Below, one piece after another: positions 1 through 64,000 of a stretch of DNA of 64,000 nucleotides. Both the position numbers and the translations under genes were made by a program. The notes under the pieces were generated by a model. That model saw only the letters and a program-made list of their open reading frames with translations, had not been told where the DNA came from and searched no databases. The DNA is from Pseudomonas phage vB_PaeP_TUMS_P10, in sequence record OM782452.1; one strand, given 5' to 3'. Positions within the stretch are counted from its first letter, which is position 1; each line of letters begins with the position of its first letter.

Positions 1-130
1 TACACAGTCACTCAAACCTCTCACCATTTTCCCTATAAGCAGATTTAAGAAGAGGGAAAGGTTACTTCCTACAACCAACTGTCCAAAGGGAGAAGAGAGA
101 ACGGCAGAGGAGTATCAGGAAGAAGGGAGT

Positions 131-172
131 AGTGTGTGCTCTTGATCTTGATGTGTGCTCTATGTGTGCTTG
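131..172. repeat. short direct repeats (gtgtgct x3, cttgat x2) next to a polypurine tract at the window's left edge
   Basis: gtgtgct at 134-140, 153-159, 164-170; cttgat at 141-146 and 147-152; purine-rich run 40-130 on the plus strand. Confidence 0.4.
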
Positions 173-215
173 AAAAGGTAAGCCCCACTCCAGTGAAGGA
201 GTGAGGCAGAGAGGA

Positions 216-485
216 TTAACCTTTAGTACCAGTTACACGCTTGGTACGACGCTCGGATTGGATCTCGGCAATGTCATCGGCGATGTTCAGGTCACGTACC
301 AGTTGAGCATGAGCAGCACGAGACTCGACACGACGACGGTCACGGGAAGCTTCAGCATTCTCGTTGAAGAACTCAGATTCATCCTTGGCATAGCGAGACA
401 TGTTCTCAGCAGCCTCAGCAAGGTTGGTAGCACCACGGAACAGTGCAGCGAAGAAAGCGAAGAAGGCGTTGAATGCAGCGATCAT
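216..485 (-). CDS. hypothetical protein with hydrophobic N-terminus (possible membrane anchor)
   Basis: 89-aa ORF on the same strand as the array, N-terminal FFAFFAALF hydrophobic stretch, GGAG upstream; competes with the opposite-strand ORF 201-632. Confidence 0.3.
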   Translation of the reverse strand: MIAAFNAFFAFFAALFRGATNLAEAAENMSRYAKDESEFFNENAEASRDRRRVESRAAHAQLVRDLNIADDIAEIQSERRTKRVTGTKG

Positions 486-677
486 GAGGAATACTCCAGA
501 GTAGTAGAAGGTAGGTGGTTCGGACGATCATCCACACCAAGGCCGAAGGCCAGCAGAGGTGAGCAAGCGCGGAAAACTCAATCTGGGAACACCACCGGGG
601 GGGAGTACCGGATTTGGGGATGCCGTTACTGAAGTACTACCTCCGTAAGTCTGTGAGGTAATTTCCCCTACTGCGAT

Positions 678-890
678 CTACCCTTCGTAATCTGACATGA
701 TCTGGCATGCTTTCTGCCAGTGATGTATTCCCACATCAATGGAGTTAAGGCTTGCATACGATCCAGCAGTGGCTGTTTCTAAAGCCTTCAAAGATTGAAT
801 GCACGACTCCTTGGCATACTTACTACACAACATATTCTTGTGGAGGTGGGTAACCACAGCACCCACTAATTGATCATCGTTCATATGCAC
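678..890 (-). CDS. small early protein, K[YH]xKE-motif paralog family, array member 31/31 (most downstream)
   Basis: motif MLCSKYAKES; about 70 aa; same strand and spacing as the array. Confidence 0.45.
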   Translation of the reverse strand: MHMNDDQLVGAVVTHLHKNMLCSKYAKESCIQSLKALETATAGSYASLNSIDVGIHHWQKACQIMSDYEG

Positions 891-1081
891 CTCTCAAGGT
901 ACTCATCCCCCGCTTCAAAGTCCTCCATACTTACCCCATCAGACCGAAGATCACAGAAGATAGAGTAGAGTTCCCTGTAGGAATTCTCTGGTGGATATGA
1001 CTTCTCCTTCAGTAACTTATCAAGGAGTACCTTGCGGAAGGAGTAGTGGACTGCTCTATCCTGTATTTCTTCTGGTTTCAT
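881..1081 (-). CDS. small early protein, K[YH]xKE-motif family (array member)
   Basis: MKP N-terminus; VLLDKLLKEK variant of the motif. Confidence 0.5.
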   Translation of the reverse strand: MKPEEIQDRAVHYSFRKVLLDKLLKEKSYPPENSYRELYSIFCDLRSDGVSMEDFEAGDEYLERCI

Positions 1082-1090
1082 TCTTCACCC

Positions 1091-1303
1091 CTACACTATG
1101 GAATCAACCTCACCGACTACAATATCCCAGAGTGTGGAACTACCATAACCACCTACTCCATGCATCTGTAGTTCTCTCAGTAAGTTTGAGTACTCACGGA
1201 TGTGTGTACCTGCCTGAAAGAACAGTTGTTCCTTATCACACTTATTACTGAGTATGGCTGCGAACACACTCTTTCGTAGGATAATCCTCACTACTGTTTT
1301 CAT
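1091..1303 (-). CDS. small early protein, K[YH]xKE-motif family (array member)
   Basis: AILSNKCDKEQL degenerate motif; 70 aa. Confidence 0.45.
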   Translation of the reverse strand: MKTVVRIILRKSVFAAILSNKCDKEQLFFQAGTHIREYSNLLRELQMHGVGGYGSSTLWDIVVGEVDSIV

Positions 1304-1312
1304 ACTTTACCT

Positions 1313-1528
1313 CTACTGTATTGTTCTCACCTCCATCACTGCTTGCTCCCAGAGGACATACCATTGATAGTCAGTGAAGCCACGGGTCTTACGGATGAGT
1401 TCTGTAGTATCCAGGTACTTGTCTATCAACTTGTGTTCTTCGAAATAGAGTCCTTCCTTTCCATACTTGTGGCTGAGCAGTGCAGTGTAAGCACTGTTAT
1501 ATACAGCGGTTTTCAATTGATACTGCAT
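1313..1528 (-). CDS. small early protein, K[YH]xKE-motif family (array member)
   Basis: ALLSHKYGKEGL; C-terminal QWYVLWEQAV..TIQ. Confidence 0.6.
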   Translation of the reverse strand: MQYQLKTAVYNSAYTALLSHKYGKEGLYFEEHKLIDKYLDTTELIRKTRGFTDYQWYVLWEQAVMEVRTIQ

Positions 1529-1531
1529 ACG

Positions 1532-1741
1532 TCACCTTGTTACGTCCTTTTCCATTGCATGACCCCATAGGGTAAGCCACTCACCATCACCTAACACCTT
1601 GGCTTTGAGTTCATGATCCAGTTCTTTGTGTCTCTTGAGTACCTTATTCTTCTGTACCCACAGGCTCTCCTTACCGTACTTGCAGCTGAGGAGTGCGTTG
1701 TATGCAACGTTGCACATTAAGGATCTCTTACGCTCAACCAT
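1532..1741 (-). CDS. small early protein, K[YH]xKE-motif family (array member)
   Basis: ALLSCKYGKESL; EWLTLW C-terminal motif. Confidence 0.6.
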   Translation of the reverse strand: MVERKRSLMCNVAYNALLSCKYGKESLWVQKNKVLKRHKELDHELKAKVLGDGEWLTLWGHAMEKDVTR

Positions 1742-1747
1742 AGGAAG

Positions 1748-1963
1748 TCAACCTCTATCTGCTTCTACCCTGTCTGATATCTCATCCCACATGTCATTCC
1801 ATTCGATATTACTTAAACCACTTTCACGGAGGGATCTGAATATAATAGATTTCTGACGGAGTACATGATCAGTCTGGTTTAGGAGTCCTTCCTTACAGTA
1901 CTTGTCGCTGAGGATATACAGGTATACACAGTTACCCATCTCCCTTTCGAAGATCTTCTTCAT
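1748..1963 (-). CDS. small early protein, K[YH]xKE-motif family (array member)
   Basis: YILSDKYCKEGL; start refined to internal MKKIF whose ATG overlaps the upstream stop (ATGA at 1960-1963). Confidence 0.55.
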   Translation of the reverse strand: MKKIFEREMGNCVYLYILSDKYCKEGLLNQTDHVLRQKSIIFRSLRESGLSNIEWNDMWDEISDRVEADRG

Positions 1964-2154
1964 TCCATATGCCCTAGTGAATCCATCACCCGACTCCATC
2001 GATTACCCAATTTGCCATCCCCATTCAGGTAGATGATCATATCGGTGAACCTAGAGCCTAAGAGTTTCTCTTCTGCACCCAGTTTTTCCTTGCGGTACTT
2101 GTGTATGTGCAGTGCCATGTATGCGGTGTAATGGATTAGTTCTTCTGTGTCCAT
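1960..2154 (-). CDS. small early protein, K[YH]xKE-motif family (array member)
   Basis: ALHIHKYRKEKL. Confidence 0.55.
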   Translation of the reverse strand: MDTEELIHYTAYMALHIHKYRKEKLGAEEKLLGSRFTDMIIYLNGDGKLGNRWSRVMDSLGHME

Positions 2155-2158
2155 GTGT

Positions 2159-2392
2159 TCACCTCTTCACTTCATGGTCTATTGCAAGGTCCAGTAGTAA
2201 GCCCCATTCAAGGTCTCTCATACCACTGGCTTTTAGGGAATCGATAAGGTTCCTGTAATAAACCAGGGTATCGAAGTGTTGGACGAACTGGTGTTCCTTG
2301 ATGTACTTATCACTTAGCATGGTGTAGTACAGACTCTTGCACACACCTGGTTTGTATTCCTTGTTGATTTCAAACCGTTCTGATTGCTGCAT
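2159..2392 (-). CDS. small early protein, K[YH]xKE-motif family (array member)
   Basis: TMLSDKYIKEHQ; LEWGLLLDLA C-terminal segment. Confidence 0.55.
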   Translation of the reverse strand: MQQSERFEINKEYKPGVCKSLYYTMLSDKYIKEHQFVQHFDTLVYYRNLIDSLKASGMRDLEWGLLLDLAIDHEVKR

Positions 2393-2573
2393 CGTAAATC
2401 CCTCTCCATAAATCTGGATCGAATCTCCTGGCTTTTAATTCCAGAAGTCTATCCAGAACCTTATCTGCAAGGTCCGATCTCTGGGCGTATAGACGCTCCC
2501 TGACATACTTCTTCTGGAGTAACGATAGGTATGCACAAGAGTGTGCCAAGTCTAGTGTGCCGATGTTCTTCAT
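2370..2573 (-). CDS. small early protein, K[YH]xKE-motif family (array member)
   Basis: SLLQKKYVRERL; start refined to MKNIG (ATGA overlap at 2570-2573). Confidence 0.5.
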   Translation of the reverse strand: MKNIGTLDLAHSCAYLSLLQKKYVRERLYAQRSDLADKVLDRLLELKARRFDPDLWRGIYDAAIRTV

Positions 2574-2764
2574 ATGAGAGTCTCCACTGTTTCCCATACC
2601 TGGGACCACTGCAAGTAGGAAGTACCTTGCTCATTGAGTTGATCCATGACCTGGCTACCTTCCTTGAATAGCTTGTTGGCTACGGGTAGTTGTTCTTCCT
2701 TGTAGTACTTATCGCTTAGGACCAAGGTATATATACACTCGTAAGCAGCTGGTTCGGGTTTCAT
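2570..2764 (-). CDS. small early protein, K[YH]xKE-motif family (array member)
   Basis: MKP start (ATGA overlap 2761-2764); LVLSDKYYKEEQ; YLQWSQVWETV. Confidence 0.6.
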   Translation of the reverse strand: MKPEPAAYECIYTLVLSDKYYKEEQLPVANKLFKEGSQVMDQLNEQGTSYLQWSQVWETVETLI

Positions 2765-2955
2765 ACGGTTGCCTCTGCTGTTGACCACACCTTAACCCAG
2801 TCTATGTAGACAGAGCTGTGTGTACGGAGATCCCACTGAATACCCCAGGCTTTGTCAGTGTATTTCTGGGAAGCGGTTATTAGGTATTCCTTCTTGTACT
2901 TATTACCTAGTAGGTAGTTAAACACTACCTGGTGCGCAGCCTCTATCTCGGTCAT
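2761..2955 (-). CDS. small early protein, K[YH]xKE-motif family (array member)
   Basis: YLLGNKYKKEYL; DWVKVW; ATGA overlap at 2952-2955. Confidence 0.6.
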   Translation of the reverse strand: MTEIEAAHQVVFNYLLGNKYKKEYLITASQKYTDKAWGIQWDLRTHSSVYIDWVKVWSTAEATV

Positions 2956-3146
2956 ACGATCACCTCTATGTGGTCCCATACACAGGACCAGGCACCTACG
3001 GTCATGCCACTGAACTTGAGTGGGTATTCCAATTGGTATGCTGTTTCACGGTGGAGGTCACCTTTGTTTGTCTGCTTTTCTTTGTAGTACTTGGCACTCA
3101 GTAGATAAAGAAAGGCGACCTCATATGCGGTTGGATCTACTATCAT
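2952..3146 (-). CDS. small early protein, K[YH]xKE-motif family (array member)
   Basis: YLLSAKYYKEKQ; AWSCVW; ATGA overlap at 3143-3146. Confidence 0.6.
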   Translation of the reverse strand: MIVDPTAYEVAFLYLLSAKYYKEKQTNKGDLHRETAYQLEYPLKFSGMTVGAWSCVWDHIEVIV

Positions 3147-3328
3147 ACGGTGTTCTCCACATATTGGTGTGCGTTAGTCCATTCCTCTGCTTTTAGTTTC
3201 TGGTACCGAAGTAGTTGGCTTATCTTGTACTGGATATCAGAGATTCCATACGAGAGTTCCTCCTTCCAGTACTTGTCAGACAGAGACCGGAGGAACACAT
3301 ACTGTACTGCTCGTTTATCTAAAACCAT
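3143..3328 (-). CDS. small early protein, K[YH]xKE-motif family (array member)
   Basis: RSLSDKYWKEEL. Confidence 0.6.
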   Translation of the reverse strand: MVLDKRAVQYVFLRSLSDKYWKEELSYGISDIQYKISQLLRYQKLKAEEWTNAHQYVENTV

Positions 3329-3330
3329 GA

Positions 3331-3534
3331 TTACATCATCTCCATTACTACCTTACGTGCGGTTCTCCATTCATGGTGAGGGAGACCATTAACCCTGAGT
3401 CCCCAGGTGAGATCCCAGATCATTCCCCTCTGCCTACTGGCTTGAGTCTCCAGGCTCTCCTTGGTGTACTTGTCCATCAGCATCTTTGTGAATGTGGCGT
3501 AGACCACCTCATGAAATTCATATCCCGGTTTCAT
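3331..3534 (-). CDS. small early protein, K[YH]xKE-motif family (array member)
   Basis: MKP start (ATGA 3531-3534); KMLMDKYTKESL; HEWRTA. Confidence 0.6.
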   Translation of the reverse strand: MKPGYEFHEVVYATFTKMLMDKYTKESLETQASRQRGMIWDLTWGLRVNGLPHHEWRTARKVVMEMM

Positions 3535-3728
3535 ACTATTTGACTCGTGAGTTCCCACCCGGATTCGAAGTCCTTGCGTGTGACGCCCCGGCGGCTCAGG
3601 TTAGAGAAGATGGAATTGATATCTTGATACATCCACAGAGTCCCAGGCAGTCCTTCCTTGTGGGCTTTCCTGTAGAGAACCCGTTTAAACGCGTATCTGA
3701 GGAAGTCTTCTTCTAGTTCTGGTTTCAT
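3531..3728 (-). CDS. small early protein, K[YH]xKE-motif family (array member, KEGLP subtype)
   Basis: MKPELEED; RVLYRKAHKEGLP; ATGA 3725-3728. Confidence 0.6.
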   Translation of the reverse strand: MKPELEEDFLRYAFKRVLYRKAHKEGLPGTLWMYQDINSIFSNLSRRGVTRKDFESGWELTSQIV

Positions 3729-3916
3729 ACTATTTGTCCTACAAGGAACCGATCATCTTCTATACTCTTCTGCGAAAAGCCTTGGGCAATTAGCTCGAAG
3801 TAAGTGGCATTGGCTTCGCGGAACATACTCCCGGTACTGGGCAGTCCCTCTTTACGGGCTTTCCAGTATACGATTCGGTAAAACGTATACCTGCGGATCT
3901 CAGCTACTGGTTTCAT
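3725..3916 (-). CDS. small early protein, K[YH]xKE-motif family (array member, KEGLP subtype)
   Basis: MKPVAEI refined start (ATGA 3913-3916); RIVYWKARKEGLP. Confidence 0.6.
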   Translation of the reverse strand: MKPVAEIRRYTFYRIVYWKARKEGLPSTGSMFREANATYFELIAQGFSQKSIEDDRFLVGQIV

Positions 3917-4110
3917 ATCAATTGATCCACATGAGCATCCAACTTCTTCCACTCATCGTAAGATACCCCCTGCCTGCTTATCTTGCTGAAGTCGGCAGTC
4001 AGTTTCTCGAACATACGACCAGCACCGTAGAAATCTTCCTTAGTGTGCTTATTGTACAAGCGGATGTTATATAGGTGGCGGTACACCGTGCGTAACAATC
4101 TTGGTTTCAT
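3913..4110 (-). CDS. small early protein, K[YH]xKE-motif family (array member)
   Basis: MKPRLL; IRLYNKHTKEDF; DEWKKL. Confidence 0.6.
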   Translation of the reverse strand: MKPRLLRTVYRHLYNIRLYNKHTKEDFYGAGRMFEKLTADFSKISRQGVSYDEWKKLDAHVDQLI

Positions 4111-4112
4111 GC

Positions 4113-4313
4113 TTACACCTTTAGGTTAGTACAGGCATCTGCCCACAGGACTCCTTTATAGAGACCTACGTTGTCTGACAGACCACTGGGTACAATCCTG
4201 TATTCAATTAGGAGGTTCTCTTTCAGGTACTTGGCTTCACGCTTGATGGAGTACATATAGCGACAAGCCAATAGCAGGATGTGATCATTCAAGCTTTCGG
4301 AGGTATCCATCAT
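4113..4313 (-). CDS. small early protein, K[YH]xKE-motif family (array member)
   Basis: SIKREAKYLKENL; VLWADA; ATGA 4310-4313. Confidence 0.5.
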   Translation of the reverse strand: MMDTSESLNDHILLLACRYMYSIKREAKYLKENLLIEYRIVPSGLSDNVGLYKGVLWADACTNLKV

Positions 4314-4510
4314 ATGTAGCCCTTCCGCATTACTAGATCCTTTGCCTTATCCCATACCTGGAACCATTGGCCACCTGTCAGTACGTTCAAGGATTCGGGT
4401 GTCTCACTTACTTCAAGGAGAAAGGAGGGAACACCTTCCTTGATATACTTGTAGTTCAACACTAGGTTGAACATGTGCTGACAGGTTTCATGTAGCGCTT
4501 GTTTGTTCAT
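4310..4510 (-). CDS. small early protein, K[YH]xKE-motif family (array member)
   Basis: LVLNYKYIKEGV; GQWFQVWDKA. Confidence 0.55.
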   Translation of the reverse strand: MNKQALHETCQHMFNLVLNYKYIKEGVPSFLLEVSETPESLNVLTGGQWFQVWDKAKDLVMRKGYI

Positions 4511-4680
4511 ACCGTTCTCCTCAGTATTTCCCAGTACCCAGTCCAGTTGTTCTCTGCATAAGAGTTACTTTCTGGGTAAGGAACTCTTGATTTAATCCAG
4601 GGTAGATTTTCTTTTCGGCGTTTGGACTGGATCTCCTGAGCAAGGAGGTATCGAACTACTGCATCAGCATGATCGTTCAT
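4507..4680 (-). CDS. small early protein, degenerate member of the array (57 aa, below the ORF-track cutoff)
   Basis: hand translation MNDHADAVVRYLLAQEIQSKRRKENLPWIKSRVPYPESNSYAENNWTGYWEILRRTV; ATG at 4678-4680 and TGA at 4507-4509 both form ATGA overlaps with the neighbours. Confidence 0.35.
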   Translation of the reverse strand: MNDHADAVVRYLLAQEIQSKRRKENLPWIKSRVPYPESNSYAENNWTGYWEILRRTV

Positions 4681-4856
4681 ACCAGTGCCTCCACTTTGTC
4701 ACGTAGAGCATTCCACTCATCCATGCCCAGGTTATGGTCATAAGGGTACGGTGGAGCCTGCCACCCCGTCATGAAATGTTCCTTGAAGTACTTAGTCCGG
4801 AGAATATTACTGTGCATGTACTTGGCTACATCGGTTTCACTCTTGCTATAGGTCAT
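4677..4856 (-). CDS. small early protein, K[YH]xKE-motif family (59 aa, below the ORF-track cutoff)
   Basis: hand translation MTYSKSETDVAKYMHSNILRTKYFKEHFMTGWQAPPYPYDHNLGMDEWNALRDKVEALV; ATGA overlaps at both ends. Confidence 0.5.
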   Translation of the reverse strand: MTYSKSETDVAKYMHSNILRTKYFKEHFMTGWQAPPYPYDHNLGMDEWNALRDKVEALV

Positions 4857-5026
4857 ACCATTTCCTTTGCTAGTTGATCCACCTCCTCCCAGTCATCATC
4901 AGTTAGATCGGGGCCAGGGATATATGAGAATTTGGTGGGGCGGTACATCTTCTCCTTCATGTGCTTGAGGTCCATGAAGTAACGGAATGCGGAGACAAGC
5001 ATTAGCTCTTTCTGCTCAGGGGTCAT
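4853..5026 (-). CDS. small early protein, K[YH]xKE-motif family (array member)
   Basis: start refined to MTPEQ (ATGA 5023-5026); FMDLKHMKEKMY; DDWEEV. Confidence 0.5.
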   Translation of the reverse strand: MTPEQKELMLVSAFRYFMDLKHMKEKMYRPTKFSYIPGPDLTDDDWEEVDQLAKEMV

Positions 5027-5235
5027 GTCCGTACCTCTGCGCTTTGCCATGCGGTTACCCACTCATCTGCTGTTACCTGTGAATGGGTTGGGTACTCTGG
5101 TTCTTTGAGTGGTATCCGCTCCTTAAAGGTCTTGGATTCCAAAAGGATTTGGTACTTAAGGGAGGTGGCTACATGGAGTAGGTATTCAGAGTAAGATTTA
5201 TCTCCCGGCACTATAGTGGTAGGTATGCTCATCAT
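5023..5235 (-). CDS. small early protein, divergent member of the array
   Basis: start refined to MMSIP (ATGA 5232-5235); TSLKYQILLESKTFKERI (motif split by an insertion); DEWVTAW. Confidence 0.45.
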   Translation of the reverse strand: MMSIPTTIVPGDKSYSEYLLHVATSLKYQILLESKTFKERIPLKEPEYPTHSQVTADEWVTAWQSAEVRT

Positions 5236-5420
5236 ACGATTGTCCTCGCTATGGCCATGTGACGATCCCAAGTTTTCTTATCAAAGTTGGGCCAGATCCT
5301 TTGAGATACCTTTCTGCTAAGGTAGCTGGCCTTCCCATTGAATCTTTCCCTGGTGTACTTAGAAGACAGGATTCTTGTGAAGGCACTATTGAGTAGTACA
5401 GGATCTAGTTCTGAATTCAT
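5232..5420 (-). CDS. small early protein, K[YH]xKE-motif family (array member)
   Basis: RILSSKYTRERF; ATGA 5417-5420. Confidence 0.55.
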   Translation of the reverse strand: MNSELDPVLLNSAFTRILSSKYTRERFNGKASYLSRKVSQRIWPNFDKKTWDRHMAIARTIV

Positions 5421-5605
5421 ACGATGGTTTCCAACTTGCTGTACAATTCAACCCACGGGAAGTTGCCAGTTAACCCTGCCTTGAGGAACAACTGGACACT
5501 CCTGTTGCGAAGACCTAATGCTTTAGTCCGGTTGGATTCTTTAAAGTACTTACGCATCAACAAACTACTGAATGCATATGTGTAGTGGTGTTGCGTTGCT
5601 TCCAT
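5417..5605 (-). CDS. small early protein, K[YH]xKE-motif family (array member)
   Basis: SLLMRKYFKESN; FPWVEL..TIV. Confidence 0.55.
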   Translation of the reverse strand: MEATQHHYTYAFSSLLMRKYFKESNRTKALGLRNRSVQLFLKAGLTGNFPWVELYSKLETIV

Positions 5606-5608
5606 GGT

Positions 5609-5800
5609 TTAGTTCCTCAAATGTTTATATGCCTCCTTCCACAGGGATTCAGAGGCATGCATCGACAGTACCTGGACATATTCAGAGGTGTAGTCGTTAG
5701 GCTCTGCGTAGCCAAACTCCTTGAGGTGCTTCTTCTCCAACACTCTCCCATAGCAGTAACCAACTGCTGCTTTTATTTGGTACAGCCAAATGCCGCTCAT
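5609..5800 (-). CDS. small early protein, K[YH]xKE-motif family (array member)
   Basis: RVLEKKHLKEFG; ATGA 5797-5800. Confidence 0.55.
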   Translation of the reverse strand: MSGIWLYQIKAAVGYCYGRVLEKKHLKEFGYAEPNDYTSEYVQVLSMHASESLWKEAYKHLRN

Positions 5801-5991
5801 GTTGATAGATCCCCCATGACTTCACGTAGATCGTAGTGGTTGAGTGTGAAGTTGTGACACTTCTCTAGCGACACCTGAAAACCAGATATGCTGTACCACT
5901 CTTCCCAGTTCCTTTCCTTGGTAGCCTTGCGACTGAGCAAGGTCAGGTAGGCATAGTGCATCAGAACTCCTCTTGGAATGGGGTCAGACAT
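5797..5991 (-). CDS. small early protein, K[YH]xKE-motif family (array member)
   Basis: start refined to MSDPIP; TLLSRKATKERNWEEW. Confidence 0.5.
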   Translation of the reverse strand: MSDPIPRGVLMHYAYLTLLSRKATKERNWEEWYSISGFQVSLEKCHNFTLNHYDLREVMGDLST

Positions 5992-6226
5992 TGAGTCCCT
6001 CCTTGTCCAATTCCCGCAACAGTCTGATGGACTGGTTCCAATCTCCATGGAAGAAGTTGTTGGTTATTATCTGCTCTTGCCTGACAGCTTCCTGTTGGTA
6101 GGCGTCACGGCCATAGGCCCGACGTTCCTTCCTGTGCTTATGCGCAAGAACCTCTGTGTAGAGTAAGCGGAAACCAGCCATCCTCAAGTACAGAGATCTC
6201 TCTTCAGTTCTTGTTAAAGTAGGCAC
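5984..6226 (-). CDS. small early protein, K[YH]xKE-motif family (array member)
   Basis: EVLAHKHRKERR; GDWNQS; the true start may be the internal MAGFR. Confidence 0.5.
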   Translation of the reverse strand: MPTLTRTEERSLYLRMAGFRLLYTEVLAHKHRKERRAYGRDAYQQEAVRQEQIITNNFFHGDWNQSIRLLRELDKEGLNV

Positions 6227-6422
6227 TTTCTAAACTCCTGAATTTCATGTAGCGGATACCGTACTTCTGCATCAAAGCCGATAGCAGATAGCTCGCCTTG
6301 TCACGGAGGTCTTCAACTACACTGTATCGCCTCTCCTTGCTGTACTTCCGAGCCAGTACACCAATGTTCTTGCGGGTACAGAAGTAAGGTGCGAGACAGT
6401 TGATCAGTTCATCGTCAGTCAT
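6204..6422 (-). CDS. small early protein, K[YH]xKE-motif family (array member)
   Basis: GVLARKYSKERR; ATGA 6419-6422. Confidence 0.5.
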   Translation of the reverse strand: MTDDELINCLAPYFCTRKNIGVLARKYSKERRYSVVEDLRDKASYLLSALMQKYGIRYMKFRSLESAYFNKN

Positions 6423-6613
6423 GCTGAAGTCACGTCCAGTGAGTAGATGTAGTTCACTATCTCATACCTGGGACACAAAGGAGCCAGGGCATCCAGGTCG
6501 GTAATGAACTTATCGTAGAGCTTGTTTGTTAGTAATGTGTGGCTTTCTTTGGACAGCTTGTTGATATGAATGATCCGGTACATCAGTTCAGCTGATTTCT
6601 CAGTACTTAACAT
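6419..6613 (-). CDS. small early protein, K[YH]xKE-motif family (array member)
   Basis: IIHINKLSKESH; the track start is GTG, ATG refined to 6613. Confidence 0.45.
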   Translation of the reverse strand: MLSTEKSAELMYRIIHINKLSKESHTLLTNKLYDKFITDLDALAPLCPRYEIVNYIYSLDVTSA

Positions 6614-6818
6614 AGCCACGTTCCCTCGCTGTTACATACAGTACTGTGGCAGCGTCACCGACCAAACCACCATACATGTTCTGGTACCGTTCCACTGAGG
6701 GGCAGTCAGCTAAAGGGGGTAGACGTAACCCCTCCTTAAAATACTTCCGCCTCCTGTACCTGAAGTGAACGAACTCAATCAGGTCTTCTTCAGGGATTGT
6801 CAGGTTAACGATTGACAT
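6600..6818 (-). CDS. small early protein, K[YH]xKE-motif family; first gene of the array operon
   Basis: FRYRRRKYFKEGL; the only array gene with a strong AAGGAG Shine-Dalgarno (revcomp of 6824-6830) rather than a coupled ATGA start. Confidence 0.55.
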   Translation of the reverse strand: MSIVNLTIPEEDLIEFVHFRYRRRKYFKEGLRLPPLADCPSVERYQNMYGGLVGDAATVLYVTARERGYVKY

Positions 6819-6886
6819 GGGTGTATCTCCTTGGTTTGGTCTGTGTGTTATGCTAGGTTCAACCTATACACAACCGAGGTTCTATC
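6819..6886. promoter_or_regulatory. divergent intergenic region between the early array (leftward) and the late operon (rightward); should hold promoters for both
   Basis: 68-bp AT-richer gap flanked by oppositely oriented operon-first genes, each with its own RBS. Confidence 0.4.
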
Positions 6887-7615
6887 ATGACTCAAGCTGC
6901 TGTACCTGCACAGCCGATCACTCAGTTGACGGCAGACCAATTCAAGAAGTCCTTGCCGGAGAAGCTCCGTGGGTCCATCACCCCGGAGATCATGAATACT
7001 CTGAATGGGATGCTCGCCGATCCCGACATGTGCGAAGCCTACCGGGACAACCTGCTGGGCTACACGCATGTGATGAACGAAGGCAAGTTCAAGCTGGATG
7101 GGTACATCCATGCGGTGAAGTACGTGAGCCACAAGCTCATGGGCTGCACAAACATTGACGCCTTCAGCCGGACTTTCCCTGACAAGATCCAGCGGTGGAC
7201 GATGCAGAACTATGCATCGAAAGACATTGCCAGCTACGTCAGTGCGTACAACAAGTCGAAGCTGGTGAACCTGATTCTGGAACAGACGCTGATTCCGACT
7301 CACGTTCTGAATGCTGATATCTACCAGAAGGCCATCAACGTCCAGGCTAAACTGATGATGACTGCCACTTCGGAGAAGGTTCGGTGTGAAGCGGCCAACA
7401 GTCTGCTGACCCACCTGAAGGCACCGGAGAAGACCAAGCTACAGATCGATGTGTCTGCTGGTACTTCGTCTCTGCTCCAGGATCTCCGAGCCAACGTTGC
7501 AGCACTGGCAGAGATGGAGCAACGGATGATCTCCAGCAACCAGATCACTGCACGGGAAGCAGCAGAACGTAAGCTTGTGTTCGAACAAGCTGAGGATGCG
7601 GAGATCATTCAATGA
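6887..7615 (+). CDS. first late-operon protein; putative terminase small subunit, called from its position immediately upstream of TerL
   Basis: 242 aa; stop overlaps the TerL start (ATGA); no diagnostic motif recognised. Confidence 0.35.
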   Translation: MTQAAVPAQPITQLTADQFKKSLPEKLRGSITPEIMNTLNGMLADPDMCEAYRDNLLGYTHVMNEGKFKLDGYIHAVKYVSHKLMGCTNIDAFSRTFPDKIQRWTMQNYASKDIASYVSAYNKSKLVNLILEQTLIPTHVLNADIYQKAINVQAKLMMTATSEKVRCEAANSLLTHLKAPEKTKLQIDVSAGTSSLLQDLRANVAALAEMEQRMISSNQITAREAAERKLVFEQAEDAEIIQ

Positions 7616-9300
7616 ATGTAGAAGATGACAACATCTTCAACATCGGCGTAGACAGACTGAGCAAAGCCATCAGTGATCACTACGCTGAAGCGGAGATGGA
7701 GAAGGAGGCACCCACAGTAGAGAAGTGGTTGAACTCCGTCTGCTACGACTATGCCCTGCCTTACACCCCTGGTTTGTTCGCCATCGAGTTTGTCCAGTTC
7801 ATCAAGCTGGTGAACGGCGGGCAAGGCGAGGAGAACAAGACTCCGGTTCTCCATTACCGGATGCTCGATCAGGTAGGCAGTGGCGAACGACGTATCGCCA
7901 ACATGGTTTTCCGTGGTGCGGCCAAGACCACTCTGATGGGTGAGTACCTGTTCCTGTACCTCGGGGTCTATGGTGATCTTCCTGGTTTCGGGAAGGTAGA
8001 CCTTGCTCTGTATGTATCCGACTCCATCGATAACGGGGTCAAGAACATGCGGAAGAACTTGGAGTACCGCTGGGAGAACAGTGCTTTCTTGCAGCAGTTC
8101 CTGCCTCCCGGCGGTGGTACAGATTTCACCGACATTCGGTGGAAGTTCGTCAACATCGAAGGGAACGTCTTCATCGTCAAAGGCTACGGTGCCAAGACTG
8201 GTGTCCGTGGTGCGAAGGAGATGGGTAAGCGACCGCAGCTTGCGGTTCTCGATGACCTGGTTTCAGACGAAGATGCTCGCTCGCCTACTGTGATTGCGTC
8301 TATCGAAGACACGGTTTACAAGGCGGTGGACTACGCATTGCACCCAACCCGTAACATGATCATCTGGTCGGGTACACCGTTTAACGCCAAGGATCCGCTG
8401 TACAAAGCAGTCGAGTCCGGTGCCTGGAAGGTGAACGTCTATCCTGTGTGCGAGAAGTTCCCGTGCTCGGAGAAAGATTTCCGTGGTGCATGGCCTGACC
8501 GTTTCACCTACGACTTCGTGAAGAAGAAGTACGAGGCTGCACTCAAGGCAGGGAAGATCGACACGTTCAACCAAGAACTGATGCTTCGCATCATGTCGGA
8601 TGAAGACCGCTTGATCCAGGACAACGAGTTGCAGTGGTACGACCACGGTTCGGTTACCCGGAACAAGAACAACTTCAACTTCTACATCACTACGGACTTC
8701 GCAGTGTCTGCTAATACAGCGGCTGACTACAGTGTGATCAGTGTCTGGGCACTGGCTGCAAACCAGTCCTGGTACTGGGTAGATGGAATCTGTAAACGGC
8801 AGCTGATGGACAAGAACGTGGATGACCTGTTCCGTCTGGTTCAGAAGTGGAGGCCCATGAGTGTGGGTATCGAGATCTCCGGACAGCAGGCAGGTTTCAT
8901 TCCCTGGCTTCAATCCGAAATGAACAACCGGAGGTTGTACTTCACCTTGGCGTCGCAGAACAACAAGGGCACCCCAGGTCTACGGCCATCTACTCAGACC
9001 TCTAAGGTAGAGCGGTTCATGGTCATGGTTCCCTTCTTCAAGACTGCGAAGATGTTCTTCCCTCTTGGCTTCAAGAGCCACGAGTGGATGCGGGAATTCC
9101 TGGAGGAGATCAGTCTGGTTTCTCCTGCTGGTTTCCGGTCGAAGCATGACGACGTATGCGATACTGTGAGCCAGCTTGCTCTGATGAATCCCATCCCACC
9201 TTCGGAAGAGGCACCAATGCACTACTCCCATGAAGGGCAGATGTGGGAGAGCGAAGCTGAAGAGCAATCATATTCCTGGCGGGAGAGCTATCTGGTATGA
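7612..9300 (+). CDS. terL: terminase large subunit
   Basis: 562 aa; ATPase-like RGAAKTT Walker-A-like segment, LAVLDDL Walker-B-like segment, C-terminal nuclease-like acidic motifs; position before the portal. Confidence 0.75.
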   Translation: MNVEDDNIFNIGVDRLSKAISDHYAEAEMEKEAPTVEKWLNSVCYDYALPYTPGLFAIEFVQFIKLVNGGQGEENKTPVLHYRMLDQVGSGERRIANMVFRGAAKTTLMGEYLFLYLGVYGDLPGFGKVDLALYVSDSIDNGVKNMRKNLEYRWENSAFLQQFLPPGGGTDFTDIRWKFVNIEGNVFIVKGYGAKTGVRGAKEMGKRPQLAVLDDLVSDEDARSPTVIASIEDTVYKAVDYALHPTRNMIIWSGTPFNAKDPLYKAVESGAWKVNVYPVCEKFPCSEKDFRGAWPDRFTYDFVKKKYEAALKAGKIDTFNQELMLRIMSDEDRLIQDNELQWYDHGSVTRNKNNFNFYITTDFAVSANTAADYSVISVWALAANQSWYWVDGICKRQLMDKNVDDLFRLVQKWRPMSVGIEISGQQAGFIPWLQSEMNNRRLYFTLASQNNKGTPGLRPSTQTSKVERFMVMVPFFKTAKMFFPLGFKSHEWMREFLEEISLVSPAGFRSKHDDVCDTVSQLALMNPIPPSEEAPMHYSHEGQMWESEAEEQSYSWRESYLV

Positions 9301-10031
9301 CTTTCAAACTGAAAGAGGTGGTCAACGAACTCGTTGACTTCCAGCTGTCCAACATCCATGTGGTGGATGGCGAGACACACAAGCTCAATCCGATCTTCAT
9401 TCCGAAGATCGCAAGGGCTGTGAACGATGGAGTCTTGGAACTCCACAAGAGATTCGATCTCAAGACCGGTACTATCCGGGTAGAGATGCTGAAGGATACC
9501 TATCGGTATCACTTGGTTCCTGAAAGGCAGAAGGGTAACCGTGCCAAACCAGGGATCGTTCAGTATATCGAGATGGAACACGACAAGCTGTTCCCTCGGT
9601 CTATCCTGAAGGTGGAATCCGTTAAGGATTGTCATGGACGGGAGTACGATATCAACACTGGCAGTTGTTGGTCCGTTACCTTTCCCCAAGACAACATCTT
9701 GGAGATAGATCCTGACCTGTTCTCGTACATTCCCGGCAAATACCTGACATTGAAGTACAGGAAAGCACCGAGAAGTCAGATTGTGTGTGAGGATGTGATG
9801 GAAGACTGGGCTTGCATTCCAGTTGATCTTCCCTATACTCACAAACAAGCTCTGACCTACTTCGTTGCGTCCCGTTTCCAGACTCCTATCGGATTCATGG
9901 AGAACACTGCACTCGAAGGAGTGAACTACGCAAGGATGTACGAGTCGGAGTGTGCCAATCTGGAGGCACTAAGTTTGCACAATGGATCTCTAGGATTTGT
10001 AGATCCTGTGCGACGGGGAGGCTGGGCGTAA
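9297..10031 (+). CDS. hypothetical virion/late protein
   Basis: 244 aa, translationally coupled to terL (ATGA), followed by a terminator hairpin. Confidence 0.5.
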   Translation: MTFKLKEVVNELVDFQLSNIHVVDGETHKLNPIFIPKIARAVNDGVLELHKRFDLKTGTIRVEMLKDTYRYHLVPERQKGNRAKPGIVQYIEMEHDKLFPRSILKVESVKDCHGREYDINTGSCWSVTFPQDNILEIDPDLFSYIPGKYLTLKYRKAPRSQIVCEDVMEDWACIPVDLPYTHKQALTYFVASRFQTPIGFMENTALEGVNYARMYESECANLEALSLHNGSLGFVDPVRRGGWA

Positions 10032-10038
10032 GGGTGAA

Positions 10039-10069
10039 GGGGAACCAGGACGGTTCCCCTTTTTCTTTT
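10039..10069. terminator. bidirectional rho-independent terminator between convergent genes
   Basis: ggggaacc-aggac-ggttcccc stem-loop followed by tttttctttt on the plus strand and an A-tract on the other. Confidence 0.6.
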
Positions 10070-10490
10070 AGGCTTTGCCGGTGCTACCGAACCCACCTTC
10101 ACCACGACTGGTTTCAGGAAGTTCTTCCACCAGTTGCAGTTCCGGGGTATAGGCCGGGACGATCACGAACTGAAGTACACGATCACCCTTCTCCCATTTG
10201 AAGTCCGGGCCGTCGGTCAGGATCTTCGCCATCCATTCCCCGCGATAGTCAGCGTCGATTACCCCACAGGTATTGCGAAGACGTACACCCATCTTGGCTC
10301 CAACTCCCGAACGGGGAAGTAGCAGAGCTACGAAGCCAGGCGGGATAGCCGTAGAGAAGCCCAACGGAACGAGTTTGTCCGTGTTCATCTTGGCTTCGCC
10401 GGCCTCCGGCATGTAGATATCGAAACCACCTGCGGTATCACTACCACGGGTAGGCATGATAAAGTCCTCGCACAGCGCTTTAATTTCCAT
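10068..10490 (-). CDS. dut: dUTP diphosphatase (dUTPase)
   Basis: all five trimeric dUTPase motifs: GGFDIY, PRSG, GVIDADYRGE, RVLQFVIVP, RGEGGFGSTG; AGGAG RBS upstream on the minus strand. Confidence 0.9.
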   Translation of the reverse strand: MEIKALCEDFIMPTRGSDTAGGFDIYMPEAGEAKMNTDKLVPLGFSTAIPPGFVALLLPRSGVGAKMGVRLRNTCGVIDADYRGEWMAKILTDGPDFKWEKGDRVLQFVIVPAYTPELQLVEELPETSRGEGGFGSTGKA

Positions 10491-10509
10491 TTGATCTCCT
10501 TTGGAGTGG

Positions 10510-12675
10510 ATGATGAATCAAGATAATGAGCTACCTCCCCAGGAGGTAACAGCGCCTGCCAAGTTGCAGCCGGATTGGAGCAATGCCCCAAACCTGTCGC
10601 AACTGAAGCAGGACTTTGATGATGGCAAGCAAGTAGCCGAAGCCCAGATCTCCAAGATCAAGCAGTGGCTAGATTACATGCATGCCACTGGTGAAGGTAA
10701 AGCCAGGGCACCGAAAGGTCGATCTCAGGTACAGCCGAAGCTGATTCGTAAGCAGGCCGAGTGGCGATACGCTTCCCTGAGTGAACCGTTCCTCTCCAGT
10801 CCCAACGTGTTCAACGTTGAGCCGGTTACCTGGGAGGATGTGGAAGCTGCCCGCCAGAACCAGATGGTCCTGAACTACCAGTTCAACAACAAGTTGAACA
10901 AGCAGAAGTTCATCGACACGTTCATTCGTGCAGCAGTGAACGAAGGTACTGCAATCGTCAAGACCGGCTGGGACTTCAGAACTCGTGAAGTGGAAGAGGT
11001 GAAGATCACCTATGCCCTGTACGAGGACCAGTCTGCGATGCAAACCATGGAAGAGATTGCCCAGCTGAAGGCTGAGAGTCCTTCCGAATATCCTGAACTC
11101 CCCGAGGAACTTCGCGTCGCTTTCGAGAACTATGAAAGTGATGGCATTCCCTACATCGCTATCCCGAATGGCAGCGAGAAAGTGAAGGTCCAGAAGACTG
11201 TAGTCAACCAACCAACCCTGAAGGTATGCGATTTCCGCAACATCGTCATCGATCCGTCTTGCAACGGTGACATGAACAAAGCGAAGTTCGTGGTTGAAAC
11301 CTTCGAAAGCTCCTATGCTGAACTGAAGGCTGATGGTCGATACAAGAACCTGGAGAAGATCAATGAACAGACCTCTGACATTCTATCCCAACCTGACTAC
11401 GCCACTGGGTCGGAGAGTGTTCGCAATTTCGACTTTGCTGACCGCTCCCGTAAAAGGCTTGTGGTTCATGAGTATTGGGGATATTACGATATTCATGGTG
11501 ACGGCGAGTTGCATTCTATTGTCGCAACTTGGGTAGGTCAGATCCTCATCCGTCTGGAACTGAACCCGTTCCCGGACGGTAAGATCCCCTATGTAGTTGC
11601 TGCATACCTGCCTGTGAAAGACAGTGTGTACGGTGACAGTGACGGATCTCTGTTGATCGACAACCAGAAGATCGTCGGTGCCATCTCTCGTGGGATGATC
11701 GACATCATGGCCCAATCGGCCAATGGTCAGGTTGGTTTCCAGAAGGGTGCATTGGATATCACCAACCGTCGGCGTTTTGAACGGGGTGAAACCTATGAGT
11801 TCAACCCAGGGAACAACCCGGCAACTGCGATCTACACCCATACCTTCCAGGAGATTCCGCGATCTGCTGAGTACATGCTGAACCAGCAGCAGCTGGAAGC
11901 GGAGTCGATGACTGGTGTGAAAGCTTTCAACACCGGCATCTCTGGCCAGGCATTGGGCGATACGGCTACTGGTATTCGCGGTGCTCTGGATGCTGCATCG
12001 AAACGGGAACTGGGCATCCTTCGTCGGCTGAGTGATTGCCTGATCGAAGTAGGTCGTCGTGTAATCGCGATGAACGCTGAGTTCCTGGATGACGAAGAAG
12101 TCATTCGGATCACCAACGAAGGGTTCGTTACTGTTCGTCGTGACGATCTTGCCGGTGAGTTCGATCTGCGGTTGAGTATCAGCACTGCTGAAGAAGACAA
12201 CGCCAAGGTTGCCGACTTGAGCTTCATGCTTCAAACCATGGGGCCGAACCTGGAATGGGGAATGAACCAGATGATTCTGGCGGAGATTGCGGAACTGAAG
12301 AAGATGCCAGACTTGGCACATCAGATTCGTAACTACCAGCCGCAACCGGATCCGATTGCTCAGCGTAAGGCCGAACTGGAAGTTGCTCTGCTGGAAGCAC
12401 AAGTTCAGGAAACTCTGGCCAAGGCACAGCAGGCTGCAAGTACTGGTTACCTCAATACCAGCAAAGCTGGCACCGAAGGTCAGAAAGCTCGTGCTCTGGG
12501 TAGTCAGGCAGACCTTGCAGATCTGGACTTCGTTGAACGTGAGTCTGGTGTAACTCAGGAACGAGAACTGGAGAAGACGAGGGTACAAGCTGATGCTCAA
12601 GCACAGGGAAGACTCTTGGATTCCATAGTCCGCCGCAATGAAGAGGCAACTGTAGCCAGGACTTCCAAACGATAA
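10510..12675 (+). CDS. portal protein (putative)
   Basis: about 720 aa between terminase and scaffold/capsid; the track start at 10501 is TTG, the first ATG is 10510/10513 after GGAG. Confidence 0.55.
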
Positions 12676-12690
12676 ACTAACTATGTATAT

Positions 12691-12715
12691 TAGAGCCACC
12701 CTTACCCGGTGGCTC
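12691..12715 (+). other. perfect 9-bp stem-loop (agagccacc/ggtggctct) downstream of the portal gene, no T-tract
   Basis: inverted repeat read directly; possible attenuator or RNA processing site. Confidence 0.35.
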
Positions 12716-12741
12716 TGTCCACTTAACCAGAGAGAAATGAG

Positions 12742-13083
12742 ATGAACTCGACCATTAAAGAAATTCAAGTCAGTGTCCAGGAACTGCGGGACCACATCAA
12801 AGCAGGTGAAGCACTGGAACGTCTTCGCCGGAACAGTGACTTCCATCTCGTGGTCAGTCATGGCTATCTGGAAGAAGAAGCCATCCGACTGGTCCACAGC
12901 CGCAGCGACATGTCGAACCAAGGTCTGGCCGAAGCCAACCTTCGTGACATCGAAGCTATCTCGTCCTTCCGCGACTTCCTGATGAACCTGGCCCGTCGGG
13001 CCGAACAAGCCAAGGGCGCGCTGGAGATCTACGAGCGTGATCTGCTGGAAGCCGAGGCCGAAGCAGAAGAGGCAGGTGAATAA
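12742..13083 (+). CDS. hypothetical coiled-coil late protein
   Basis: 113 aa, acidic C-terminus, in the late operon. Confidence 0.5.
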   Translation: MNSTIKEIQVSVQELRDHIKAGEALERLRRNSDFHLVVSHGYLEEEAIRLVHSRSDMSNQGLAEANLRDIEAISSFRDFLMNLARRAEQAKGALEIYERDLLEAEAEAEEAGE

Positions 13084-13085
13084 CC

Positions 13086-14312
13086 ATGGCTGATCTCGAC
13101 TTCCTCGACATGCCGGATGACGAACTCCCCGAGTTCGAATCGGTACGCGAACAGATCGAAGAAGCGGATGCCAAAGAACCGGAGGGGCGTGAAGACGCCT
13201 CTGCTGGTTTGTCCGCTGAAGAACAAGAGCAAGCCGAACTGGAAGCTCAAGTTCAACCCGAAGACGACGATGACGAACACGTCGGCGAGCAGTTGGGTGA
13301 TGAAGATACCCCTGCTGAAGAAGAAGACCCCGCCGAGGATGAAGACGGCGAAGCTAACGAGGATGAGGCGCCAGCCGAGTCCGAAGTTACGGATGCCGGC
13401 GAATCCGAAGGCAAAGAGCAAGAGAAGGAAACCGAACAAGCAACTGCTCCTGAAGAGGATGTAGTTAAGTTCCGTGATACGATCCTTGCTCCGTTCAAAG
13501 CCAATGGTCGAGAGATCCAGGTGAAGAACGCCGAGGAGGCACAACGTCTGATGCAGATGGGTGCCAACTACAACCAGAAGATGCAGGCACTCAAGCCGCA
13601 TCTCGCTCTGCTGCGACAGTTGGAGGACGCCAACCTGGCATCTCCTGAAGCAGTGGGGCAGATCTTGGATTTGCTCAAGCACAAGAAGCCGGAAGCGATT
13701 GCTGCCCTGGCCAAAAGTGCAGGGGTAGATCCGCTGGATATCGATGAGAAGAAGGTCGAAGGCTATAAGCCCCAGGCTGTTCAAATCGATCCGGTTGCCG
13801 AGGCAATGTCGGATGCACTGGATGCTATCCAACATTCGCAACACTACACTCGTGTAGTTAACACTGCCAAGGCATTCGACTCGCAGTCCAAGAAGTGGCT
13901 TTCCGAGAACCCTGCTATTCTGGGTTATATGGAGAGTCAGATGAGTAACGGCGTATTCGATATTATCGATGCCGAAGTTGCTCGTCGTAAGATTCTGGAT
14001 CCGCGAGTTAGCAACGCCCCGTACTTGCAGGTTTACCAGCAAGTTGGTGAAGAACTTCAGAAGCAAGGAGCTTTCGCTGCTATCGAACAAGCTGCGGCCA
14101 ATGCTCAGGCAGTTAAAACTCCCGCTGCTCCTGTTAAGGTCACTACTGCTGGTGCTAAACCTGCTAGTGCGGCTGTTAATGCGCGTAAACGTGCAGCTGC
14201 TCCTACTTCTTCTTCCACTCCGCGTAAAACTCAGGCAAACTACAACCCGCTTGATATGTCGGATGAAGAGTTCGAGAAGCATTCGGCACAACACTTCAAA
14301 TATATTCACTGA
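13086..14312 (+). CDS. putative scaffolding protein
   Basis: 408 aa with a very acidic N-terminal third (runs of D/E), immediately upstream of the major capsid gene. Confidence 0.5.
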   Translation: MADLDFLDMPDDELPEFESVREQIEEADAKEPEGREDASAGLSAEEQEQAELEAQVQPEDDDDEHVGEQLGDEDTPAEEEDPAEDEDGEANEDEAPAESEVTDAGESEGKEQEKETEQATAPEEDVVKFRDTILAPFKANGREIQVKNAEEAQRLMQMGANYNQKMQALKPHLALLRQLEDANLASPEAVGQILDLLKHKKPEAIAALAKSAGVDPLDIDEKKVEGYKPQAVQIDPVAEAMSDALDAIQHSQHYTRVVNTAKAFDSQSKKWLSENPAILGYMESQMSNGVFDIIDAEVARRKILDPRVSNAPYLQVYQQVGEELQKQGAFAAIEQAAANAQAVKTPAAPVKVTTAGAKPASAAVNARKRAAAPTSSSTPRKTQANYNPLDMSDEEFEKHSAQHFKYIH

Positions 14313-14338
14313 ACTGCAACTGAAAGAGGAAATGAGCA

Positions 14339-15532
14339 ATGGCCGCTCCAGATCCGTACAAGCCCGGTAAGTACAACGACCCTGCGGGCGGGGTAGAGTC
14401 CAGTATCGGTCCGCAAACGCAGACTCAGTACTGGATGAAGCAAGCTCTGATCGACGCCCGTAAAGAGGCGTACTTCGGTCAGCTGGCTTCCGTCTTCGGC
14501 ATGCCGAAGCACTACGGCAAGAAGATCGTCCGCATGCACTACATCCCGCTGCTCGACGACCGCAACATCAACGACCAGGGCATCGACGCTTCCGGCGCTA
14601 CCATCGCCAACGGCAACCTCTACGGTTCCAGCCGTGACGTGGGCACCATCGTCGGCAAGATGCCGACCCTCACCGAAGTCGGCGGTCGTGTGAACCGCGT
14701 TGGCTTCAAGCGCGTTCTGCTCGAAGGCAAGCTGGAAAAGTACGGCTTCTTCCGGGAGTACACCCAGGAGTCGCTGGACTTCGATAGCGACGCAGAACTG
14801 GACATGCACGTTGGACGTGAGATGCTGAAAGGCGCCAACGAGATGACCGAAGACCTGCTCCAGATCGACCTGCTCAACAGCGCCGGCGTCGTCCGTTATC
14901 CGGGCGCAGCCACCCAGGACAGCGAAGTGGATGCCACCACGGAAGTCACCTACGACTCCCTGATGCGCCTCAACATCGACCTGGACAACAACCGCGCCCC
15001 GAAGGGCACCAAGATGATCACCGGCACCCGGATGATCGACACCCGCACCATTCCGGGATGCCGTCCGCTGTACTGCGGCAGTGAACTGATTCCGACCCTG
15101 AAAGCCATGAAGGACAACCACGGCAATCCGGCGTTCATCTCCATCGAGAAGTACGCGGCTGGCGGCAACACCTTCATCGGCGAGATCGGTGCAATCGATC
15201 AGTTCCGCATCATCATCAACCCGCAGATGATGCACTGGCAGGGCGCCGGTAAGGCAGTCGATCCGGCTGCCGACGGCTACCACGACTTCAACGACAAGTA
15301 CAGCATCTTCCCGATGCTGGTGATCTCGTCCGAGGCGTTCACCACCGTTGGTTTCCAGACCGACGGCAAGAACGTCAAGTTCAAGATCTACAACAAGAAG
15401 CCTGGCGAAGCGACCGCTGACCGCCTGGATCCTTACGGCGAAATGGGCTTCATGTCCATCAAGTGGTACTACGGCTTCATGGTGTACCGTCCCGAGTGGA
15501 TCGCGCTCATCAAGACCGTAGCCCGCCTGTAA
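14339..15532 (+). CDS. major capsid protein (N4-like)
   Basis: 397 aa, the size and position expected for an N4-type MCP; followed by a strong terminator; AGAGGA RBS. Confidence 0.75.
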   Translation: MAAPDPYKPGKYNDPAGGVESSIGPQTQTQYWMKQALIDARKEAYFGQLASVFGMPKHYGKKIVRMHYIPLLDDRNINDQGIDASGATIANGNLYGSSRDVGTIVGKMPTLTEVGGRVNRVGFKRVLLEGKLEKYGFFREYTQESLDFDSDAELDMHVGREMLKGANEMTEDLLQIDLLNSAGVVRYPGAATQDSEVDATTEVTYDSLMRLNIDLDNNRAPKGTKMITGTRMIDTRTIPGCRPLYCGSELIPTLKAMKDNHGNPAFISIEKYAAGGNTFIGEIGAIDQFRIIINPQMMHWQGAGKAVDPAADGYHDFNDKYSIFPMLVISSEAFTTVGFQTDGKNVKFKIYNKKPGEATADRLDPYGEMGFMSIKWYYGFMVYRPEWIALIKTVARL

Positions 15533-15542
15533 GGTAGGCTGG

Positions 15543-15568
15543 AGGGGAGGGAAACCTCCCCTTTTTTA
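15543..15568 (+). terminator. rho-independent terminator after the capsid gene
   Basis: aggggagg-gaaa-cctcccct hairpin followed by tttttt. Confidence 0.7.
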
Positions 15569-15591
15569 ACTCCGCCCAGAGGAATCAAACC

Positions 15592-16230
15592 ATGTCTCTC
15601 GACAACGCCCTGAACAACGAAGTCCAAGATCCCACCGAAGAAGATCCGGCTGCTCTGCCGCAGCGTTCCGAACTGGAAGTCCTGCAAGAGCGCGCGACCC
15701 AACTGGGTCTGAAGTTCCGTTCCAACACCGGCGTGGACAAGCTCCGTGCCATGGTCAATGCCGCCATCGAAGGCGAAACCATCGTAGACGAGGAAGAAGA
15801 AGTGTCCGAAACCGCCATCCCGCAGCCGAGCGCCCTGGCCGCTGCCGCTGAAGAAGCCGAAACCCCGAACCAGCGTAAGCGCCGCCAGCGTAACGAAGCA
15901 CGCAAGCTCGTCCGCTGCCGCATCACCTGCCACAACCCGAACAAGACCGAGTGGGAAAGCGAGATCTTCACCTTCGGTAACGATGTCGTCGGCACCCTGC
16001 GTCGCTGCGTTCCGTTCGAAACCGACTGGCACGTCGAAGCCGCCTTGCTCAACATGATCAAGGCCCGCAACTACCAGCACTTCTACAACGCCAAGGATCC
16101 GAGCACCGGCAAGACCTACCGTACCTCCAAGCAGGTACGTGAGTTCGCCATCGAGATCCTGCCGCCGCTGACCGAAGCGGAACTGGAAGACCTGCGCCAA
16201 GCACAAGCCGCTCGCGGCACGCTGGATTAA
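15592..16230 (+). CDS. hypothetical virion protein (Cys-containing)
   Basis: 212 aa; RCRITCH...RRC possible metal-binding cysteines. Confidence 0.5.
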   Translation: MSLDNALNNEVQDPTEEDPAALPQRSELEVLQERATQLGLKFRSNTGVDKLRAMVNAAIEGETIVDEEEEVSETAIPQPSALAAAAEEAETPNQRKRRQRNEARKLVRCRITCHNPNKTEWESEIFTFGNDVVGTLRRCVPFETDWHVEAALLNMIKARNYQHFYNAKDPSTGKTYRTSKQVREFAIEILPPLTEAELEDLRQAQAARGTLD

Positions 16231-16240
16231 GGAGTAAGCC

Positions 16241-17206
16241 ATGGCTGCCCAACCCATCACACTGAAGGACTTGACCGAGGTCAAGATCACCGGTGAAGGT
16301 GCGTTCGATCAGCTGATGCAGGCACTGCGGAATCACCTGGCTGAAGAACGTTCCAAAGGTCGAATGAAAGACCAGGAATACGGCCAGGTTCTTTCCGCTG
16401 GTATCGCAGCCATTCTTCAGAATGCTGTGGTATTCCTGCTTCAGAAGGATGAAGCGGCCAACAAGGCTGCCTTGATCGAAGCACAGATCAAGCTCACCGA
16501 GAAACAAGGTGAGTTGATCGACAAGCAGATCCTGAAGGAAGAGCATGACGCTGAACTGATTAAGGCCAAGACCAAGCTGACCCTGGAACAGGCGAAGCTG
16601 CCGGAGTCCCAGATCAAGTCTGCTGGTTTCCAAGACCTGCTGACCCAAGAGCAGACCAAGATGCCTGCTGCTCAGATCCGCAAGCTGGATGCTGAGATCA
16701 CCAGTCAAGGTTTCCAAGACCTGCAAGTGCAGGCGACCACCAAGCGGGTGGACCAGGAAACCAAGAACTTGGTATCGCAGAACTCGGTCATCCTGAAGCA
16801 AGCGGAACAGCTGACCCAGCAGATCCTGAATGCGAAACAGGAACTGCTCAACTTGGTTGCCCAGGAGTGTCTGCTGAAGGCCCAGTACGACCTGACCATG
16901 GAACAGAAGCTGAGCACCACTGCACAGACTGCACTGGTACAGCAGAAGACCAATACCGAACGAGCACAGACCGTCGCCTCCGGTACTGATCCTGATTCCG
17001 TCATCGGTCGTCAGAAGGCTCTGTACCTGGCACAGTCGGAAGGCTTCAAGCGAGACGCCGAGCAGAAGGCTGCGAAGATCCTGGTGGATTCCTGGAACGT
17101 GCGTCGTACAACTGACGAAGGCACTGTGGCTGACCAGACCAACGGCCTGTTCGACCCGAACATCGGGAGGGCTATCAACAAGCTCCTCTCTGGTGCAGGG
17201 GCGTAA
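16241..17206 (+). CDS. coiled-coil virion structural protein
   Basis: 321 aa, Q/K/E-rich heptad-like repeats. Confidence 0.5.
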
Positions 17207-17224
17207 GCAGTTAGGTGTACACTA

Positions 17225-17248
17225 GGGGGACTTCGGTCCCCCTTTTTC
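17225..17248 (+). terminator. rho-independent terminator
   Basis: gggggac-ttcg-gtccccc followed by tttttc. Confidence 0.7.
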
Positions 17249-17259
17249 ATGAGGCGAAT

Positions 17260-19479
17260 ATGGGAATCTTCAGTGTAAAAAAGAAGGTGGTAGTGAATAC
17301 CACTGTGCAACGTGTATTCGAAGAGACATCGATTCCTGATTCCCCCAAGTCGGGGATCATTAAAGGAATCATGGCTGGTGATGATCTCGTCGAATACATG
17401 CTGGAGCAGACTTCTGGAAGTCTGGGTATCCGTGCAGATGTTGGGTACAACTGGGCAAAGTCCAATGACTACTTCTGGGGTATGCCTCAGAGCAAGATCC
17501 TCAGTGGCATTGATGCACGTCAGATCGTTGCTCAAACCATCGCCAGAAGTGAAGGTCCGATCACTACCTACTACAACAATTACGGGGCACTGAACTCCAT
17601 TCATTGGGCCTACACTGAGTGCATCCGTCTGTGGCAATGGAACCCAACCACCAACAGGCTTCCTGGTTTGGAAGCCGGGCGTGGACAGGTGTTCCTATAT
17701 GACGCAGTACCCTACTATTCTCAGGACACCCTGGATTGGAATAAGGATGTATTCACCCTTGGTTTGTTGGAGAACTGGGGCTTCAGCCCATTGTCTGGTG
17801 TGACTCCCTCTCGGCCCTACAACACAGTTGGAGGCATGGGGCAGTATGCAAACCAGAGTCCTTACAAGCAGTCCGCTGATGGGACAGACTATGTGCTGAT
17901 TACCTATGAGTGGAAAGACGCTAATGGGATTATCCAGAAGGGTACTCATCGCCTAAACATGACCATGGACCTGGAAGCTGACTACCATCAAGTTAGGTTC
18001 CGTCGTAATAACGGCACTGTAGGTTTCTTCACCTACAAGCAAGGAAGCGGTACTTACCCTGACATTGACGGTGTGTTCACCATCAAGTATGAAGCCGCTG
18101 GCACTTATTACCCATGGGCGTATTTCCACTTCAACAAGTTGCCGGCTCAGGCACAGGGTGCTAAAGCATTCTGGGACTGTAAGAAGTGGTGCCGCTATCT
18201 GGGTGCTGACTATGAGAAGTTGATGGACACCGTGCAGTTGGACCCCAACTTGCAAGATGTTCAGCAATCCATCCTGTTCATGGGAGTCAACCCAGGATCC
18301 GAAGAACAGTACGATCAGAACTATCTGTTCGAGTACTGTGCCTGGCTTTACCACAATGGAATCAGGCAACGGCAGAAAGCACAGGGTTTGCCAGACAAGT
18401 TCGGCGACTACTCCAATGCCTTGGACCAGGTGATTACCATTCAGGATAAGCACTTTGGAATGGACTTCAGTTATTCCGGTATCAAGTTCGAACGTAAGAC
18501 TGGCAAGGTAGCTCCAGTCGGGAAGTTCACAGGTAAGCAGCTGACCGCAGAGAATAGCTCTGGATTGCTGTCCACTATCCAACCTGCTTACCGGTATCAG
18601 AAGCAAGTGCTGGATGCTGTGTACGAAGAGGTGACTATCTTCAACCCTCAGTTGCACTACCGGGTTACTCATAAGAAGGGTCACGTAGCTGGTCCAGGAG
18701 CTAAGGAACTACTGTTCCCCCTGGACAAAGCTATTGTGGATCAGCTGTCTGTGAGGGGTAAGGAGAAGTTGCTCGCTCGTGCTTTGCATATGTGCGTGAA
18801 CACGTTGACCATTATCAAGGCGCCCTGGTACTCCAGTAACTTCTTCAAGATCATCCTGATTGCAGTAGCTATTGTGGTGACTGTGTTCACTCTCGGACAA
18901 GCATGGCAAACCATTATGGCAGCAGCTGCACTTGGTGCTACCGCATTGGCCATCACTGTCCTACAGATGATCGTCACTGCTATCGCTATCGACTACGGTG
19001 TGAAGTTGTTTGTGAAGACCGTAGGTGCTGAACTTGGTCTTCTGGCTGCTGTTCTCCTCATGGCTGTAAGTGCTTACGGTATGAGTACCGAAGCCACTTG
19101 GAGTGAGAACTTGATGGCCATCAGTTCGAACATGGCCAAGACTGCTTCCCAGGACTTCCAAGCTGAGATGGCTCAGCTGATGAAAGACATCTCCGCAGAG
19201 TTGGCTACTTTCGATGATATGATGGCGGAACTGGACGATACTGCTAAGGAACTTGGTTTGGGTAAAACCCCACTCCTTGGTCCGCTGGACGTAATGCACA
19301 TGTCCCCAGCAATCATCCCAGGGGAAACCCCAGGAGACTTCTTCCAGCGAACGATTCATACTGGCAACATAGGGGCGGCTAGCTTGGATGTGGCACAGCA
19401 CTTCGTTGCAACCAAGCTCACCCTCCCTGAGATCAACGAAACCATCAACGAGGTGAATGGCTATGGCGTATCCGTATAG
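17260..19479 (+). CDS. virion protein with C-terminal transmembrane helices (possible ejection/internal protein)
   Basis: 739 aa from the first ATG after GAGG (the track start at 17215 is non-ATG); hydrophobic segments IILIAVAIVVTVF and LLAAVLLMAVSAYG. Confidence 0.5.
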   Translation: MGIFSVKKKVVVNTTVQRVFEETSIPDSPKSGIIKGIMAGDDLVEYMLEQTSGSLGIRADVGYNWAKSNDYFWGMPQSKILSGIDARQIVAQTIARSEGPITTYYNNYGALNSIHWAYTECIRLWQWNPTTNRLPGLEAGRGQVFLYDAVPYYSQDTLDWNKDVFTLGLLENWGFSPLSGVTPSRPYNTVGGMGQYANQSPYKQSADGTDYVLITYEWKDANGIIQKGTHRLNMTMDLEADYHQVRFRRNNGTVGFFTYKQGSGTYPDIDGVFTIKYEAAGTYYPWAYFHFNKLPAQAQGAKAFWDCKKWCRYLGADYEKLMDTVQLDPNLQDVQQSILFMGVNPGSEEQYDQNYLFEYCAWLYHNGIRQRQKAQGLPDKFGDYSNALDQVITIQDKHFGMDFSYSGIKFERKTGKVAPVGKFTGKQLTAENSSGLLSTIQPAYRYQKQVLDAVYEEVTIFNPQLHYRVTHKKGHVAGPGAKELLFPLDKAIVDQLSVRGKEKLLARALHMCVNTLTIIKAPWYSSNFFKIILIAVAIVVTVFTLGQAWQTIMAAAALGATALAITVLQMIVTAIAIDYGVKLFVKTVGAELGLLAAVLLMAVSAYGMSTEATWSENLMAISSNMAKTASQDFQAEMAQLMKDISAELATFDDMMAELDDTAKELGLGKTPLLGPLDVMHMSPAIIPGETPGDFFQRTIHTGNIGAASLDVAQHFVATKLTLPEINETINEVNGYGVSV

Positions 19480-19933
19480 CAACAACCCCTTCGGAGTCGA
19501 GTTGGACCTGTCCACTCTTGGCTCCTTTGGTTTGGGTGGACCCCAGACCAACATTCAGATGCCGAGCATTAATGTCGGTGCTGACGCTGCTCCTGCTCAA
19601 GGTCTGGCGAATCTCATGTCTGGCTTCGGTGGGTTCTTCAACCAAGAATCCATGTTCGGGGGTGTCTCCGAATCCGGTGCCCGTACCGGTGGCTGGGTGA
19701 TGCCCGCACTCGGTATCGGTCAAGCACTCTTGGGTATGCAAGCTGGTAAACGCCAGGAGAAGTTTGCACGAGATCAGTTGGCAGAGAGCCGTCGCCAGTT
19801 CGACCTGAACTTCGGTGCTCAACGCCAATCCATCAATACCCAACTGGAGGACCGTCAACGTGCTCGGGTAGCTTCCAACCCCGGTGCGTATGAGTCCGTA
19901 GACAAGTACATGGAACGGAATCGGATTCGCTAA
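19457..19933 (+). CDS. small Gly-rich virion protein
   Basis: 158 aa; GAGGTG RBS; overlaps the upstream gene by 23 nt. Confidence 0.45.
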   Translation: MAMAYPYSNNPFGVELDLSTLGSFGLGGPQTNIQMPSINVGADAAPAQGLANLMSGFGGFFNQESMFGGVSESGARTGGWVMPALGIGQALLGMQAGKRQEKFARDQLAESRRQFDLNFGAQRQSINTQLEDRQRARVASNPGAYESVDKYMERNRIR

Positions 19934-21495
19934 TGCCGCCTATCACTTGGCGTAACATTGGAACCACGGTAAGCCCCGGCAGTGCTCGTTCGCTGACTGC
20001 CGGGACTACTGGTGTCCAATCTGCATTGGCTTCGCTCGGCGATATCATCAAGCAACAGCAAGAGATGGCCGTGGCGAATGCTGGTGTACAGCGTGAAGCC
20101 AACACGCAAAACTACCTGGACCAGGTTGCTTCGGCTGACCTGAGCCAACTCCAAGATCCTGATTTCGTCGCTGGTTTGGCGGGGCAACGTGATGCCATGG
20201 GCATGCGTTTGGACCGTGCCGCAACCCGTGATGCGATCCTCAACCGCAGGCAAGCCCTGCAAAAGGACACTGTTGCTCAACAGGCATTCGCCGATCAGCA
20301 GGCTGAAGTAGATCAGCGGGGAATCGTAGATGAACTACGGACCCTGGCTGCTCAAGGCCGTGGCCGTGATGTAGATGCCATCCTGGCTGAACGTCAGTTG
20401 ATCAACGAGGGCGAGATCCGTAAGGAACTGGCGGGTGTCCAAGACAACCTGATGCAACGTCAGTACCGGGCAGCCGGTGAACAACGTGCTCAGGCTGCTG
20501 CGGACCGTGCTGCTGAAGCTCACCAGTTGTCCATGACTGCTAGTCGGGAGAACTTGGCGTACCAGCGTGATCTGCGTCAGGACGCAGCACGCGAACGGAA
20601 TGACAACAAGCTGGCCGACAGTGCAGTAATGGAGATCTCCAACCAGTTCCGGGAAAGCCGGGAAACGGCCAATGCTCTGTTGCGGGATATCGGCAAAGAG
20701 CAGGGTCTTCCTACTGACGACACTGGTTTGCCGGATGTATCCCGTATGGATCCGGACCAAGAAGCCAGCTACCGAGAGGCAGTTCAGTCCTCTGGTTTGT
20801 CGGCCAACTTGTCGGCGACGAACGAGAAGCAAGCCTTGGTCAAGACCCTACGTGAGTCTGGTGCTTCGCCGTCTGCTATTCAGCGAGCCACGAAGCAACT
20901 GGACATCATGCAAGGCATGGATGCACTGGCACCTGAAGATGCTGTAAAGGCGGAGAACCAGGTGACTGCGGTCAATGCTGAGTTGGATCGAATCCAGAAG
21001 CAGATGACCCGCAACTACGAGACCGAGGTTGCTCGTAACCCGTTCATCGAACCGAGCAAGACTCCGCTGGAAGACGTTACGAAGACGGTGGAGAAACTGG
21101 GCAAAGCTGGTATGCCTGAATCGGAACGGCGTCTGGTTGCGGATACTCTGGTCGAATGGTCCACCAACGGTATGACTACCGATGGCGGTCAAAAGATCGT
21201 AGTTCCTTCCCAGTTGATCGCCGCTGCTGCTGCATCTACCGATGCCGATTCCTGGATCCGGAACGATGCGAAGAGTTACCTCAAGAACCTACAAAGTCTC
21301 TTGGGTAACAAGGGTATGGAGCAAATGGCCAAGGATGCAGATTCCGTGCGGTCGGACTTCCTCAAGGAGATGACCAAACTGGAAAATGACAAACTGGGTA
21401 ATGCCTATAGAGTAATCAACTCGGCAAAGGCCAAAAAGGGTGTTAGTATCAACCCCAATGACACCGTTGATCGATTGCTCAAAAGGAATTTCTGA
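19933..21495 (+). CDS. coiled-coil virion protein
   Basis: 520 aa; TAATG and TGATG start/stop overlaps with its neighbours. Confidence 0.5.
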   Translation: MPPITWRNIGTTVSPGSARSLTAGTTGVQSALASLGDIIKQQQEMAVANAGVQREANTQNYLDQVASADLSQLQDPDFVAGLAGQRDAMGMRLDRAATRDAILNRRQALQKDTVAQQAFADQQAEVDQRGIVDELRTLAAQGRGRDVDAILAERQLINEGEIRKELAGVQDNLMQRQYRAAGEQRAQAAADRAAEAHQLSMTASRENLAYQRDLRQDAARERNDNKLADSAVMEISNQFRESRETANALLRDIGKEQGLPTDDTGLPDVSRMDPDQEASYREAVQSSGLSANLSATNEKQALVKTLRESGASPSAIQRATKQLDIMQGMDALAPEDAVKAENQVTAVNAELDRIQKQMTRNYETEVARNPFIEPSKTPLEDVTKTVEKLGKAGMPESERRLVADTLVEWSTNGMTTDGGQKIVVPSQLIAAAAASTDADSWIRNDAKSYLKNLQSLLGNKGMEQMAKDADSVRSDFLKEMTKLENDKLGNAYRVINSAKAKKGVSINPNDTVDRLLKRNF

Positions 21496-24400
21496 TGGCT
21501 GACTTTGATCTCGATTCTTTCCTGGATGCGAGATTGGACGCGGAGGCTGGTACTGCACCAGCCTTCGATCCTTCTGCATTCGCTGATTTTGGCAACACCT
21601 TCCCCATGAAGGGAACCCAAAAGCAGTTCAACATCTACGAGATGGCAGAACAGAAGCGCCGGAACATCGAAGAGTCCTTGGTAGGCAAGCTGGGCATCAC
21701 TCCCGGTGCTACCGGTACTGGCCCAATCAACCTGGCTGCTTCCCTGGCTTCGGGTACTTCCCGTGTAGCCGGTCAACTGGTCAACCTGCCCCTGAACTTC
21801 GCTGCTCAGATGGGTCAAGCTGGTGTTTCCGAAGAAGCCATTCAGGCTTACAACCGGGAGATCACTGGTAACCCGCTGGAAGGTGACGATGCCATCCTGA
21901 ACCAGATCGCTGCTGGTGAAGACGGTGTTCAGCAAACCATGCGTGATCGCCTGATTGGTGTTCAGGGTCTTCGTGACGCCGGTAAGGCAGTACAGGACTT
22001 CTTCGACATCTCTTCGATTGTCGATACCACTGACCGTGACGCCATGAGTCGCGACATTGCTGAGCGTACCCAACAGGGTGTAGCTCTGCTGCGTGAATCT
22101 GGTGACCAACTGGAACGTGGTCAGATCCTGGATGCTCTGCTGTCCGGTGCTGCTGGTGCAACTCAGACCGTAGCCGGTGCTGTTGCTGGCACTGCCACCA
22201 ACCCCTCTGCTGTCACTGAGTACACCGTAGAGAACGCGCCTCAACTGGCAGCTGCTGCTGTGTCGGCACCTCTGGGTGTGGCCACCAACGTGGGCTACGC
22301 CGCTGATGAACTTCGTGAAGGCTATCGCGAATACGCTGAAGCCAACGATGGTCAACTGCCGGACCAAGAAGATCGCCTGAAGATGGGTGCCTTCGCTGCT
22401 TCCCTGGCAATGGCTGAACAAGTCGGCGACCTGAGCATGCTGCGGGGTATCCGTGGTGAGGCTGGTTTGCTCCGCTCGACTCTTTCCTCCAGTGCCCGTG
22501 AAGGTGTAACCGAAGGCTATCAAACCTACGGTGAAGCCCAGGTTCGACTGGACGATGCGAGCATCGAAGAGATCGTAGAAGGTGCAGCCATCGGTGCAGC
22601 TGTCGGTGGTTCCCTGAACATCGCTGGCCGTGCTGTACGTGGTGCATCCGGTGCCAAGTCCAAGGCTGAACAAGCCATCACTGACCGGGAAGCTGTAGCC
22701 ACTGCCCGTGAGACTGGTGACATTGCTGACCTGACCAACATCGAGTCGGAGAACTACAACCCGGCTGGTGCGGTGAGTGTGCTGCATGAGCAAGTCCTGA
22801 AGAACGACACTCCCGAAGTGCGTGAATCTGTCATTGCCCAGGCTGACACCATCGAACAGGAACTGGCTAAGCAGATCTCGGATATCGAAAGTGTCCAGGC
22901 TCTGGCCAGTGAAGAAGGTGTTGCTCGTCTGGTTGCTGCACGGGAACAACGTGAAGCTCAACTGGAACAAGCCACCCCGGAAGAGCGTACTCAGCTGGAA
23001 GCTCAGATCGAGTCGATCCGTAACCTGGAAGAAGAGGCTGCTGCCTACACTCCCGAACTGCGTGCTCAGGATGATGCAGAACTCAAGGATCTGAACCAAC
23101 GTCTGAAGGCTACTCGTGAAGCGATCCAGCGTCTGCATACCGATGCTGCGCCTACTGCTCCCGAGGTAGAAGAACTGGTTGCCCAGGCACCTACTTCTCC
23201 GGAAGCTGCTGAGCGTGTGATCACCCTGACCATGACCAACCCGGACAGTCTGAGCAACGAGCAGATTGCTTCCATAGTTTCGGACGAGTCCAATGGCTTG
23301 TCCCCGGAATACCGCACTGCACTCCGCAGCTTCGCTCAAGCCAAGGAAGCCATGGATGAACTGAAGGGTTTGTCCGGTGTTCGTACCGATATCGAAGTCG
23401 GTGGTGATGGTTTCAAGGGCATCCCTCAATACCGCAATGCTGTGCGTATGGCCCTGTCCAACGGGAACATCGAAGCTGCTACTGCTCAGGTAGACCAGCT
23501 GCGTGCCTTCGCAGATACCCGCCTGTCCAAGTTCGCTGCAATCAGCGATGCCTTCGACAAGGTGCAGGGTACCCAGGACTTCATCAACATCATCCCGAAC
23601 CAGGAAACTGGTGTGTGGGAAGTTGCTCCTGAAGGCATGACTCCCCGTCAGGTTCAGTCGGCCAAAGGGCTGCGTGTATTCGCCGGTTCTCAGAAGCTGC
23701 GTGATGCTGTAGCCATGGAAGCTACTGCCCTGGCACGTACTGCTGAATCCCTGCAAGCACTGATCAACGCCGGTCCTCTGACCAACGCTGTACAGGTTGC
23801 TCAAGAGCAAACCATTGCCCAGGAACAAGAAGTTGCTCCTGTAGCTGAAGAGGTGACCCCGGTAGCAGAGCCTACCGCTCAGGTATCCGAAGAGGCTGTT
23901 GCCCAGGAAGCTGAGACGGTCCAGGCGGAACCTGTTCCCGAGGTCGAAACTGGTGAACTGACTGCAATCCGTGAGGGTGCAGAAGTTCGTGGTAAGCCGC
24001 TGGCAAGCCAGGACTATCAGGACACCAACCTTGTTGGTGCGTTCTTCCAGCAATCGCCGGCCAAGCAAGAAGGTGACACCAAGAAGCCGCTGGCTTCGGT
24101 GAAGGACTTCGCTACTGCTGTCCGTACTGGTTCTGCCAAGCTGGCTGAGTTCGCTGGTGTTGAGTCCTTCACTGGTCAGCAACAGTCTGCCCTGAAGAAC
24201 TTCATGGGCTTCCAGCGTATGGCCAAGCCTCTGGTTGAAGCCAACCTGAAACAGTACGTCTCCAAGTCTGGCGATGCCAGCCGTTATCGTTTCCGGGACT
24301 ATGCTCAGTTCCTGGTGAACGCTGATGGCTCCCTTGATGAGAACGTCAGCACTGCTATCGCCTACGCTGCCTACGATTGGATCAACGATGCAGCTTCCAA

Positions 24401-27400
24401 CCTGGTGAACTCCGATGCAGGCATCAATGCCATTCTCGGTAAAGACGTCAGTGCCGAAGTATCTCCGGCTGCTTACGCTGCTCTGGCCACTGTTGGTGTT
24501 CGTCAGGCAACTGCTGCTGCTCAGCTGGGTGCCAAGGTACGAGAAGTCCTTGGTTTGGAAGTACTCCCCAATGCTCCTGTGAACGAGCAAGCCCGTCTCG
24601 AAGCATCCCTGGGTGAGCATGCTCTGCACCTGCTGGTGAAGAGTGGTGCTGCCAAGATCACCGCTATCAGTGATGCTCAGCTGAAGAACCTGATGGGTTC
24701 CCAGGAGAAGCCCAACGCGAAAGTCCAGCACTACTTCCTGACTCCGGTCAGCGAACGTGTGGACGGCAAGCTCCAGGCTGGTCCGCTGGCTCGCCGTGTG
24801 CGTGAAGCTACCATGGGAAGCCAGTCGATCCTGAACAAGCTGTTCGGTACGACTCCTGCCATGATCGAGCCGAGTTTCGAACCCATCGACTTCAAGCAGC
24901 GTAACGCCAAGCGTACTCAGCAGCCGATTAGTTCGGAGCAAGCACGCATCTTGGATAAGGCCGCGAAGCAAGCTCACACTCTGCGTCCTGAGATGTGGCA
25001 GGTATGGGGTAATCTCAGCCCTGAAGCTCTGGCTACCATTGCTGGTGCTGCCGATCTGGAAGGAACCAAGGTTCACAAGGCAAACCGTGCCGGTCTGCAA
25101 GCCAAGTCGGATGGACTGGTTCGCCAGATTCAGAACTTCGGTGACTTCTTCAACCGAATCAACGAAGTGTCCGATCTGGGTACTGAACAGCCTCTGTACT
25201 TCGACCGCTCTGTATGGAAGCCTCAGCGTGTTGGTTTGACCAGCAACCTGATCAACCCGCAGACCTCGAAGATCCACCGTCACATGCTGAAGATGGAAGG
25301 CTGGGAATCCGAGGTCAAACTCGATTCGAAAGCTGACCTGGACAACTTCAAGCTTCGCGTACTGGAGTCCTTCGGCAAGAAGACTGAAGCCACCAACACC
25401 GACAAGGTACTGGCCAAGTACGATGCTACTGTGAACACCCCGGCAATTCAGGGTGGTGTAGCTGCACTGGCTGAGATCCTCCGTGGTGATGCAAGCGATA
25501 CGGTCGCCAACGAATCGGCGATTCTGGCTGCTGTTGCTGAAGCTGGTGAGAACTTCTTCAGCCTGGATGGTTTGGTAGCTCTGGCTCAAGAGAAGATCGC
25601 CCGTGAAGACGGTGCTGCTTCCTTCAAGACCACTCTGCTGGGTGAAGTGGACGGCGTAACCAACGGTCCGATGCTGTCGCTGCTCATGTCCGGTGCCAAG
25701 GGTTTCGAAACCCTGAACCAGGGTGGCTTCTTTAGCCAGACCGATGGTTTCCAGCAGTTCAACGACTTCCACGCTGAAGCCGGTAACCTGGACCTGTACG
25801 AAGGCACCATCAAAGCTGTCCTGGATATCCTGGGCAACAACCCGCTGCTGTCCGCTATCGAAGCCATCACTGGTGAACTGAGCACGGATGACGGCAACGT
25901 ATCGTCCAAGGGCCGTAAGGTAATCAAGCAGCCCCTGACCGCAATGATGTTTGGTTCGAACACCAAGACTGCGGTAGACGGTATGGCTGATGGCTTCATC
26001 GAAACCATCTACAGCAAGATCGAAGACGCTGCCAATGCCAATGATCTGGACTCTCTGCGTAAGACCATCAATGCTGTAAACCAGCTGATGATCGGCACCA
26101 ATGCACAGAAGTGGCCGACCGACATGGGCTTCGAAGCTGCCCTGGATACCACCTTTGATGCCCGTCAGGTAGCTGCTCTGAAGAACAGCTTCTACCAACT
26201 GCTGGGCAAGAAAGTGGAAGAGGCACTGAACGACACTTATGCTGAGTTCATCAGCCGTCGTGATGTCATCAACAAGACCGCCAACATGGCGTTCCAGATG
26301 TACGAAGCTGCCTTCCAAGCCAAGCGTGAGCAGATGCTGAAGACTGCTGACCTGCCTCGTGGCAAGGATGGCCAGCCGTACACCGACTTGACCCGTGAGC
26401 AAATCGAGCAGATCCGCAAGGAACTGAAGCCGATGGAACCGATCCTGCACACTGCTTTCTCGAAAGCCAGTGGTGAACTGGATGCCGGTATGCTCATGGC
26501 CAAGACCCGTCGTGAACTCAACGACACTCCGCTGTACCGCAGTGAAGTTCACTTCGCTGAACCGCTGGAGTTCCTGGATAGCGACGGTCGCAAACGTGCG
26601 GTCAACTCGATGAAAGCCAGTGGCATGACCACGGTCAACGAAGGTCCGGGTGTAGCTCCGTTCATCACGGCTACCCACGCACTGGACTCCTTCATCAGCC
26701 ACAATGCCTTGGATGGTGCCAGCGTCCTGAACATCCACGATGCTCACGGTACTGGTTTGTCCGACATGGCAGAAGCTGGCCGCCGTCTGAACGAAGCTAC
26801 CTTCAAGGCTATGCTGGGTTACTCGGCTGCAAGCGAGATGGTTGACACCTTCGAACGTACTCTGGCTGGCTTCAACAATCTGATGACCGATCCCGAAGCT
26901 GCTGCTGTCATGGCTCCCATGATGCAGAAGTACCTGGAAAGCCAGAAGGCTACTGTTGGCCAACAGCTGGAAGCGATCCGCCGTGTGGCTGAAGCCGCTG
27001 ACACCGACAAGCTCACCATGCTGAGCGAGATGGCTGCCGTCGGCCAGTACGCTACCGAAGGTGGTAGCTACCTGGTAACCGATGCTGACCGCAAGGCTGC
27101 TCAGGATGCCCTGAAACAGGTAGGCAAGTTCAACGAGGAAGCCGAGATCTGGGCTGAGAACGTTGATGCCAATCTGGAAGTCATGGCTTCGGAAGCCAAG
27201 GCAGGTAAGGCCAAGCCTCTGTCTTCGGATTCCGTCCAGACTCTGGCTCCGGCTACCAGCCTGAACACCATGGACCGCGTTATCCGCGAATCCAATGGCC
27301 AGCTGCGGGAAGACCTCCAGCAGGTAGCTTCGGTCATGGAAAACCAGAACATTCCTCTGGCTTCGGCCAAAGAAGTTCTTCCGGAAGACCGTGCAGCTGC

Positions 27401-30400
27401 TGTGGTGGCCACCATCAATGAAAGCACCCGTAGCCTGAAGTCGGTATGGGGCGAACTCGGTCAGGCTGTAACTCCTTCGGAGCAAGACCTCGTTGAGTTC
27501 CTGTCGAGCGAAGGTGTGACTGCACGCAACCTGTCCCAGTACCTGGAGCAACGTACCCAGGATGGCTTCACCAAGAAGCTACTGGCTGCCCTGAGCCGAC
27601 TGACCCGTGAAGATCTGCCGGTGATTATAGTCACCCCCCAGACCGGTCCGGACGGTGCGCTGGGAGAAGGCGTGAGCAAAGCACGCGGTTGGTATGCAAG
27701 TAAGGGCAACTTCGACGCTATCTACGTCAAGTCCCCTGACTTCGTGGAGTCGGGTATCACTGAAGAGTTTCTGGTTCATGAACTGCTCCATACCGTTACT
27801 GGTCGGGTGATTCAACGTGAACTGGATGCCAAGGCCAAAGACCCGAGCCACAACACTGCTGCAAGCCGCATGGTTGACGAACTGGAAGAGATTCGTTCGA
27901 AGGCTCAGGACTTCCTGAATGCCAATGGAACTCTGTCTTCGAAGTACGCCAATGCTGTGCAGGACGTACACGAACTGGTTTCCTGGGGTATGACCAACAA
28001 GGGTTTCCAAGAGGAAGTTCTGAAGGGTCTGGAACTCCCGGCCAAGGGACGTGACAAGGGCTTCACTGCTGGTCTGCGTCGCTTCATCAGTGCCCTTACT
28101 GGTTTGGTCTTCCGTGGTGAGAACACCCCGTCGAATCAGAACGCCATGGGTCTGCTTATCAGCAATACCGCTGGTTTGTTCGCCGAAGCTCAAGCCATGA
28201 TGGCCAAGAAGGACACCATGACTCTGCGTTACGAAGATGCCGTAGACAGCGTGAACCGCATGTCCACCAAGCAAATCTTCAATGCACTGGCTTCGAACCG
28301 GGACAGCAGTGTTGCTCACCAGAACCGTCTGGCTGATGCCCTGGACAACATTGTTGCGGCCCTACATGGACCGATGGGTGCCCTGCGTACTCGCGTCATG
28401 GAAGGCCAGGCTCTGACCAACACCGATGTTGTGATCAAAGCCATGAACACCAACACCATGCCGTTTGCATCGGAAGCTCTGTCGTCCGCCTTCGTGGTCA
28501 GCGATCAAGAAGCCTTCGTGCTGGAGCAGGTAGAGGCCACCATCGACACCGCTCTGAACGGTAACGAGGGTCTGTTCATCCGTGGTTCTCTGGAGAACCT
28601 GTGGCGTGAGGCTCGCGATACCCTGTCGGCTCGTGACTTCCACCAGGGTGACTGGACTCAAGCCAGCCAGCAGGAGAAGGCCATTGCTCAAGAGAAGTAC
28701 GACTTCCTGTTCAAGGTCCAGGCATCTGCTGCTGGTAAGAACAGCTTCCTGGCTCGCTTTGCTGGTTTGGCCATCGGCAGTGAAGAAGTGTTCAATGCCC
28801 TGGGCTTCCGATCGAAGAGCACTGAGCGTGCGCTTGCTGGCATGACCCTAAGCCAGAAGGTGATGGAACTGTTCCGTCGTCTGCTGACCCGTCTGGGCCG
28901 TCTGCACGACAAGACCTCTCCGGGTGAACTGGCGAACAACCGCTTGGTTACCCTGCTGGATCGTCTGGTCGATATCGAGGCTAAGCGTCGTGGTCGGTTT
29001 GCCGAGCGCAAGCTGGGTGCCCTGGATCAAGTCGAACAAGCCATGGGTAACATGGGTGAGTCCCTGCGGAACACCATAGAGCAAGCCTCGCAGAGCACCT
29101 TCTTCACGAACAACAACAGCCCGTTCATCCGTGCTGCTGGTTCGCTGATTGAGACGACCATGGCTGGTCGTGTGGATGGTGTACTGGAAGGCATCAGCCG
29201 ACTGCGTGACGATGCATTCCGTAAGCCGCGTGGTGTGCTTATGGGTGTGCTGGATGAGATGCGTGGCGTCACCGATCTGATGACTGCTGCACACAGCCTG
29301 TTCAAGCAAGCCAAGTCCAACGAGATGGAGCGTAAGCAGCACATCGAGTACACCGTTGCTCAGGTGAACGCTTCCTTCAAGGATGGCGGTGAGTACCTGA
29401 CCAACAAGGACAAGGCTGCACTGACCAAGGTATTCCTGCGGACCAACATGTCTGCACTGCTGGATACCTATGGTTTCGACGGTCTGCGTCAACTGCTGAA
29501 CAACGACAGTGAACTGCGTAAAGAGCGCAGCCAGCTGGAGACTCAGTTGCTTGGTTTGAAGAACGGTGCCTACTACCTTCGCTCGGTGAAGGATCTAGCC
29601 TACAACCGTGCTATCGGCGGTAACGTAAGCCCGAACCTGATGCTGAACACTCAGAACATTGCTGATCTGATTGGGACCAAGAAGGCTCTGTCGGTCAGCA
29701 AGTCTGAAGCCAAGGCTGCCAAGGAAGTAATGGATCTCCTGTTGCCGATGTTTACCTTCGAGTACACCAGTCATGAAGACAAGGTTGCTGCTCGTGAGGT
29801 TCTGCGTACTGAAGCTGCACGCGGAAAGGACAACGGCGTAGAGATGATCCTGAAGCTGCACAAAGGTCTGCAAGATCGTTCGAAGTCCTTCCTGTTCGAA
29901 GGTACTGAGCGTCTGATGATCGATGGCTACACCCCTGACATCTTCGACAACAAGATCGAAGTGCTGGCAGTGGATGCAACCGATCTGGACTACTTCCTGA
30001 AGCGTGGTTACACCCGTGCAGGTAACGTCCAAGAAGACAAAGCAGCTGGTCTGTCCGCTGGTAAGGTACTGGTATCCCGCCGTGGTAGTGGTCAGGTAGG
30101 TTTGCTGACTGGTGCTATGAGCTACACCGGTATGCAAGCCAAGGGTTCCCGTGTTGAGCGCTCTGCTGTGAACATGCTGAGCAACAATCCGGGTACTGCG
30201 AAGAACACCATCGGAACCATCCGCAAGAACATTGCAGACTCGGTTGATGAGATGTTCACCACCGATGCTACCTACGATCCGCGTAAAGCACAGGCACAAC
30301 GTGTTGCTCCTGTACTGGATCCGAATGGAATCATTGTTGATTACCGGTACATGATGACTGAGCACAACCGTGACAGTCTCCTGAACCGCGACAACTCCAT

Positions 30401-31706
30401 GGACCAGGTACTGGGTACTCTGGCTGGTCAGATCGTGGACAAGGTGTCTTCGCATCAGCAGAACGTGGACGTAGTTCGTTCCATGTACGAGCAGTTCCGT
30501 GAGGACTACTCCAACCGCCCGAGCAGCTACATCAAAGTAGGCAAGGACAGCACTGAACCTCACTTGCAGGAACTCTACAACCTGTTGCCCTATGCAACTA
30601 AGCGTGAGATCCGCAATGTGTGGAAGTCGGACAACATGATGATCCCGGCTGACCAACTGAACATGATCATGGGTTACCGTAAGGCATCCGTAACTGGTCC
30701 GTTTGGTTTGGATCCGCAGGAACGTAACGTTGCCCAGCAGGTTCTGGTAACTGTAGCTGAAGCAATCCTGGGTCCGAAGGCTGCACTGCGTCTTGGCCGT
30801 GCTGAAGACGTGATTCAGGAACTGGTACGTGAAGCCAAGGACATTCTGGTTGTGAAGAACATCTTCACTCTGGTGGGCAACATCGTATCGAACATGACGT
30901 TGCTGGCTTGGAGCGGTGTTGGTATTGCCGATGCAGTACGTGCGCATGCAACTGGCATTAAGGGTGCCTTGCAGTATCGGGCAGACAACAAGCGTCTGAT
31001 CCAACTGGTGCAAGCCAAGGAAATTGGGTATGTGCCGGAAGGCGTTGCGTCGATTGACGATGAGATTGTTGTGCTGCGTGATCGCATTGCACGTAACCCC
31101 ATCAAGCCGTTGATTGACGCTGGTCTGATGCCGACCATTGTGGAAGACGTTGAAGCTGATGACAGTCAATACAGCTACAAGTCTTTGCTGCAACAGAAGA
31201 CCGAACGAGTAACCAGTAAGCTTCCGAAACTGGTGCGTGATGCGGCTAAGTTCGTGTACGTGGCTCATGACACGTCCATGTACAAGTTCCTGTCGCAAAC
31301 CACTCAGCTGAGTGACTTGGTTGCCCGTTACACTCTGTACGAGCATCTGATCAACCGCGCTCGTGATCCGCTGAGCAAGGCTGATGCACTGAAGCAAGCA
31401 GAAGAAAGCTTCGTGAATTACGACATCCCATCCCATCGGATGGTCCAGTATCTCAACGACACTGGTTTGTTGATGTTCACCAAGTACTATCTGCGGATTC
31501 AGAAGGTGATTGCACGACTGGTCAAAGAGAAGCCTGCCCGTGGTCTGGCACTGGTAGTGGCCAACCATTTCGTCAGTGGTTTGCAATCTGTGATGGACAG
31601 CAGCTGGATTAACCGGATTGGGCACAACCCATTCCAGAGTGGTCCGTTTGCTTTCCCGAGCAGTCTGAGTGAACTGCCTGCGATCAAAGGTTTGTTCAAC
31701 CTTTAA
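21495..31706 (+). CDS. giant virion-encapsidated RNA polymerase (N4 vRNAP-like)
   Basis: 3403 aa; central domain carries T7-like single-subunit RNAP motifs: A VDGVTNGPMLSLLMSG, B GRKVIKQPLTAMMFGSNTK, C LNIHDAHGTG. Confidence 0.9.
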   Translation: MADFDLDSFLDARLDAEAGTAPAFDPSAFADFGNTFPMKGTQKQFNIYEMAEQKRRNIEESLVGKLGITPGATGTGPINLAASLASGTSRVAGQLVNLPLNFAAQMGQAGVSEEAIQAYNREITGNPLEGDDAILNQIAAGEDGVQQTMRDRLIGVQGLRDAGKAVQDFFDISSIVDTTDRDAMSRDIAERTQQGVALLRESGDQLERGQILDALLSGAAGATQTVAGAVAGTATNPSAVTEYTVENAPQLAAAAVSAPLGVATNVGYAADELREGYREYAEANDGQLPDQEDRLKMGAFAASLAMAEQVGDLSMLRGIRGEAGLLRSTLSSSAREGVTEGYQTYGEAQVRLDDASIEEIVEGAAIGAAVGGSLNIAGRAVRGASGAKSKAEQAITDREAVATARETGDIADLTNIESENYNPAGAVSVLHEQVLKNDTPEVRESVIAQADTIEQELAKQISDIESVQALASEEGVARLVAAREQREAQLEQATPEERTQLEAQIESIRNLEEEAAAYTPELRAQDDAELKDLNQRLKATREAIQRLHTDAAPTAPEVEELVAQAPTSPEAAERVITLTMTNPDSLSNEQIASIVSDESNGLSPEYRTALRSFAQAKEAMDELKGLSGVRTDIEVGGDGFKGIPQYRNAVRMALSNGNIEAATAQVDQLRAFADTRLSKFAAISDAFDKVQGTQDFINIIPNQETGVWEVAPEGMTPRQVQSAKGLRVFAGSQKLRDAVAMEATALARTAESLQALINAGPLTNAVQVAQEQTIAQEQEVAPVAEEVTPVAEPTAQVSEEAVAQEAETVQAEPVPEVETGELTAIREGAEVRGKPLASQDYQDTNLVGAFFQQSPAKQEGDTKKPLASVKDFATAVRTGSAKLAEFAGVESFTGQQQSALKNFMGFQRMAKPLVEANLKQYVSKSGDASRYRFRDYAQFLVNADGSLDENVSTAIAYAAYDWINDAASNLVNSDAGINAILGKDVSAEVSPAAYAALATVGVRQATAAAQLGAKVREVLGLEVLPNAPVNEQARLEASLGEHALHLLVKSGAAKITAISDAQLKNLMGSQEKPNAKVQHYFLTPVSERVDGKLQAGPLARRVREATMGSQSILNKLFGTTPAMIEPSFEPIDFKQRNAKRTQQPISSEQARILDKAAKQAHTLRPEMWQVWGNLSPEALATIAGAADLEGTKVHKANRAGLQAKSDGLVRQIQNFGDFFNRINEVSDLGTEQPLYFDRSVWKPQRVGLTSNLINPQTSKIHRHMLKMEGWESEVKLDSKADLDNFKLRVLESFGKKTEATNTDKVLAKYDATVNTPAIQGGVAALAEILRGDASDTVANESAILAAVAEAGENFFSLDGLVALAQEKIAREDGAASFKTTLLGEVDGVTNGPMLSLLMSGAKGFETLNQGGFFSQTDGFQQFNDFHAEAGNLDLYEGTIKAVLDILGNNPLLSAIEAITGELSTDDGNVSSKGRKVIKQPLTAMMFGSNTKTAVDGMADGFIETIYSKIEDAANANDLDSLRKTINAVNQLMIGTNAQKWPTDMGFEAALDTTFDARQVAALKNSFYQLLGKKVEEALNDTYAEFISRRDVINKTANMAFQMYEAAFQAKREQMLKTADLPRGKDGQPYTDLTREQIEQIRKELKPMEPILHTAFSKASGELDAGMLMAKTRRELNDTPLYRSEVHFAEPLEFLDSDGRKRAVNSMKASGMTTVNEGPGVAPFITATHALDSFISHNALDGASVLNIHDAHGTGLSDMAEAGRRLNEATFKAMLGYSAASEMVDTFERTLAGFNNLMTDPEAAAVMAPMMQKYLESQKATVGQQLEAIRRVAEAADTDKLTMLSEMAAVGQYATEGGSYLVTDADRKAAQDALKQVGKFNEEAEIWAENVDANLEVMASEAKAGKAKPLSSDSVQTLAPATSLNTMDRVIRESNGQLREDLQQVASVMENQNIPLASAKEVLPEDRAAAVVATINESTRSLKSVWGELGQAVTPSEQDLVEFLSSEGVTARNLSQYLEQRTQDGFTKKLLAALSRLTREDLPVIIVTPQTGPDGALGEGVSKARGWYASKGNFDAIYVKSPDFVESGITEEFLVHELLHTVTGRVIQRELDAKAKDPSHNTAASRMVDELEEIRSKAQDFLNANGTLSSKYANAVQDVHELVSWGMTNKGFQEEVLKGLELPAKGRDKGFTAGLRRFISALTGLVFRGENTPSNQNAMGLLISNTAGLFAEAQAMMAKKDTMTLRYEDAVDSVNRMSTKQIFNALASNRDSSVAHQNRLADALDNIVAALHGPMGALRTRVMEGQALTNTDVVIKAMNTNTMPFASEALSSAFVVSDQEAFVLEQVEATIDTALNGNEGLFIRGSLENLWREARDTLSARDFHQGDWTQASQQEKAIAQEKYDFLFKVQASAAGKNSFLARFAGLAIGSEEVFNALGFRSKSTERALAGMTLSQKVMELFRRLLTRLGRLHDKTSPGELANNRLVTLLDRLVDIEAKRRGRFAERKLGALDQVEQAMGNMGESLRNTIEQASQSTFFTNNNSPFIRAAGSLIETTMAGRVDGVLEGISRLRDDAFRKPRGVLMGVLDEMRGVTDLMTAAHSLFKQAKSNEMERKQHIEYTVAQVNASFKDGGEYLTNKDKAALTKVFLRTNMSALLDTYGFDGLRQLLNNDSELRKERSQLETQLLGLKNGAYYLRSVKDLAYNRAIGGNVSPNLMLNTQNIADLIGTKKALSVSKSEAKAAKEVMDLLLPMFTFEYTSHEDKVAAREVLRTEAARGKDNGVEMILKLHKGLQDRSKSFLFEGTERLMIDGYTPDIFDNKIEVLAVDATDLDYFLKRGYTRAGNVQEDKAAGLSAGKVLVSRRGSGQVGLLTGAMSYTGMQAKGSRVERSAVNMLSNNPGTAKNTIGTIRKNIADSVDEMFTTDATYDPRKAQAQRVAPVLDPNGIIVDYRYMMTEHNRDSLLNRDNSMDQVLGTLAGQIVDKVSSHQQNVDVVRSMYEQFREDYSNRPSSYIKVGKDSTEPHLQELYNLLPYATKREIRNVWKSDNMMIPADQLNMIMGYRKASVTGPFGLDPQERNVAQQVLVTVAEAILGPKAALRLGRAEDVIQELVREAKDILVVKNIFTLVGNIVSNMTLLAWSGVGIADAVRAHATGIKGALQYRADNKRLIQLVQAKEIGYVPEGVASIDDEIVVLRDRIARNPIKPLIDAGLMPTIVEDVEADDSQYSYKSLLQQKTERVTSKLPKLVRDAAKFVYVAHDTSMYKFLSQTTQLSDLVARYTLYEHLINRARDPLSKADALKQAEESFVNYDIPSHRMVQYLNDTGLLMFTKYYLRIQKVIARLVKEKPARGLALVVANHFVSGLQSVMDSSWINRIGHNPFQSGPFAFPSSLSELPAIKGLFNL

Positions 31707-31712
31707 AGAAGA

Positions 31713-31741
31713 AGGGGAGCTAATGCTCCCCTTTCTTTTTG
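31713..31741. terminator. bidirectional terminator after the vRNAP gene
   Basis: aggggagc-taat-gctcccct followed by ttcttttt; overlaps the 3' end of the convergent small gene. Confidence 0.7.
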
Positions 31742-31917
31742 AATGCGTTTGCCAGGATCTCCCAGAAGAGGACTCCTATCAAACAGAGGACTATGGCTAC
31801 TGCAAACAGGAATCCAATGATCCTGAAGACCCATGAGGCAACGTAAACGACGAATGCCCCTCCTACGATCATGCCGAAGAAGAGGCAGACGCCGACGAAT
31901 ACCTTTAGGGCATCCAT
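31720..31917 (-). CDS. small two-TM membrane protein (holin-like topology)
   Basis: 65 aa, two hydrophobic helices, lysine-rich C-terminus, AGGAGG RBS. Confidence 0.55.
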   Translation of the reverse strand: MDALKVFVGVCLFFGMIVGGAFVVYVASWVFRIIGFLFAVAIVLCLIGVLFWEILANAFKKKGEH

Positions 31918-31929
31918 CGGGCCTCCTGG

Positions 31930-32274
31930 TTAACGCTGAGCCATGAGTGGCATGCCTTGCTGCATCACTTCCATCATGTGCCCCTGGTCGCCGGCAGCGG
32001 ATGCACGGGACATGAGGAACGGGATGTTGAGGTTCTGCGGGTAGTGACCGATGTCACTGCGGCAGAGGATGCCGCCCGGCATGGAGAAGGCGTAGTAGTA
32101 GGGCAGTTCGTGGGCCAGGCAAGCCTTGTCCAGTTTCTCCAGAAGTTCGGTGACTTCCTGCGGCAACTGGTTGGGGAATTCCAGGTTCGCACGGGTGTGC
32201 TGCTTCTTGTCCACGGCGATAGCCTGGACAACATCACCTACGCCGAAACGGTCATGGGGCAGACGATCACTCAC
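31930..32274 (-). CDS. hypothetical protein
   Basis: 114-aa ORF in the minus-strand operon. Confidence 0.4.
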   Translation of the reverse strand: MSDRLPHDRFGVGDVVQAIAVDKKQHTRANLEFPNQLPQEVTELLEKLDKACLAHELPYYYAFSMPGGILCRSDIGHYPQNLNIPFLMSRASAAGDQGHMMEVMQQGMPLMAQR

Positions 32275-32466
32275 TGGCTTTACTCGTCACTTCTTTCAGG
32301 TGATCGACGACCAGGGTGGTGTCCATCTTGGCGACTTCGACCAGGCCGGCGGTGATGGCGTCGAGGGCGGTTTCCATGTTCTTGCGGCTAATGCCGCTCA
32401 GACTGCCGTTGGTCAGGATGTTGGCCAGACTCTGGGCGGATTCCAAGAGTGCATTGGTATGTTCCA
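32267..32466 (-). CDS. hypothetical protein
   Basis: start refined to MEHTNALL (AAGGAG RBS); the upstream 130 nt of the track ORF is probably untranslated. Confidence 0.4.
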
Positions 32467-32864
32467 TGGGGAACTCCTTGGTTTGAATATTTCGGGGTAA
32501 GGGTGGAGTGCTCTGGTCTGGACCCCGTTGCGGGGCGTGGGGAGGACCGTTCACAACGGGCCAGAGCACTCCCTTATGTCTACGAAACATAGACATAAGA
32601 AAGCCAGCATGAAGCTGGCTATCTTGAAAGGGTGGGTGAACTCAGAGGCTAGGAGACAGGAAGTTCTACGAGGGGATTCCTCTGGTTCACCATTGACTGT
32701 GGCTGTATGTCGTTGGTTGTTGCTGTGTGTGATCACTATGCTATCTATGGCACTGCAAGTCAACAGTAAAAAGAGTCCTACAAGCCAAACCATTACGAGA
32801 ACTGGCTAAAAAGAGAATGAGTTCAGGGAACTCTTGTAGGACTAAGGCTAGGTATTCACTCTTT
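32467..32864. promoter_or_regulatory. about 400-bp non-coding region dense in inverted repeats (cruciform plus hairpins)
   Basis: 12-bp perfect IR ggagtgctctgg/ccagagcactcc (32505-32572) enclosing ccccg-ttg-cgggg and ccgtt-cac-aacgg hairpins; then a 10-bp IR cttatgtcta/tagacataag (32573-32599) and a 7-bp IR agccagc/gctggct (32602-32620); a further 11-bp IR agtcctacaag/cttgtaggact near 32768-32842. Confidence 0.45.
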
Positions 32865-33263
32865 TTACTGGGGACTCAAGTCCTGGGGAGGATCTTGGTT
32901 TTCACGCATGCTGGAACCAGCAATGCGACCATTGCGGAAGTCCACCGCATCTACCGAGTTTTCGGGATACGGATTTTCGCCTTGTTCCCCCAGGAGGCCG
33001 ACACGTACACCGTGCAGGTAGGCAGCCGTGGCATCCATACCGGGACGGTAGGGGGGATTGAACTCCGCATCTGTGGAGAGGCCGAGTTCGGATACGGCCA
33101 GCAGGATTGCGTCTTGGTGGACACCGCCTTTGACCTTGATTTCTGCGATCAGCGGAGCGGTGAAGCCAATGACTACATCCTTGGCTGAGTAGACCGTGGA
33201 GGTGAACTGGAGGCCGCCACCGGTGTGGGTAACGAAGGACAGCAGGTATCGATTTTTCTTCAT
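32865..33263 (-). CDS. hypothetical protein
   Basis: 132-aa ORF. Confidence 0.45.
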   Translation of the reverse strand: MKKNRYLLSFVTHTGGGLQFTSTVYSAKDVVIGFTAPLIAEIKVKGGVHQDAILLAVSELGLSTDAEFNPPYRPGMDATAAYLHGVRVGLLGEQGENPYPENSVDAVDFRNGRIAGSSMRENQDPPQDLSPQ

Positions 33264-33308
33264 GGTTTCCCCTTGGGAAGAACCCCCGGCGAACCGGGGG
33301 CGTGTCGC

Positions 33309-33698
33309 TTAACCGCCGAACAGGCCGGCTGCCGACTTGGGCGCTTCTTGTGCGGGTGCTTCAGCTTGAGCCGGGATCTCCTCGACCGGATTGGCTTCCG
33401 GTTCGGCGGAGGTTGCCGGTGCAGCCTGCGCCTCGGAGGCGGCCTTGAAGTTGCCCAGGTCTTCGGTGACGACTTTCTTCTCGCGCTTCGGCTTTTCGAC
33501 CGGAACTTCTTTCGCCGCCGGTGCTTCTTCGGCGACTGCCGGCTCTTCGCCCAGCGAAACTTCGGCGGTGACGTTGCTGCCGCCCTTGCGGGTGACCGAG
33601 AAGGAGACGTGGGTGTTGGCATCTACCGGCAGGCCACGAGCGGCCAGACCGTCGGTCAGCATCTTGACGATATCGTTTTGGTTCAGAGTGATGATCAT
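33309..33698 (-). CDS. hypothetical protein with folded N-domain and Ala/Pro/Glu-rich disordered tail ending LFGG
   Basis: 129 aa; low-complexity C-terminal half. Confidence 0.4.
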   Translation of the reverse strand: MIITLNQNDIVKMLTDGLAARGLPVDANTHVSFSVTRKGGSNVTAEVSLGEEPAVAEEAPAAKEVPVEKPKREKKVVTEDLGNFKAASEAQAAPATSAEPEANPVEEIPAQAEAPAQEAPKSAAGLFGG

Positions 33699-33708
33699 GG
33701 ATCGTTCC

Positions 33709-34263
33709 TTATGAGAGCAGCTTGAGCAGCTGCTGGAAAGTGGGGTCTTTCAAGCCAACCTCAGCAGCGGCAATAGCATCTGCTATGTGCTCTGCTTTGC
33801 TGGCGACTACCCGTCCGTTCTGTCGAGGCCAGTTCAGTCCGGGGTGTTTCTTCGTGGCCCACTCAATCATTTCCTGCTTGCTGGCCGTTGATGAATTGCA
33901 CGCATGCACCTTCAGCTTGGCAGCAGTGACAGGAAAGAATGGGTAGCCCAGCGCACGCATGTACGCCAGTAGGCCAATGCACACGCCGTAGCTCTTCATA
34001 GCGTCAGCCGATTGGGAACCAACGGGGACTTCTACGAAGATGGCTTTGGCATGGGGAGCAAGTTCAATCAGACGCTCGGCAATCGGCTCGACACGTAGGA
34101 GGTCTGCCGAGTTGACGCGAATCTGCTTGTCCTTGCTTTTACTGGTTTGGATGACCTCGACATGCTTGAACTCAATCAAGCCAGTGGAGGTATCCAGGTT
34201 GCCGCAGGCTATGCCCCAATTACTGAGGCTGGGATCCATGCCCAAGATGTTGATCTTAGGCAT
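33709..34263 (-). CDS. RuvC-like Holliday-junction resolvase (putative)
   Basis: N-terminal ILGMDPSLSNWGIA resembles the RuvC motif I-LG-DPG---G-A; 184 aa. Confidence 0.45.
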   Translation of the reverse strand: MPKINILGMDPSLSNWGIACGNLDTSTGLIEFKHVEVIQTSKSKDKQIRVNSADLLRVEPIAERLIELAPHAKAIFVEVPVGSQSADAMKSYGVCIGLLAYMRALGYPFFPVTAAKLKVHACNSSTASKQEMIEWATKKHPGLNWPRQNGRVVASKAEHIADAIAAAEVGLKDPTFQQLLKLLS

Positions 34264-34626
34264 TTACTCGTCCCCGCCGAGGATCTTCAACTGCTGCCGG
34301 AGGCGAAGGATCTCGTCTCTCAGCTTCTTGGTTTCTTGATAGGCAAACCAGGAAGTTCCTTTGGCGTAGCTGGCGGTGATGGTCTTGATCTGTTCAGGTG
34401 TAAGGACGGTTAACTGTACGTCCGACTTGGGTTCAACGAACATTGAGCCGTTGTCCCAATCGAAGCCAGGAACCACACTGACTACATCCACAGCTGGCCT
34501 CGCCCCACACATACCGGGGCGAAGCACAGGGATACGCAGTGTATGGTCCAGCAACCTTTCGCGTTCATCCCCCTCGCAGGAATCGACCATGCGATTGAGG
34601 GATTCAAGCAGTTCCCGGACCTTCAT
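34264..34626 (-). CDS. hypothetical protein
   Basis: 120-aa ORF. Confidence 0.45.
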   Translation of the reverse strand: MKVRELLESLNRMVDSCEGDERERLLDHTLRIPVLRPGMCGARPAVDVVSVVPGFDWDNGSMFVEPKSDVQLTVLTPEQIKTITASYAKGTSWFAYQETKKLRDEILRLRQQLKILGGDE

Positions 34627-34629
34627 GGC

Positions 34630-35367
34630 TTAGTCGCCGAAGAGGCTGCTGGCCTTGGGTTGGGAACCGCCACCGGCAGCACCGGGACGGCCAGCAGTTG
34701 CGCCTTTCACTTCCTTGAACTGGTCCTTGACGTTGCCAGCCCACTTGGCGATCCACTCGTTGTAGAAGCCGGCTTCGCGCTTGCCCGCACGGGCTTCGGC
34801 CAGGGTGACCTTGTACTCGGCGTGGAATACCTTATCCACCTCGTTCGTCTCGCGAACTTCGTTGGTGTCGCGGTAAACGCCGTCTTCGCCTTTCACGCCC
34901 TTGTTCTTCTTCACCTTCAGGATGCCCAGGCATACCTTGGTGCCGATCAGGGAGGTGGCCACCGGTACTACGGTCGGCTTCTTCTCCTTGGCCGCCGAGT
35001 CCCAGAGCAGGAGGGTTTTGTCCTCGAAGGTCTGGTCCTTGAAGCCCTTCTCGTTGGCCATCATGCAGATGGCGTTGGCGATCTCGTAGCCCTTGAGATA
35101 GTGCTTCTCGCCGTCTTTATCGACCCAGTACGGCTTGCACTCTTTCGCCTTGCCGGTGGTGACGTAGAAGGTTTCGCTGTAGGTGCGGCCAGTTGCGGCG
35201 TGCTCGAATTCGAAGGCCAAGCCCTTGGCCCCGGTCGAGGAGGTCAGGCCGTAGGCCACCTTGATGGTCAGGTCGTAAGCGTTGGAGTCGAAGAGGCTAG
35301 CGCCGCCGAGGCTGTCGCCGGATTCCTGGATGTTGCCTTCGTCTTGTACGTCGTTGAAAAAGCTCAT
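34630..35367 (-). CDS. putative single-stranded DNA-binding protein
   Basis: 245 aa, aromatic/basic-rich, Gly-rich C-terminal tail, adjacent to a recombinase-like ATPase; assignment is by context only. Confidence 0.3.
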   Translation of the reverse strand: MSFFNDVQDEGNIQESGDSLGGASLFDSNAYDLTIKVAYGLTSSTGAKGLAFEFEHAATGRTYSETFYVTTGKAKECKPYWVDKDGEKHYLKGYEIANAICMMANEKGFKDQTFEDKTLLLWDSAAKEKKPTVVPVATSLIGTKVCLGILKVKKNKGVKGEDGVYRDTNEVRETNEVDKVFHAEYKVTLAEARAGKREAGFYNEWIAKWAGNVKDQFKEVKGATAGRPGAAGGGSQPKASSLFGD

Positions 35368-35381
35368 GAATATCTCCTATT

Positions 35382-36125
35382 TCAGCCCGCGTAGTATTCG
35401 CGGAGACGCTGCATTACAAGCTGAGCGTCGTTGTTGATGAAAGTCTCACAGGTTTCCCACATGTCCATGGGGCCACGGATCCTTTCACCGATGGTTTCCT
35501 TGGTGATCATGGTCTGGAAGACATGCTTGAAACCAAGCGACTCTTCCAGTGGCGAAACGGTCAACAGCTTGTTGCCGTCACGGTACGGTTCCAGTTCACG
35601 CAAGGACATCTTCTTGGTACTGATGACCAAGGAGAAGTACGATTCGATGCCGTTGTTCTTCAAGGCGCCTTTCACCGGTACACACGATTCCATCATCATC
35701 CGGGCATCGTTGTAGACCGACTTGGTGTGACCCAAGAAGATCACGTTCGCCGACGAGCGAGCCACGTAATCCTGCATCAGGTTCTTGAAGTACTGCTGGT
35801 AGTTGCCCCACGCCTTCTGGGTGTCCGGGGATCCCAGAACGCATTGGGATTCGTACATGTCCATCAGGTACGTCAGCGTGTCGATGACGATGGTGTGGCC
35901 TTCCAGCTTGCCGTTCTCCAGTGCATCGAAGGCTTCGTACACATGGTCGGGGTGGGTGATGGTGAAGCTCTTGAACTTGTTGCGGAACGGCAACTTCTTG
36001 CCTGCTTCGCAGTTCAGGTAGATAACCCCTTCGGGGTTTTCCAAGTTCTTGAGGCTCAGCGACTTACCGGTAGCGGATTCGCCAGAGATCAAGAACAAGT
36101 TGTCGTTGACTTGAGTCATAGACAC
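35382..36125 (-). CDS. RecA-like/Sak4-like recombination ATPase
   Basis: Walker A GESATGKSLSL, Walker-B-like hhhhDTLT; 247 aa. Confidence 0.5.
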   Translation of the reverse strand: MSMTQVNDNLFLISGESATGKSLSLKNLENPEGVIYLNCEAGKKLPFRNKFKSFTITHPDHVYEAFDALENGKLEGHTIVIDTLTYLMDMYESQCVLGSPDTQKAWGNYQQYFKNLMQDYVARSSANVIFLGHTKSVYNDARMMMESCVPVKGALKNNGIESYFSLVISTKKMSLRELEPYRDGNKLLTVSPLEESLGFKHVFQTMITKETIGERIRGPMDMWETCETFINNDAQLVMQRLREYYAG

Positions 36126-36167
36126 CTCTGTAGTTAATCGAAAGAGCCGCTGGAAGCGGCCCTATCT

Positions 36168-38306
36168 TCAAACCCCGAGCTTCTTCTGCACCGTGATGAG
36201 AACGGTCGTCAGCAGTTCGGTTTCGTCCAGGCTGTCCTGCATCTTGGCGTTCAAACCAAGTACCCGATTCTTGATGGTGTCGTAGCCGAAGCCGTTCTCC
36301 ACCAGGATCATGGCGAAGCGAAGGAGCATGTTGTTGCGGTTGCCGTCGCCGGAGTTGTTGATCACCCAGCGCTCCAACCGATCCATATCGCTCTGGTCCT
36401 GGAGACGGCTACGACGTTCTTCATCCTTGCTGGTTCGCGGGATGAAAGGCAGTGCGTCATAGAGTTCGCCGTCCAGTACCTCGACAGTGCCTTCGTGGGT
36501 CAACCACTTCTTGCAGCGGTGGCTGCATTGGGGATCGACTTCGAAGGGCAAGGAATCGACCAAGGCGTTGTAGAACTCCTTGTATTCCTTGGCATCGAAC
36601 TTCAGGTGATAGTTCAACGGAAGCACGATGCGGAAGTGCGGATCACTGTCAGTGTGCGACTTGGTGGTGTAGAGGATCGCCTTGTAGCCGTCGAGGAACT
36701 GCTTGGCCAATTCCAGCTTGCAGGTGCCATCGATATCGAGGACTACCATGTTGAAGCCAGGAATCGCATTCTCCTCGTTGCGGTAACCGCCAGCGAGGTG
36801 GTGTGCAATCCAGTGAAGGCCAGGCATGCCGACCAGCTTCGCCATGTTTTCCCAGGTCACCTTGTCGTTGTAATACCCTTCCGTCATTTCACGGGAGTAG
36901 GACACGATAAGGTCGTTACCCTTGATATCAGTGGCTTTCAGCGATTCGCCTCGGATGAAGTCTACGTTGTCACGAATCGACTTCTTGATGATCACGTTGT
37001 TCTTGTAGCCCCATGCGGTGGCCAACAGGATCAACTCTTCCCGCTGACTCTTGGAACCCCGGAAGAACGGGAGATCCTCGATCAGATCGGTGTAGTTCAT
37101 CTCGCGATTGGTGTTGGCCAGGTACTTCGCCAACTTGACGTAGGTACGGTCCCGACTCAGTAGCATCTTGAATGCTTCGCCAGACTCTTCTGCCAGCTTA
37201 ACCGCTGCATAGAAGTGGTCTTGTGTCAGGACCGGACTGTCGTCAACGAAGGCATACGCACCAGCCAACTTGAGTGCCTTGAAGTAACGGTGAGTGATCT
37301 CCGCCTTTCTGGTTTCCTCGTGTTCGCCGAGTTCGGCTGCTTCAGCTTCGCACTTCAGCTTGTACTCAATGATGAGTAGTGCTGTGTCCTTGTCCATTGT
37401 CAGAACCTTCCGCATGTTGGAAGGATCCGCAAGGGTTTCCAACTTTTCGCTGAGGTCGTCGATGAACTGGACGGTGTTGTTGCTGGTCATGAGGTCGTAA
37501 ACCTCATCCGGGGTCATGGCAACCTTCTTCTGGTCGCCACCGAGTCCGAAGAAGGACCGGCGAGCGTAACCAGTTTCCAACATGGAGTTGAACTCCTCTT
37601 CCGTCTTGCTGCCGTTGAGCAGCTTGGTCGGAGTACCGAACAACATCATGTTGGTAGGCGTCTTGCCTCGGATTTCCTCGCCTCGCACGTTGTCCTGCGT
37701 GTTCTTCACCAGCTTTTGCTTGATGGCGCCCACGTCGTAGAGTTCGAGGAAGGTGTTCAACACTTCGATCTGACCCGTAAGGTTCGAGCCGATTTCGTCG
37801 ATCACCAGGTTCACTGCACCGGCATTTGCCATGAGCAGTTTGTGCCGCATCTGCTTCACAGCAGGCGGCGTACCGGAGTCAAAGGTATAAACCAGTGGCC
37901 CCAGTTGGTTGAACTCCTTCTGGACTCGCAGGAGTTCTTCGCTTTCGTCACAGTCCTTACGACTGGACCGTTCGAAAGCCAGCTTCTGAAGGTTGACTTC
38001 AGCCGCCGCATCGAAGCTTTCCATGAAGCGCTCACGGAAAGGACCAGTGATCTGTTCCTCCATGATGTTCGTGGAAAAGCCTTTACCCGCGCCCGAAGGC
38101 ATCAGGTTGATGGCGTACATGTTGACAGGGATTACCCCACGATCATGCGTCTTGATAGAGCAACGCATTTGAGCGGCCATCATGGAGAAGTGGAACCCTA
38201 CGAGAACCCGGAAGAAGAGGTGATTCTTCGACTGGGTTTTCTCGCAGAGAATCTCGACGATGCGCTCGGATGTGGGGTGATGCTTCATCTGATCCAATGA
38301 AAGCAT
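36168..38306 (-). CDS. replication protein, putative primase (P-loop N-terminal region, DxD-containing C-terminal domain)
   Basis: 712 aa; PSGAGKGFS P-loop-like; MVVLDIDG ... SHTDSDPHFRIVLPL resembles primase/polymerase catalytic motifs. Confidence 0.4.
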   Translation of the reverse strand: MLSLDQMKHHPTSERIVEILCEKTQSKNHLFFRVLVGFHFSMMAAQMRCSIKTHDRGVIPVNMYAINLMPSGAGKGFSTNIMEEQITGPFRERFMESFDAAAEVNLQKLAFERSSRKDCDESEELLRVQKEFNQLGPLVYTFDSGTPPAVKQMRHKLLMANAGAVNLVIDEIGSNLTGQIEVLNTFLELYDVGAIKQKLVKNTQDNVRGEEIRGKTPTNMMLFGTPTKLLNGSKTEEEFNSMLETGYARRSFFGLGGDQKKVAMTPDEVYDLMTSNNTVQFIDDLSEKLETLADPSNMRKVLTMDKDTALLIIEYKLKCEAEAAELGEHEETRKAEITHRYFKALKLAGAYAFVDDSPVLTQDHFYAAVKLAEESGEAFKMLLSRDRTYVKLAKYLANTNREMNYTDLIEDLPFFRGSKSQREELILLATAWGYKNNVIIKKSIRDNVDFIRGESLKATDIKGNDLIVSYSREMTEGYYNDKVTWENMAKLVGMPGLHWIAHHLAGGYRNEENAIPGFNMVVLDIDGTCKLELAKQFLDGYKAILYTTKSHTDSDPHFRIVLPLNYHLKFDAKEYKEFYNALVDSLPFEVDPQCSHRCKKWLTHEGTVEVLDGELYDALPFIPRTSKDEERRSRLQDQSDMDRLERWVINNSGDGNRNNMLLRFAMILVENGFGYDTIKNRVLGLNAKMQDSLDETELLTTVLITVQKKLGV

Positions 38307-38315
38307 TACTCACTC

Positions 38316-39332
38316 CTAGATGATGAGATCGCCTGAAGCGATCAAGGCGTCTTTCTGCTTGCACACAGTGAAAGCAGGGCAGTAGGCACAGGCTTTAACC
38401 TGTCCAGGGATGGTCTTGACTACCCCGACGTTGCCGTCTTCACGCAGACGTACCAAGGCTTCGGCTTCAGTGTCGAAGTTCTTGGTGCTTCGTGCTCCGC
38501 GTTCCGTGGCTTTGGCCGGGTTCTTATAGTACTTATAGACCGGATCCGACCGCCATAGCTCTTCGTCCGAACACATGGGCAGATCGTCTTCATCCGCGTC
38601 GATCAAATCGATCAACGTCTTCACCCGGTTCCGCACCCACAGCTCTGTTTCCCGAAGGGACATGAGCTTGAATTCCTTGGCTTGAATCCTGGATTGCGGG
38701 TACTTCTCCGGTTGCTGCCTGGCCATTGCTTTCTGCCAGTCGGTGAAGATGAAGTTGATGAGCATCGTGTCCTTGGTCACCAGTTCGGGATTGAGCCAGC
38801 GATACAGGGATCCTTGCAGGATGTAGTCCTTGTCCTTGCTGCCCATGGTGTAGCTGTAGACAGTGGTGGACTTGATGTCCTCTACCCGGCCATCGCCAAC
38901 GAAGTCGAACTTGCCGGAGATGTTGATCCCCATGAACTCCCGCTTGGTCCGCTGCTCCATGTACACAGGGATGGCCTTACCACCCTTGGCATTGGAGTTG
39001 AAGGCTTCCAGTTCTTCCTTGGTGGGATTCACCAGAACGCGTTCACGGATGGCCTTGGGGTAGCCCAGCAAAGCCAGGGCAGTGTCATGGTTTGTGGTCC
39101 ACGCCTTCTCGACGGAATCGTGAAAGGCATTACCCATGGCACTGTTGATGCGGTTGGCCACATCTTCTACCTTGGCTTCCTCGGATACCCGACGAGCCAG
39201 GATGGTTTGCTTGATCGGGCGAAGCATCGTCGTCACAGACAAACCAGCCTCGGAATAGTCGTAGTAGTCCGATGCCAGCCAGACGGCCATAGACAGGGGA
39301 ATCCCCGTCTCATTGGTATAGCGAGCGGCCAT
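38316..39332 (-). CDS. PD-(D/E)xK nuclease, Cas4/RecB-like, with C-terminal Cys cluster
   Basis: DFVGDGRVEDIKS (D..E.K) and CAYCPAFTVC cysteine cluster typical of Fe-S Cas4/AddB-type exonucleases. Confidence 0.5.
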   Translation of the reverse strand: MAARYTNETGIPLSMAVWLASDYYDYSEAGLSVTTMLRPIKQTILARRVSEEAKVEDVANRINSAMGNAFHDSVEKAWTTNHDTALALLGYPKAIRERVLVNPTKEELEAFNSNAKGGKAIPVYMEQRTKREFMGINISGKFDFVGDGRVEDIKSTTVYSYTMGSKDKDYILQGSLYRWLNPELVTKDTMLINFIFTDWQKAMARQQPEKYPQSRIQAKEFKLMSLRETELWVRNRVKTLIDLIDADEDDLPMCSDEELWRSDPVYKYYKNPAKATERGARSTKNFDTEAEALVRLREDGNVGVVKTIPGQVKACAYCPAFTVCKQKDALIASGDLII

Positions 39333-39335
39333 GGT

Positions 39336-39734
39336 TTAACCCTCGGGGTTGTCTTCCAACCAGCGGTTCAGGGAATCCCTGGCTTCCCTTACGTCCTGGT
39401 GCATCGACTTGCCGCCGCTGCGCTGGCCCAGGTTGAGCAGCTTCTTGCGTGCATGGTCGATGGCACCGGAGTTGTCGCAGGTGATCGGGAACAGGGTGTT
39501 CAGCCGGTACACGTCAAGCCAGGTCCACTCCTTGGGGATATCCCGACGGTAGCGGTTCTTCGGATCCACCTTGGGCTTGGTGTCCTTGGCTGCCGCTTTC
39601 ACGTATTCCTTGGGCAAGCCTACGATGGACACTCCGTAGACCGATCCCATGGAGGACATCTTGTAGAGTTCCCGGCAGAGGCCGCAGGTGGCTGTGGTGC
39701 TGTGATGGTTGTTGCACAGGGGGTGTTTGGTCAT
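39336..39734 (-). CDS. hypothetical Cys-rich protein
   Basis: 132 aa; CNNHH..CGLC possible zinc ribbon. Confidence 0.45.
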   Translation of the reverse strand: MTKHPLCNNHHSTTATCGLCRELYKMSSMGSVYGVSIVGLPKEYVKAAAKDTKPKVDPKNRYRRDIPKEWTWLDVYRLNTLFPITCDNSGAIDHARKKLLNLGQRSGGKSMHQDVREARDSLNRWLEDNPEG

Positions 39735-40156
39735 AGGGACTCCTTCTGTTTGTTGAGGTGGAAGATGGCTAGCTTAGCAGCAGCCATGTAGCGACGGGCT
39801 TGCCGGCTGTCCAGGGACATACCGGAAGCCAGCAGGTCTGTGCTCAGTTGAGGCTCCTTCAGGAGGCTGAACAGGCGCATGGCCGATAACGGCTTCTGGG
39901 AGCCTTCTGCGAGCGAAGCGATGCCCACGAGGACATCCTCTACCACCGGATCAACAAACATGTTGTCGAGGCCCTGGAGGCGCTTTGCATGAGGGTTCTG
40001 TACCCAACGGGTACGAGGGCCGCCGATGGCGTTCTTGTTCAAGCCATGGAAGCGAATGGTATCTGTGCTTGCCTTACCCAGGGAAGCCTTGAGGTTGGGC
40101 ATGCTGTCGATGGGGAAATCGATGACGGGAATGTCGGCTGCGGTCAGCTTTTTCAT
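39731..40156 (-). CDS. hypothetical protein (first gene of this minus-strand block)
   Basis: 141 aa. Confidence 0.45.
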   Translation of the reverse strand: MKKLTAADIPVIDFPIDSMPNLKASLGKASTDTIRFHGLNKNAIGGPRTRWVQNPHAKRLQGLDNMFVDPVVEDVLVGIASLAEGSQKPLSAMRLFSLLKEPQLSTDLLASGMSLDSRQARRYMAAAKLAIFHLNKQKESL

Positions 40157-40538
40157 GGGTAAAACCTCTGGTTAAAAAATGATCACGAAACGGTCTTATA
40201 TATAAAGGGGTCCACCCTCCCCCTCTTGAATTTACATTCAAGCCCCCGGAGGGGGCCGGGAGTCGGGTGGACCCTGGGAAGGTCTCTCCCCTGACCTTCT
40301 CCCCCTACCCTGAGACGGGGTAGTGTCAAGGGGGATCGGCGCCAGCCGCACGCCCCCGCAGACACGGATCCCGTCGAGGGGTAGGGATATTGATTTACCT
40401 ATACCCCTATACCCTACCGGAGTCCGTGTCTCCCACTCGGGCTTCGCTGCGCTCACCGCTCGGGGGACACTACCCCGGTAGGGTATAGGGGGGAGGAGGG
40501 GGAGAGGGTTATACTGGGTAAAACAGGAGGACTTCCTA
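40157..40538. promoter_or_regulatory. 382-bp GC-rich non-coding divergent region with multiple inverted repeats and homopurine/homopyrimidine tracts
   Basis: 10-bp IR gggtccaccc (40208-40217) / gggtggaccc (40266-40275) enclosing cttgaat-ttac-attcaag and ccccc-gga-ggggg hairpins; 17-bp IR cccctataccctaccgg (40404-40420) / ccggtagggtatagggg (40475-40491); agacacgga/tccgtgtct IR; ggggggaggagggggagaggg tract. Confidence 0.45.
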
Positions 40539-41813
40539 ATGGTAGACGTATGTAATCTGAACGGTACTGAGTGTGGTACTGGTTCTTGGAAAGGCCCGAA
40601 ACCGGGTGACCCGAACATGAACAATCTACTCCTGACGGCTACTCCGGCCTTCGGGGGTATCGATATCAACTGGACATGGCCTACGCTTAACCCAGCTGCG
40701 GTCAGTCAAACTATCCTCTGGAGAAGTATCACTCCGAATTTCAACGTAGCTACACGAGTAGCGGTTGTTCAGGGTAACTTCTACTTTGACAGGGTAGATG
40801 TCGAGATCAACTTGGATACCAGGTACTACTACTGGATTCAGATGCTCTCTATCAACGGTACTGAGGGTGAAGTCATCGGTCCGGCGAGTGCAACTGCACG
40901 ACCGCTCATTGGACAGATGATGGATATCCTTTCTGGTCAAATTGATGCTGGTGCTCTTGCACAGAACCTTCGTACTGAGATCGATCAGATCCAACTGAAC
41001 AAGTTGGGGATCACTCAGGAAGAACTTCTGCGTGCCCAGAATGACCAAGGTCTTGCTGTTCGCATCTCTGAGCTTGGTGCAAAGACTGACGATGCACTGG
41101 CACTTCTCCAAGAAGAAGTACGGATTCGTACTGATGCTGATGGTGCTCTGGTACACACGGTTAACACCATGTATGCCGACTTCAACGGGAACATTGCAGC
41201 CATCCAAACCGAGCAACAGGCTCTTGCTACCCAGGTCAGTTCACTGGCTTCGTCGGTAACGACACTGAACTCTACTGTGAACGGCAACTCTGCCTCCGGG
41301 CAGATTGGTTTGGTGACCAAGGTTACCCAGCAGGAAGGGAAGATGGCTGTCATGGAGTCTCAGTACTTCGTGAAGCTCCAGGCAGGCAATCTGGTTGGTG
41401 GTTTCGGTCTGTACAACCAGGGACAGACTATCGAGGCTGGTTTCGATGTGGATAGGTTCTGGGTTGGCCGGGCCAACGTTAAACGGAAGCCATTTATCAT
41501 CGATAACAACATCGTCTACATTGACGAGGGTGCCATCAACAAACTCACCTTCGACAAGTTGAGGGCACAGGATGGAAGTCTTATCGTTCAGAACGGTAAG
41601 ATTCAGGCTAAGTACCTTGAAGCAGACCAGATTGACGTTAGCAACATCCAATCCAAGAACTGGGTGTCGGAACGTCAAGGTTGGAGGTTCTGGGACAACG
41701 GTACTTACGAGCTTAACGGTACTGCCACTTCTGGCCGTACAGTCATCAAAGGCGGAGCTACACGAGTCTATGATGCTGCTGGTGTTCTCCGCGTAATCAT
41801 GGGGGTTTGGTAA
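40539..41813 (+). CDS. tail fibre protein
   Basis: 424 aa, strong AGGAGG RBS, beta-rich N-terminal region, central coiled-coil, first gene of the tail island. Confidence 0.5.
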
Positions 41814-42128
41814 ATGCCAGCCGGACTACAGACATTCACTTCCAATGGGGCACTCTGGTTTGACATGACTGAGAGGCTCTGTCAGGTCTACACATCTTTC
41901 TCTACCGGAACTACTTCCGGTAGCTTCACTATCCCGGTCGGGTCAGGGACTCCATGGTTGGTCACAGTAGCTGACTCCAACCGTGTAGTGATTGACCAGT
42001 ACCGGACGGTAGCTATTTACCCGACACCAGACCTGAGTTATGACCCGGCTACTCGTACAGTCTCCTGGTTTTTCACAGGAGTTAACGTGGGTCGTCAGCC
42101 ACTTCGGGTTATTGTGGGGTACTTCTAA
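41814..42128 (+). CDS. small tail-associated protein (MPAG N-terminus)
   Basis: 104 aa; N-terminus MPAGLQTFTSNG shared with the next gene; C-terminus LRVIVGYF echoes LRVIMGVW of the upstream fibre. Confidence 0.45.
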   Translation: MPAGLQTFTSNGALWFDMTERLCQVYTSFSTGTTSGSFTIPVGSGTPWLVTVADSNRVVIDQYRTVAIYPTPDLSYDPATRTVSWFFTGVNVGRQPLRVIVGYF

Positions 42129-42841
42129 TGCCTGCTGGTTTTCAAGTCTATTCCTTGAACGGAAACGTACTCATGGCCACCTCTGATTACAGCAACATGG
42201 CCTATCAGAGGACAGTTCGTCTCCCTTCCAGGAATTACCCGTTCATTCACAACATCGATGTGGTCGGTGAGTACCCTGTTATTGTTCTTAAACAGACTTA
42301 TCACCCTAGTGGCTATGTCTTTCGTGTGGCTGAGGTGAACAGACAGAAGATCAATGCAACTACTTGGCGTATTGGCTTGTGTACAGAGATGTTCCCTGAT
42401 AACTCAGCCTGGGCGGACATTCTGATTTTCGGCTCTGCTGCTGATATGTCTGTAAGCCAGAATGCTGGAGTACAAGTTTTCAAGGCAGACGGTAAGTTGG
42501 CCTTCAGTGATCGACTTCCGTACTTGAGAGTTCACAGTACCCTCCAAGTACCTAACTACGGTAAAGGGAGTTACGAATTCACTGTACCAGCCAACTGTGG
42601 AATCATGGTTACCACCACCTCCCGGATGGGTAAGAGGGGTATTGCAGGTCACGGTGGTGAACCGGGGGAAGTATTTGCTCTAGCTGAGGGGTTGAGCTTA
42701 CTTACCGGGGGTCGTGGTTCTATAGCCATGCAATCCATTGGTGTAACCAGTGAGATGTCTACTTCCAACTGGGAAAACGTATACGGGGGAGGTCCACCAA
42801 TGCTTGTGTTTGTCGATCTCAGTAAATTGGTATACTCCTGA
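42128..42841 (+). CDS. tail-associated protein (MPAG N-terminus paralog)
   Basis: 237 aa; N-terminus MPAGFQVYSLNG. Confidence 0.45.
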   Translation: MPAGFQVYSLNGNVLMATSDYSNMAYQRTVRLPSRNYPFIHNIDVVGEYPVIVLKQTYHPSGYVFRVAEVNRQKINATTWRIGLCTEMFPDNSAWADILIFGSAADMSVSQNAGVQVFKADGKLAFSDRLPYLRVHSTLQVPNYGKGSYEFTVPANCGIMVTTTSRMGKRGIAGHGGEPGEVFALAEGLSLLTGGRGSIAMQSIGVTSEMSTSNWENVYGGGPPMLVFVDLSKLVYS

Positions 42842-42864
42842 CTCCCTTCGAAGAGGATACAACC

Positions 42865-45800
42865 ATGACCACCAAGGTGATCTTCACCTTCCATAACCCG
42901 GATGGTAGTCCACAGGCCGGAAAAGAGTTTTCCGTCCGACTGACCCGTCCGGGTATGAACGATGCGGATGACTGCATCGTCCTACCTGAAAGCTATGACA
43001 TGACCACGGATGCTCAAGGTCAGTTCACGATGGATCTGGAGGCAGCTACTTCGGCATACCGGGTTTCCGTAGTGGATGACGACTCGTTCGAGGATGATCC
43101 GTGCATTCGCACGTCGTTCACTTTCTACGTGCCGGACTCCCCCACTCCCGTTCATGTACAGGAACTGATCCTGCTGCCTCCGCCCACGTCTCTGCCGTGG
43201 GACGAGGAAGCCATGAACAAGATCACCCAAGCTGTCGTAGATGCACGCGAGGCCCGTGACGAAGCCGAAGGTCATGCTGATCGTGCCGAAGAGCAGGTAG
43301 ATCTGGCCAAAGCCGAGGTCGTTAAAGCCCAAGCTGAAGTCGTCAAGGCCAAGGATGAGGTGACCAAGGCACAGGCTGAAGTAGCTAAAGCTGCCCAGCA
43401 GGTTGAGCTTGCAAAGGTTGAAGTAGGTAAGGCGGGAGCCTCTGCTGCTGCGGCCAAGGTCAGCGAAACCAATGCCGCGAATTCCGCTGCTGGTTCTGCT
43501 GCTTCGGCGACTGCTGCGACCAACCAAGCCAACCGTGCGAAGACGGAAGCTGATCGTGCCGAATCCCTGGCAAACCAAGTTGCCGAGAAGGTAGAAGGCG
43601 GCAACCTACCTGCACTGGTAGGAATGAACGAAACCTTCACCTACGAAGGCGGCGAGGATCATTACAACTGGACCCGAACCGGTCCGGTGAATGTGTCTCA
43701 GCACACTGGTTTCATTCGGATTTCCAAAACCGATGCCTCCGGTTCCCGTGCTTTCATTCGAAAGTCTGTCGAGTTCCCGGATGGGCACTGGATCACCTAC
43801 TTCCGGGTGAAGACCCAGACGGGTACTGCTGCACAGAACAACTCGGCCCAGATCCGGTTCCTCTCTGCCGATGGCAAGGACTACACGGTTTACTTCAACA
43901 TCAATGCCAATGGCTTGGTGGAACCGAACACCATCCATATGCAAGGTAGCGAGGGTGGGGCACGTAATGCCGCCACCATGTTCACTGGCTTGAATACCGA
44001 AGCCTGGATGGACATGGCAGTAAAGTTCGATGCCGTGAACCGCCACATTGAACTCTTCCGCCGTATGCCCAATGGCACCTGGCAGAAGGGTGGCGGTCGC
44101 TTGATGGTGGACACGATCAAGCCTGCGATCATCGAGATCTCTTCCATGCCTGTCGCACCCAATGGGTGGTGGATGGACGTGGACTTCATCACGGTTTGCC
44201 GACCGAACCTCATCTGCTACGGCGACAGCATTGCTGCCGGTCAGAACGAGTACGGGGTAACCCGAGGTACTGCGGATTACCACAACAACCGTAACTGGGC
44301 AGGAACCTGGTTTGGCCAGTCCAGCCTGTATGCCACCAACCGGAACAACCTGGTTCTGGTCCAGGGTGTAGAGGGCCGGCGTACCTGGCAGTATCTGGAT
44401 AGCCTGGGTGAGATCGAGAACTCCGGTGTGAAAGTGGTGTTCCTGCATGCAAGCACGAACGACCACAAAGACGCCACCATGACCATGGCCAAGCGTACTT
44501 CGGACACCCAAGCCATCGTGGACCGACTGCATGCTGTCGGTGCTCAGGTGGTTCTGTTCAATGCCATGCAAGGCACCAAGTTGTTCAACGATTCGTTGGC
44601 CGAAGGGGTGACCAAGCTCAAGGCGTACACCGATCAGTGGTGGTCCGAGGAACTGCATAAGGTCACTGGTTTGGGACAGGTTCTGGACATCGCCCGTGTG
44701 GTAGGCAAGGACGGTTACTTCGACCCTGCTATCGCTGCGGATGACGGTCTGCACCTGACTGCTGCATCTGCGAAGAAGATCGCCGACAAGCTGGGGCAGT
44801 TCTACTCGAACTCCACTTCCATCAATGGTTTGGCTCCTCTGGAAAGCCCTGCGTTTACCGGTATTCCTACCGTTCCAACGCAGACTCCTTTCCTGCCTTA
44901 CGGCAAGCAGATCGCCAACACCGAGTACGTCATTACCTTCATTCAGGACTGGACCAGTAACTACGGTTACGGTGACCTGACGATGCGTAACAAGACCGGT
45001 GCTCAGATGGCAGCTGGTGGTGTTCGTAGTGGTTACTACTACGTTCCTGGGGATTCTTCTAACCCCCTACCGGGAAACATCTATGCATTCGTGCATCACA
45101 TGTCCTACGACAACAACAAGGGTTGGGAACTCTGGAACCAATGCTATTCCGACCGCATGTACATGCGTTATTCGAACAACCAGGGTGTCTGGCAAACTCC
45201 GGTGGAGGTGGTCACTGAGAAGTGGATGGATCGCAATAGCTTCATGACCCCACGGGTTACTGCGTTCAACCGTTTGCCCGTGGCTTCTGCTGCCGGTTAT
45301 GAAGGGGTTGTCCCCCTGCAAGCTGGGTCCAGTGGTGCATGGCGTAACTTGAACGCCGGTTCTGCCGGGATCGGGTTGCTGGGTGCTGCTACGGTCGAGA
45401 ATGCGTTGAACTACATCGGTGGTACTCCGAAGACGATGACCAGTCTGCGGTCCTACAGCGATGCCAACGCCATCCCGAATGAGTGTGGCTTCTACGGTGT
45501 TGGGATTGCACCCTGGGCGAACTTGCCTCCAGGTGTAACCTCCATCAACCCGGTGGGTTCTACCATCTACCATCAGGTTTACGATGCCAGCACTGCTACG
45601 CAGATCTTCATTCCTCGTACTTCGGATATCTGCTATTTCCGCCGTAAGGCTGCGAACGTCTGGAGTCCTTGGGTACGCTATCTGACCGATAAGCAGTTGG
45701 TAGGCACCACTACCAACAGCAGCACCGGGGAACCGAACGGTGCCATCATGGAAAGCGGTACAACTGCCAATGGCTGGTACATCCGATTCGCTGATGGGAC

Positions 45801-46056
45801 TCAAATGGCAGGTGCAAGAACTGAACCTGGTCTGCCCGCTGGCGCCAATGTGATACAGTTGCCTGCCTCTTTCGTGTCTGGCTTCAATACCGCAGTAACC
45901 TGCAACTGGATCCCCTCTTCCAACTGGCCTACCAACGCTGGCCAAGGGGTTCGGGGGGCTTACCTGAATAGTGGTAGCACTGTTTCTTTTGCTACTGCTC
46001 AGGCAGCTGGGGCTAACGACACTATCATGATCATGGCCGTAGGGAGATGGTACTGA
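42865..46056 (+). CDS. tailspike with coiled-coil neck and SGNH/GDSL esterase domain (putative polysaccharide deacetylase)
   Basis: 1063 aa; Ala/Lys heptad repeats AEVVKAQAEVVKAKDEV; SGNH blocks GDSIAAG, STND and DDGLHLT. Confidence 0.6.
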   Translation: MTTKVIFTFHNPDGSPQAGKEFSVRLTRPGMNDADDCIVLPESYDMTTDAQGQFTMDLEAATSAYRVSVVDDDSFEDDPCIRTSFTFYVPDSPTPVHVQELILLPPPTSLPWDEEAMNKITQAVVDAREARDEAEGHADRAEEQVDLAKAEVVKAQAEVVKAKDEVTKAQAEVAKAAQQVELAKVEVGKAGASAAAAKVSETNAANSAAGSAASATAATNQANRAKTEADRAESLANQVAEKVEGGNLPALVGMNETFTYEGGEDHYNWTRTGPVNVSQHTGFIRISKTDASGSRAFIRKSVEFPDGHWITYFRVKTQTGTAAQNNSAQIRFLSADGKDYTVYFNINANGLVEPNTIHMQGSEGGARNAATMFTGLNTEAWMDMAVKFDAVNRHIELFRRMPNGTWQKGGGRLMVDTIKPAIIEISSMPVAPNGWWMDVDFITVCRPNLICYGDSIAAGQNEYGVTRGTADYHNNRNWAGTWFGQSSLYATNRNNLVLVQGVEGRRTWQYLDSLGEIENSGVKVVFLHASTNDHKDATMTMAKRTSDTQAIVDRLHAVGAQVVLFNAMQGTKLFNDSLAEGVTKLKAYTDQWWSEELHKVTGLGQVLDIARVVGKDGYFDPAIAADDGLHLTAASAKKIADKLGQFYSNSTSINGLAPLESPAFTGIPTVPTQTPFLPYGKQIANTEYVITFIQDWTSNYGYGDLTMRNKTGAQMAAGGVRSGYYYVPGDSSNPLPGNIYAFVHHMSYDNNKGWELWNQCYSDRMYMRYSNNQGVWQTPVEVVTEKWMDRNSFMTPRVTAFNRLPVASAAGYEGVVPLQAGSSGAWRNLNAGSAGIGLLGAATVENALNYIGGTPKTMTSLRSYSDANAIPNECGFYGVGIAPWANLPPGVTSINPVGSTIYHQVYDASTATQIFIPRTSDICYFRRKAANVWSPWVRYLTDKQLVGTTTNSSTGEPNGAIMESGTTANGWYIRFADGTQMAGARTEPGLPAGANVIQLPASFVSGFNTAVTCNWIPSSNWPTNAGQGVRGAYLNSGSTVSFATAQAAGANDTIMIMAVGRWY

Positions 46057-46358
46057 TGCACATCAAGCTGAGTCCGCTCGTAGTCCTTCCTGGGGACTCG
46101 ACCGAAATGACTGTCCAGGTATCCGGGGATTCCGTGACAGTATCGGGAGTCGAATATGACTTCTCACAGTTGCCGGAAGGTGGTTACCTTCCAGCAACGG
46201 CTGTTAAGGGTGGCCCCTTCTCTGGTGGTATTACCAGAGAAGGGGGGGATATCCATCTCACACTGGTATTCCCTATCCGAGGGGACTTCAGTGAAGAGGC
46301 CAAATTCCCCAAGCCGGTCTATATCGAAAAAGATGGAATCGTGGAGTTGCCCCAATGA
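46056..46358 (+). CDS. hypothetical protein (possible tail assembly/chaperone)
   Basis: TGATG overlap with the tailspike stop; the track start at 46047 is 10 nt inside the tailspike. Confidence 0.4.
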   Translation: MHIKLSPLVVLPGDSTEMTVQVSGDSVTVSGVEYDFSQLPEGGYLPATAVKGGPFSGGITREGGDIHLTLVFPIRGDFSEEAKFPKPVYIEKDGIVELPQ

Positions 46359-46591
46359 TCGACTGGAGCAAGATGAAGACAGCAGAGGAGCTTATCGAAG
46401 AGCGGTTTAAGCAGGAGTACGATGCTGTACTGGCTAATCGTGCTGAGGCTTACCGCATGGAGAGCGATCCGCTCAAGACCGAGGCCGAGTTCGATGCCAT
46501 CAAAGGTGGCACCGAACCGGACTATTCTCTTTGGCTTGCCAAAGTGGAAGAAATCAAAGAACGCTACCCACTACCGGAGGAACCGAAATGA
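46355..46591 (+). CDS. hypothetical small acidic protein
   Basis: 78 aa, no TM; ATGA overlaps on both sides. Confidence 0.4.
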   Translation: MIDWSKMKTAEELIEERFKQEYDAVLANRAEAYRMESDPLKTEAEFDAIKGGTEPDYSLWLAKVEEIKERYPLPEEPK

Positions 46592-47112
46592 CTTTCCAAC
46601 TCGTGCATGAAAAGGTGATCCCCGCCACGATGGCCATGCTGCCCAGTAACATGGACAGCCCTGCTGCCCGTGTGGCTCTACTGGCCATCGGAGGGCAGGA
46701 ATCTCGCTTCGCTTCTCGGCGTCAGCTGATCATGTCGATCAACTCCGAGGGTCGCAAGGTTCTGCTGCCACTCGGGCCTGCGAAGGGGTTCTGGCAGTTC
46801 GAGAAGGGTGGGGCAGTCAAAGGACTGCTCAACTACCACAACGCTGTTACCCGTGAGCGAGTGCATCGCTTCGTGGAAGCCTGTGGTGTGAAGCCCGTCG
46901 AAGAGGCCGTATGGAGTGCCCTGGAACATGATGATGTTCTGGCTTGCGGCCTTGCCCGTCTGCTCCTGTGGACCGACCCCAGGGCATTACCTGCTGTAGG
47001 CGAGAAGGCCAAGCTGTGGGACGTGTACATCTCACAGTGGCGTCCGGGCAAACCTCATCCCGAAAGCTGGGATGACTGCTACAAGAAAGCAGTCAAGGCG
47101 GTGACCGCATGA
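46588..47112 (+). CDS. endolysin, lytic transglycosylase (SLT-domain) type
   Basis: LAIGGQESRF matches the SLT motif I (catalytic E-S); GGAGG RBS; the track start at 46531 is non-ATG. Confidence 0.55.
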   Translation: MTFQLVHEKVIPATMAMLPSNMDSPAARVALLAIGGQESRFASRRQLIMSINSEGRKVLLPLGPAKGFWQFEKGGAVKGLLNYHNAVTRERVHRFVEACGVKPVEEAVWSALEHDDVLACGLARLLLWTDPRALPAVGEKAKLWDVYISQWRPGKPHPESWDDCYKKAVKAVTA

Positions 47113-47609
47113 CGATCACCCCCCGGATGCTCCGATGGTTTGGCGAAGCACTGCTGATCCTCGTCCTCTGCTGGTGGGCCTACTCCCAAGGAGTAGGCAA
47201 AACCAATGAGGCTTGGGAAAGCCGAATGGAGGCCGCCCAAAAGGCGGCTGACGAAAACACAAAATCAATTGAGCAAAGCATGCTCAACGCAATCGAAGAG
47301 GTGAAGAAAGATGCAGATGAGCAACTGGCTGCTCAAGCTACCCGCATTGCTGCTGCTGATGCTCAGTCTCGCAGCCTGCGGGTCCAGGTCTCCGGTCTAC
47401 GTGACCAACTCATTGCCGAAGGTGCCTCCGCTGGACGTGAGCGCCATGCAAGCAACTCCGCCGCTGTGGTGCTCGCCGAACTGTACGGAAGCTGTGTTGC
47501 AGATCGACAAGAACTCGCAGCGGCGTTTGACCGAAGCCATGCAGCAGGATTGACCTGCCAGAAGAGCTATGCGATAGTTCGTTCCGTGGGGTCCGCTCCT
47601 TCCCCATAG
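47109..47609 (+). CDS. i-spanin (Rz-like)
   Basis: N-terminal TM LLILVLCWWAY, then a periplasmic coiled coil; follows the endolysin with an ATGA overlap. Confidence 0.6.
   Translation: MTITPRMLRWFGEALLILVLCWWAYSQGVGKTNEAWESRMEAAQKAADENTKSIEQSMLNAIEEVKKDADEQLAAQATRIAAADAQSRSLRVQVSGLRDQLIAEGASAGRERHASNSAAVVLAELYGSCVADRQELAAAFDRSHAAGLTCQKSYAIVRSVGSAPSP
47311..47553 (+). CDS. o-spanin (Rz1-like lipoprotein) embedded in the +1 frame of the i-spanin gene
   Basis: signal peptide plus lipobox LSLAAC, Pro-rich mature part with Cys residues; lies wholly inside 47109-47609. Confidence 0.6.
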   Translation: MQMSNWLLKLPALLLLMLSLAACGSRSPVYVTNSLPKVPPLDVSAMQATPPLWCSPNCTEAVLQIDKNSQRRLTEAMQQD

Positions 47610-47625
47610 GTTTCATCCAACCGTA

Positions 47626-47666
47626 ACCCCCTACAGGCTTGTCGCTACCTGTAGGGGGTTTTTTTA
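47626..47666. terminator. bidirectional terminator
   Basis: 11-bp stem ccccctacagg/cctgtaggggg followed by ttttttt; sits between convergent gene blocks. Confidence 0.65.
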
Positions 47667-48245
47667 TACCTGGTCGAAGGGATCCCACTCGGTTCCGATG
47701 GGACCACCCTGCACCTGCTGGAGGTTGGCAGGGATCACCGACTGGTTCTTGAAGGGTTCCCAGGCATCTTCCTCGTTACGGGTCAGTTGACCGGTCAGTT
47801 GGAGCTTGGTGATGTCTTCGTCGGTTAGCGAGTCAGTCCAAGCCATACCAGAGATAGCAGTCTTGTAGGCATGCTCCGAGTGATGCATATGCAAACGCTT
47901 CCGTCGACGAAAACTGTTGAGCGCTGCTTCGATGGTGGGCCAAGCCTTTCGACCGCCGTTCTCGCTCACCCAGAACGCCTCGCAATGCTGCTTCAAGTAG
48001 GCCAGAGTGGCTTTCTTGTCGAAGTCACATTGCAACTCACAACCACCAACGCGAGCAGCGTCCCTCTGCTTCACAAACCAGCAACCAGTAGGGGTTCGCA
48101 GGAAACCTACGAACTTCTGTAGCTGGAGATGGTGGTTGTACTTGTTGGTGCCGATCTGGACGATGTGATTGACCACCTTGTAGTAGATGGGCATGGACGA
48201 GATGTTCGTGATGATCTCAAACGATTTCTTCTTGCTGCGAGACAT
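47664..48245 (-). CDS. hypothetical Cys/His-rich protein (possible zinc-binding or nuclease-like)
   Basis: 193 aa; GCWFV..GGCELQCD and HMHHSEH clusters. Confidence 0.4.
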   Translation of the reverse strand: MSRSKKKSFEIITNISSMPIYYKVVNHIVQIGTNKYNHHLQLQKFVGFLRTPTGCWFVKQRDAARVGGCELQCDFDKKATLAYLKQHCEAFWVSENGGRKAWPTIEAALNSFRRRKRLHMHHSEHAYKTAISGMAWTDSLTDEDITKLQLTGQLTRNEEDAWEPFKNQSVIPANLQQVQGGPIGTEWDPFDQV

Positions 48246-48462
48246 AGTAGTCCTCCATGGCTTGGAAGTTGTTGCAGAAACCCTCCACGATCTCAGCGGA
48301 CAGGTCCGCAGGGAAGTAGTGAATGAGGGCTTCTGCTTTGAGAATAGAATCGCCTTGGCACAGGGCGGATACCTCGATCCCTTCCTGTTTCATGGCTTCA
48401 AAGAAAACACCTAACCGTTCTACGGCATCGGTGTTGAATACAACGGTGTACGACTGTTTCAT
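48217..48462 (-). CDS. hypothetical protein
   Basis: 81-aa ORF. Confidence 0.4.
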   Translation of the reverse strand: MKQSYTVVFNTDAVERLGVFFEAMKQEGIEVSALCQGDSILKAEALIHYFPADLSAEIVEGFCNNFQAMEDYYVSQQEEIV

Positions 48463-48513
48463 GATGGAACTCCAGACAATAAAAAACCCCTCCGAAGAGG
48501 GGTTCTGTCTTTC

Positions 48514-48852
48514 CTAGATGGAGTCAGGGATTTGGAATTTATCCTTCACCTTGAACTCGATCCACTGGAACAATCTTCCGCCCAAGTGGGCTGAGAATGC
48601 TACGCAGATCGGCATGGTTGCCCATCGTGGAAGTTCTTCTTGATAGATCGGATATAGGTCATAGACCAGGTAGCCGATAAGCATGGCCGCCCCCATCTCC
48701 GAAACCACCCAGAAGAAGTTTAGTGGATGGCCCTTAGCCAACCGAGAAGCCAGCGAGATCAAGCCACTGATGAGGCTGATCAACACTGCACCGAGTAAAC
48801 CCCACAAATCAGGGTTGCTTTTCCAAGGCATTGGACTCTCCAGCAAGTTCAC
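48514..48852 (-). CDS. multi-pass membrane protein (holin candidate)
   Basis: 112 aa with three or four hydrophobic segments. Confidence 0.45.
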   Translation of the reverse strand: MNLLESPMPWKSNPDLWGLLGAVLISLISGLISLASRLAKGHPLNFFWVVSEMGAAMLIGYLVYDLYPIYQEELPRWATMPICVAFSAHLGGRLFQWIEFKVKDKFQIPDSI

Positions 48853-48924
48853 TGCTCAGTAGCAGCCATTTGCCATAATAAAGCAATCCTGAGTTGATTA
48901 CACGGGTACTAAACGGTTAGTTGA

Positions 48925-49149
48925 CTAACGGGAACGCGTCTTAGTGTAGATCACCATTGTGAGTGCCACGATGAACAACAGCGGCCAGATGATGATGCAT
49001 ACACCGAAGTTCGCGAACACCATCATCAGGCGTTGGGCTGGGGGTTTCCCGATGAACTGAGCCATCGTCGGCGGACTTTCGAACATGTCTGCTATCTCAT
49101 AGAGGAACCAGCAGACGCCCAATACCAAATAGATTTCCCAGTAGCTCAT
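48925..49149 (-). CDS. small two-TM membrane protein (holin candidate)
   Basis: 74 aa, two hydrophobic helices, basic C-terminus. Confidence 0.45.
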   Translation of the reverse strand: MSYWEIYLVLGVCWFLYEIADMFESPPTMAQFIGKPPAQRLMMVFANFGVCIIIWPLLFIVALTMVIYTKTRSR

Positions 49150-49192
49150 AGATACCTCTGTGAGAAAGGGGGAGTTACCTCCCCCGATGTGG

Positions 49193-50734
49193 TTAGGATT
49201 CCAGGGTACGCTTCAGTCGCTTTTCAGCGTCTTCCGGCATTCCCAGAACAACCCAGCCCTTCTTCTTGGCCTTCTTGAAGTCCAGGCAGGCTTGTGCAGC
49301 AGCCTTGTCCTTCGGGTTCTTCATGAAGGTGGCGAAGAGGGCGGCGCCTTGCTCGGCCAGGGTCTGCTTACCTTTCGGAGCAGCTTCCTTGACCGCCGGA
49401 GCCTCGGCCTTCTTGGTTTCAGCCTTGGCCTTGGAGGCAACCTCGTGAGCTACCGCCTTGGCATCGACGGCATCTGCCTTGAGGCTGGTTTCGATCTCGG
49501 TGTCGATGGCCTTGGCTTCGCCCGCGCCTTCCAGGTTGTTGGCCTTCAGCTGCTTCTTGTCGAAGCCCTGATTGCCCATCTTGGTGACGCGGATGTTGGT
49601 GCCCTTGTGGCCACCGATCTCGACACGCTCCAGTACGCCAACATGATCGCCGGCGATTGCCTTGGCCAGGATCTTGGCGCAGGTCGGATCGTCGGTCATC
49701 GGTTGGTTACGCTGGAGCTTCTTGCGAGCTTCGTCCGGCAACTCGAACAGGATGTGGTAGCCACATACCCGCATCTTGTTGGCGTCGTACTCCGGCACGG
49801 CGATCACGTCTTCCGGGGCTACCTTACCGAGGACGCAAACGTCCCCGCTGAAGGTGCCCAGGTACTGACGACGGGCGACGTGCAGGCCATTGGAGCACTC
49901 GTTGCGGCGGTTGGGATCCACCAGGGACTTGTCCATGAAGACATGGCTACCGACACGTTGCGGAACCTTGCCGGTGTGGCAATCCACGAAGTGACCGGCA
50001 CTGGTGCGACGCAGCAGCTTGTAGATGATGATGGAGCCATCATCCGCAATCGGCAGGTCACCACGCTGCATGAACTTCATCAGGTCGTCCTTGGAGTGCT
50101 GACGCTCATGGCTTACGCTGGCGACGCGCTCCAGGAACTTCTGGAGTCCCTTGGCACTGGACTTGCCCTTGGATACCGCAACCACCTGGGTGGCCAGCTT
50201 CTGGGCGTCAGCCACCACCTTGCCATCGACGACGGCGACCACGGTGTCGGCACTGGTTTCGCTCAGGGTCAGGTCGGAAGAGACCGCAGGACGTGCGTTC
50301 GACAGGATTTCATCGACAGCGGAAGCGAGCTTCTCGTCCTTGATTTCAACCTTCTCGACGGCCAGGGGAGCAGACGCAGCGTCCACCTTAACCGCGCCAG
50401 CGGTGAAGGGTTGGACCGGAGTCTGCGGTTCCTGGCTGTCATCGCCGATACCCAGCGCAGCCTTCACCTTCTCCTTCGCCACACGGAAGAAGCGAACCAG
50501 TCCGTTGGACTTCTTCTCGACTTCTTCGAAGTGGTTGATGACGTTGGCCACCTTGTCGAGGTCGATCATCACCTCGGCACCGGGAGCACCCAGGCGAGGA
50601 ACGAGGAAGTCCACGGCAGGTTTCAGCCGTGCATCTCCTTGCGGGATGCGGACGGTTTCGGTCGTGCCCTTGAGGTACAGGGTCAGGTTCTTTTCGTCGA
50701 GGATTGCACCTACGACGCAGATTTCTTTTGACAT
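49193..50734 (-). CDS. rIIB-like protein (putative)
   Basis: 513 aa immediately downstream of an rIIA-like gene and overlapping its end. Confidence 0.45.
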   Translation of the reverse strand: MSKEICVVGAILDEKNLTLYLKGTTETVRIPQGDARLKPAVDFLVPRLGAPGAEVMIDLDKVANVINHFEEVEKKSNGLVRFFRVAKEKVKAALGIGDDSQEPQTPVQPFTAGAVKVDAASAPLAVEKVEIKDEKLASAVDEILSNARPAVSSDLTLSETSADTVVAVVDGKVVADAQKLATQVVAVSKGKSSAKGLQKFLERVASVSHERQHSKDDLMKFMQRGDLPIADDGSIIIYKLLRRTSAGHFVDCHTGKVPQRVGSHVFMDKSLVDPNRRNECSNGLHVARRQYLGTFSGDVCVLGKVAPEDVIAVPEYDANKMRVCGYHILFELPDEARKKLQRNQPMTDDPTCAKILAKAIAGDHVGVLERVEIGGHKGTNIRVTKMGNQGFDKKQLKANNLEGAGEAKAIDTEIETSLKADAVDAKAVAHEVASKAKAETKKAEAPAVKEAAPKGKQTLAEQGAALFATFMKNPKDKAAAQACLDFKKAKKKGWVVLGMPEDAEKRLKRTLES

Positions 50735-53232
50735 TGCTTACTCCTTTTCAGCATGTTTTGAAGCATATGGAAGGTTTCTTCCTTCGTTTCCGCCTGCTTG
50801 AGGAACTTGGTGGTCGAGTTCGAGCAAAGCAGGTTGAACATTGGGTAGTCCTTGATCAAGGTCACCAACTCCCGAACCTTTGTAGAAGGCGAGGCGGTAT
50901 CCAAGAACTCACAAGCACTCTCCAACTCCTTGTGGGCAGTGGAATACCGACGCAGGCTATCCCGATAGACACACAGCAGTTTCCATTTAGCCAACAACTC
51001 CGGAGACAGTTCCGTCTTGAAGCCGAGTGCAGTCCTCCACTCATTGGTTTCGAGAAGGTACTTGCAGATGTTGAACCCGGAATTGTACTCATCGTCCGGT
51101 TCGAATACCCGCTGAGCCGCTGCCCACGAAGAACCCATGTACTTCAACAGGATCTTCTTGTTGGTACGCACGAACTTCAGCATCTCCGCGTGTACATACT
51201 CCTCCAGGGTAGGCAGGCCCATGGCGACGAATTTCTTCTCGTCATGGATGCTGTGGGCGACTGCAACCCGGTCACCCCATACCTTCAGGACATGAACAGC
51301 AACCGCAGCGCGGAAACCAGGAAGTTCAGTCCGGGCATGGTAGGTGTTGGACTTGGAGAAGAGGTACGAGAAGGCCACGGGATTGTCAGTACGGTGTTCT
51401 GTACCGGTCTTGGCCAACTCCTGGCTGAAGTAGTCAGAAGCACGGGCGGTACTCAGGGTAGCGTAGCCGTCCATCTTCACCTTCTTGGCTTTGACCCGTT
51501 CAGCAGGCGGGATGTACTCGATTTCCTTGGTCAGGTCGAGGACAGCAACGTTCTCCAACGAATTGAAGTGGTTGCGGACCTCGGCCAAGGTCTTCGCACT
51601 ACGGGGAGTCACATACGTGAAGAAGTGAGTACGAACCCCCTTCTTGAAGTAATCCCCGTGCAGCGGGTGCTTGGCGATGCGTTCTTCGACGTTCTTGCTG
51701 CTGTGGGTGAGAACCACGATCCGTTCCTGGAAAGCATACAGAAGCAACGGCTGGATCGGATGGAACTCGGGAAGTGCAGTAGTACACAGCCAGTCCGAGT
51801 TATTAGCGATGGTAGTCATCTCCCGCAGGTGGGTAATAACGAACCGACGGGACTGCACCGGACCCATGAGCATGTCCTTCATGAAGATCTTGCGGAAGGC
51901 AGCAGACACATAGCTTCGGATGCTGTCAGCAGGACGCTCTGGCGGGCACTTGCGGTGCAGTCGAATCAGTTGACCCAGGAGAACCTGGTCTACATCCGGG
52001 CACTTGCGAAGCATACTCAACCGGTTAACCCGATCCTTGACCAGAATGGACTTTCCATTGGGCAGGCGCTTCACGACATCCGGACCCCGGAACGAGAAGA
52101 GCCAGAGGGCATGACCGGCTGCTGTGAGGATGGTATCCCCGATGATGTCCCCTGGTTTCAGGAACTCGTTCAGGGAAGCCTGGTTTACAGCAGAGAGGAC
52201 ACCTTGTTGCATGAGCCGGCTCCACTGCTCACAAGCCAATGCCTGCTCGTTGTTGTGCTTCAGCACCTGCAACATGGCCGCGTTGAGGTTGTGCTTCATG
52301 TAGGAGTCGAACTTCTCCAACAAACTATGAAGAGTCTTCTTGGTTGTGGGAACCATCGAGAGGGATTCCCGGCTGGGAGTCACTTCAATGGTGTTCGGCT
52401 GAGCCTTCAGCACCAGCACGGAGGTGTAGTCACCGGACAGGCGAATCCAGTCCTTGCAATCCTCGTACAGGTGCTCATAGTCCTCGTGATCCGCAACCGG
52501 GTAGATCACGTTGCCATACAGTACACAGATGGCGCCGGGCAAGTTGTCCGCGTACTGACCGCGAGCAATGAGGAAGCCGTTCTTGGCTTCTTCGATGGGT
52601 AAGGTAGGAACTACCTGACCGGAGATCTCCGCCAGCATGCCGCCATTGCGGATAACCCGGCGTGCGTTGTTCAGCATGGTATTCCGGCTTACCTGGTTTC
52701 CATCCAAGGGGATGGACACCTTCAGTCCTGGATTGTCGCAAGGAATGGAAAGCATCGGAGTGATGGTCGGCAAGCCATTACGCTCAGCGGAAGACTTGCT
52801 GATTCGGTAGATGGTACGGATACCCCCGTTGGAGGATTCCACCTGGAAAGAATCTACCAGGGCGAAGGGAGACTTACAGCCCAGGCCGAAGCCACCGGTG
52901 ACTTCCGAGTTCTTCTGCTTGGTGGAACCACCCAGGGTTCCATAGTGGTCGCCCATCTTGTCCTTGGGGATGCCCTTACCGAAGTCTTCTACGACGAACT
53001 CATTGTCCTCGGAGAAGTAGACCTTGATCGGCGTGTGCTTATTCCCCGCTTCGATGTGGGCATCCCAGGCGTTGCACAGGACTTCACGTACTACAGCCAT
53101 GGGCTTATCGGAGTACAAGGTATCCGACAGCATGTGGAAGAAGGCCGCGTCAGCATTGACCTTCATCTGGATCTTTTCTTCGCCGCCAATGACAGCATGA
53201 GTGATCCGATCACTCGTATGAGTTACTTGCAT
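50710..53232 (-). CDS. rIIA-like protein with N-terminal GHKL (histidine-kinase-like) ATPase fold
   Basis: N-box REVLCNAWDA, G1 DFGKGIP, G2 GGFGLG; 840 aa. Confidence 0.6.
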   Translation of the reverse strand: MQVTHTSDRITHAVIGGEEKIQMKVNADAAFFHMLSDTLYSDKPMAVVREVLCNAWDAHIEAGNKHTPIKVYFSEDNEFVVEDFGKGIPKDKMGDHYGTLGGSTKQKNSEVTGGFGLGCKSPFALVDSFQVESSNGGIRTIYRISKSSAERNGLPTITPMLSIPCDNPGLKVSIPLDGNQVSRNTMLNNARRVIRNGGMLAEISGQVVPTLPIEEAKNGFLIARGQYADNLPGAICVLYGNVIYPVADHEDYEHLYEDCKDWIRLSGDYTSVLVLKAQPNTIEVTPSRESLSMVPTTKKTLHSLLEKFDSYMKHNLNAAMLQVLKHNNEQALACEQWSRLMQQGVLSAVNQASLNEFLKPGDIIGDTILTAAGHALWLFSFRGPDVVKRLPNGKSILVKDRVNRLSMLRKCPDVDQVLLGQLIRLHRKCPPERPADSIRSYVSAAFRKIFMKDMLMGPVQSRRFVITHLREMTTIANNSDWLCTTALPEFHPIQPLLLYAFQERIVVLTHSSKNVEERIAKHPLHGDYFKKGVRTHFFTYVTPRSAKTLAEVRNHFNSLENVAVLDLTKEIEYIPPAERVKAKKVKMDGYATLSTARASDYFSQELAKTGTEHRTDNPVAFSYLFSKSNTYHARTELPGFRAAVAVHVLKVWGDRVAVAHSIHDEKKFVAMGLPTLEEYVHAEMLKFVRTNKKILLKYMGSSWAAAQRVFEPDDEYNSGFNICKYLLETNEWRTALGFKTELSPELLAKWKLLCVYRDSLRRYSTAHKELESACEFLDTASPSTKVRELVTLIKDYPMFNLLCSNSTTKFLKQAETKEETFHMLQNMLKRSKQCQKKSAS

Positions 53233-53235
53233 GGT

Positions 53236-53529
53236 TTACTCCTTGGGTTTGCGGACACGTTTCTTCTTCACCGGAGCAATTGGCTTCGGTGGATACAACG
53301 ACAGCAGTTTCTTTCTGGCATTACGGGATAACGAAGCGGTGACACTACGGAAGAGATCGTACTCTTCCATGGTCACCTGCTTGAAATGTGGGGGTACTGG
53401 GCCTTGGCCCATTACCCAGGTATGCGTCATGCGGGATTCCTCATGAACGAAGAAGTACCGCCCGTTAACTGGTGCATGCCCGTACTTGCCGGGGGTCCAC
53501 GTAGGTTTCTTGGCAGTCTTCTTCGCCAT
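53236..53529 (-). CDS. hypothetical basic protein
   Basis: 97 aa with Lys-rich ends. Confidence 0.45.
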   Translation of the reverse strand: MAKKTAKKPTWTPGKYGHAPVNGRYFFVHEESRMTHTWVMGQGPVPPHFKQVTMEEYDLFRSVTASLSRNARKKLLSLYPPKPIAPVKKKRVRKPKE

Positions 53530-53536
53530 GATTCAT

Positions 53537-53731
53537 TTACTCCTTATGAAACACATACATTCCCTTGATGTCCGTGCCCAGCACGTAACCTTTAGGGACG
53601 TTCGGTTTTCCATAGACCGCCTTGCCGGAAGCGATGGCATGCTCAGCAGCATCCACACTCCCAAAGTGGCGGACCATATGGAGGAAGGAAGCCCAATAGG
53701 ACTTCCGGTCTTCAGTCTTTGAGGATCGCAT
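53537..53731 (-). CDS. hypothetical protein
   Basis: 64-aa ORF. Confidence 0.4.
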   Translation of the reverse strand: MRSSKTEDRKSYWASFLHMVRHFGSVDAAEHAIASGKAVYGKPNVPKGYVLGTDIKGMYVFHKE

Positions 53732-54224
53732 CGGTTAACCCCTTGCTTCCGTGTCTACGGATGTGATGAATCACTGAATCCCAGGAGAAGCACTTGATGT
53801 GGCCTTGCATCAGGTTGAAAGCCGCCAGTTCATCATGTGCTGTCTCGTAGAAGAGAGCGCTTACCCCGTGGGTAATCAGCATCTCGGTACACTTGACGCA
53901 GGGAGATCGAGTGATCCACAAATGACTATCTTCCAAAGGAACTCCTGACCTGGAAGCCCAAGCCAGAATGTTATGTTCCGCATGGATTACGCCGGAGGGC
54001 GTGGTCTTGTGCCGCTGTTCTGTACTCAGCCAAGGCCCACGCTCACAGCAGTTGTCTTCACCAGGAAGCGTTCCATTCCAGCCGGTGAACAGTGCCCCGG
54101 TCTTGGTGACCAGCACACCACCCACTACATGCCTTTTGGCTTTAGACTGGTTGGCCGCATTCCTGGCTATCGACATGTACAGGTCGCAATACTTCATCGA
54201 CCTGGGTTCCGGCTTCTTCGCCAT
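53712..54224 (-). CDS. dCMP deaminase
   Basis: HAEHNIL (zinc His/Glu) and PCVKC motifs; start refined to MAKKPEP with a GAGG RBS (the track start at 54305 is TTG). Confidence 0.8.
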   Translation of the reverse strand: MAKKPEPRSMKYCDLYMSIARNAANQSKAKRHVVGGVLVTKTGALFTGWNGTLPGEDNCCERGPWLSTEQRHKTTPSGVIHAEHNILAWASRSGVPLEDSHLWITRSPCVKCTEMLITHGVSALFYETAHDELAAFNLMQGHIKCFSWDSVIHHIRRHGSKGLTDAILKD

Positions 54225-54353
54225 GCTTGATTCCTCGTGCAAAGTCGCAGGCAGCCCAGAGGCCACCACATTCATGTACGAGGACACCATCACGCCGGAC
54301 CTCAATGACGCCTTGCGTAACGGTGATCTCGTGGTTGTTGACCCAACAGGTGC

Positions 54354-56981
54354 TCACTTCTTCTCCTTCAATGCGGCTGCGTGTGCAGTACATTGCTCTT
54401 GAAGCCGCTCAACAGTTATTGGGTAATCCAAAGTGCAGGCATGTGCCCACGACGGCCAGAAGAGATCCAGATTCGCACCGATCTTTACTTGATCATGCGC
54501 AATAGCGGGATCTTCCTGCCAGGACATCTCTTCACAGAGATTATTGTTGACCCATGCCACACACTCAGGATCATCAGGGAACAGCACATAGATGGCGTCA
54601 TGGATCAACGCCACAATGTGAATCTCTTCCCGCCACTTACTTGCCAGTACACGCTTACGGAAAGCTACTGCTGCCCGATTGTTCAGCAAGCCCCAGGACT
54701 GACCGGACACTGCGTTTCCAGCGCTCCGAGATTCAGCTGCTGCCTGCTTAGGCGTGACTTTCAAGTTCAGCATGGTGTTGCCGAGCAGGGGTGTGCGTAG
54801 CTTCAGGCCGAAAGCCAGCTGTACATACCCCTGTTTTGTTGCCTTGTTGATCTCAGAGGCCACCCACTGACGGCTTGCGTCGTAGAGTTTGTGGTAGTTC
54901 TCTTCGATCTTCTTGGCTTCCTCTTCCGAGAAGCCGACGTTCTTCACAAGCCCCGCTGCACTACCACCATACTGGAGCAGGAAGTGCGGAGCCTTTGCAT
55001 CACCCCGTAGACCGGGATACTTTTGCTGGATTGAGTTGATGGACTCGACAGTATCGACGATGCCCACACATTTCTCAGGCCAGAACGCAAAGGTACGCAT
55101 TGAGTGTCCGTCGTACCCATCTGTGTACACTTTGATCTTGTTGGGATCTCGTGTTAACAGAGCATTGATCCGGTCCTCCAGTGCTGCGAAGTCGGCACCT
55201 CCGAAGAGATAGCCTTTAGCTGCCATGAAGATGGACTTGATCAACTTACCGTAGGCTGAACCAGACGGAAGGTTCTGCATGTTGGGATCCGACGAACTCA
55301 GCCGACCGGAGATCGTGCCACCAAGGTTGAATGAGCCATGGAGGTACAACATCCCATCAGCTTTCAGTCTTCCCGCCTTGAAGGCTGGTATGAAAGCAGA
55401 AAGGATCTTCTGTACACGATCCAGGTCAATCATTGCTTGGAGCAGACCCTTGAAGGATGCTCCAGCAGGGTGGCGTATGAGCTTTGTCAGCTCATCTCCT
55501 CCGGTTGCCGGCTGGCCAGTAGGTGTTTTGTCCAGGACAGGCAAACCAATGACCTTATGAAGCAGCAATGCCTTCTGAGGACCACTTCCAGGGTTGAACT
55601 CGATGTGACTGAAGTCATCAATCGTTTTCTGGATGGTTTTCAGGGTGGCATTCTTCTTCACCATGGCTTCTTCACGCAGCAACAGAGTTGTCCGGTGAAC
55701 CATGGGATCCTGCATGATGGTATTGAAGTAACCATCTCGCAGTTTGGTCAGTTCGGTTTCCACTTCAGCCAGTCGTTTGGGGCACATGGGCATCCCTACC
55801 AGTTCGGTATGGATGATCATCTCCTGGCTTTCCATGAACAGGCCGTGATACAGCTGGTCTTGTTTCTCGGCGACCATCACAGGGTAGTACTTGTTCCACA
55901 CGTACATCGTGGTAACCGCATCGACTGCGTTGTACTCCATCAGTTGATCCAACGGGATCTTCCTGATGTCCTTGATGTCATCGCCTTGGGACCAATCCCC
56001 GGCATGTTCCTGTCCTAGGTCTTTCAAGCTATAGCTTGGGGAAGACGTGCTGTTCAGTGCGAGGTATGCAACTACTTTCGTGTCCTGCATACCCCTGCAC
56101 ATGATCTCCAACCCCCGCAGCATCCCGACCTTATCCAGGTCGTGTGCCATGTACAGTTGGTAGATCAGTACCTTCACGTCGAAGTTCGCCTTGTGGTAGA
56201 TCAGCTGGCCTTTGTACTGCTCAAAGAACCAACGCAGTACATCCCGCATTGGCTCATTGGTTTCACAGTACCCGTGTAGACCATCTACCGGATCCGCCAA
56301 CGCTTGGTAGTCCACTTGGATTTGCACCGCATCATGCTGTGACCAAGCGAAACCAATGGTGGCGATACCTGAGTCGAACATGCTCAGACTGAACCCCTCG
56401 ATATCGCAGGTTAACTCCGGCTTATCGAGTAGCTTGCTCAGCTGGTCCTTCGCTTTAGCTACCTCGTCTCGGTACACATAAGTCACGTCCCGGAGCAGGT
56501 CTTCGCCAACAGGCACGTACCTACCGCTTGCGTGATCTACTATCACTTTCAGGCCGATTTCCAATTTGTCCCGTTTACCGGGATCGAAGATCAGAACCTG
56601 GTAGTTCAGGCCGTACACCACCTTGAAGTCTTCGTAGCCTGGCCAGACGCAATCAAGTACGTTGCCCCAGTTGGCCTCTGTCTTCTGCTTGGTCAGTGCT
56701 TTGAAATAGGTGGCATCAGCACAGTAGATATACCGAGTCTTCAGGTCTTTCAGTGTGGGGAGCAACTCATCTTGCAGATACTCCTTCACACGTTTGGCGG
56801 ATACCTTGCCCCTGGCTTCATAAGCCAGAGAGATGGCAATCACGTCCGAGTTCTGCACCCCGAGTTGCTTCAGCGGAGGCAGATAGTTCCTTTCCAGTTC
56901 GTGCTTCCGAAGGGCATCCTCCTTAAGGAGAATGGCCACCGGATACCTTTCCTGGGCATCAGTGAACTGAACATACTTCAT
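54354..56981 (-). CDS. DNA polymerase, family A
   Basis: 875 aa; motif A GADFAALEDRI, motif C LIHDAIYV; GGAGG RBS. Confidence 0.8.
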   Translation of the reverse strand: MKYVQFTDAQERYPVAILLKEDALRKHELERNYLPPLKQLGVQNSDVIAISLAYEARGKVSAKRVKEYLQDELLPTLKDLKTRYIYCADATYFKALTKQKTEANWGNVLDCVWPGYEDFKVVYGLNYQVLIFDPGKRDKLEIGLKVIVDHASGRYVPVGEDLLRDVTYVYRDEVAKAKDQLSKLLDKPELTCDIEGFSLSMFDSGIATIGFAWSQHDAVQIQVDYQALADPVDGLHGYCETNEPMRDVLRWFFEQYKGQLIYHKANFDVKVLIYQLYMAHDLDKVGMLRGLEIMCRGMQDTKVVAYLALNSTSSPSYSLKDLGQEHAGDWSQGDDIKDIRKIPLDQLMEYNAVDAVTTMYVWNKYYPVMVAEKQDQLYHGLFMESQEMIIHTELVGMPMCPKRLAEVETELTKLRDGYFNTIMQDPMVHRTTLLLREEAMVKKNATLKTIQKTIDDFSHIEFNPGSGPQKALLLHKVIGLPVLDKTPTGQPATGGDELTKLIRHPAGASFKGLLQAMIDLDRVQKILSAFIPAFKAGRLKADGMLYLHGSFNLGGTISGRLSSSDPNMQNLPSGSAYGKLIKSIFMAAKGYLFGGADFAALEDRINALLTRDPNKIKVYTDGYDGHSMRTFAFWPEKCVGIVDTVESINSIQQKYPGLRGDAKAPHFLLQYGGSAAGLVKNVGFSEEEAKKIEENYHKLYDASRQWVASEINKATKQGYVQLAFGLKLRTPLLGNTMLNLKVTPKQAAAESRSAGNAVSGQSWGLLNNRAAVAFRKRVLASKWREEIHIVALIHDAIYVLFPDDPECVAWVNNNLCEEMSWQEDPAIAHDQVKIGANLDLFWPSWAHACTLDYPITVERLQEQCTAHAAALKEKK

Positions 56982-56985
56982 TGGT

Positions 56986-57519
56986 TTAATCCTCCGACAG
57001 GAACAGGTTGGAGGTAACCCTTTTCAGCATGGTTTCGTAGTGGGGTTGATAGGCGCCAAGACTGTCTCCAGCTGCCTGGAAGCTCAGACCTTCCATTGGA
57101 ATTTCCAAAGCTTCATAGACGCTGGAGATGTTCTTTCGTAAACCATCCGGGATGCACTTCAGGTAGTCCCGGAAGTCGTCAGACTTGTTCAGGACGTGGC
57201 TGATGTACATACCAACTTGGGTTTGCTCATCCACAAGGATGGGATCCCACTGGTTTAGCAGAGCCTCGTACTCCGGAAGCAACTGCTTGGAAGCTCGCGG
57301 AACTACCTCCGAGGAACGAAGGTTTGTCTTGACTCCCGGAACCGCCAACAACCGTGCGCGGACGCGCACGCAGAGAATTGAATCACCGCGAATAGCAGCA
57401 TCTCTCTGCAACAGCTGTAGCAACTGGTTGTGGTAGACCCTCTCCGGTTTCTCGTACAAGCCCCGGAGAATGGCCGTCTTCAGGAGTGATTTGAACCGGA
57501 TCTGATTGGCCCTGCTCAT
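56986..57519 (-). CDS. hypothetical protein
   Basis: 177 aa from the first ATG (TGATG overlap with the helicase stop). Confidence 0.45.
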   Translation of the reverse strand: MSRANQIRFKSLLKTAILRGLYEKPERVYHNQLLQLLQRDAAIRGDSILCVRVRARLLAVPGVKTNLRSSEVVPRASKQLLPEYEALLNQWDPILVDEQTQVGMYISHVLNKSDDFRDYLKCIPDGLRKNISSVYEALEIPMEGLSFQAAGDSLGAYQPHYETMLKRVTSNLFLSED

Positions 57520-58769
57520 CACATGTCCCCCGTCATGATTACCCCTTTCCTGGCCCTGCTGAAAGCAACGTACAAGGCACGGGCCAGTTGATTGGGATGG
57601 TGGATCTTCTTACAGATGTCATCCAAATCAATGAACACCCAGTCGAAGGTAGAGCCTTGCGACTTGGTTACCGTGCAGGCGAAGGATGGCCGCAGGTCAA
57701 TCACGAACCCCCCCATATCATGGAGAGTGTCGTAGTCATCCTGCTTACGAGCCAGTGACAGCCGTGCCTTGTAGTCCACACGGGACTTGGGCAGGAAGTA
57801 GCAGCCCTTGCTTCCCCTCAAGTTCACGAGGTAACCCTCGATATCGAACTCGATGGTCTCTTTCAGGCCGGCGATCATCACTTCCTGACCGGTGCTGAGG
57901 GTTTCCTTCCGGTTGATCACAGCCTCGTTGACCAACATGCGTTGGCCTTCCATCGGTCTGCTGGTCCCGTAGATTTCCTGAGACATGTAGTTGTTCATGT
58001 TGATCACAGCCACATTGGTATGGGCCAGGATCTTCACGTTACCCCAGGTATCAGGATCCTTGAACGCATCCTTGGCCAGTTCTTGCCACTGGTTTCGAGG
58101 CAGGTGCTGCAACTGGTCCCCGTCCAACTTGATCTTGGGCCAGGGACCACCGAACACAGTAGAACGGAGGGCAGTACACAGTTCAGCCAAGGGGCCAGTA
58201 GCCTGACGCTTGACCTCGGTCAGTTCGATGATCAACTTACTGGCTTCGAAAGCCGGCATGTAGTGCGAACCAACCGGGGTCAACTGGCCATTGTCGCCGA
58301 TGAACAGGATCTTGCAGTTGATGGTCTGCTTGTAGATCAAGCCCAGCAGGCGTTGGTCGATGTGACTGGCTTCGTCGATGATGATCAGGGCATTCTCTAC
58401 GGGTACAGCATTGCCCTTGAGCGCCAATTCAGACTTGCCGGTCTTCAGGTTCTTACGAACCGTGGCACCGATGAGTGAATGGATGGTGGAGACTGGGTAA
58501 CCGGACTCCTTCGACAGGTGAGACAGAGCCTCACAAGCCTGGTGAGTGGTGGCCGTCAGATGTACGTCCCGAGGGACGTAGGATTCATCCACGATCTTGC
58601 ACAGGCGGTCGTACTTGGGCAGTACACTGAGGATATGCTGCACCAGAGTAGACTTACCGGTGCCAGCCCAGCCGGTGAGTAGAAGGATGGGTTCGAGACT
58701 CATGTAAAACTTAGCAAAGAGTTCAAACCCATCCTTCTGGCCTTGAGTCAGTTCTTCAAAATCGACCAT
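57519..58769 (-). CDS. Dda/RecD-like SF1 DNA helicase
   Basis: Walker A GWAGTGKST, Walker B IIIDEASH, plus FIGDNGQL, VTKSQGSTFD and YVAFSRAR motifs. Confidence 0.8.
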   Translation of the reverse strand: MVDFEELTQGQKDGFELFAKFYMSLEPILLLTGWAGTGKSTLVQHILSVLPKYDRLCKIVDESYVPRDVHLTATTHQACEALSHLSKESGYPVSTIHSLIGATVRKNLKTGKSELALKGNAVPVENALIIIDEASHIDQRLLGLIYKQTINCKILFIGDNGQLTPVGSHYMPAFEASKLIIELTEVKRQATGPLAELCTALRSTVFGGPWPKIKLDGDQLQHLPRNQWQELAKDAFKDPDTWGNVKILAHTNVAVINMNNYMSQEIYGTSRPMEGQRMLVNEAVINRKETLSTGQEVMIAGLKETIEFDIEGYLVNLRGSKGCYFLPKSRVDYKARLSLARKQDDYDTLHDMGGFVIDLRPSFACTVTKSQGSTFDWVFIDLDDICKKIHHPNQLARALYVAFSRARKGVIMTGDM

Positions 58770-59975
58770 CTAGACCTCAAAATGAGTCACTTGTCCGAAG
58801 TCGATCTTGAAGCTGGGATTGCCATGGATCATCCACAGGATAGGTACACCTGGGTTGCGATCCGGGGCACGCCAGAAACCGCCATCGGTGAATACCACCA
58901 CGGCAGTAGGCTTGTGCTTCTCGACGTAGGCCAAGACAGGGTTGATGTCAGTGCCACCGCGACCCTCAAGCTTCGCTTTCAGCAGATCCTTGGTACTGCG
59001 GATCTTGGTGACGTTCATGATCTCGGTGTCGAAAGTCAGCATGTGCATGCTCTCAGGCTTCAGCTTCTTCAGGACACCGTTGAACTCGGAGATGTACCGC
59101 TTGACCTCCTCGTCCGTCACAGAGCCGGACAGGTCGAAGCAGAAGAGGATATCTCCGACTGCCTTGCCCTTCAGGCTCGGTAGATAGTACCGACTTGCGG
59201 TACGCCGGTTGGGCCGTTCCCAGGTGAAGCCACGCTTGTTGAAGCGGGTGAAGAACCGTTGCAACTTGGCAGCCAAGGGCAGCTTGGGTTGCAGCAGGTT
59301 GTCCAAGAAGACGGTCACGTCACCAGGGATGGAACCGGCTTGACCGGCCTGGCGAGCAGCAGTGGCAGCGGCTACGATGATGTCGGTCATCTCACCTTCG
59401 TCCTGACCATCTTCCCCTTTACCGGGACGCAGGTCGTCCATGGGATCGCCATTGGGATCGAATAACGAATCGCCACTGCCTTCGCCTTCACCGCCCTTAC
59501 CGTTCTGCTTGGCTTCTTCGAGCAGGGCTTGATAGACCTCTTCGGTCGTCATGCCCTTGTACTTGTCGTCCTGGCACCACTTGCATTCCCTGCCGTTCTT
59601 GTCCTTCCAGATCAACGGAGCGAAGTTGGATTCCTTCAACTCTTGGTTGATCACGAAGTCGCCGGCGATGTTCCACAAGGTACACATGCCGCCACCGGGA
59701 GTCTTCACGATGGCTTTGCGGTGTTCCATTCGCTGGGCATGGAGACGGACGATGTGCCCGATCTCATGTGCCAGCAGGGTTTCCTGCTGAGCCTTGGTCA
59801 AACCAGAGAAGAACTCCAGGTTGATGCCCATCTTGGTCCCTTGGACGTAAGCGGTGGGCATCTCGTCGTCTTGGTGATACCGAAGACGCATTGCAACGTT
59901 GGCCAGGAAGACCGAATTGGGCCGTTCCATGAGCCGGATCTTGGCTTTCGAAACCATCTCATTGAAGCTACTCAT
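58770..59975 (-). CDS. VWA-domain protein with N-terminal HExxH metallopeptidase-like motif (MoxR partner)
   Basis: LAHEIGHIVRLH; MIDAS-like DLSGS...GGTD; adjacent to a MoxR-like ATPase. Confidence 0.6.
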   Translation of the reverse strand: MSSFNEMVSKAKIRLMERPNSVFLANVAMRLRYHQDDEMPTAYVQGTKMGINLEFFSGLTKAQQETLLAHEIGHIVRLHAQRMEHRKAIVKTPGGGMCTLWNIAGDFVINQELKESNFAPLIWKDKNGRECKWCQDDKYKGMTTEEVYQALLEEAKQNGKGGEGEGSGDSLFDPNGDPMDDLRPGKGEDGQDEGEMTDIIVAAATAARQAGQAGSIPGDVTVFLDNLLQPKLPLAAKLQRFFTRFNKRGFTWERPNRRTASRYYLPSLKGKAVGDILFCFDLSGSVTDEEVKRYISEFNGVLKKLKPESMHMLTFDTEIMNVTKIRSTKDLLKAKLEGRGGTDINPVLAYVEKHKPTAVVVFTDGGFWRAPDRNPGVPILWMIHGNPSFKIDFGQVTHFEV

Positions 59976-59976
59976 T

Positions 59977-60438
59977 TCAGTCTCCCGTGATGAGTTTGGT
60001 CATCCGCCAGAGTTTCCCCAGGCGGTACTGTTCCATGAACCTGTAGTTACTGGTTTGGTGTTTCATACCCCAAGCCAGACCCCGAATAGTGGCCTCCCCC
60101 AAGGACAGCTTCTTCCGGTACTTGAGCAGAGATGCTGCTTCGTAGGTGGATTCCGGGGTATCCGAAGACAGCACCCGGTACAACTCCACCTCTTCCGTAG
60201 CACTCTTGAAGTAGACGACTCCCACATCCACCAGAGTGACCGTGCCTACTTGATGGGGAAATAGCCCAACTACATGAGCTATCCCCGCATCTCGCAGGTG
60301 GTGTCTGTTGATGGAGAAACGGTCGTAATATTCATAGATATTCCAACCTTCGAACTCCCCCAATGGTTTGTAGGGGGCGTCCTCGAACACCTCATCTGCG
60401 GAAACCTCCGGAGGCACCACAAGGTAGTAGTTGCCCAT
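59977..60438 (-). CDS. hypothetical protein
   Basis: 153-aa ORF between the ATPase and the VWA gene. Confidence 0.45.
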   Translation of the reverse strand: MGNYYLVVPPEVSADEVFEDAPYKPLGEFEGWNIYEYYDRFSINRHHLRDAGIAHVVGLFPHQVGTVTLVDVGVVYFKSATEEVELYRVLSSDTPESTYEAASLLKYRKKLSLGEATIRGLAWGMKHQTSNYRFMEQYRLGKLWRMTKLITGD

Positions 60439-60455
60439 TTGATGCCTCCTTTGGC

Positions 60456-61526
60456 TTAGAGCAGTTTGTCGGCGTTGGCCATCATCCAGTTGGAGATGGC
60501 CGGCACGGAGATCAGACCGGCACCACGGCGCTTGACTGCCCCTTTCAGAGCAACAACACGGTAGTCAGCCGGCAGGCGGTTGATGTACTTGAGCAGTTGC
60601 TCCGCGTTCTCGGCATCCATGATCTCGCCGATAGCGCCGCAGATTGCACACAGCAGACCGGGGTTGTCTTCCGGCACCGATACGGTTTCCGGGTTGTTGA
60701 TCAAGTCCTCGGCCTTCGGTACGGACTCGTAGTAGTCCACGAATGCCTTGAAGGTAACCACGTTACCCATGCCGATGGCACCGGCCAGAGCAACACGGTT
60801 TTCCATGCTGTTCAGGATGGTGTGGACTTGGCCGTTGGAGTCGGAAACCATGTCGCTGATGAGGGCGTTGGCGAACTCCCAGGTACGAGGTGCTGCGTAG
60901 ATCTGGCCCTCGTTGGCCGGGTCGAAGGTGTAGAAGGCGTTCGGCTGGAACTCCAGATAGGAGGTGATGACGCTGCTGTAGCCGTTCGGCAGAGCGACGT
61001 TGTTCAGCCAGGACTTCAGGTCGTGCTCGACGTACAGGTGTACGAAGCGGCTGATGAGCGCCGAGGACAGCGGGTTGACGATGGCACCGTCGGTTTCCAG
61101 GTTACCGGCAGCGACGATGGCCACCGAAGGATGCAGGTTCTTGTGGCCGACCATGCGGTCCAGGACCAGCTTGTACGCCGCTGCTTGACGGGTATCGTCC
61201 GCCGAGTTGATCTCGTCCAGGAACAGCAGCCAGCCGTTGTAGCCTGCCGGGATCTTGTCCCCTTCGAGGGGGAGGTGATCGAAGGTCTTGAAGGTGGCAC
61301 GGTCACCGGCCAGGTCCGGCAGACCCTTCAGGTCGGTGGGGTCGCACTGAGACAGGCGTTCGTCGATCACCAGCAGGTTGAACTCCTTGGCCAGGTTCTT
61401 GACCAGGGCGGACTTGCCGATTGCCGGCGAACCGTGAAGCATGGGGACCAGGCCGCACTTGAGGTAGCGACGCAGGATGTTGCCGGCCTTGAAGATGGAT
61501 ACTTTCTGAGTTTCGTCGAAGTGCAT
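60456..61526 (-). CDS. MoxR-like AAA+ ATPase
   Basis: Walker A GSPAIGKS, Walker B LLFLDEIN; 356 aa. Confidence 0.7.
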   Translation of the reverse strand: MHFDETQKVSIFKAGNILRRYLKCGLVPMLHGSPAIGKSALVKNLAKEFNLLVIDERLSQCDPTDLKGLPDLAGDRATFKTFDHLPLEGDKIPAGYNGWLLFLDEINSADDTRQAAAYKLVLDRMVGHKNLHPSVAIVAAGNLETDGAIVNPLSSALISRFVHLYVEHDLKSWLNNVALPNGYSSVITSYLEFQPNAFYTFDPANEGQIYAAPRTWEFANALISDMVSDSNGQVHTILNSMENRVALAGAIGMGNVVTFKAFVDYYESVPKAEDLINNPETVSVPEDNPGLLCAICGAIGEIMDAENAEQLLKYINRLPADYRVVALKGAVKRRGAGLISVPAISNWMMANADKLL

Positions 61527-61560
61527 GATGTTCTCCAGATTGAACAGTGATTGGTTTCAG

Positions 61561-62403
61561 TTAACGGGTTGCTGCGCCACGGGAGAAGTCCAGCGGCTGC
61601 TTGTGGGGTGAACGGGCCGGTCGCTTCTGCGAAGGCTTCTTGGCCTGGAAGCCACCTTCGATGAAGTACTGGTGAACCAGGGTGTTGATGAACCGAACGC
61701 CCAGGGTGTTGCTGTCGTAGCCTTGCTTGATGGCTTCGGCAATGGCCTTGCGGGCCGTGTCGCGCTTCACGGAAGAGAACAGTTCGAGGTAACCCTCCAT
61801 CAGCGCCGAGCGATTGAGCAGGCCCAGGAGATCGTCTAGGGTCGGCTTCTCCAGATGGAAGTGCAGAGGCACACGGCCCAGGAACTCGTTCTTAACGCCG
61901 ACCGAACGCAGGTCGTCGAGGTTGTGCATGTCCACGCCATTGAAGGCGCCGGCGAAGATGAAGAGGACTTTGCCCACGTTCACTTCTTGGTACTTGCCGT
62001 AGTCGCCGTAGACCTTGGTGATATCCGATTCCAGCATCTTCAGGAATTCATTCTGAACCCCCGCAGTGCTTTCATGGGCCAGGTCCGAGTTGGAATTGCC
62101 GGCGATCAACAGCTTGTCGAACTCATCGGCGAACACAACCGTGGGAACGCCGGAGAATCCTTTAACAGCGGCCATCTCTTTGGCCAGACTGTTACCTGAC
62201 AAGCCTTCTTTCGTCAGCTGAGCACAGTTGATCTCGACGAAGGGCAGTTCGAGTTCTTCTGCGATGGCTTGAACGGTGTACGACTTACCCGCACCACTGG
62301 AACCAGTGAGGATGAAGTGCGGTCGCACGGTTCCGATGGACTCCATGTGTACCGTCATGCATCGACGGATGGATTCGATTGCACTTGCATTGATGTTGGT
62401 CAT
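61561..62403 (-). CDS. AAA+ ATPase (second, distinct)
   Basis: Walker A LTGSSGAGKSYT, Walker B VVFADEFD; start refined to MTNINAS with an AGGAG RBS. Confidence 0.6.
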   Translation of the reverse strand: MTNINASAIESIRRCMTVHMESIGTVRPHFILTGSSGAGKSYTVQAIAEELELPFVEINCAQLTKEGLSGNSLAKEMAAVKGFSGVPTVVFADEFDKLLIAGNSNSDLAHESTAGVQNEFLKMLESDITKVYGDYGKYQEVNVGKVLFIFAGAFNGVDMHNLDDLRSVGVKNEFLGRVPLHFHLEKPTLDDLLGLLNRSALMEGYLELFSSVKRDTARKAIAEAIKQGYDSNTLGVRFINTLVHQYFIEGGFQAKKPSQKRPARSPHKQPLDFSRGAATR

Positions 62404-62585
62404 TACAAACTCCTGTAGACTTAGGTTTCTTTCATTAGAGAGGGACACACAATGGCTGCACCAGAATTCAAACTGATGCACTGAAAACTATTCACCTGAT
62501 ACTGTTGATTGGTTATATCTAACTACCCATGGCGAGAATCCGTCGGGTGTTATCGAACTGGTGGACTTCGGTTACGGCAATGACT

Positions 62586-62783
62586 TCAACATGCCCCCTG
62601 AGCCGGAGGCGACTCGCGAAGAGTCTTGAGTAGGGTATTGTGGTAGCCCATTAATGCTCGCATGAAGTCGTGATGGTTGCCCTCGGGAAGCAAGAGCCTT
62701 GCTTCTTCGAGGGCTTCTTTCGTTGTGGTGTAGGTTGGGTACAGCACCTGGGCTACAGGCCGTACTTCTTGAAACTGGCTCAT
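62586..62783 (-). CDS. hypothetical small protein
   Basis: 65 aa, AGGAGG RBS. Confidence 0.45.
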   Translation of the reverse strand: MSQFQEVRPVAQVLYPTYTTTKEALEEARLLLPEGNHHDFMRALMGYHNTLLKTLRESPPAQGAC

Positions 62784-62802
62784 GTAGCCTCCTTGGTTTC
62801 AG

Positions 62803-63261
62803 TTACTTGAAAGCCGCCCGGACCTTGGCCAAGGAGGTAGATGCCTCCTTCATGCTGGTCAGTATTTGGGCGATATGGTTCGGGTGTGTTTCCGGGGAGA
62901 TCCCAAGGGTTTCAGTGACCGCCTTCTTGAAAACCAGCAGGTCATTGCGCTCTGCCGTCAGGTTAATGATCTCTTCCTCCCTTCGTTTCAGTTCTTCTTG
63001 TAGAACCTGGTCACTCGCCAGGAGCATGTCCCTTTCTTCTACCACGGCCACGAATCCCTCACGTACCTCGGCCATCTCACCCAGGGTGAGGGTAGCAGAC
63101 TGTGTTTCGCTTTCCTGGGAAGGGGCGGAAACCTTTTCGATGGCAGAGTGGCTTCTCTGCCTGTACACCTTCATCGTTGTCTTGCCATCTTCCAGGTTGG
63201 AGATCCGGTAATGCATCTGGATCAGGGCCTCGTAGATCTCAGCGATCTTGTTGCTGTCCAT
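62803..63261 (-). CDS. hypothetical coiled-coil protein
   Basis: 152 aa, heptad-like charged repeats. Confidence 0.45.
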   Translation of the reverse strand: MDSNKIAEIYEALIQMHYRISNLEDGKTTMKVYRQRSHSAIEKVSAPSQESETQSATLTLGEMAEVREGFVAVVEERDMLLASDQVLQEELKRREEEIINLTAERNDLLVFKKAVTETLGISPETHPNHIAQILTSMKEASTSLAKVRAAFK

Positions 63262-63862
63262 ACGTTTTCCTCAGTAAGGTTGAGGGGAAGCTACCAATGT
63301 GGTCCCCTCGAATGTCGTTGAGATGCACGAAGCGGTATTCACGCCCCCATGCATCCGTGTTGATGTCACCGTTGACGCCGTAGACGTAGCCGGTGCGTAC
63401 CTTGTTCGAACCCGAGTTCAGACCCGCAGGGATCTTCACCGGGCAGCCGTACTTCATCTTCGCCGCCTCGTAGGCATTGATACCCGCTTTGTGATAAGCC
63501 ATGTACAGAAGCTCACCTTGCCGGCGACTGCACTGGATGATGGGATGTTCATCCAGCACACGAAGACGCAGGTAATAGTTCGGGCCGGTCTGGGCAACAC
63601 CGATCACGAATCGGGTATTCACCAGATGGCCACGGGTTACCTCCACGAACTTCGGAAGCCCTTGCTTCAGGGTAGCTATGGACTCCCGAGAGTAGACTGC
63701 GGTGTACAGCTTGAAGTTGTGGATGAACTGGACATCGAGCATCTTGTTGTCTGCCCGAATGTCCACGATGTTTGCTACAGGTTGGTCGAACTTACCCAGA
63801 CCCAGGGTTTCGAGGTCCAGGGTCTTGATCTCGTCCTCCCAAACCAAGGGAAGTCTGGCCAT
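63239..63862 (-). CDS. hypothetical protein
   Basis: 207-aa ORF. Confidence 0.45.
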   Translation of the reverse strand: MARLPLVWEDEIKTLDLETLGLGKFDQPVANIVDIRADNKMLDVQFIHNFKLYTAVYSRESIATLKQGLPKFVEVTRGHLVNTRFVIGVAQTGPNYYLRLRVLDEHPIIQCSRRQGELLYMAYHKAGINAYEAAKMKYGCPVKIPAGLNSGSNKVRTGYVYGVNGDINTDAWGREYRFVHLNDIRGDHIGSFPSTLLRKTYGQQQDR

Positions 63863-63865
63863 TGG

Positions 63866-64000
63866 TTATACCTTCTTGGCTTGGAGCGCCACGTTGGTAG
63901 CAGCCATTACGAACTGCTCATGGTTACGCTGGGTTGGCACCCGCTGAGCCGTGGTGTGGGCGTTCTTCAGGGTGTTGACCAGAGACATGAGACTGACCAT
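63866..64000 (-). CDS. hypothetical protein, 3' fragment (gene continues beyond the window)
   Basis: open reading frame running off the right edge on the minus strand. Confidence 0.3.
   Translation of the reverse strand: MVSLMSLVNTLKNAHTTAQRVPTQRNHEQFVMAATNVALQAKKV

Follow-up and report, generated by a model that had tools for sequence, protein, structure and literature searches.

The window analysed here, 64,000 nucleotides of Pseudomonas phage vB_PaeP_TUMS_P10 (OM782452.1), carries between positions 678 and 6,818 an unbroken chain of minus-strand open reading frames that is 99.4% coding and resolves, from the ORF list and start refinement, into 31 head-to-tail genes, as the first-pass annotation had proposed. 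Upstream in-frame extensions were trimmed before gene sizes were set, and the earlier range of 57–83 aa is corrected to 57–80 aa. These genes amount to a quarter of the phage's gene total and are numbered from g01, at the high-coordinate end of the array, to g31 at the low end. ATGA 4-nt overlaps occur at 18 of the 30 junctions and the largest gap is 9 nt, with no excess of sigma-70-like or terminator sequences found in the array and no hairpin with a stem of at least 6 bp in its interior. The array is thus a single 6.1-kb polycistronic, translationally coupled operon, with a GC content of 45.8% versus 52–56% elsewhere. The 5-bp-stem hairpin upstream of g01 fits neither the published early type, since it lacks a G 13–14 nt downstream, nor the GC-rich middle type. 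In the list below, LOO is the leave-one-out HMM E-value and hhalign the leave-one-out profile–profile probability.

678–6818, minus: whole array, 31 paralogs in one translationally coupled operon, 99.4% coding, ATGA overlaps
6854–6866: hairpin TAGGT-TGA-ACCTA (5-bp stem, 3-nt loop) within the intergenic region
6819–6886: 68-nt divergent intergenic region between an N4 gp69-like gene (plus) and g01 (minus); g01 ribosome-binding site AGGAG
6600–6818, minus: g01, 72 aa, RKYFKE, divergent (helix 1 and motif only), phrog_37873 match; LOO 0.05, hhalign 83% over 20 columns
6419–6613, minus: g02, 64 aa, NKLSKE, divergent; LOO 0.042, hhalign 48% over 32 columns
6204–6422, minus: g03, 72 aa, RKYSKE, C-terminal half divergent; LOO 1.5e-4, hhalign 83% over 30 columns
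5984–6226, minus: g04, 80 aa, GTG start, HKHRKE; LOO 7.8e-7, hhalign 70%
5797–5991, minus: g05, 64 aa, RKATKE, start set at AGGAGG-N6-ATG; LOO 2.4e-6
5609–5800, minus: g06, 63 aa, KKHLKE; LOO 2.9e-5, hhalign 86% over 55 columns
5417–5605, minus: g07, 62 aa, RKYFKE; LOO 8.5e-8, hhalign 96%
5232–5420, minus: g08, 62 aa, SKYTRE; LOO 4.8e-9, hhalign 97.6%
5023–5235, minus: g09, 70 aa, SKTFKE; LOO 3.3e-5, hhalign 92%
4853–5026, minus: g10, 57 aa, LKHMKE; LOO 1.5e-4, hhalign 96%
4677–4856, minus: g11, 59 aa, TKYFKE, mosaic (recombinant) copy; LOO 2.6e-8
4507–4680, minus: g12, 57 aa, SKRRKE; LOO 0.25, hhalign with orthologs 86% over 52 columns
4310–4510, minus: g13, 66 aa, YKYIKE; LOO 1.6e-7, hhalign 97.7%
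4113–4313, minus: g14, 66 aa, AKYLKE, C-terminal half divergent; LOO 3.6e-4, hhalign 66% over 27 columns
3913–4110, minus: g15, 65 aa, MKP start, NKHTKE, phrog_11216 subgroup; LOO 1.5e-12
3725–3916, minus: g16, 63 aa, MKP start, WKARKEGLP, 41% identical to g17; LOO 3.9e-5
3531–3728, minus: g17, 65 aa, MKP start, RKAHKEGLP, phrog_11216 (E=9e-32); LOO 4e-13
3331–3534, minus: g18, 67 aa, MKP start, DKYTKE, LUZ7 ortholog absent; LOO 8.3e-11
3143–3328, minus: g19, 61 aa, DKYWKE, LUZ7 ortholog absent; LOO 2.8e-10
2952–3146, minus: g20, 64 aa, AKYYKE; LOO 8.9e-13
2761–2955, minus: g21, 64 aa, NKYKKE; LOO 2.7e-13
2570–2764, minus: g22, 64 aa, MKP start, DKYYKE, structure modelled; LOO 6.3e-16
2370–2573, minus: g23, 67 aa, KKYVRE; LOO 2.9e-12
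2159–2392, minus: g24, 77 aa, DKYIKE; LOO 4.4e-8, hhalign 98.6%
1960–2154, minus: g25, 64 aa, HKYRKE; LOO 1.5e-6
1748–1963, minus: g26, 71 aa, DKYCKE; LOO 5e-14
1532–1741, minus: g27, 69 aa, CKYGKE; LOO 1.3e-11
1313–1528, minus: g28, 71 aa, HKYGKE, LUZ7 ortholog absent; LOO 5.2e-15
1091–1303, minus: g29, 70 aa, NKCDKE; LOO 5.1e-7
881–1081, minus: g30, 66 aa, MKP start, DKLLKE; LOO 2.2e-9
678–884, minus: g31, 68 aa, SKYAKE, final gene, with 47 nt between its end and the terminal repeat; LOO 7.7e-5

All 31 genes encode K-x-x-[K/R]-E at one shared MAFFT column (KxxKE in 29, KxxRE in two), although the strict K[YH]xKE form previously ascribed to every copy holds in 23 (Y in 19, H in four). A recurring DNA motif had also been described; the window contains 41 instances of AAR-N6-ARR-GAR versus 8.4 ± 3.3 in shuffles, with 34 of the 41 on the minus strand within the array and only 7 in the remaining 57 kb. 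Leave-one-out HMMs recovered 28 of the 31 members at E<1e-3, in agreement with the proposal of a single old, diversifying paralogous family in one operon; g01, g02, and g12 scored E-values of 0.04–0.25, yet every one of the window's 697 background ORFs ranked below them. Profile–profile comparison aligned 25 members along their full length (86–98.7% probability), the alignment of the other six (g01–g05 and g14) being confined to helix 1 and the motif. Of the C-terminal tryptophan segment of the first-pass annotation, the first W is present in 24 genes (with F in three more), the second W in 10, and a terminal V in about 14; MKP starts were found in about 6–7 genes. Mean pairwise identity is 19.7%, and Tandem Repeats Finder found no ~200-bp DNA repeat in the array; taken together, these argue, as had been claimed, that the copies are neither a recent duplication nor an assembly artefact. 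Adjacent copies are slightly more similar than distant ones (22.5% versus 19.7%, permutation p=0.0004), a signature of tandem duplication, and the codons of the motif glutamate vary synonymously (18 GAA, 13 GAG), which points to constraint at the protein level. The family arose by repeated tandem duplication, and is now a stable, ordered set of 28–31 diverged copies.

Structurally, the members are ~65-aa soluble proteins, with no transmembrane segments found among them, and are predicted to form up-down-up three-helix bundles rather than the two-helix fold expected earlier. The AlphaFold2 (AF2) model of g22, whose input alignment consisted of the array paralogs alone, has helices at residues 5–22, 26–45, and 50–63 (pLDDT 95.3, pTM 0.79), and g01, the most divergent copy, is likewise predicted to have three helices (pLDDT 77). 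Hydrophobic positions follow a heptad-like pattern, and K21, K24, and E25 are the only invariant polar positions, with remaining surface columns at an entropy of ~3 bits, pI from 4.4 to 10.6, and net charge from −5 to +7. No PDB shape matched significantly; the nearest were three-helix bundles of a generic kind, MIT domains and designed mini-binders among them.

The context of the array in this permuted assembly is as follows:

1–631, minus: direct terminal repeat, in collapsed form in the assembly, outside the family (context)
207–182, minus: terminator-like hairpin inside the terminal repeat
216–485, minus: LUZ7 gp01 homolog inside the terminal repeat
551–541, minus: promoter-like hairpin GGCC-TTC-GGCC of the gp01 homolog

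The LUZ7 genome begins (base 1) at the equivalent of window position 631, and the array is the last unique DNA ahead of the right terminal repeat, from which 47 nt separate it; it thus lies at the right end, not at the early end where the first-pass annotation had placed it. In the N4 model (PMC3715699), the right genome end is the last to enter the cell and entry of the distal genome needs middle transcription, and by analogy the array DNA would enter last. In LUZ7, mid-infection transcripts span the array region, which is described solely among them, and 90% of the early phage transcripts are gp01 and Drc (PMC9163698). Middle expression combined with presumably last-entering DNA rules out a first-line role.

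Evolutionarily, the phage belongs to the genus Luzseptimavirus and is 96.6% identical to Ka3. Copy number varies among relatives (28 in LUZ7, 30 in KPP21 and PA152, 31 in Ka3 and TUMS_P10): g29 is present in TUMS_P10 and Ka3 and absent from KPP21, PA152, and LUZ7, and LUZ7 lacks five of the TUMS_P10 copies and has two extra. The frames of all 31 genes are intact in every genome examined, and copy order is kept between LUZ7 and KPP21-like phages. Against LUZ7 orthologs dN/dS is 0.14–0.71 (pooled 0.32) and against close strains 0.21–0.24, with no gene-wide value >1 found in any ortholog pair; these ratios (~0.3) indicate that each copy is under purifying selection. They are nonetheless 10–20x those of two neighbors, the terminase (0.028) and the gp69-like gene (0.016), and the array would accordingly be a fast-evolving accessory character. 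Some single copies are only 78–86% identical between strains in arrays otherwise mostly 96–100% identical (g11, for instance, has 79–80% amino-acid identity to its Ka3 and KPP21 orthologs), which points to recombination, and since synonymous and non-synonymous changes climb together between strains, recombination is favored over an arms race. Recombination appears to have removed, added, or exchanged copies individually.

Searching 1.84 billion representative proteins with the family profile returned 31 matches, all from a library without organism names and resembling Luzseptimavirus copies, and in a separate search 11 of 11 named matches were Luzseptimavirus phages. The family was not found in more distant gp69-like contigs or at the equivalent site of the sister genus Litunavirus, which instead has five unrelated genes there; it is genus-specific to Luzseptimavirus. 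Searches of Pfam, PADLOC, and PDB sequences gave no match and PHROGs lists the family only as ‘unknown function’, in keeping with its earlier description as unrecognized; no informative sequence or structural relative, and no similarity to a characterized anti-defence or host-takeover protein, was found.

We tentatively read the array as a repertoire of soluble mini-binders for the middle phase, whose structural pole is fixed and whose surfaces have diversified. The hydrophobic core and the K-[Y/H]-x-K-E pole, the latter located where helix 1 ends and the chain turns into helix 2, would be the same in every copy, while nearly all other surface positions and net charge have diverged, so that the copies may be small binding modules that share one scaffold and are each selected for their own partner. 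These partners would most plausibly be host proteins, possibly among them defence components that act once the DNA has entered. The invariant K/K/E pole may serve as a structural clasp, with the helix 2 N-terminus capped by the glutamate and the lysines adjoining the C-terminal end of helix 3, or, alternatively, as a docking site common to all copies. An anti-defence or host-manipulation role is possible, though anti-defence genes are usually patchy with fast turnover, whereas this array is confined to one genus. That strict confinement and an order kept across a dS of ~0.7 weigh against the mini-binder reading, as do the lack of similarity to characterized anti-defence or host-takeover proteins, the lack of gene-wide dN/dS >1 in any ortholog pair, the expression timing that rules out a first-line role, the paralog-only AF2 alignment, and the ATGA coupling, which would also suit equimolar assembly subunits.

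The latter idea, that all 31 proteins assemble into a single hetero-oligomer (such as a shell, filament, or scaffold) and are kept equimolar by translational coupling, with the pole as common interface, draws on the 18 ATGA overlaps with no internal promoters or terminators found, the pole conserved in all copies, and the order kept between species. We consider it improbable, however, given that viable relatives miss, add, or swap copies and that paralog surfaces have diverged outside the pole. Slightly better placed, yet still unlikely, is a role in replicating the phage DNA or in processing or packaging the genome, with the lysines contacting either nucleic acid or a protein of phage replication or packaging. 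The authors of the LUZ7 transcriptome suggested such a role from the co-expression of the array with middle (replication) genes (PMC9163698), and the two invariant lysines and the proximity of terminase genes and genome terminus fit; but the charge range, with pI down to 4.4, suits generic nucleic-acid binding poorly, replication and packaging proceed in Litunavirus with the family absent, copy number differs among viable isolates, and dN/dS far exceeds that of neighboring core genes.

Two further readings seem very unlikely. The first-pass annotation, taken literally, envisaged an ‘accordion’ of host-takeover or anti-defence genes, expressed early and located at the leading genome end, its copy number flexing under selection, and indeed gp01 and its early hairpin promoter adjoin the array in the permuted assembly and isolates differ slightly in copy number. 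Yet the physical genome end lies between the array and the early region, the LUZ7 transcripts are mid-infection, no early-type hairpin was found upstream, and ~20% identity, the lack of a DNA-level repeat, an order conserved across species, and dN/dS <1 throughout do not fit the label; a leading-end position with recent amplification is contradicted by the terminus, the identity, and the order. It is just as doubtful that the proteins are irrelevant and the region works as DNA or RNA, whether as rightward-transcribed entry filler, packaging length buffer, or neutral junk. The dependence of distal entry on middle transcription in the N4 model (PMC3715699), the low GC, and a sister genus without the array favor this view, against which stand the intact frames, the purifying ratios in every ortholog pair, synonymous variation within the invariant motif, retained ribosome-binding sites and ATGA coupling, and high AF2 confidence.

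The locus had been noticed before: LUZ7 carries this array as its published “29-small-gene cluster” (gp87–gp115), described in 2010 as a hallmark of that phage, albeit as 29 unrelated ORFans of unknown function, and the published accounts consulted do not mention paralogy. What was already known, then, is a cluster of unexplained small genes; what is new is that these genes form one single family.

The array at 678-6818 is an uninterrupted chain of minus-strand ORFs that, with gene starts refined from ribosome-binding sites and ATGA stop/start overlaps, resolved into 31 genes of 57-80 aa (g01 at the high-coordinate end to g31 at the low end), with 99.4% of the interval coding. Of its 30 junctions, 18 are 4-nt ATGA overlaps, and the others span a 23-nt overlap to a 9-nt gap. 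Aligning the 31 translations with MAFFT placed a K-x-x-[K/R]-E motif in a single column in every gene, and leave-one-out HMMs recovered all members at E<1e-3 except g01, g02 and g12 (28 of 31); these three scored E 0.04-0.25, yet ranked ahead of each of the 697 background ORFs elsewhere in the window. Leave-one-out profile-profile comparisons (orthologs included) aligned 25 members over their full length at 86-98.7% probability, with the match of the remaining six (g01-g05 and g14) confined to helix 1 and the motif. At the DNA level, the 64-kb window contains 41 occurrences of the motif's image, AAR-N6-ARR-GAR, versus 8.4 +/- 3.3 in shuffles, and 34 of these hits lie on the minus strand within the array. 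The first-pass annotation of a tandem set of 31 small paralogs with a common motif is thus borne out by the alignment, HMM and profile-profile results, although its stricter form of the motif, K[YH]xKE, holds for 23 rather than all 31 copies.

Synonymous codons vary inside the motif (E, GAA 18 and GAG 13; Y, TAC 14 and TAT 5; second K, AAG 23 and AAA 6), with the first K alone codon-biased (AAG in 28/31), so the constraint acts on the protein, and we rejected a DNA-level function for the motif. The C-terminal tryptophan segment described earlier is only partly a shared protein feature: a later tryptophan is present in 24/31 copies, but the last codons of most genes read E-x-x-x-V-stop and hold the GAGG-type ribosome-binding site and GT-ATG-A overlap of the next gene, so that this part of the C-terminal motif reflects a translational-coupling constraint. 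Two such junctions serve as examples:

Window 4677-4683: E-x-x-x-V-stop/GT-ATG-A junction
Window 2952-2958: E-x-x-x-V-stop/GT-ATG-A junction

Compositionally, the array (GC 45.8%, GC3 54%) lies below the other long genes (GC 52-56%, GC3 58-73%). Between copies, mean pairwise protein identity is 19.7% (maximum 41%), and Tandem Repeats Finder detected no DNA repeat of ~200-bp period in the array; a tandem DNA repeat, an assembly artefact and a recent duplication were all rejected on these grounds, the latter two in agreement with the first-pass annotation, which had argued against them.

Taxonomically, the array shares 96.6% nucleotide identity with phages Ka3 and Ka4, ~95% with KPP21, PA152, AM.P2 and PJNP053 (94.8% for PJNP053), and 78.6% over half of its length with LUZ7, all of them Schitoviridae of the genus Luzseptimavirus. 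It corresponds to the "29-small-gene cluster" gp87-gp115 of LUZ7, with the same locus, orthologous gene order and the same position before the right terminal repeat, and has counterparts in KPP21, AM.P2, PA152, PJNP053, Ka3 and Ka4; it differs in having 31 copies, where 28 are recognisable in LUZ7. The cluster has been described as ORFans [quoted passage not shown] (PMC3715699; also PMC7845610, PMC9163698), and, in the paper on AM.P2, as the feature that sets Luzseptimavirus apart from Litunavirus (PMC7845610), and these descriptions make no mention of paralogy among its genes (PMC3715699, PMC7845610, PMC9163698). The features that place the array in the genome are:

1-631, minus strand: direct terminal repeat, collapsed in the assembly
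216-485, minus strand: homolog of LUZ7 gp01, inside the collapsed repeat
6887-7615, plus strand: N4 gp69-like gene
21495-31706, plus strand: ORF of 3403 aa with the size of an N4-type virion RNA polymerase (vRNAP; LUZ7 counterpart, 3,398 aa)

In the linear LUZ7 genome, the cluster lies at 68,698-74,345 on the Watson strand, following the terminase (N4 gp68-like) and gp69-like genes and directly preceding the right 660-bp direct terminal repeat. Here, too, the array is flanked by the gp69-like/terminase genes on one side and by the right direct terminal repeat on the other; it is encoded on the opposite strand from the late genes and ends 47 nt before the collapsed repeat. Since LUZ7 base 1 falls at window position 631, the repeat boundary, the window is a permuted assembly and the gp01 homolog lies beyond a physical genome end. 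The array had first been placed at the early end of the genome; it lies instead at the opposite, right end, and its adjacency to the gp01 region stems from the permutation. In the N4 model, vRNAP pulls the first portion of the genome into the cell as it transcribes it, and entry of the remainder requires middle transcription (PMC3715699); by analogy with N4, the array would be the last DNA to enter the cell. Separately, an ORF of 2048 aa (21405-27551, minus strand) runs antisense to the polymerase gene, and several further long antisense ORFs are located where the window is richer in GC; these are most likely shadow ORFs arising from codon composition.

The signals expected of N4-type early genes were lacking as well. 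An early vRNAP promoter was defined by a stem of at least 4 bp, a 3-nt loop and a G start 13-14 nt downstream, and no hairpin of this early type was found upstream of the array. There was no excess of sigma-70-like promoters or terminators in the array, no hairpin with a stem of at least 6 bp inside it, and no GC-rich one just upstream. The hairpins in the flanking regions are:

6854-6866: TAGGT-TGA-ACCTA, 5-bp stem and 3-nt loop, in the 68-nt divergent leader between the gp69-like gene and g01
551-541, minus strand: gp01 hairpin GGCC-TTC-GGCC, with G residues 13-14 nt downstream, as in LUZ7 early promoters
207-182, minus strand: terminator-like hairpin within the terminal repeat

TAGGT-TGA-ACCTA, the sole upstream hairpin, has no G at +13/14 and differs from both the early and the GC-rich middle promoter types published for LUZ7. 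One element inside the array, GGCC-TAT-GGCC at 6109-6119 (minus strand, in g04), is the only one there to carry the stem of the gp01 hairpin, with another loop and no G at +13/14, and is probably there by chance. In LUZ7, gp01 and Drc make up 90% of early phage transcripts, and the region of the cluster is transcribed during middle infection (PMC9163698). Given that we found no promoter signal in or near the array, its expression probably depends on long middle transcripts entering from upstream, in line with the LUZ7 data.

Evolutionarily, the array is an old multigene family that evolves by birth and death, in which each copy is constrained yet fast-evolving. Profile scans counted 31 copies here and in Ka3, 30 in KPP21 and PA152, and 28 in LUZ7. 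The suggested survey of copy number among relatives therefore revealed variation (28 to 31), but little of it (30-31) in the four phages that are 95-97% identical. Collinear orthologs number 30-31 with KPP21, PA152 and Ka3, and 26 pairs with LUZ7 (38-90% amino-acid identity). Single copies have been gained or lost between lineages: g29 occurs only here and in Ka3 and is missing from KPP21 and PA152, whereas LUZ7, with its copies in the same order, has no orthologs of g18, g19, g28, g29 and g31 and carries extra copies beside g16/g17 and beside g21. Neighbouring copies resemble each other slightly more than distant copies do (22.5% versus 19.7% identity, p=0.0004), a trace of tandem duplication.

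Selection was gauged by Nei-Gojobori dN/dS on stop-to-stop ORFs, which include short upstream stretches and make the values approximate:

dN/dS of the array and its neighbours
Array versus LUZ7, 26 ortholog pairs: 0.14-0.71, pooled 0.32
Array versus close strains: 0.21-0.24
Adjacent terminase: 0.028
Adjacent gp69-like gene: 0.016

The dN/dS check proposed earlier thus returned purifying selection, with no ortholog pair above 1 gene-wide, and the diverged, ordered copies agree with the old, diversifying family originally suspected. The pooled dS versus LUZ7 is 0.71 for the array, about twice that of its neighbours (terminase 0.36, gp69-like gene 0.34). Among phages that are 95-97% identical, some array genes are identical while g2, g11, g19-g22 and g31 each differ by 15-42 nt. 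These mosaic copies occupy four stretches:

678-884: mosaic copies
2570-3328: mosaic copies
4677-4856: mosaic copies
6419-6613: mosaic copies

In them, synonymous and non-synonymous changes increase together, a pattern that on sequence comparison points to exchange with diverged alleles by recombination and away from arms races driven by point mutation. Positive selection was accordingly rejected, since no pair exceeds 1 gene-wide and the copies that diverge between close strains resemble recombination blocks.

AlphaFold2, run with the 31 paralogs as the sole alignment, predicted a three-helix bundle for g22 (2570..2764, minus strand; helices 5-22, 26-45 and 50-63; pLDDT 95.3, pTM 0.79), and for g01 (6600..6818, minus strand), the most divergent copy, a model of pLDDT 77 in which helix 1 is confident and two more helices are less so; the two-helix fold anticipated from the sequence thus gives way to three predicted helices. 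Column statistics show a heptad-like recurrence of hydrophobic columns in each of the three helices. Among the polar positions of the profile, K21, K24 and E25 alone are invariant; they mark the C-terminal end of helix 1 and its turn into helix 2, and nearly every other surface column is close to random among paralogs. Across members, net charge varies between -5 and +7 and pI between 4.4 and 10.6, and none of the 31 has a transmembrane-like segment. Judging from the predicted topology, the K/K/E pole should adjoin the C-terminal end of helix 3 and E25 should occupy the expected helix N-cap position, which would make a purely structural clasp as plausible as a shared docking site.

Searches beyond the genus returned little. 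Pfam, PADLOC and PDB sequence searches gave no match for the family, BFVD returned only Luzseptimavirus paralogs, and Foldseek against PDB found nothing significant, its best matches, at E of at least 1.6 (MITD1, 1.6), being to the shapes of MIT domains and of designed three-helix mini-binders. MIT domains, the protein A Z-domain/affibody and de novo mini-binders, all among the top Foldseek shapes, share a similar size (55-65 aa) and the up-down-up topology, and with no named three-helix-bundle domain was the match significant, whether by Foldseek or as a Pfam domain. Nor was there any sequence or fold likeness to characterised anti-defence or defence-associated proteins in Pfam, PADLOC, PDB sequences, PDB folds or BFVD. 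PHROGs v4 scatters the array over 13 families, of which 11 are singletons, all of unknown function, and the initial failure to recognise the family is accordingly echoed by the databases, which offer no Pfam domain or characterised relative. Some of the array genes had already been brought together there by automated clustering (by family HMM at E<1e-3, 16 members match phrog_6063 and 7 match phrog_11216), whereas the profile-profile tests unite the 13 groups into one family.

A profile search of all 1.84 billion representative proteins, a library without names, gave 31 hits at E<=1e-3 that resemble Luzseptimavirus copies by sequence, and in a search of 5.8 billion proteins all 11 named hits were Luzseptimavirus phages. 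For distant lineages, we queried IMG/VR and JGI metagenomes with the conserved gp69-like neighbour and recovered KPP21, LUZ7 and four to six contigs of 49-69% identity. No family members were present on these contigs; the 69% contig stops 91 nt into the array side and is therefore uninformative. In Litunavirus, the sister genus, the right-end module (PEV2/LIT1 gp86-gp90) occupies the same slot and strand and is annotated as middle and late transcribed, but the five genes that it holds (70-216 aa; PEV2 69784-71837) are unrelated, and the product of one has three transmembrane segments. No homolog of the family was found among the five PEV2 genes, and we rejected them as its ancestors. The right end therefore serves as a variable accessory slot in the subfamily, and the family, hit only in Luzseptimavirus-like copies and absent from distant gp69-like and PEV2 loci, is restricted to a single phage genus on the data now available. 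We hold with high confidence that the 31 genes are one family in one operon, that they share a soluble predicted three-helix scaffold with a fixed pole but have diversified in surface and charge, that purifying selection acts on each copy, that copies are gained, lost and swapped as modules, and that the family is restricted to the genus.

It is in big eukaryotic DNA viruses that large multigene families with diverged members are typically found. The MGF110/360/505 families of African swine fever virus and the terminal families of poxviruses are diverged tandem paralogs near a genome terminus whose copies are gained and lost, in viruses of 150-200 kb, with larger proteins and documented host-range or immune-evasion roles. 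The array resembles them in lying near a terminus, in gain and loss between strains and in per-copy constraint, with many diverged tandem paralogs under purifying selection and single-copy changes between lineages; it differs in belonging to a 74-kb tailed phage, in making up about a quarter of the genes and in encoding 7-kDa proteins. To our knowledge, such families are very unusual in tailed phages of ~70 kb. Accordions, such as poxvirus K3L or the T4 tifA region versus toxIN, are recent, near-identical and unstable dosage amplifications, and the array shares with them a small accessory gene multiplied in tandem in a virus. The gene accordion of the first-pass annotation does not survive this comparison: the copies are ~20% identical with no DNA repeat, their order is kept across species, and, far from being unstable and interchangeable, they have one-to-one orthologs in fixed order across four close phages. 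The literal model of an accordion of early genes, contradicted by location and by the age of the duplication, is highly improbable, and so is a role as DNA or RNA filler, which the coding constraint contradicts.

Functionally, we tentatively posit that the copies may form a repertoire of small binding modules that would act on host, possibly defence, proteins after genome entry, a reading that we consider possible though somewhat short of probable. A more specific and rather unlikely version is a natural library of ~30 mini-binders built on one three-helix scaffold, in which each member would be matched to a host or defence protein of its own, with the pole as a common docking site that would deliver targets to one shared effector (e.g., a protease or phage enzyme). 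An accessory role in phage replication or packaging, of which the replication part was proposed by the LUZ7 transcriptome authors from co-expression only (PMC9163698), is unlikely in view of the acidic members, a sister genus without the family and the variation in copy number. Translational coupling would suit copies that are subunits of one assembly, but individual copies are dispensable, and we regard this as quite unlikely. In PJNP053, Cas12a was used to delete four blocks (A-D) of "putative non-functional genes", whose coordinates are absent from the text; phages lacking A, B or C alone were viable with lower burst size, and deletion of D, B+C or A+B+C gave no plaques (PMC11269290). The particles analysed by mass spectrometry in 2010 were those of LIT1/PEV2, which are without the array, so that array proteins may still be packaged in virions.

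The locus itself has been described before, and there is nothing unusual about the phage; the apparent novelty lies in uniting the "29 ORFans" as a single family that has a defined predicted fold and motif, and in the evidence for an ancient, ordered and individually selected multigene family that constitutes about a quarter of the genes. The array accounts for 31 of ~113 annotated features and 8% of the DNA in a therapeutically used P. aeruginosa phage group, and genes listed for 15 years as unrelated ORFans become, as one family, a single problem in place of 31 unknowns. That problem is tractable, with a defined predicted fold, an invariant motif and natural gain, loss and swap variants for comparison. 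If the copies are dispensable, their 6 kb would be safe cargo space for phage engineering. If the mini-binder library were real, it would be the first large, ancient, stably inherited multigene family of the immune-evasion type in a small tailed phage, and if the copies are target-specific binders, the array would offer both a ready set of small Pseudomonas protein inhibitors and a model of how phages diversify a scaffold.

Follow-up and report, generated by a model that had tools for sequence, protein, structure and literature searches.

The non-coding gap between the orf69 and orf70 homologues of Pseudomonas phage vB_PaeP_TUMS_P10 is, judged from sequence identity and gene order, the orthologue of the small-RNA locus between orf69 and orf70 of phage LUZ7, and it probably forms a compact transcription unit that acts at the RNA level, is read from the minus strand, and comprises late small RNAs together with a module that sets RNA ends. 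The locus itself was already known, and it does not reveal a new kind of system; the modest new point, as read from alignments, is the conservation of the 3' module between two genera and the dissection of the locus into modules. Phage-encoded small RNAs with known function are few, and this locus is strongly expressed (late in LUZ7), is present in two genera of therapeutic phages, and has parts that are under much stronger constraint than the neighbouring proteins. A conserved promoter/terminator frame, a genus-specific RNA body, and the cross-genus 3' module provide experimental handles.

The gap and its inverted repeats

The DNA analysed (the window) is a 64-kb stretch from a KPP21/LUZ7-type, N4-like Pseudomonas phage (Luzseptimavirus, Schitoviridae). 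Over 1.7 kb around the gap it is 99% identical to phages PJNP053, KPP21, Ka3, and Ka4 and 89.7% identical to LUZ7, all of which are Luzseptimavirus. The gap (32468-32864, with the A of the minus-strand orf70 start codon at 32467) sits just beyond the convergent virion RNA polymerase gene (3,403 aa, 21495-31706, plus strand), to the right of which every gene is on the minus strand. The orf69 protein is 92% identical to LUZ7 gp69 and ~56-60% identical to its Litunavirus homologue, and the orf70 protein is 75.8% identical to that of LUZ7. The orf69 and orf70 products and the next proteins along are ORFans, and the neighbours yield no hint on function. The spacer is 96.7% identical over 395 nt to the LUZ7 orf69-orf70 spacer (LUZ7 42644-43039), with the same flanking genes and with every structural element present. 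The two differ in that this is a KPP21-type phage whose locus is known from sequence alone, and in 13 positions, mostly in loops or as compensated changes in stems.

An earlier note on this DNA had described a non-coding stretch with a 68-bp cruciform motif and further hairpins, and had favoured an origin, a protein-binding array, or a structured small RNA over a simple terminator. The inverted repeats that it listed are all present: the 12-bp perfect repeat that forms P1 (Table 1), with ccccg-ttg-cgggg and ccgtt-cac-aacgg inside; a 10-bp repeat (32573-32582 / 32590-32599); the 7-bp agccagc / gctggct stem, which can be extended to 12 nt at 92%; and an 11-bp repeat (32774-32784 / 32833-32843) with the outer arms AAAAAGAG / CTCTTTTT. 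Four perfect inverted repeats (arm at least 9, loop 3-60) fall within the 400 bp of the gap, the maximum for any 400-bp segment of the 64 kb, and the gap holds three of the window's 10 repeats with an arm of at least 10, where composition-matched shuffles expect 2.9 per 64 kb. The minus-strand RNA from 32735 to 32468 has a predicted fold of -91.9 kcal/mol (z = -6.2; none of 200 shuffles is equally good), compared with z = -4.0 for the plus strand of the gap. The palindrome density is real and beyond chance.

Table 1. Features of the orf69-orf70 gap and its flanking genes, listed in the direction of minus-strand transcription
Feature	Coordinates	Strand	Details or basis
orf69 homologue of LUZ7, upstream gene	32865..33263	-	132 aa; phrog_7212; TAA stop 32867-32865
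Terminator structure after orf69	32764..32870	-	Inverted repeats, terminator-like site scan, fold
Predicted sigma-70-type promoter, TTGACT-17-CATAGT	32735..32763	-	-35 at 32763-32758; -10 at 32740-32735
Predicted small RNA, ~131 nt	32598..32728	-	Folds; promoter and T47
T47 homologue, intrinsic terminator	32598..32620	-	Stem AGCCAGC / GCUGGCU, loop UUCAU, tail UUCU
10-bp hairpin H10	32573..32599	-	CUUAUGUCUA / UAGACAUAAG
68-nt structured element	32505..32572	-	Closing 12-bp stem P1, 32572-32561 / 32516-32505
C-rich linker with orf70 Shine-Dalgarno AAGGAG (32479-32474)	32468..32504	-	Leads to AUG at 32467
orf70 homologue of LUZ7, downstream gene	32267..32467	-	66 aa; phrog_32001

A predicted small-RNA transcription unit

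In LUZ7 the orf69-orf70 spacer is presented by Putzeys 2022 (PMC9163698) as a late-infection hotspot of small non-coding RNAs, with reads that are mostly <250 nt and lack coding potential. Three abundant species are named, of which sRNA1 and sRNA2 share a start site and differ in terminator; sRNA3, for which no start site is given, is regarded as a processing product, and the authors leave the role of the RNAs open. The same paper describes stepwise termination across gp64-gp69, read-through at LUZ7 terminators that shifts during infection, and activity of terminator T47 in a terminator trap. Lammens 2023 (PMC10204088, Table 1) lists the sequence of T47 with a transcript that ends at 42911(+) and a mean efficiency of 58%. 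In the Litunavirus phage PEV2 the corresponding stretch carries the GenBank annotation 'ORF67.1, very strongly transcriptionally expressed'. We found no functional follow-up on these RNAs in the literature, and nothing there on an N4 origin. Of the options raised in the earlier note, that of a structured small RNA draws support from the abundant late RNAs of <250 nt that the orthologous LUZ7 spacer gives and from the conservation of the structures on the transcribed strand.

The first element downstream of orf69 is a composite structure in which an outer A/U stem, CAGUAAAAAG (32870-32861) paired with CUUUUUACUG (32773-32764), surrounds an inner stem formed by the 11-bp repeat (32843-32833 / 32784-32774), which in turn encloses a small hairpin (32833-32819) followed by UUCUCUUUUU. 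On the transcribed strand the stem at 32843-32774 is followed by the U-tract CUCUUUUUA, the arrangement of an intrinsic terminator, and this U-tract directly adjoins the -35 hexamer on its upstream side. In an alignment of 12 phages three pairs of the inner stem are altered on both sides, one of them being A-U, G-C, or C-G depending on the lineage, and the covariation score was reached in none of 500 shuffles. From the U-tract, the terminator-like site, and the covariation of the stem, the 11-bp repeat with its A/T arms is the terminator of orf69.

A promoter scan of 2.5 kb (31500-34000, both strands) returned TTGACT-17-CATAGT as the sole promoter-like site. Its -35 hexamer is invariant in both genera, and the -10 is TAAGTT in Litunavirus with the same 17-nt spacing. 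Transcription is predicted to start at ~32728 (+/-3), and the RNA would begin with an unpaired, C/A-rich stretch, continue through a 13-bp hairpin (32691-32679 / 32648-32635) and a C-rich linker, and end in T47. This ~131-nt RNA is probably the counterpart of LUZ7 sRNA1, although we infer the assignment of RNA to name, and the strand assigned to sRNA1-3 would follow from T47(+) and the promoter scan.

When T47 is mapped onto the window its transcript end falls after GCUGGCUUUCU, at ~32598 on the minus strand. The stem-loop at 32620-32602 is followed by UUUCUU as in an intrinsic terminator and is terminator-like on the minus strand only. It shares with LUZ7 T47 an identical 7-bp stem, UUUCUU tail, and position, and differs in one loop base (UUCAU here, UUUAU in LUZ7), the published activity figure belonging to the LUZ7 sequence. 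The suggestion in the earlier note that the palindromes are something other than a simple terminator accordingly fails for the 7-bp hairpin, which is the homologue of LUZ7 T47, and for the 11-bp repeat, which terminates orf69, and stands for the other palindromes.

The 5' arm of H10 overlaps the U-tail of T47, such that H10 can form only on read-through transcripts, and H10 adjoins the P1 helix without a linker. Neither H10 nor the 68-nt element is followed by a U-tract (the sequences are GGAGUG and ACCCUUACCCC, respectively), and the 68-nt element, being without one, is on its sequence not a canonical terminator. From a start at 32728 there are ~131 nt to T47 and ~224-225 nt to the end of the 68-nt element, both of which fit the published short and extended versions of <250 nt.

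Two folds of the 68-nt element were considered. In the three-way fold two 5-bp hairpins (32559-32547 and 32535-32523) stand inside P1, whereas in the rod a 9-bp stem, CCCGUUGUG/CGCAACGGG (32560-32552 / 32532-32524), is topped by a 3-bp tip and leaves a 7-nt bulge, GUCCAGA (32523-32517). The rod is predicted to be the more stable by 4-5 kcal/mol in Luzseptimavirus, in Litunavirus, and in an IMG/VR variant, and LIT1 has the same fold layout (z = -7.2); comparative data do not separate the two folds. The repeats of the 68-bp 'cruciform' are therefore as the earlier note described them, but as RNA the two 5-bp hairpins are predicted to give way to the rod.

A scan of the spacer against Rfam 15 (E <= 10) gave no matches, ARAGORN found no tRNA (tRNA/tmRNA scan) in the window, and a covariance model of the module found only the one copy in the window, with no repeats elsewhere in it. 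A C-rich motif, CCACCCUU (minus strand), occurs twice, just upstream of T47 (32628-32635) and just downstream of the 68-nt element (32499-32506). At these two places Litunavirus phages have, by inspection, CCACCUCCCUUA and CCAUCCCUUAC; we take CCACCUCCCUUA, the one upstream of T47, to resemble the 3' end of 16S rRNA.

Under the reading that we favour, transcripts of the orf64-69 operon would stop at the composite terminator (32870-32764), and the host sigma-70-type promoter (32763-32735) would fire late, with a start at ~32728. At T47 an average of 58% of the arriving transcripts would end, if the LUZ7 figure applies, giving an RNA of ~131 nt that is most likely sRNA1. The remainder would read through T47 and fold H10 followed by the 68-nt element, as either the rod or the three-way form. 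The H10 and 68-nt module may then set RNA ends, acting either as a barrier to a 3'-to-5' exonuclease or as a processing site, because it lacks a U-tract, abuts T47, and lies where the 3' end of the longer RNA is expected. This end-setting would yield sRNA2 (~225 nt) and the start-less, processed sRNA3, and would leave a structured 5' end on the orf70-72 message.

Terminator-ended small RNAs of bacteria include ones that arise as attenuated 5' leaders, and the predicted unit resembles this group in its sigma-70 promoter, predicted unpaired 5' region, internal hairpin, 3' intrinsic terminator, and partial read-through into a downstream gene. It differs in the short U-tail (UUCU) and in a body that is completely different between sister genera. 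Set against Hfq-type base-pairing small RNAs, the predicted sRNA1 shows a terminator whose tail is short and a 5' region that is predicted to be free of pairing; by inspection it has no CrcZ-like AAnAAnAA motif. The complementarity of sRNA1 to the rest of the window, five 11-mers compared with 3.9 expected, is at chance level, and no target within the phage emerged. The module can be compared with hairpins between cistrons that stabilise a message or mark it for processing, for example the RNase III sites of T7 and the 3' barriers of the REP type. These share long, very stable intercistronic helices that could define RNA ends, and the abutting 10-bp and 12-bp helices could by analogy stack; the element here differs in being single-copy and phage-specific. 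Resemblances to CRISPR repeats, to hammerhead or purine-riboswitch junctions, and to a tRNA-like 3' end were weighed by eye and dropped.

It is conceivable, although we think it doubtful, that H10 and the 68-nt element (~95 nt) represent a new class of structured RNA confined to Migulavirinae, released as the processed sRNA3 and acting in trans late in infection. Were this so, such an RNA could be a decoy for a host RNA-binding protein or ribonuclease, and the near-invariant stems and the invariant GUCCAGA bulge would be recognition surfaces instead of serving stability alone.

The best-surviving alternative to the small-RNA unit is a late promoter with a 261-nt leader and an attenuator for orf70-72, in which T47 is a partial, possibly regulated terminator and the 'sRNAs' are functionless attenuated leaders and decay products. 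The promoter, T47 with its 58% efficiency, and the structured module all lie on the same strand upstream of the orf70 Shine-Dalgarno sequence, read-through at LUZ7 terminators varies during infection, and this arrangement is compatible with most of the evidence for a small-RNA unit. It is nonetheless unlikely, as the module is conserved between the genera even though orf70 is not (tblastn with orf70 returned no matches in Litunavirus), the sRNA1 body is near-invariant over its full length within the genus, which is more than an attenuator needs, and no alternative pairing that competes with the T47 stem was found by eye.

Conservation across Luzseptimavirus and Litunavirus

The search for relatives covered IMG/VR and metagenomes, with the orf69 protein and an alignment of proteins as queries, and IMG/VR and bacterial genomes, with DNA patterns. 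The locus is present in 81 phage records (nine Luzseptimavirus and 72 Litunavirus-like), in one IMG/VR contig, and in one metagenome contig, and among the relatives searched it is confined to Migulavirinae (Litunavirus and Luzseptimavirus). Two pattern matches in bacterial genomes, neither of them matched by the covariance model of the module, were set aside as chance. In the other N4-like phages Littlefix, C121, Meara, and RiverRider that model gave nothing convincing at the syntenic spot; the best score is 21 bits, in the C121 intergene beside its virion RNA polymerase gene. Two of the 72 Litunavirus-like records, labelled as Photobacterium phages TEMp-D1 and TEMp-D2 (PP852687.1 and PP852688.1; host Photobacterium damselae), carry the Litunavirus version of the locus. 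Their identities equal those of Pseudomonas aeruginosa Litunavirus phages, and the host label looks doubtful.

The alignment of 12 phages shows a mosaic, for which 4-fold degenerate sites of orf69 served as the neutral yardstick. The 3' arm of the orf69 terminator, its T-run, and the -35 hexamer are nearly invariant. The sRNA1 body is identical at 112 of 113 positions between the window and LUZ7, compared with 59% at the 4-fold sites, and is unrelated between the genera (32-36% identity), with no motifs beyond chance common to the bodies of both. The block from T47 to P1 is identical at 97 of 122 positions between the window and Litunavirus, compared with 36% at the 4-fold sites (window versus PEV2). 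On these comparisons the locus combines a genus-specific body with a cross-genus module, and both are under strong purifying selection for which the flanking genes do not account. Recent transfer of the module is unlikely, because every one of its loops has diverged while the stems have not.

Within the module, as represented by 10 distinct variants, variation is found at 10 of 87 paired columns and at 20 of 35 unpaired ones (Fisher p = 5e-7). Only three of the 58 columns in the stems of T47, H10, and P1 vary, and the T47 stem is invariant. The H10 stem is kept with a loop that is replaced in Litunavirus, and one of its pairs is U-A in three variants and U-G in seven. Clade-wide changes in the inner helices are G-C to G-U, U-G to C-G, and U-A to U-G. 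All clade-fixed changes leave the minus-strand RNA paired and would put C-A mismatches into an RNA of the opposite strand, whereas three mismatches in single isolates (one in DL64 and two in phPLST) go the other way, forming wobble pairs on the other strand.

The earlier note had named loss of the palindromes in related phages as grounds for abandoning its claim, and almost all the stems prove to be kept in both Litunavirus and Luzseptimavirus. The check for covariation against relatives, which it had also proposed, came out differently in the two parts of the locus: the orf69 terminator stem covaries, as described above, but in T47, H10, and the 68-nt element no pair is changed on both sides and the score is not above that of shuffles. 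Structural support for the module consequently comes from predicted stability and from the pattern of stem and loop variation.

Other readings of the palindromes, and neighbouring features

The two 5-bp-stem, 3-nt-loop hairpins could also be promoters for phage RNA polymerases, either N4-type early promoters of the virion polymerase or LUZ7-type middle promoters, but this is very improbable. Their shape does fit the description of early promoters (4-5 bp stem, 3-nt loop), and the stems lie within a range of 4-7 bp. The candidate early hairpins of LUZ7, upstream of orf1, orf3, and Drc, have a TAC or TTC loop followed by T, however, whereas the loops here read GUG and CAA, or CAC and TTG when taken from the opposite strand. 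Two such candidates lie 32 nt apart upstream of Drc in LUZ7, where the LUZ7 paper has tandem promoters 33 nt apart. By inspection, neither hairpin in the gap has, on either strand, the combination of a central loop purine and -8G on the template strand that holds for N4, and on the transcribed strand no G stands 13-14 nt downstream from the centre of either hairpin. The location also differs, at the far end of the middle-gene region beside the virion polymerase gene, rather than in the left-end early region of the predicted early promoters. In LUZ7 middle promoters the stems are GC-rich and at least 6 bp long. Most Litunavirus variants have changes in the hairpins of the gap that are mismatches as DNA yet wobble pairs as RNA. 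The resemblance to N4 virion-RNA-polymerase promoters is thus one of stem and loop size, with the difference that the sequence rules do not hold, the genome region is wrong, and the hairpins sit within a larger RNA fold.

The two DNA-level options of the earlier note, a replication origin (or cruciform) and a protein-binding array, lose ground on several counts and are even more improbable. The palindromes are perfect and dense, GC content is locally lower (0.445-0.475), and the stems are nearly invariant across genera, as might be expected of such an element. Against an origin, there are no iterons and no AT-rich unwinding element, cumulative GC skew does not turn at the locus, and the locus is present in one copy per genome; an array finds no support either, with only short, imperfect, two-copy direct repeats in a single-copy locus. 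Moreover, one of the palindromes is a validated terminator (LUZ7 T47), the palindromes are imperfect in most Litunavirus variants, with RNA pairing retained on one strand only, and the orthologous LUZ7 region is heavily transcribed.

The least probable reading is that the region codes for protein, either as an N-terminal extension of orf70 from an AUG within H10 (32596) or as a small protein within sRNA1. A 109-aa open frame does run from 32596 into orf70 (32267-32596, minus strand), and Pae575P-3_67, PLST_18, and PEV2 ORF67 and ORF67.1 are annotated over equivalent stretches. However, the two genera use different frames for the same conserved nucleotides (HKGVLWPV... and IRECSGPL...), a 1-nt deletion in phPLST ends the frame at 40 aa, the 10-bp stem buries the AUG, which lacks a Shine-Dalgarno sequence, and the frame of PEV2 ORF67.1 has a stop in LIT1 (by inspection) and no Luzseptimavirus counterpart. 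The earlier note was right to call the region non-coding, as frames are not kept across relatives and there is no ribosome-binding site; the 80-aa ORF that it mentioned (32551-32793, minus strand) indeed lacks a Shine-Dalgarno sequence and is interrupted in Litunavirus.

Among public ORFs, the analysis flags PEV2 ORF67 and ORF67.1, as well as the long orf70/gp68 extensions, as probable mis-annotations. The long form of orf70 is annotated in the public records as Pae575P-3_67 and PLST_18 (L008 626-988; L010 672-1004), and by the comparisons above both look like over-extended gene calls. PEV2 ORF67.1 and ORF67 (L003 2591-2956) overlie the small-RNA body and the terminator/promoter region, and neither is likely to be a gene.

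In the syntenic position beside the virion RNA polymerase gene, the Pseudomonas phage Meara has three tRNA genes (L033 6322-6552), and Littlefix has two gaps, of 530 and 690 bp, that carry no annotation (L031 5113-5643 and 6917-7602). In N4-like phages generally, non-coding RNA genes may tend to sit where the middle-gene block ends. Elsewhere in the window, a 10-bp GC-rich hairpin with A- and T-runs on its two sides lies at 31711-31734, between orf72 and the virion RNA polymerase gene, and is homologous to LUZ7 T50, a terminator that has been published as strong and bidirectional. At 47625-47660 a perfect inverted repeat of 13 bp, AACCCCCTACAGG / CCTGTAGGGGGTT, matches the published sequence of the LUZ7 T32 terminator. 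A second hairpin-dense, GC-rich spacer of ~380 bp (40157-40538) separates divergent ORFs at 39731-40156 (minus) and 40539-41813 (plus), and contains two inverted repeats, one perfect with arms of 17 bp (40404-40420 / 40475-40491; CCCCTATACCCTACCGG) and one of 10 bp (40208-40217 / 40265-40274).
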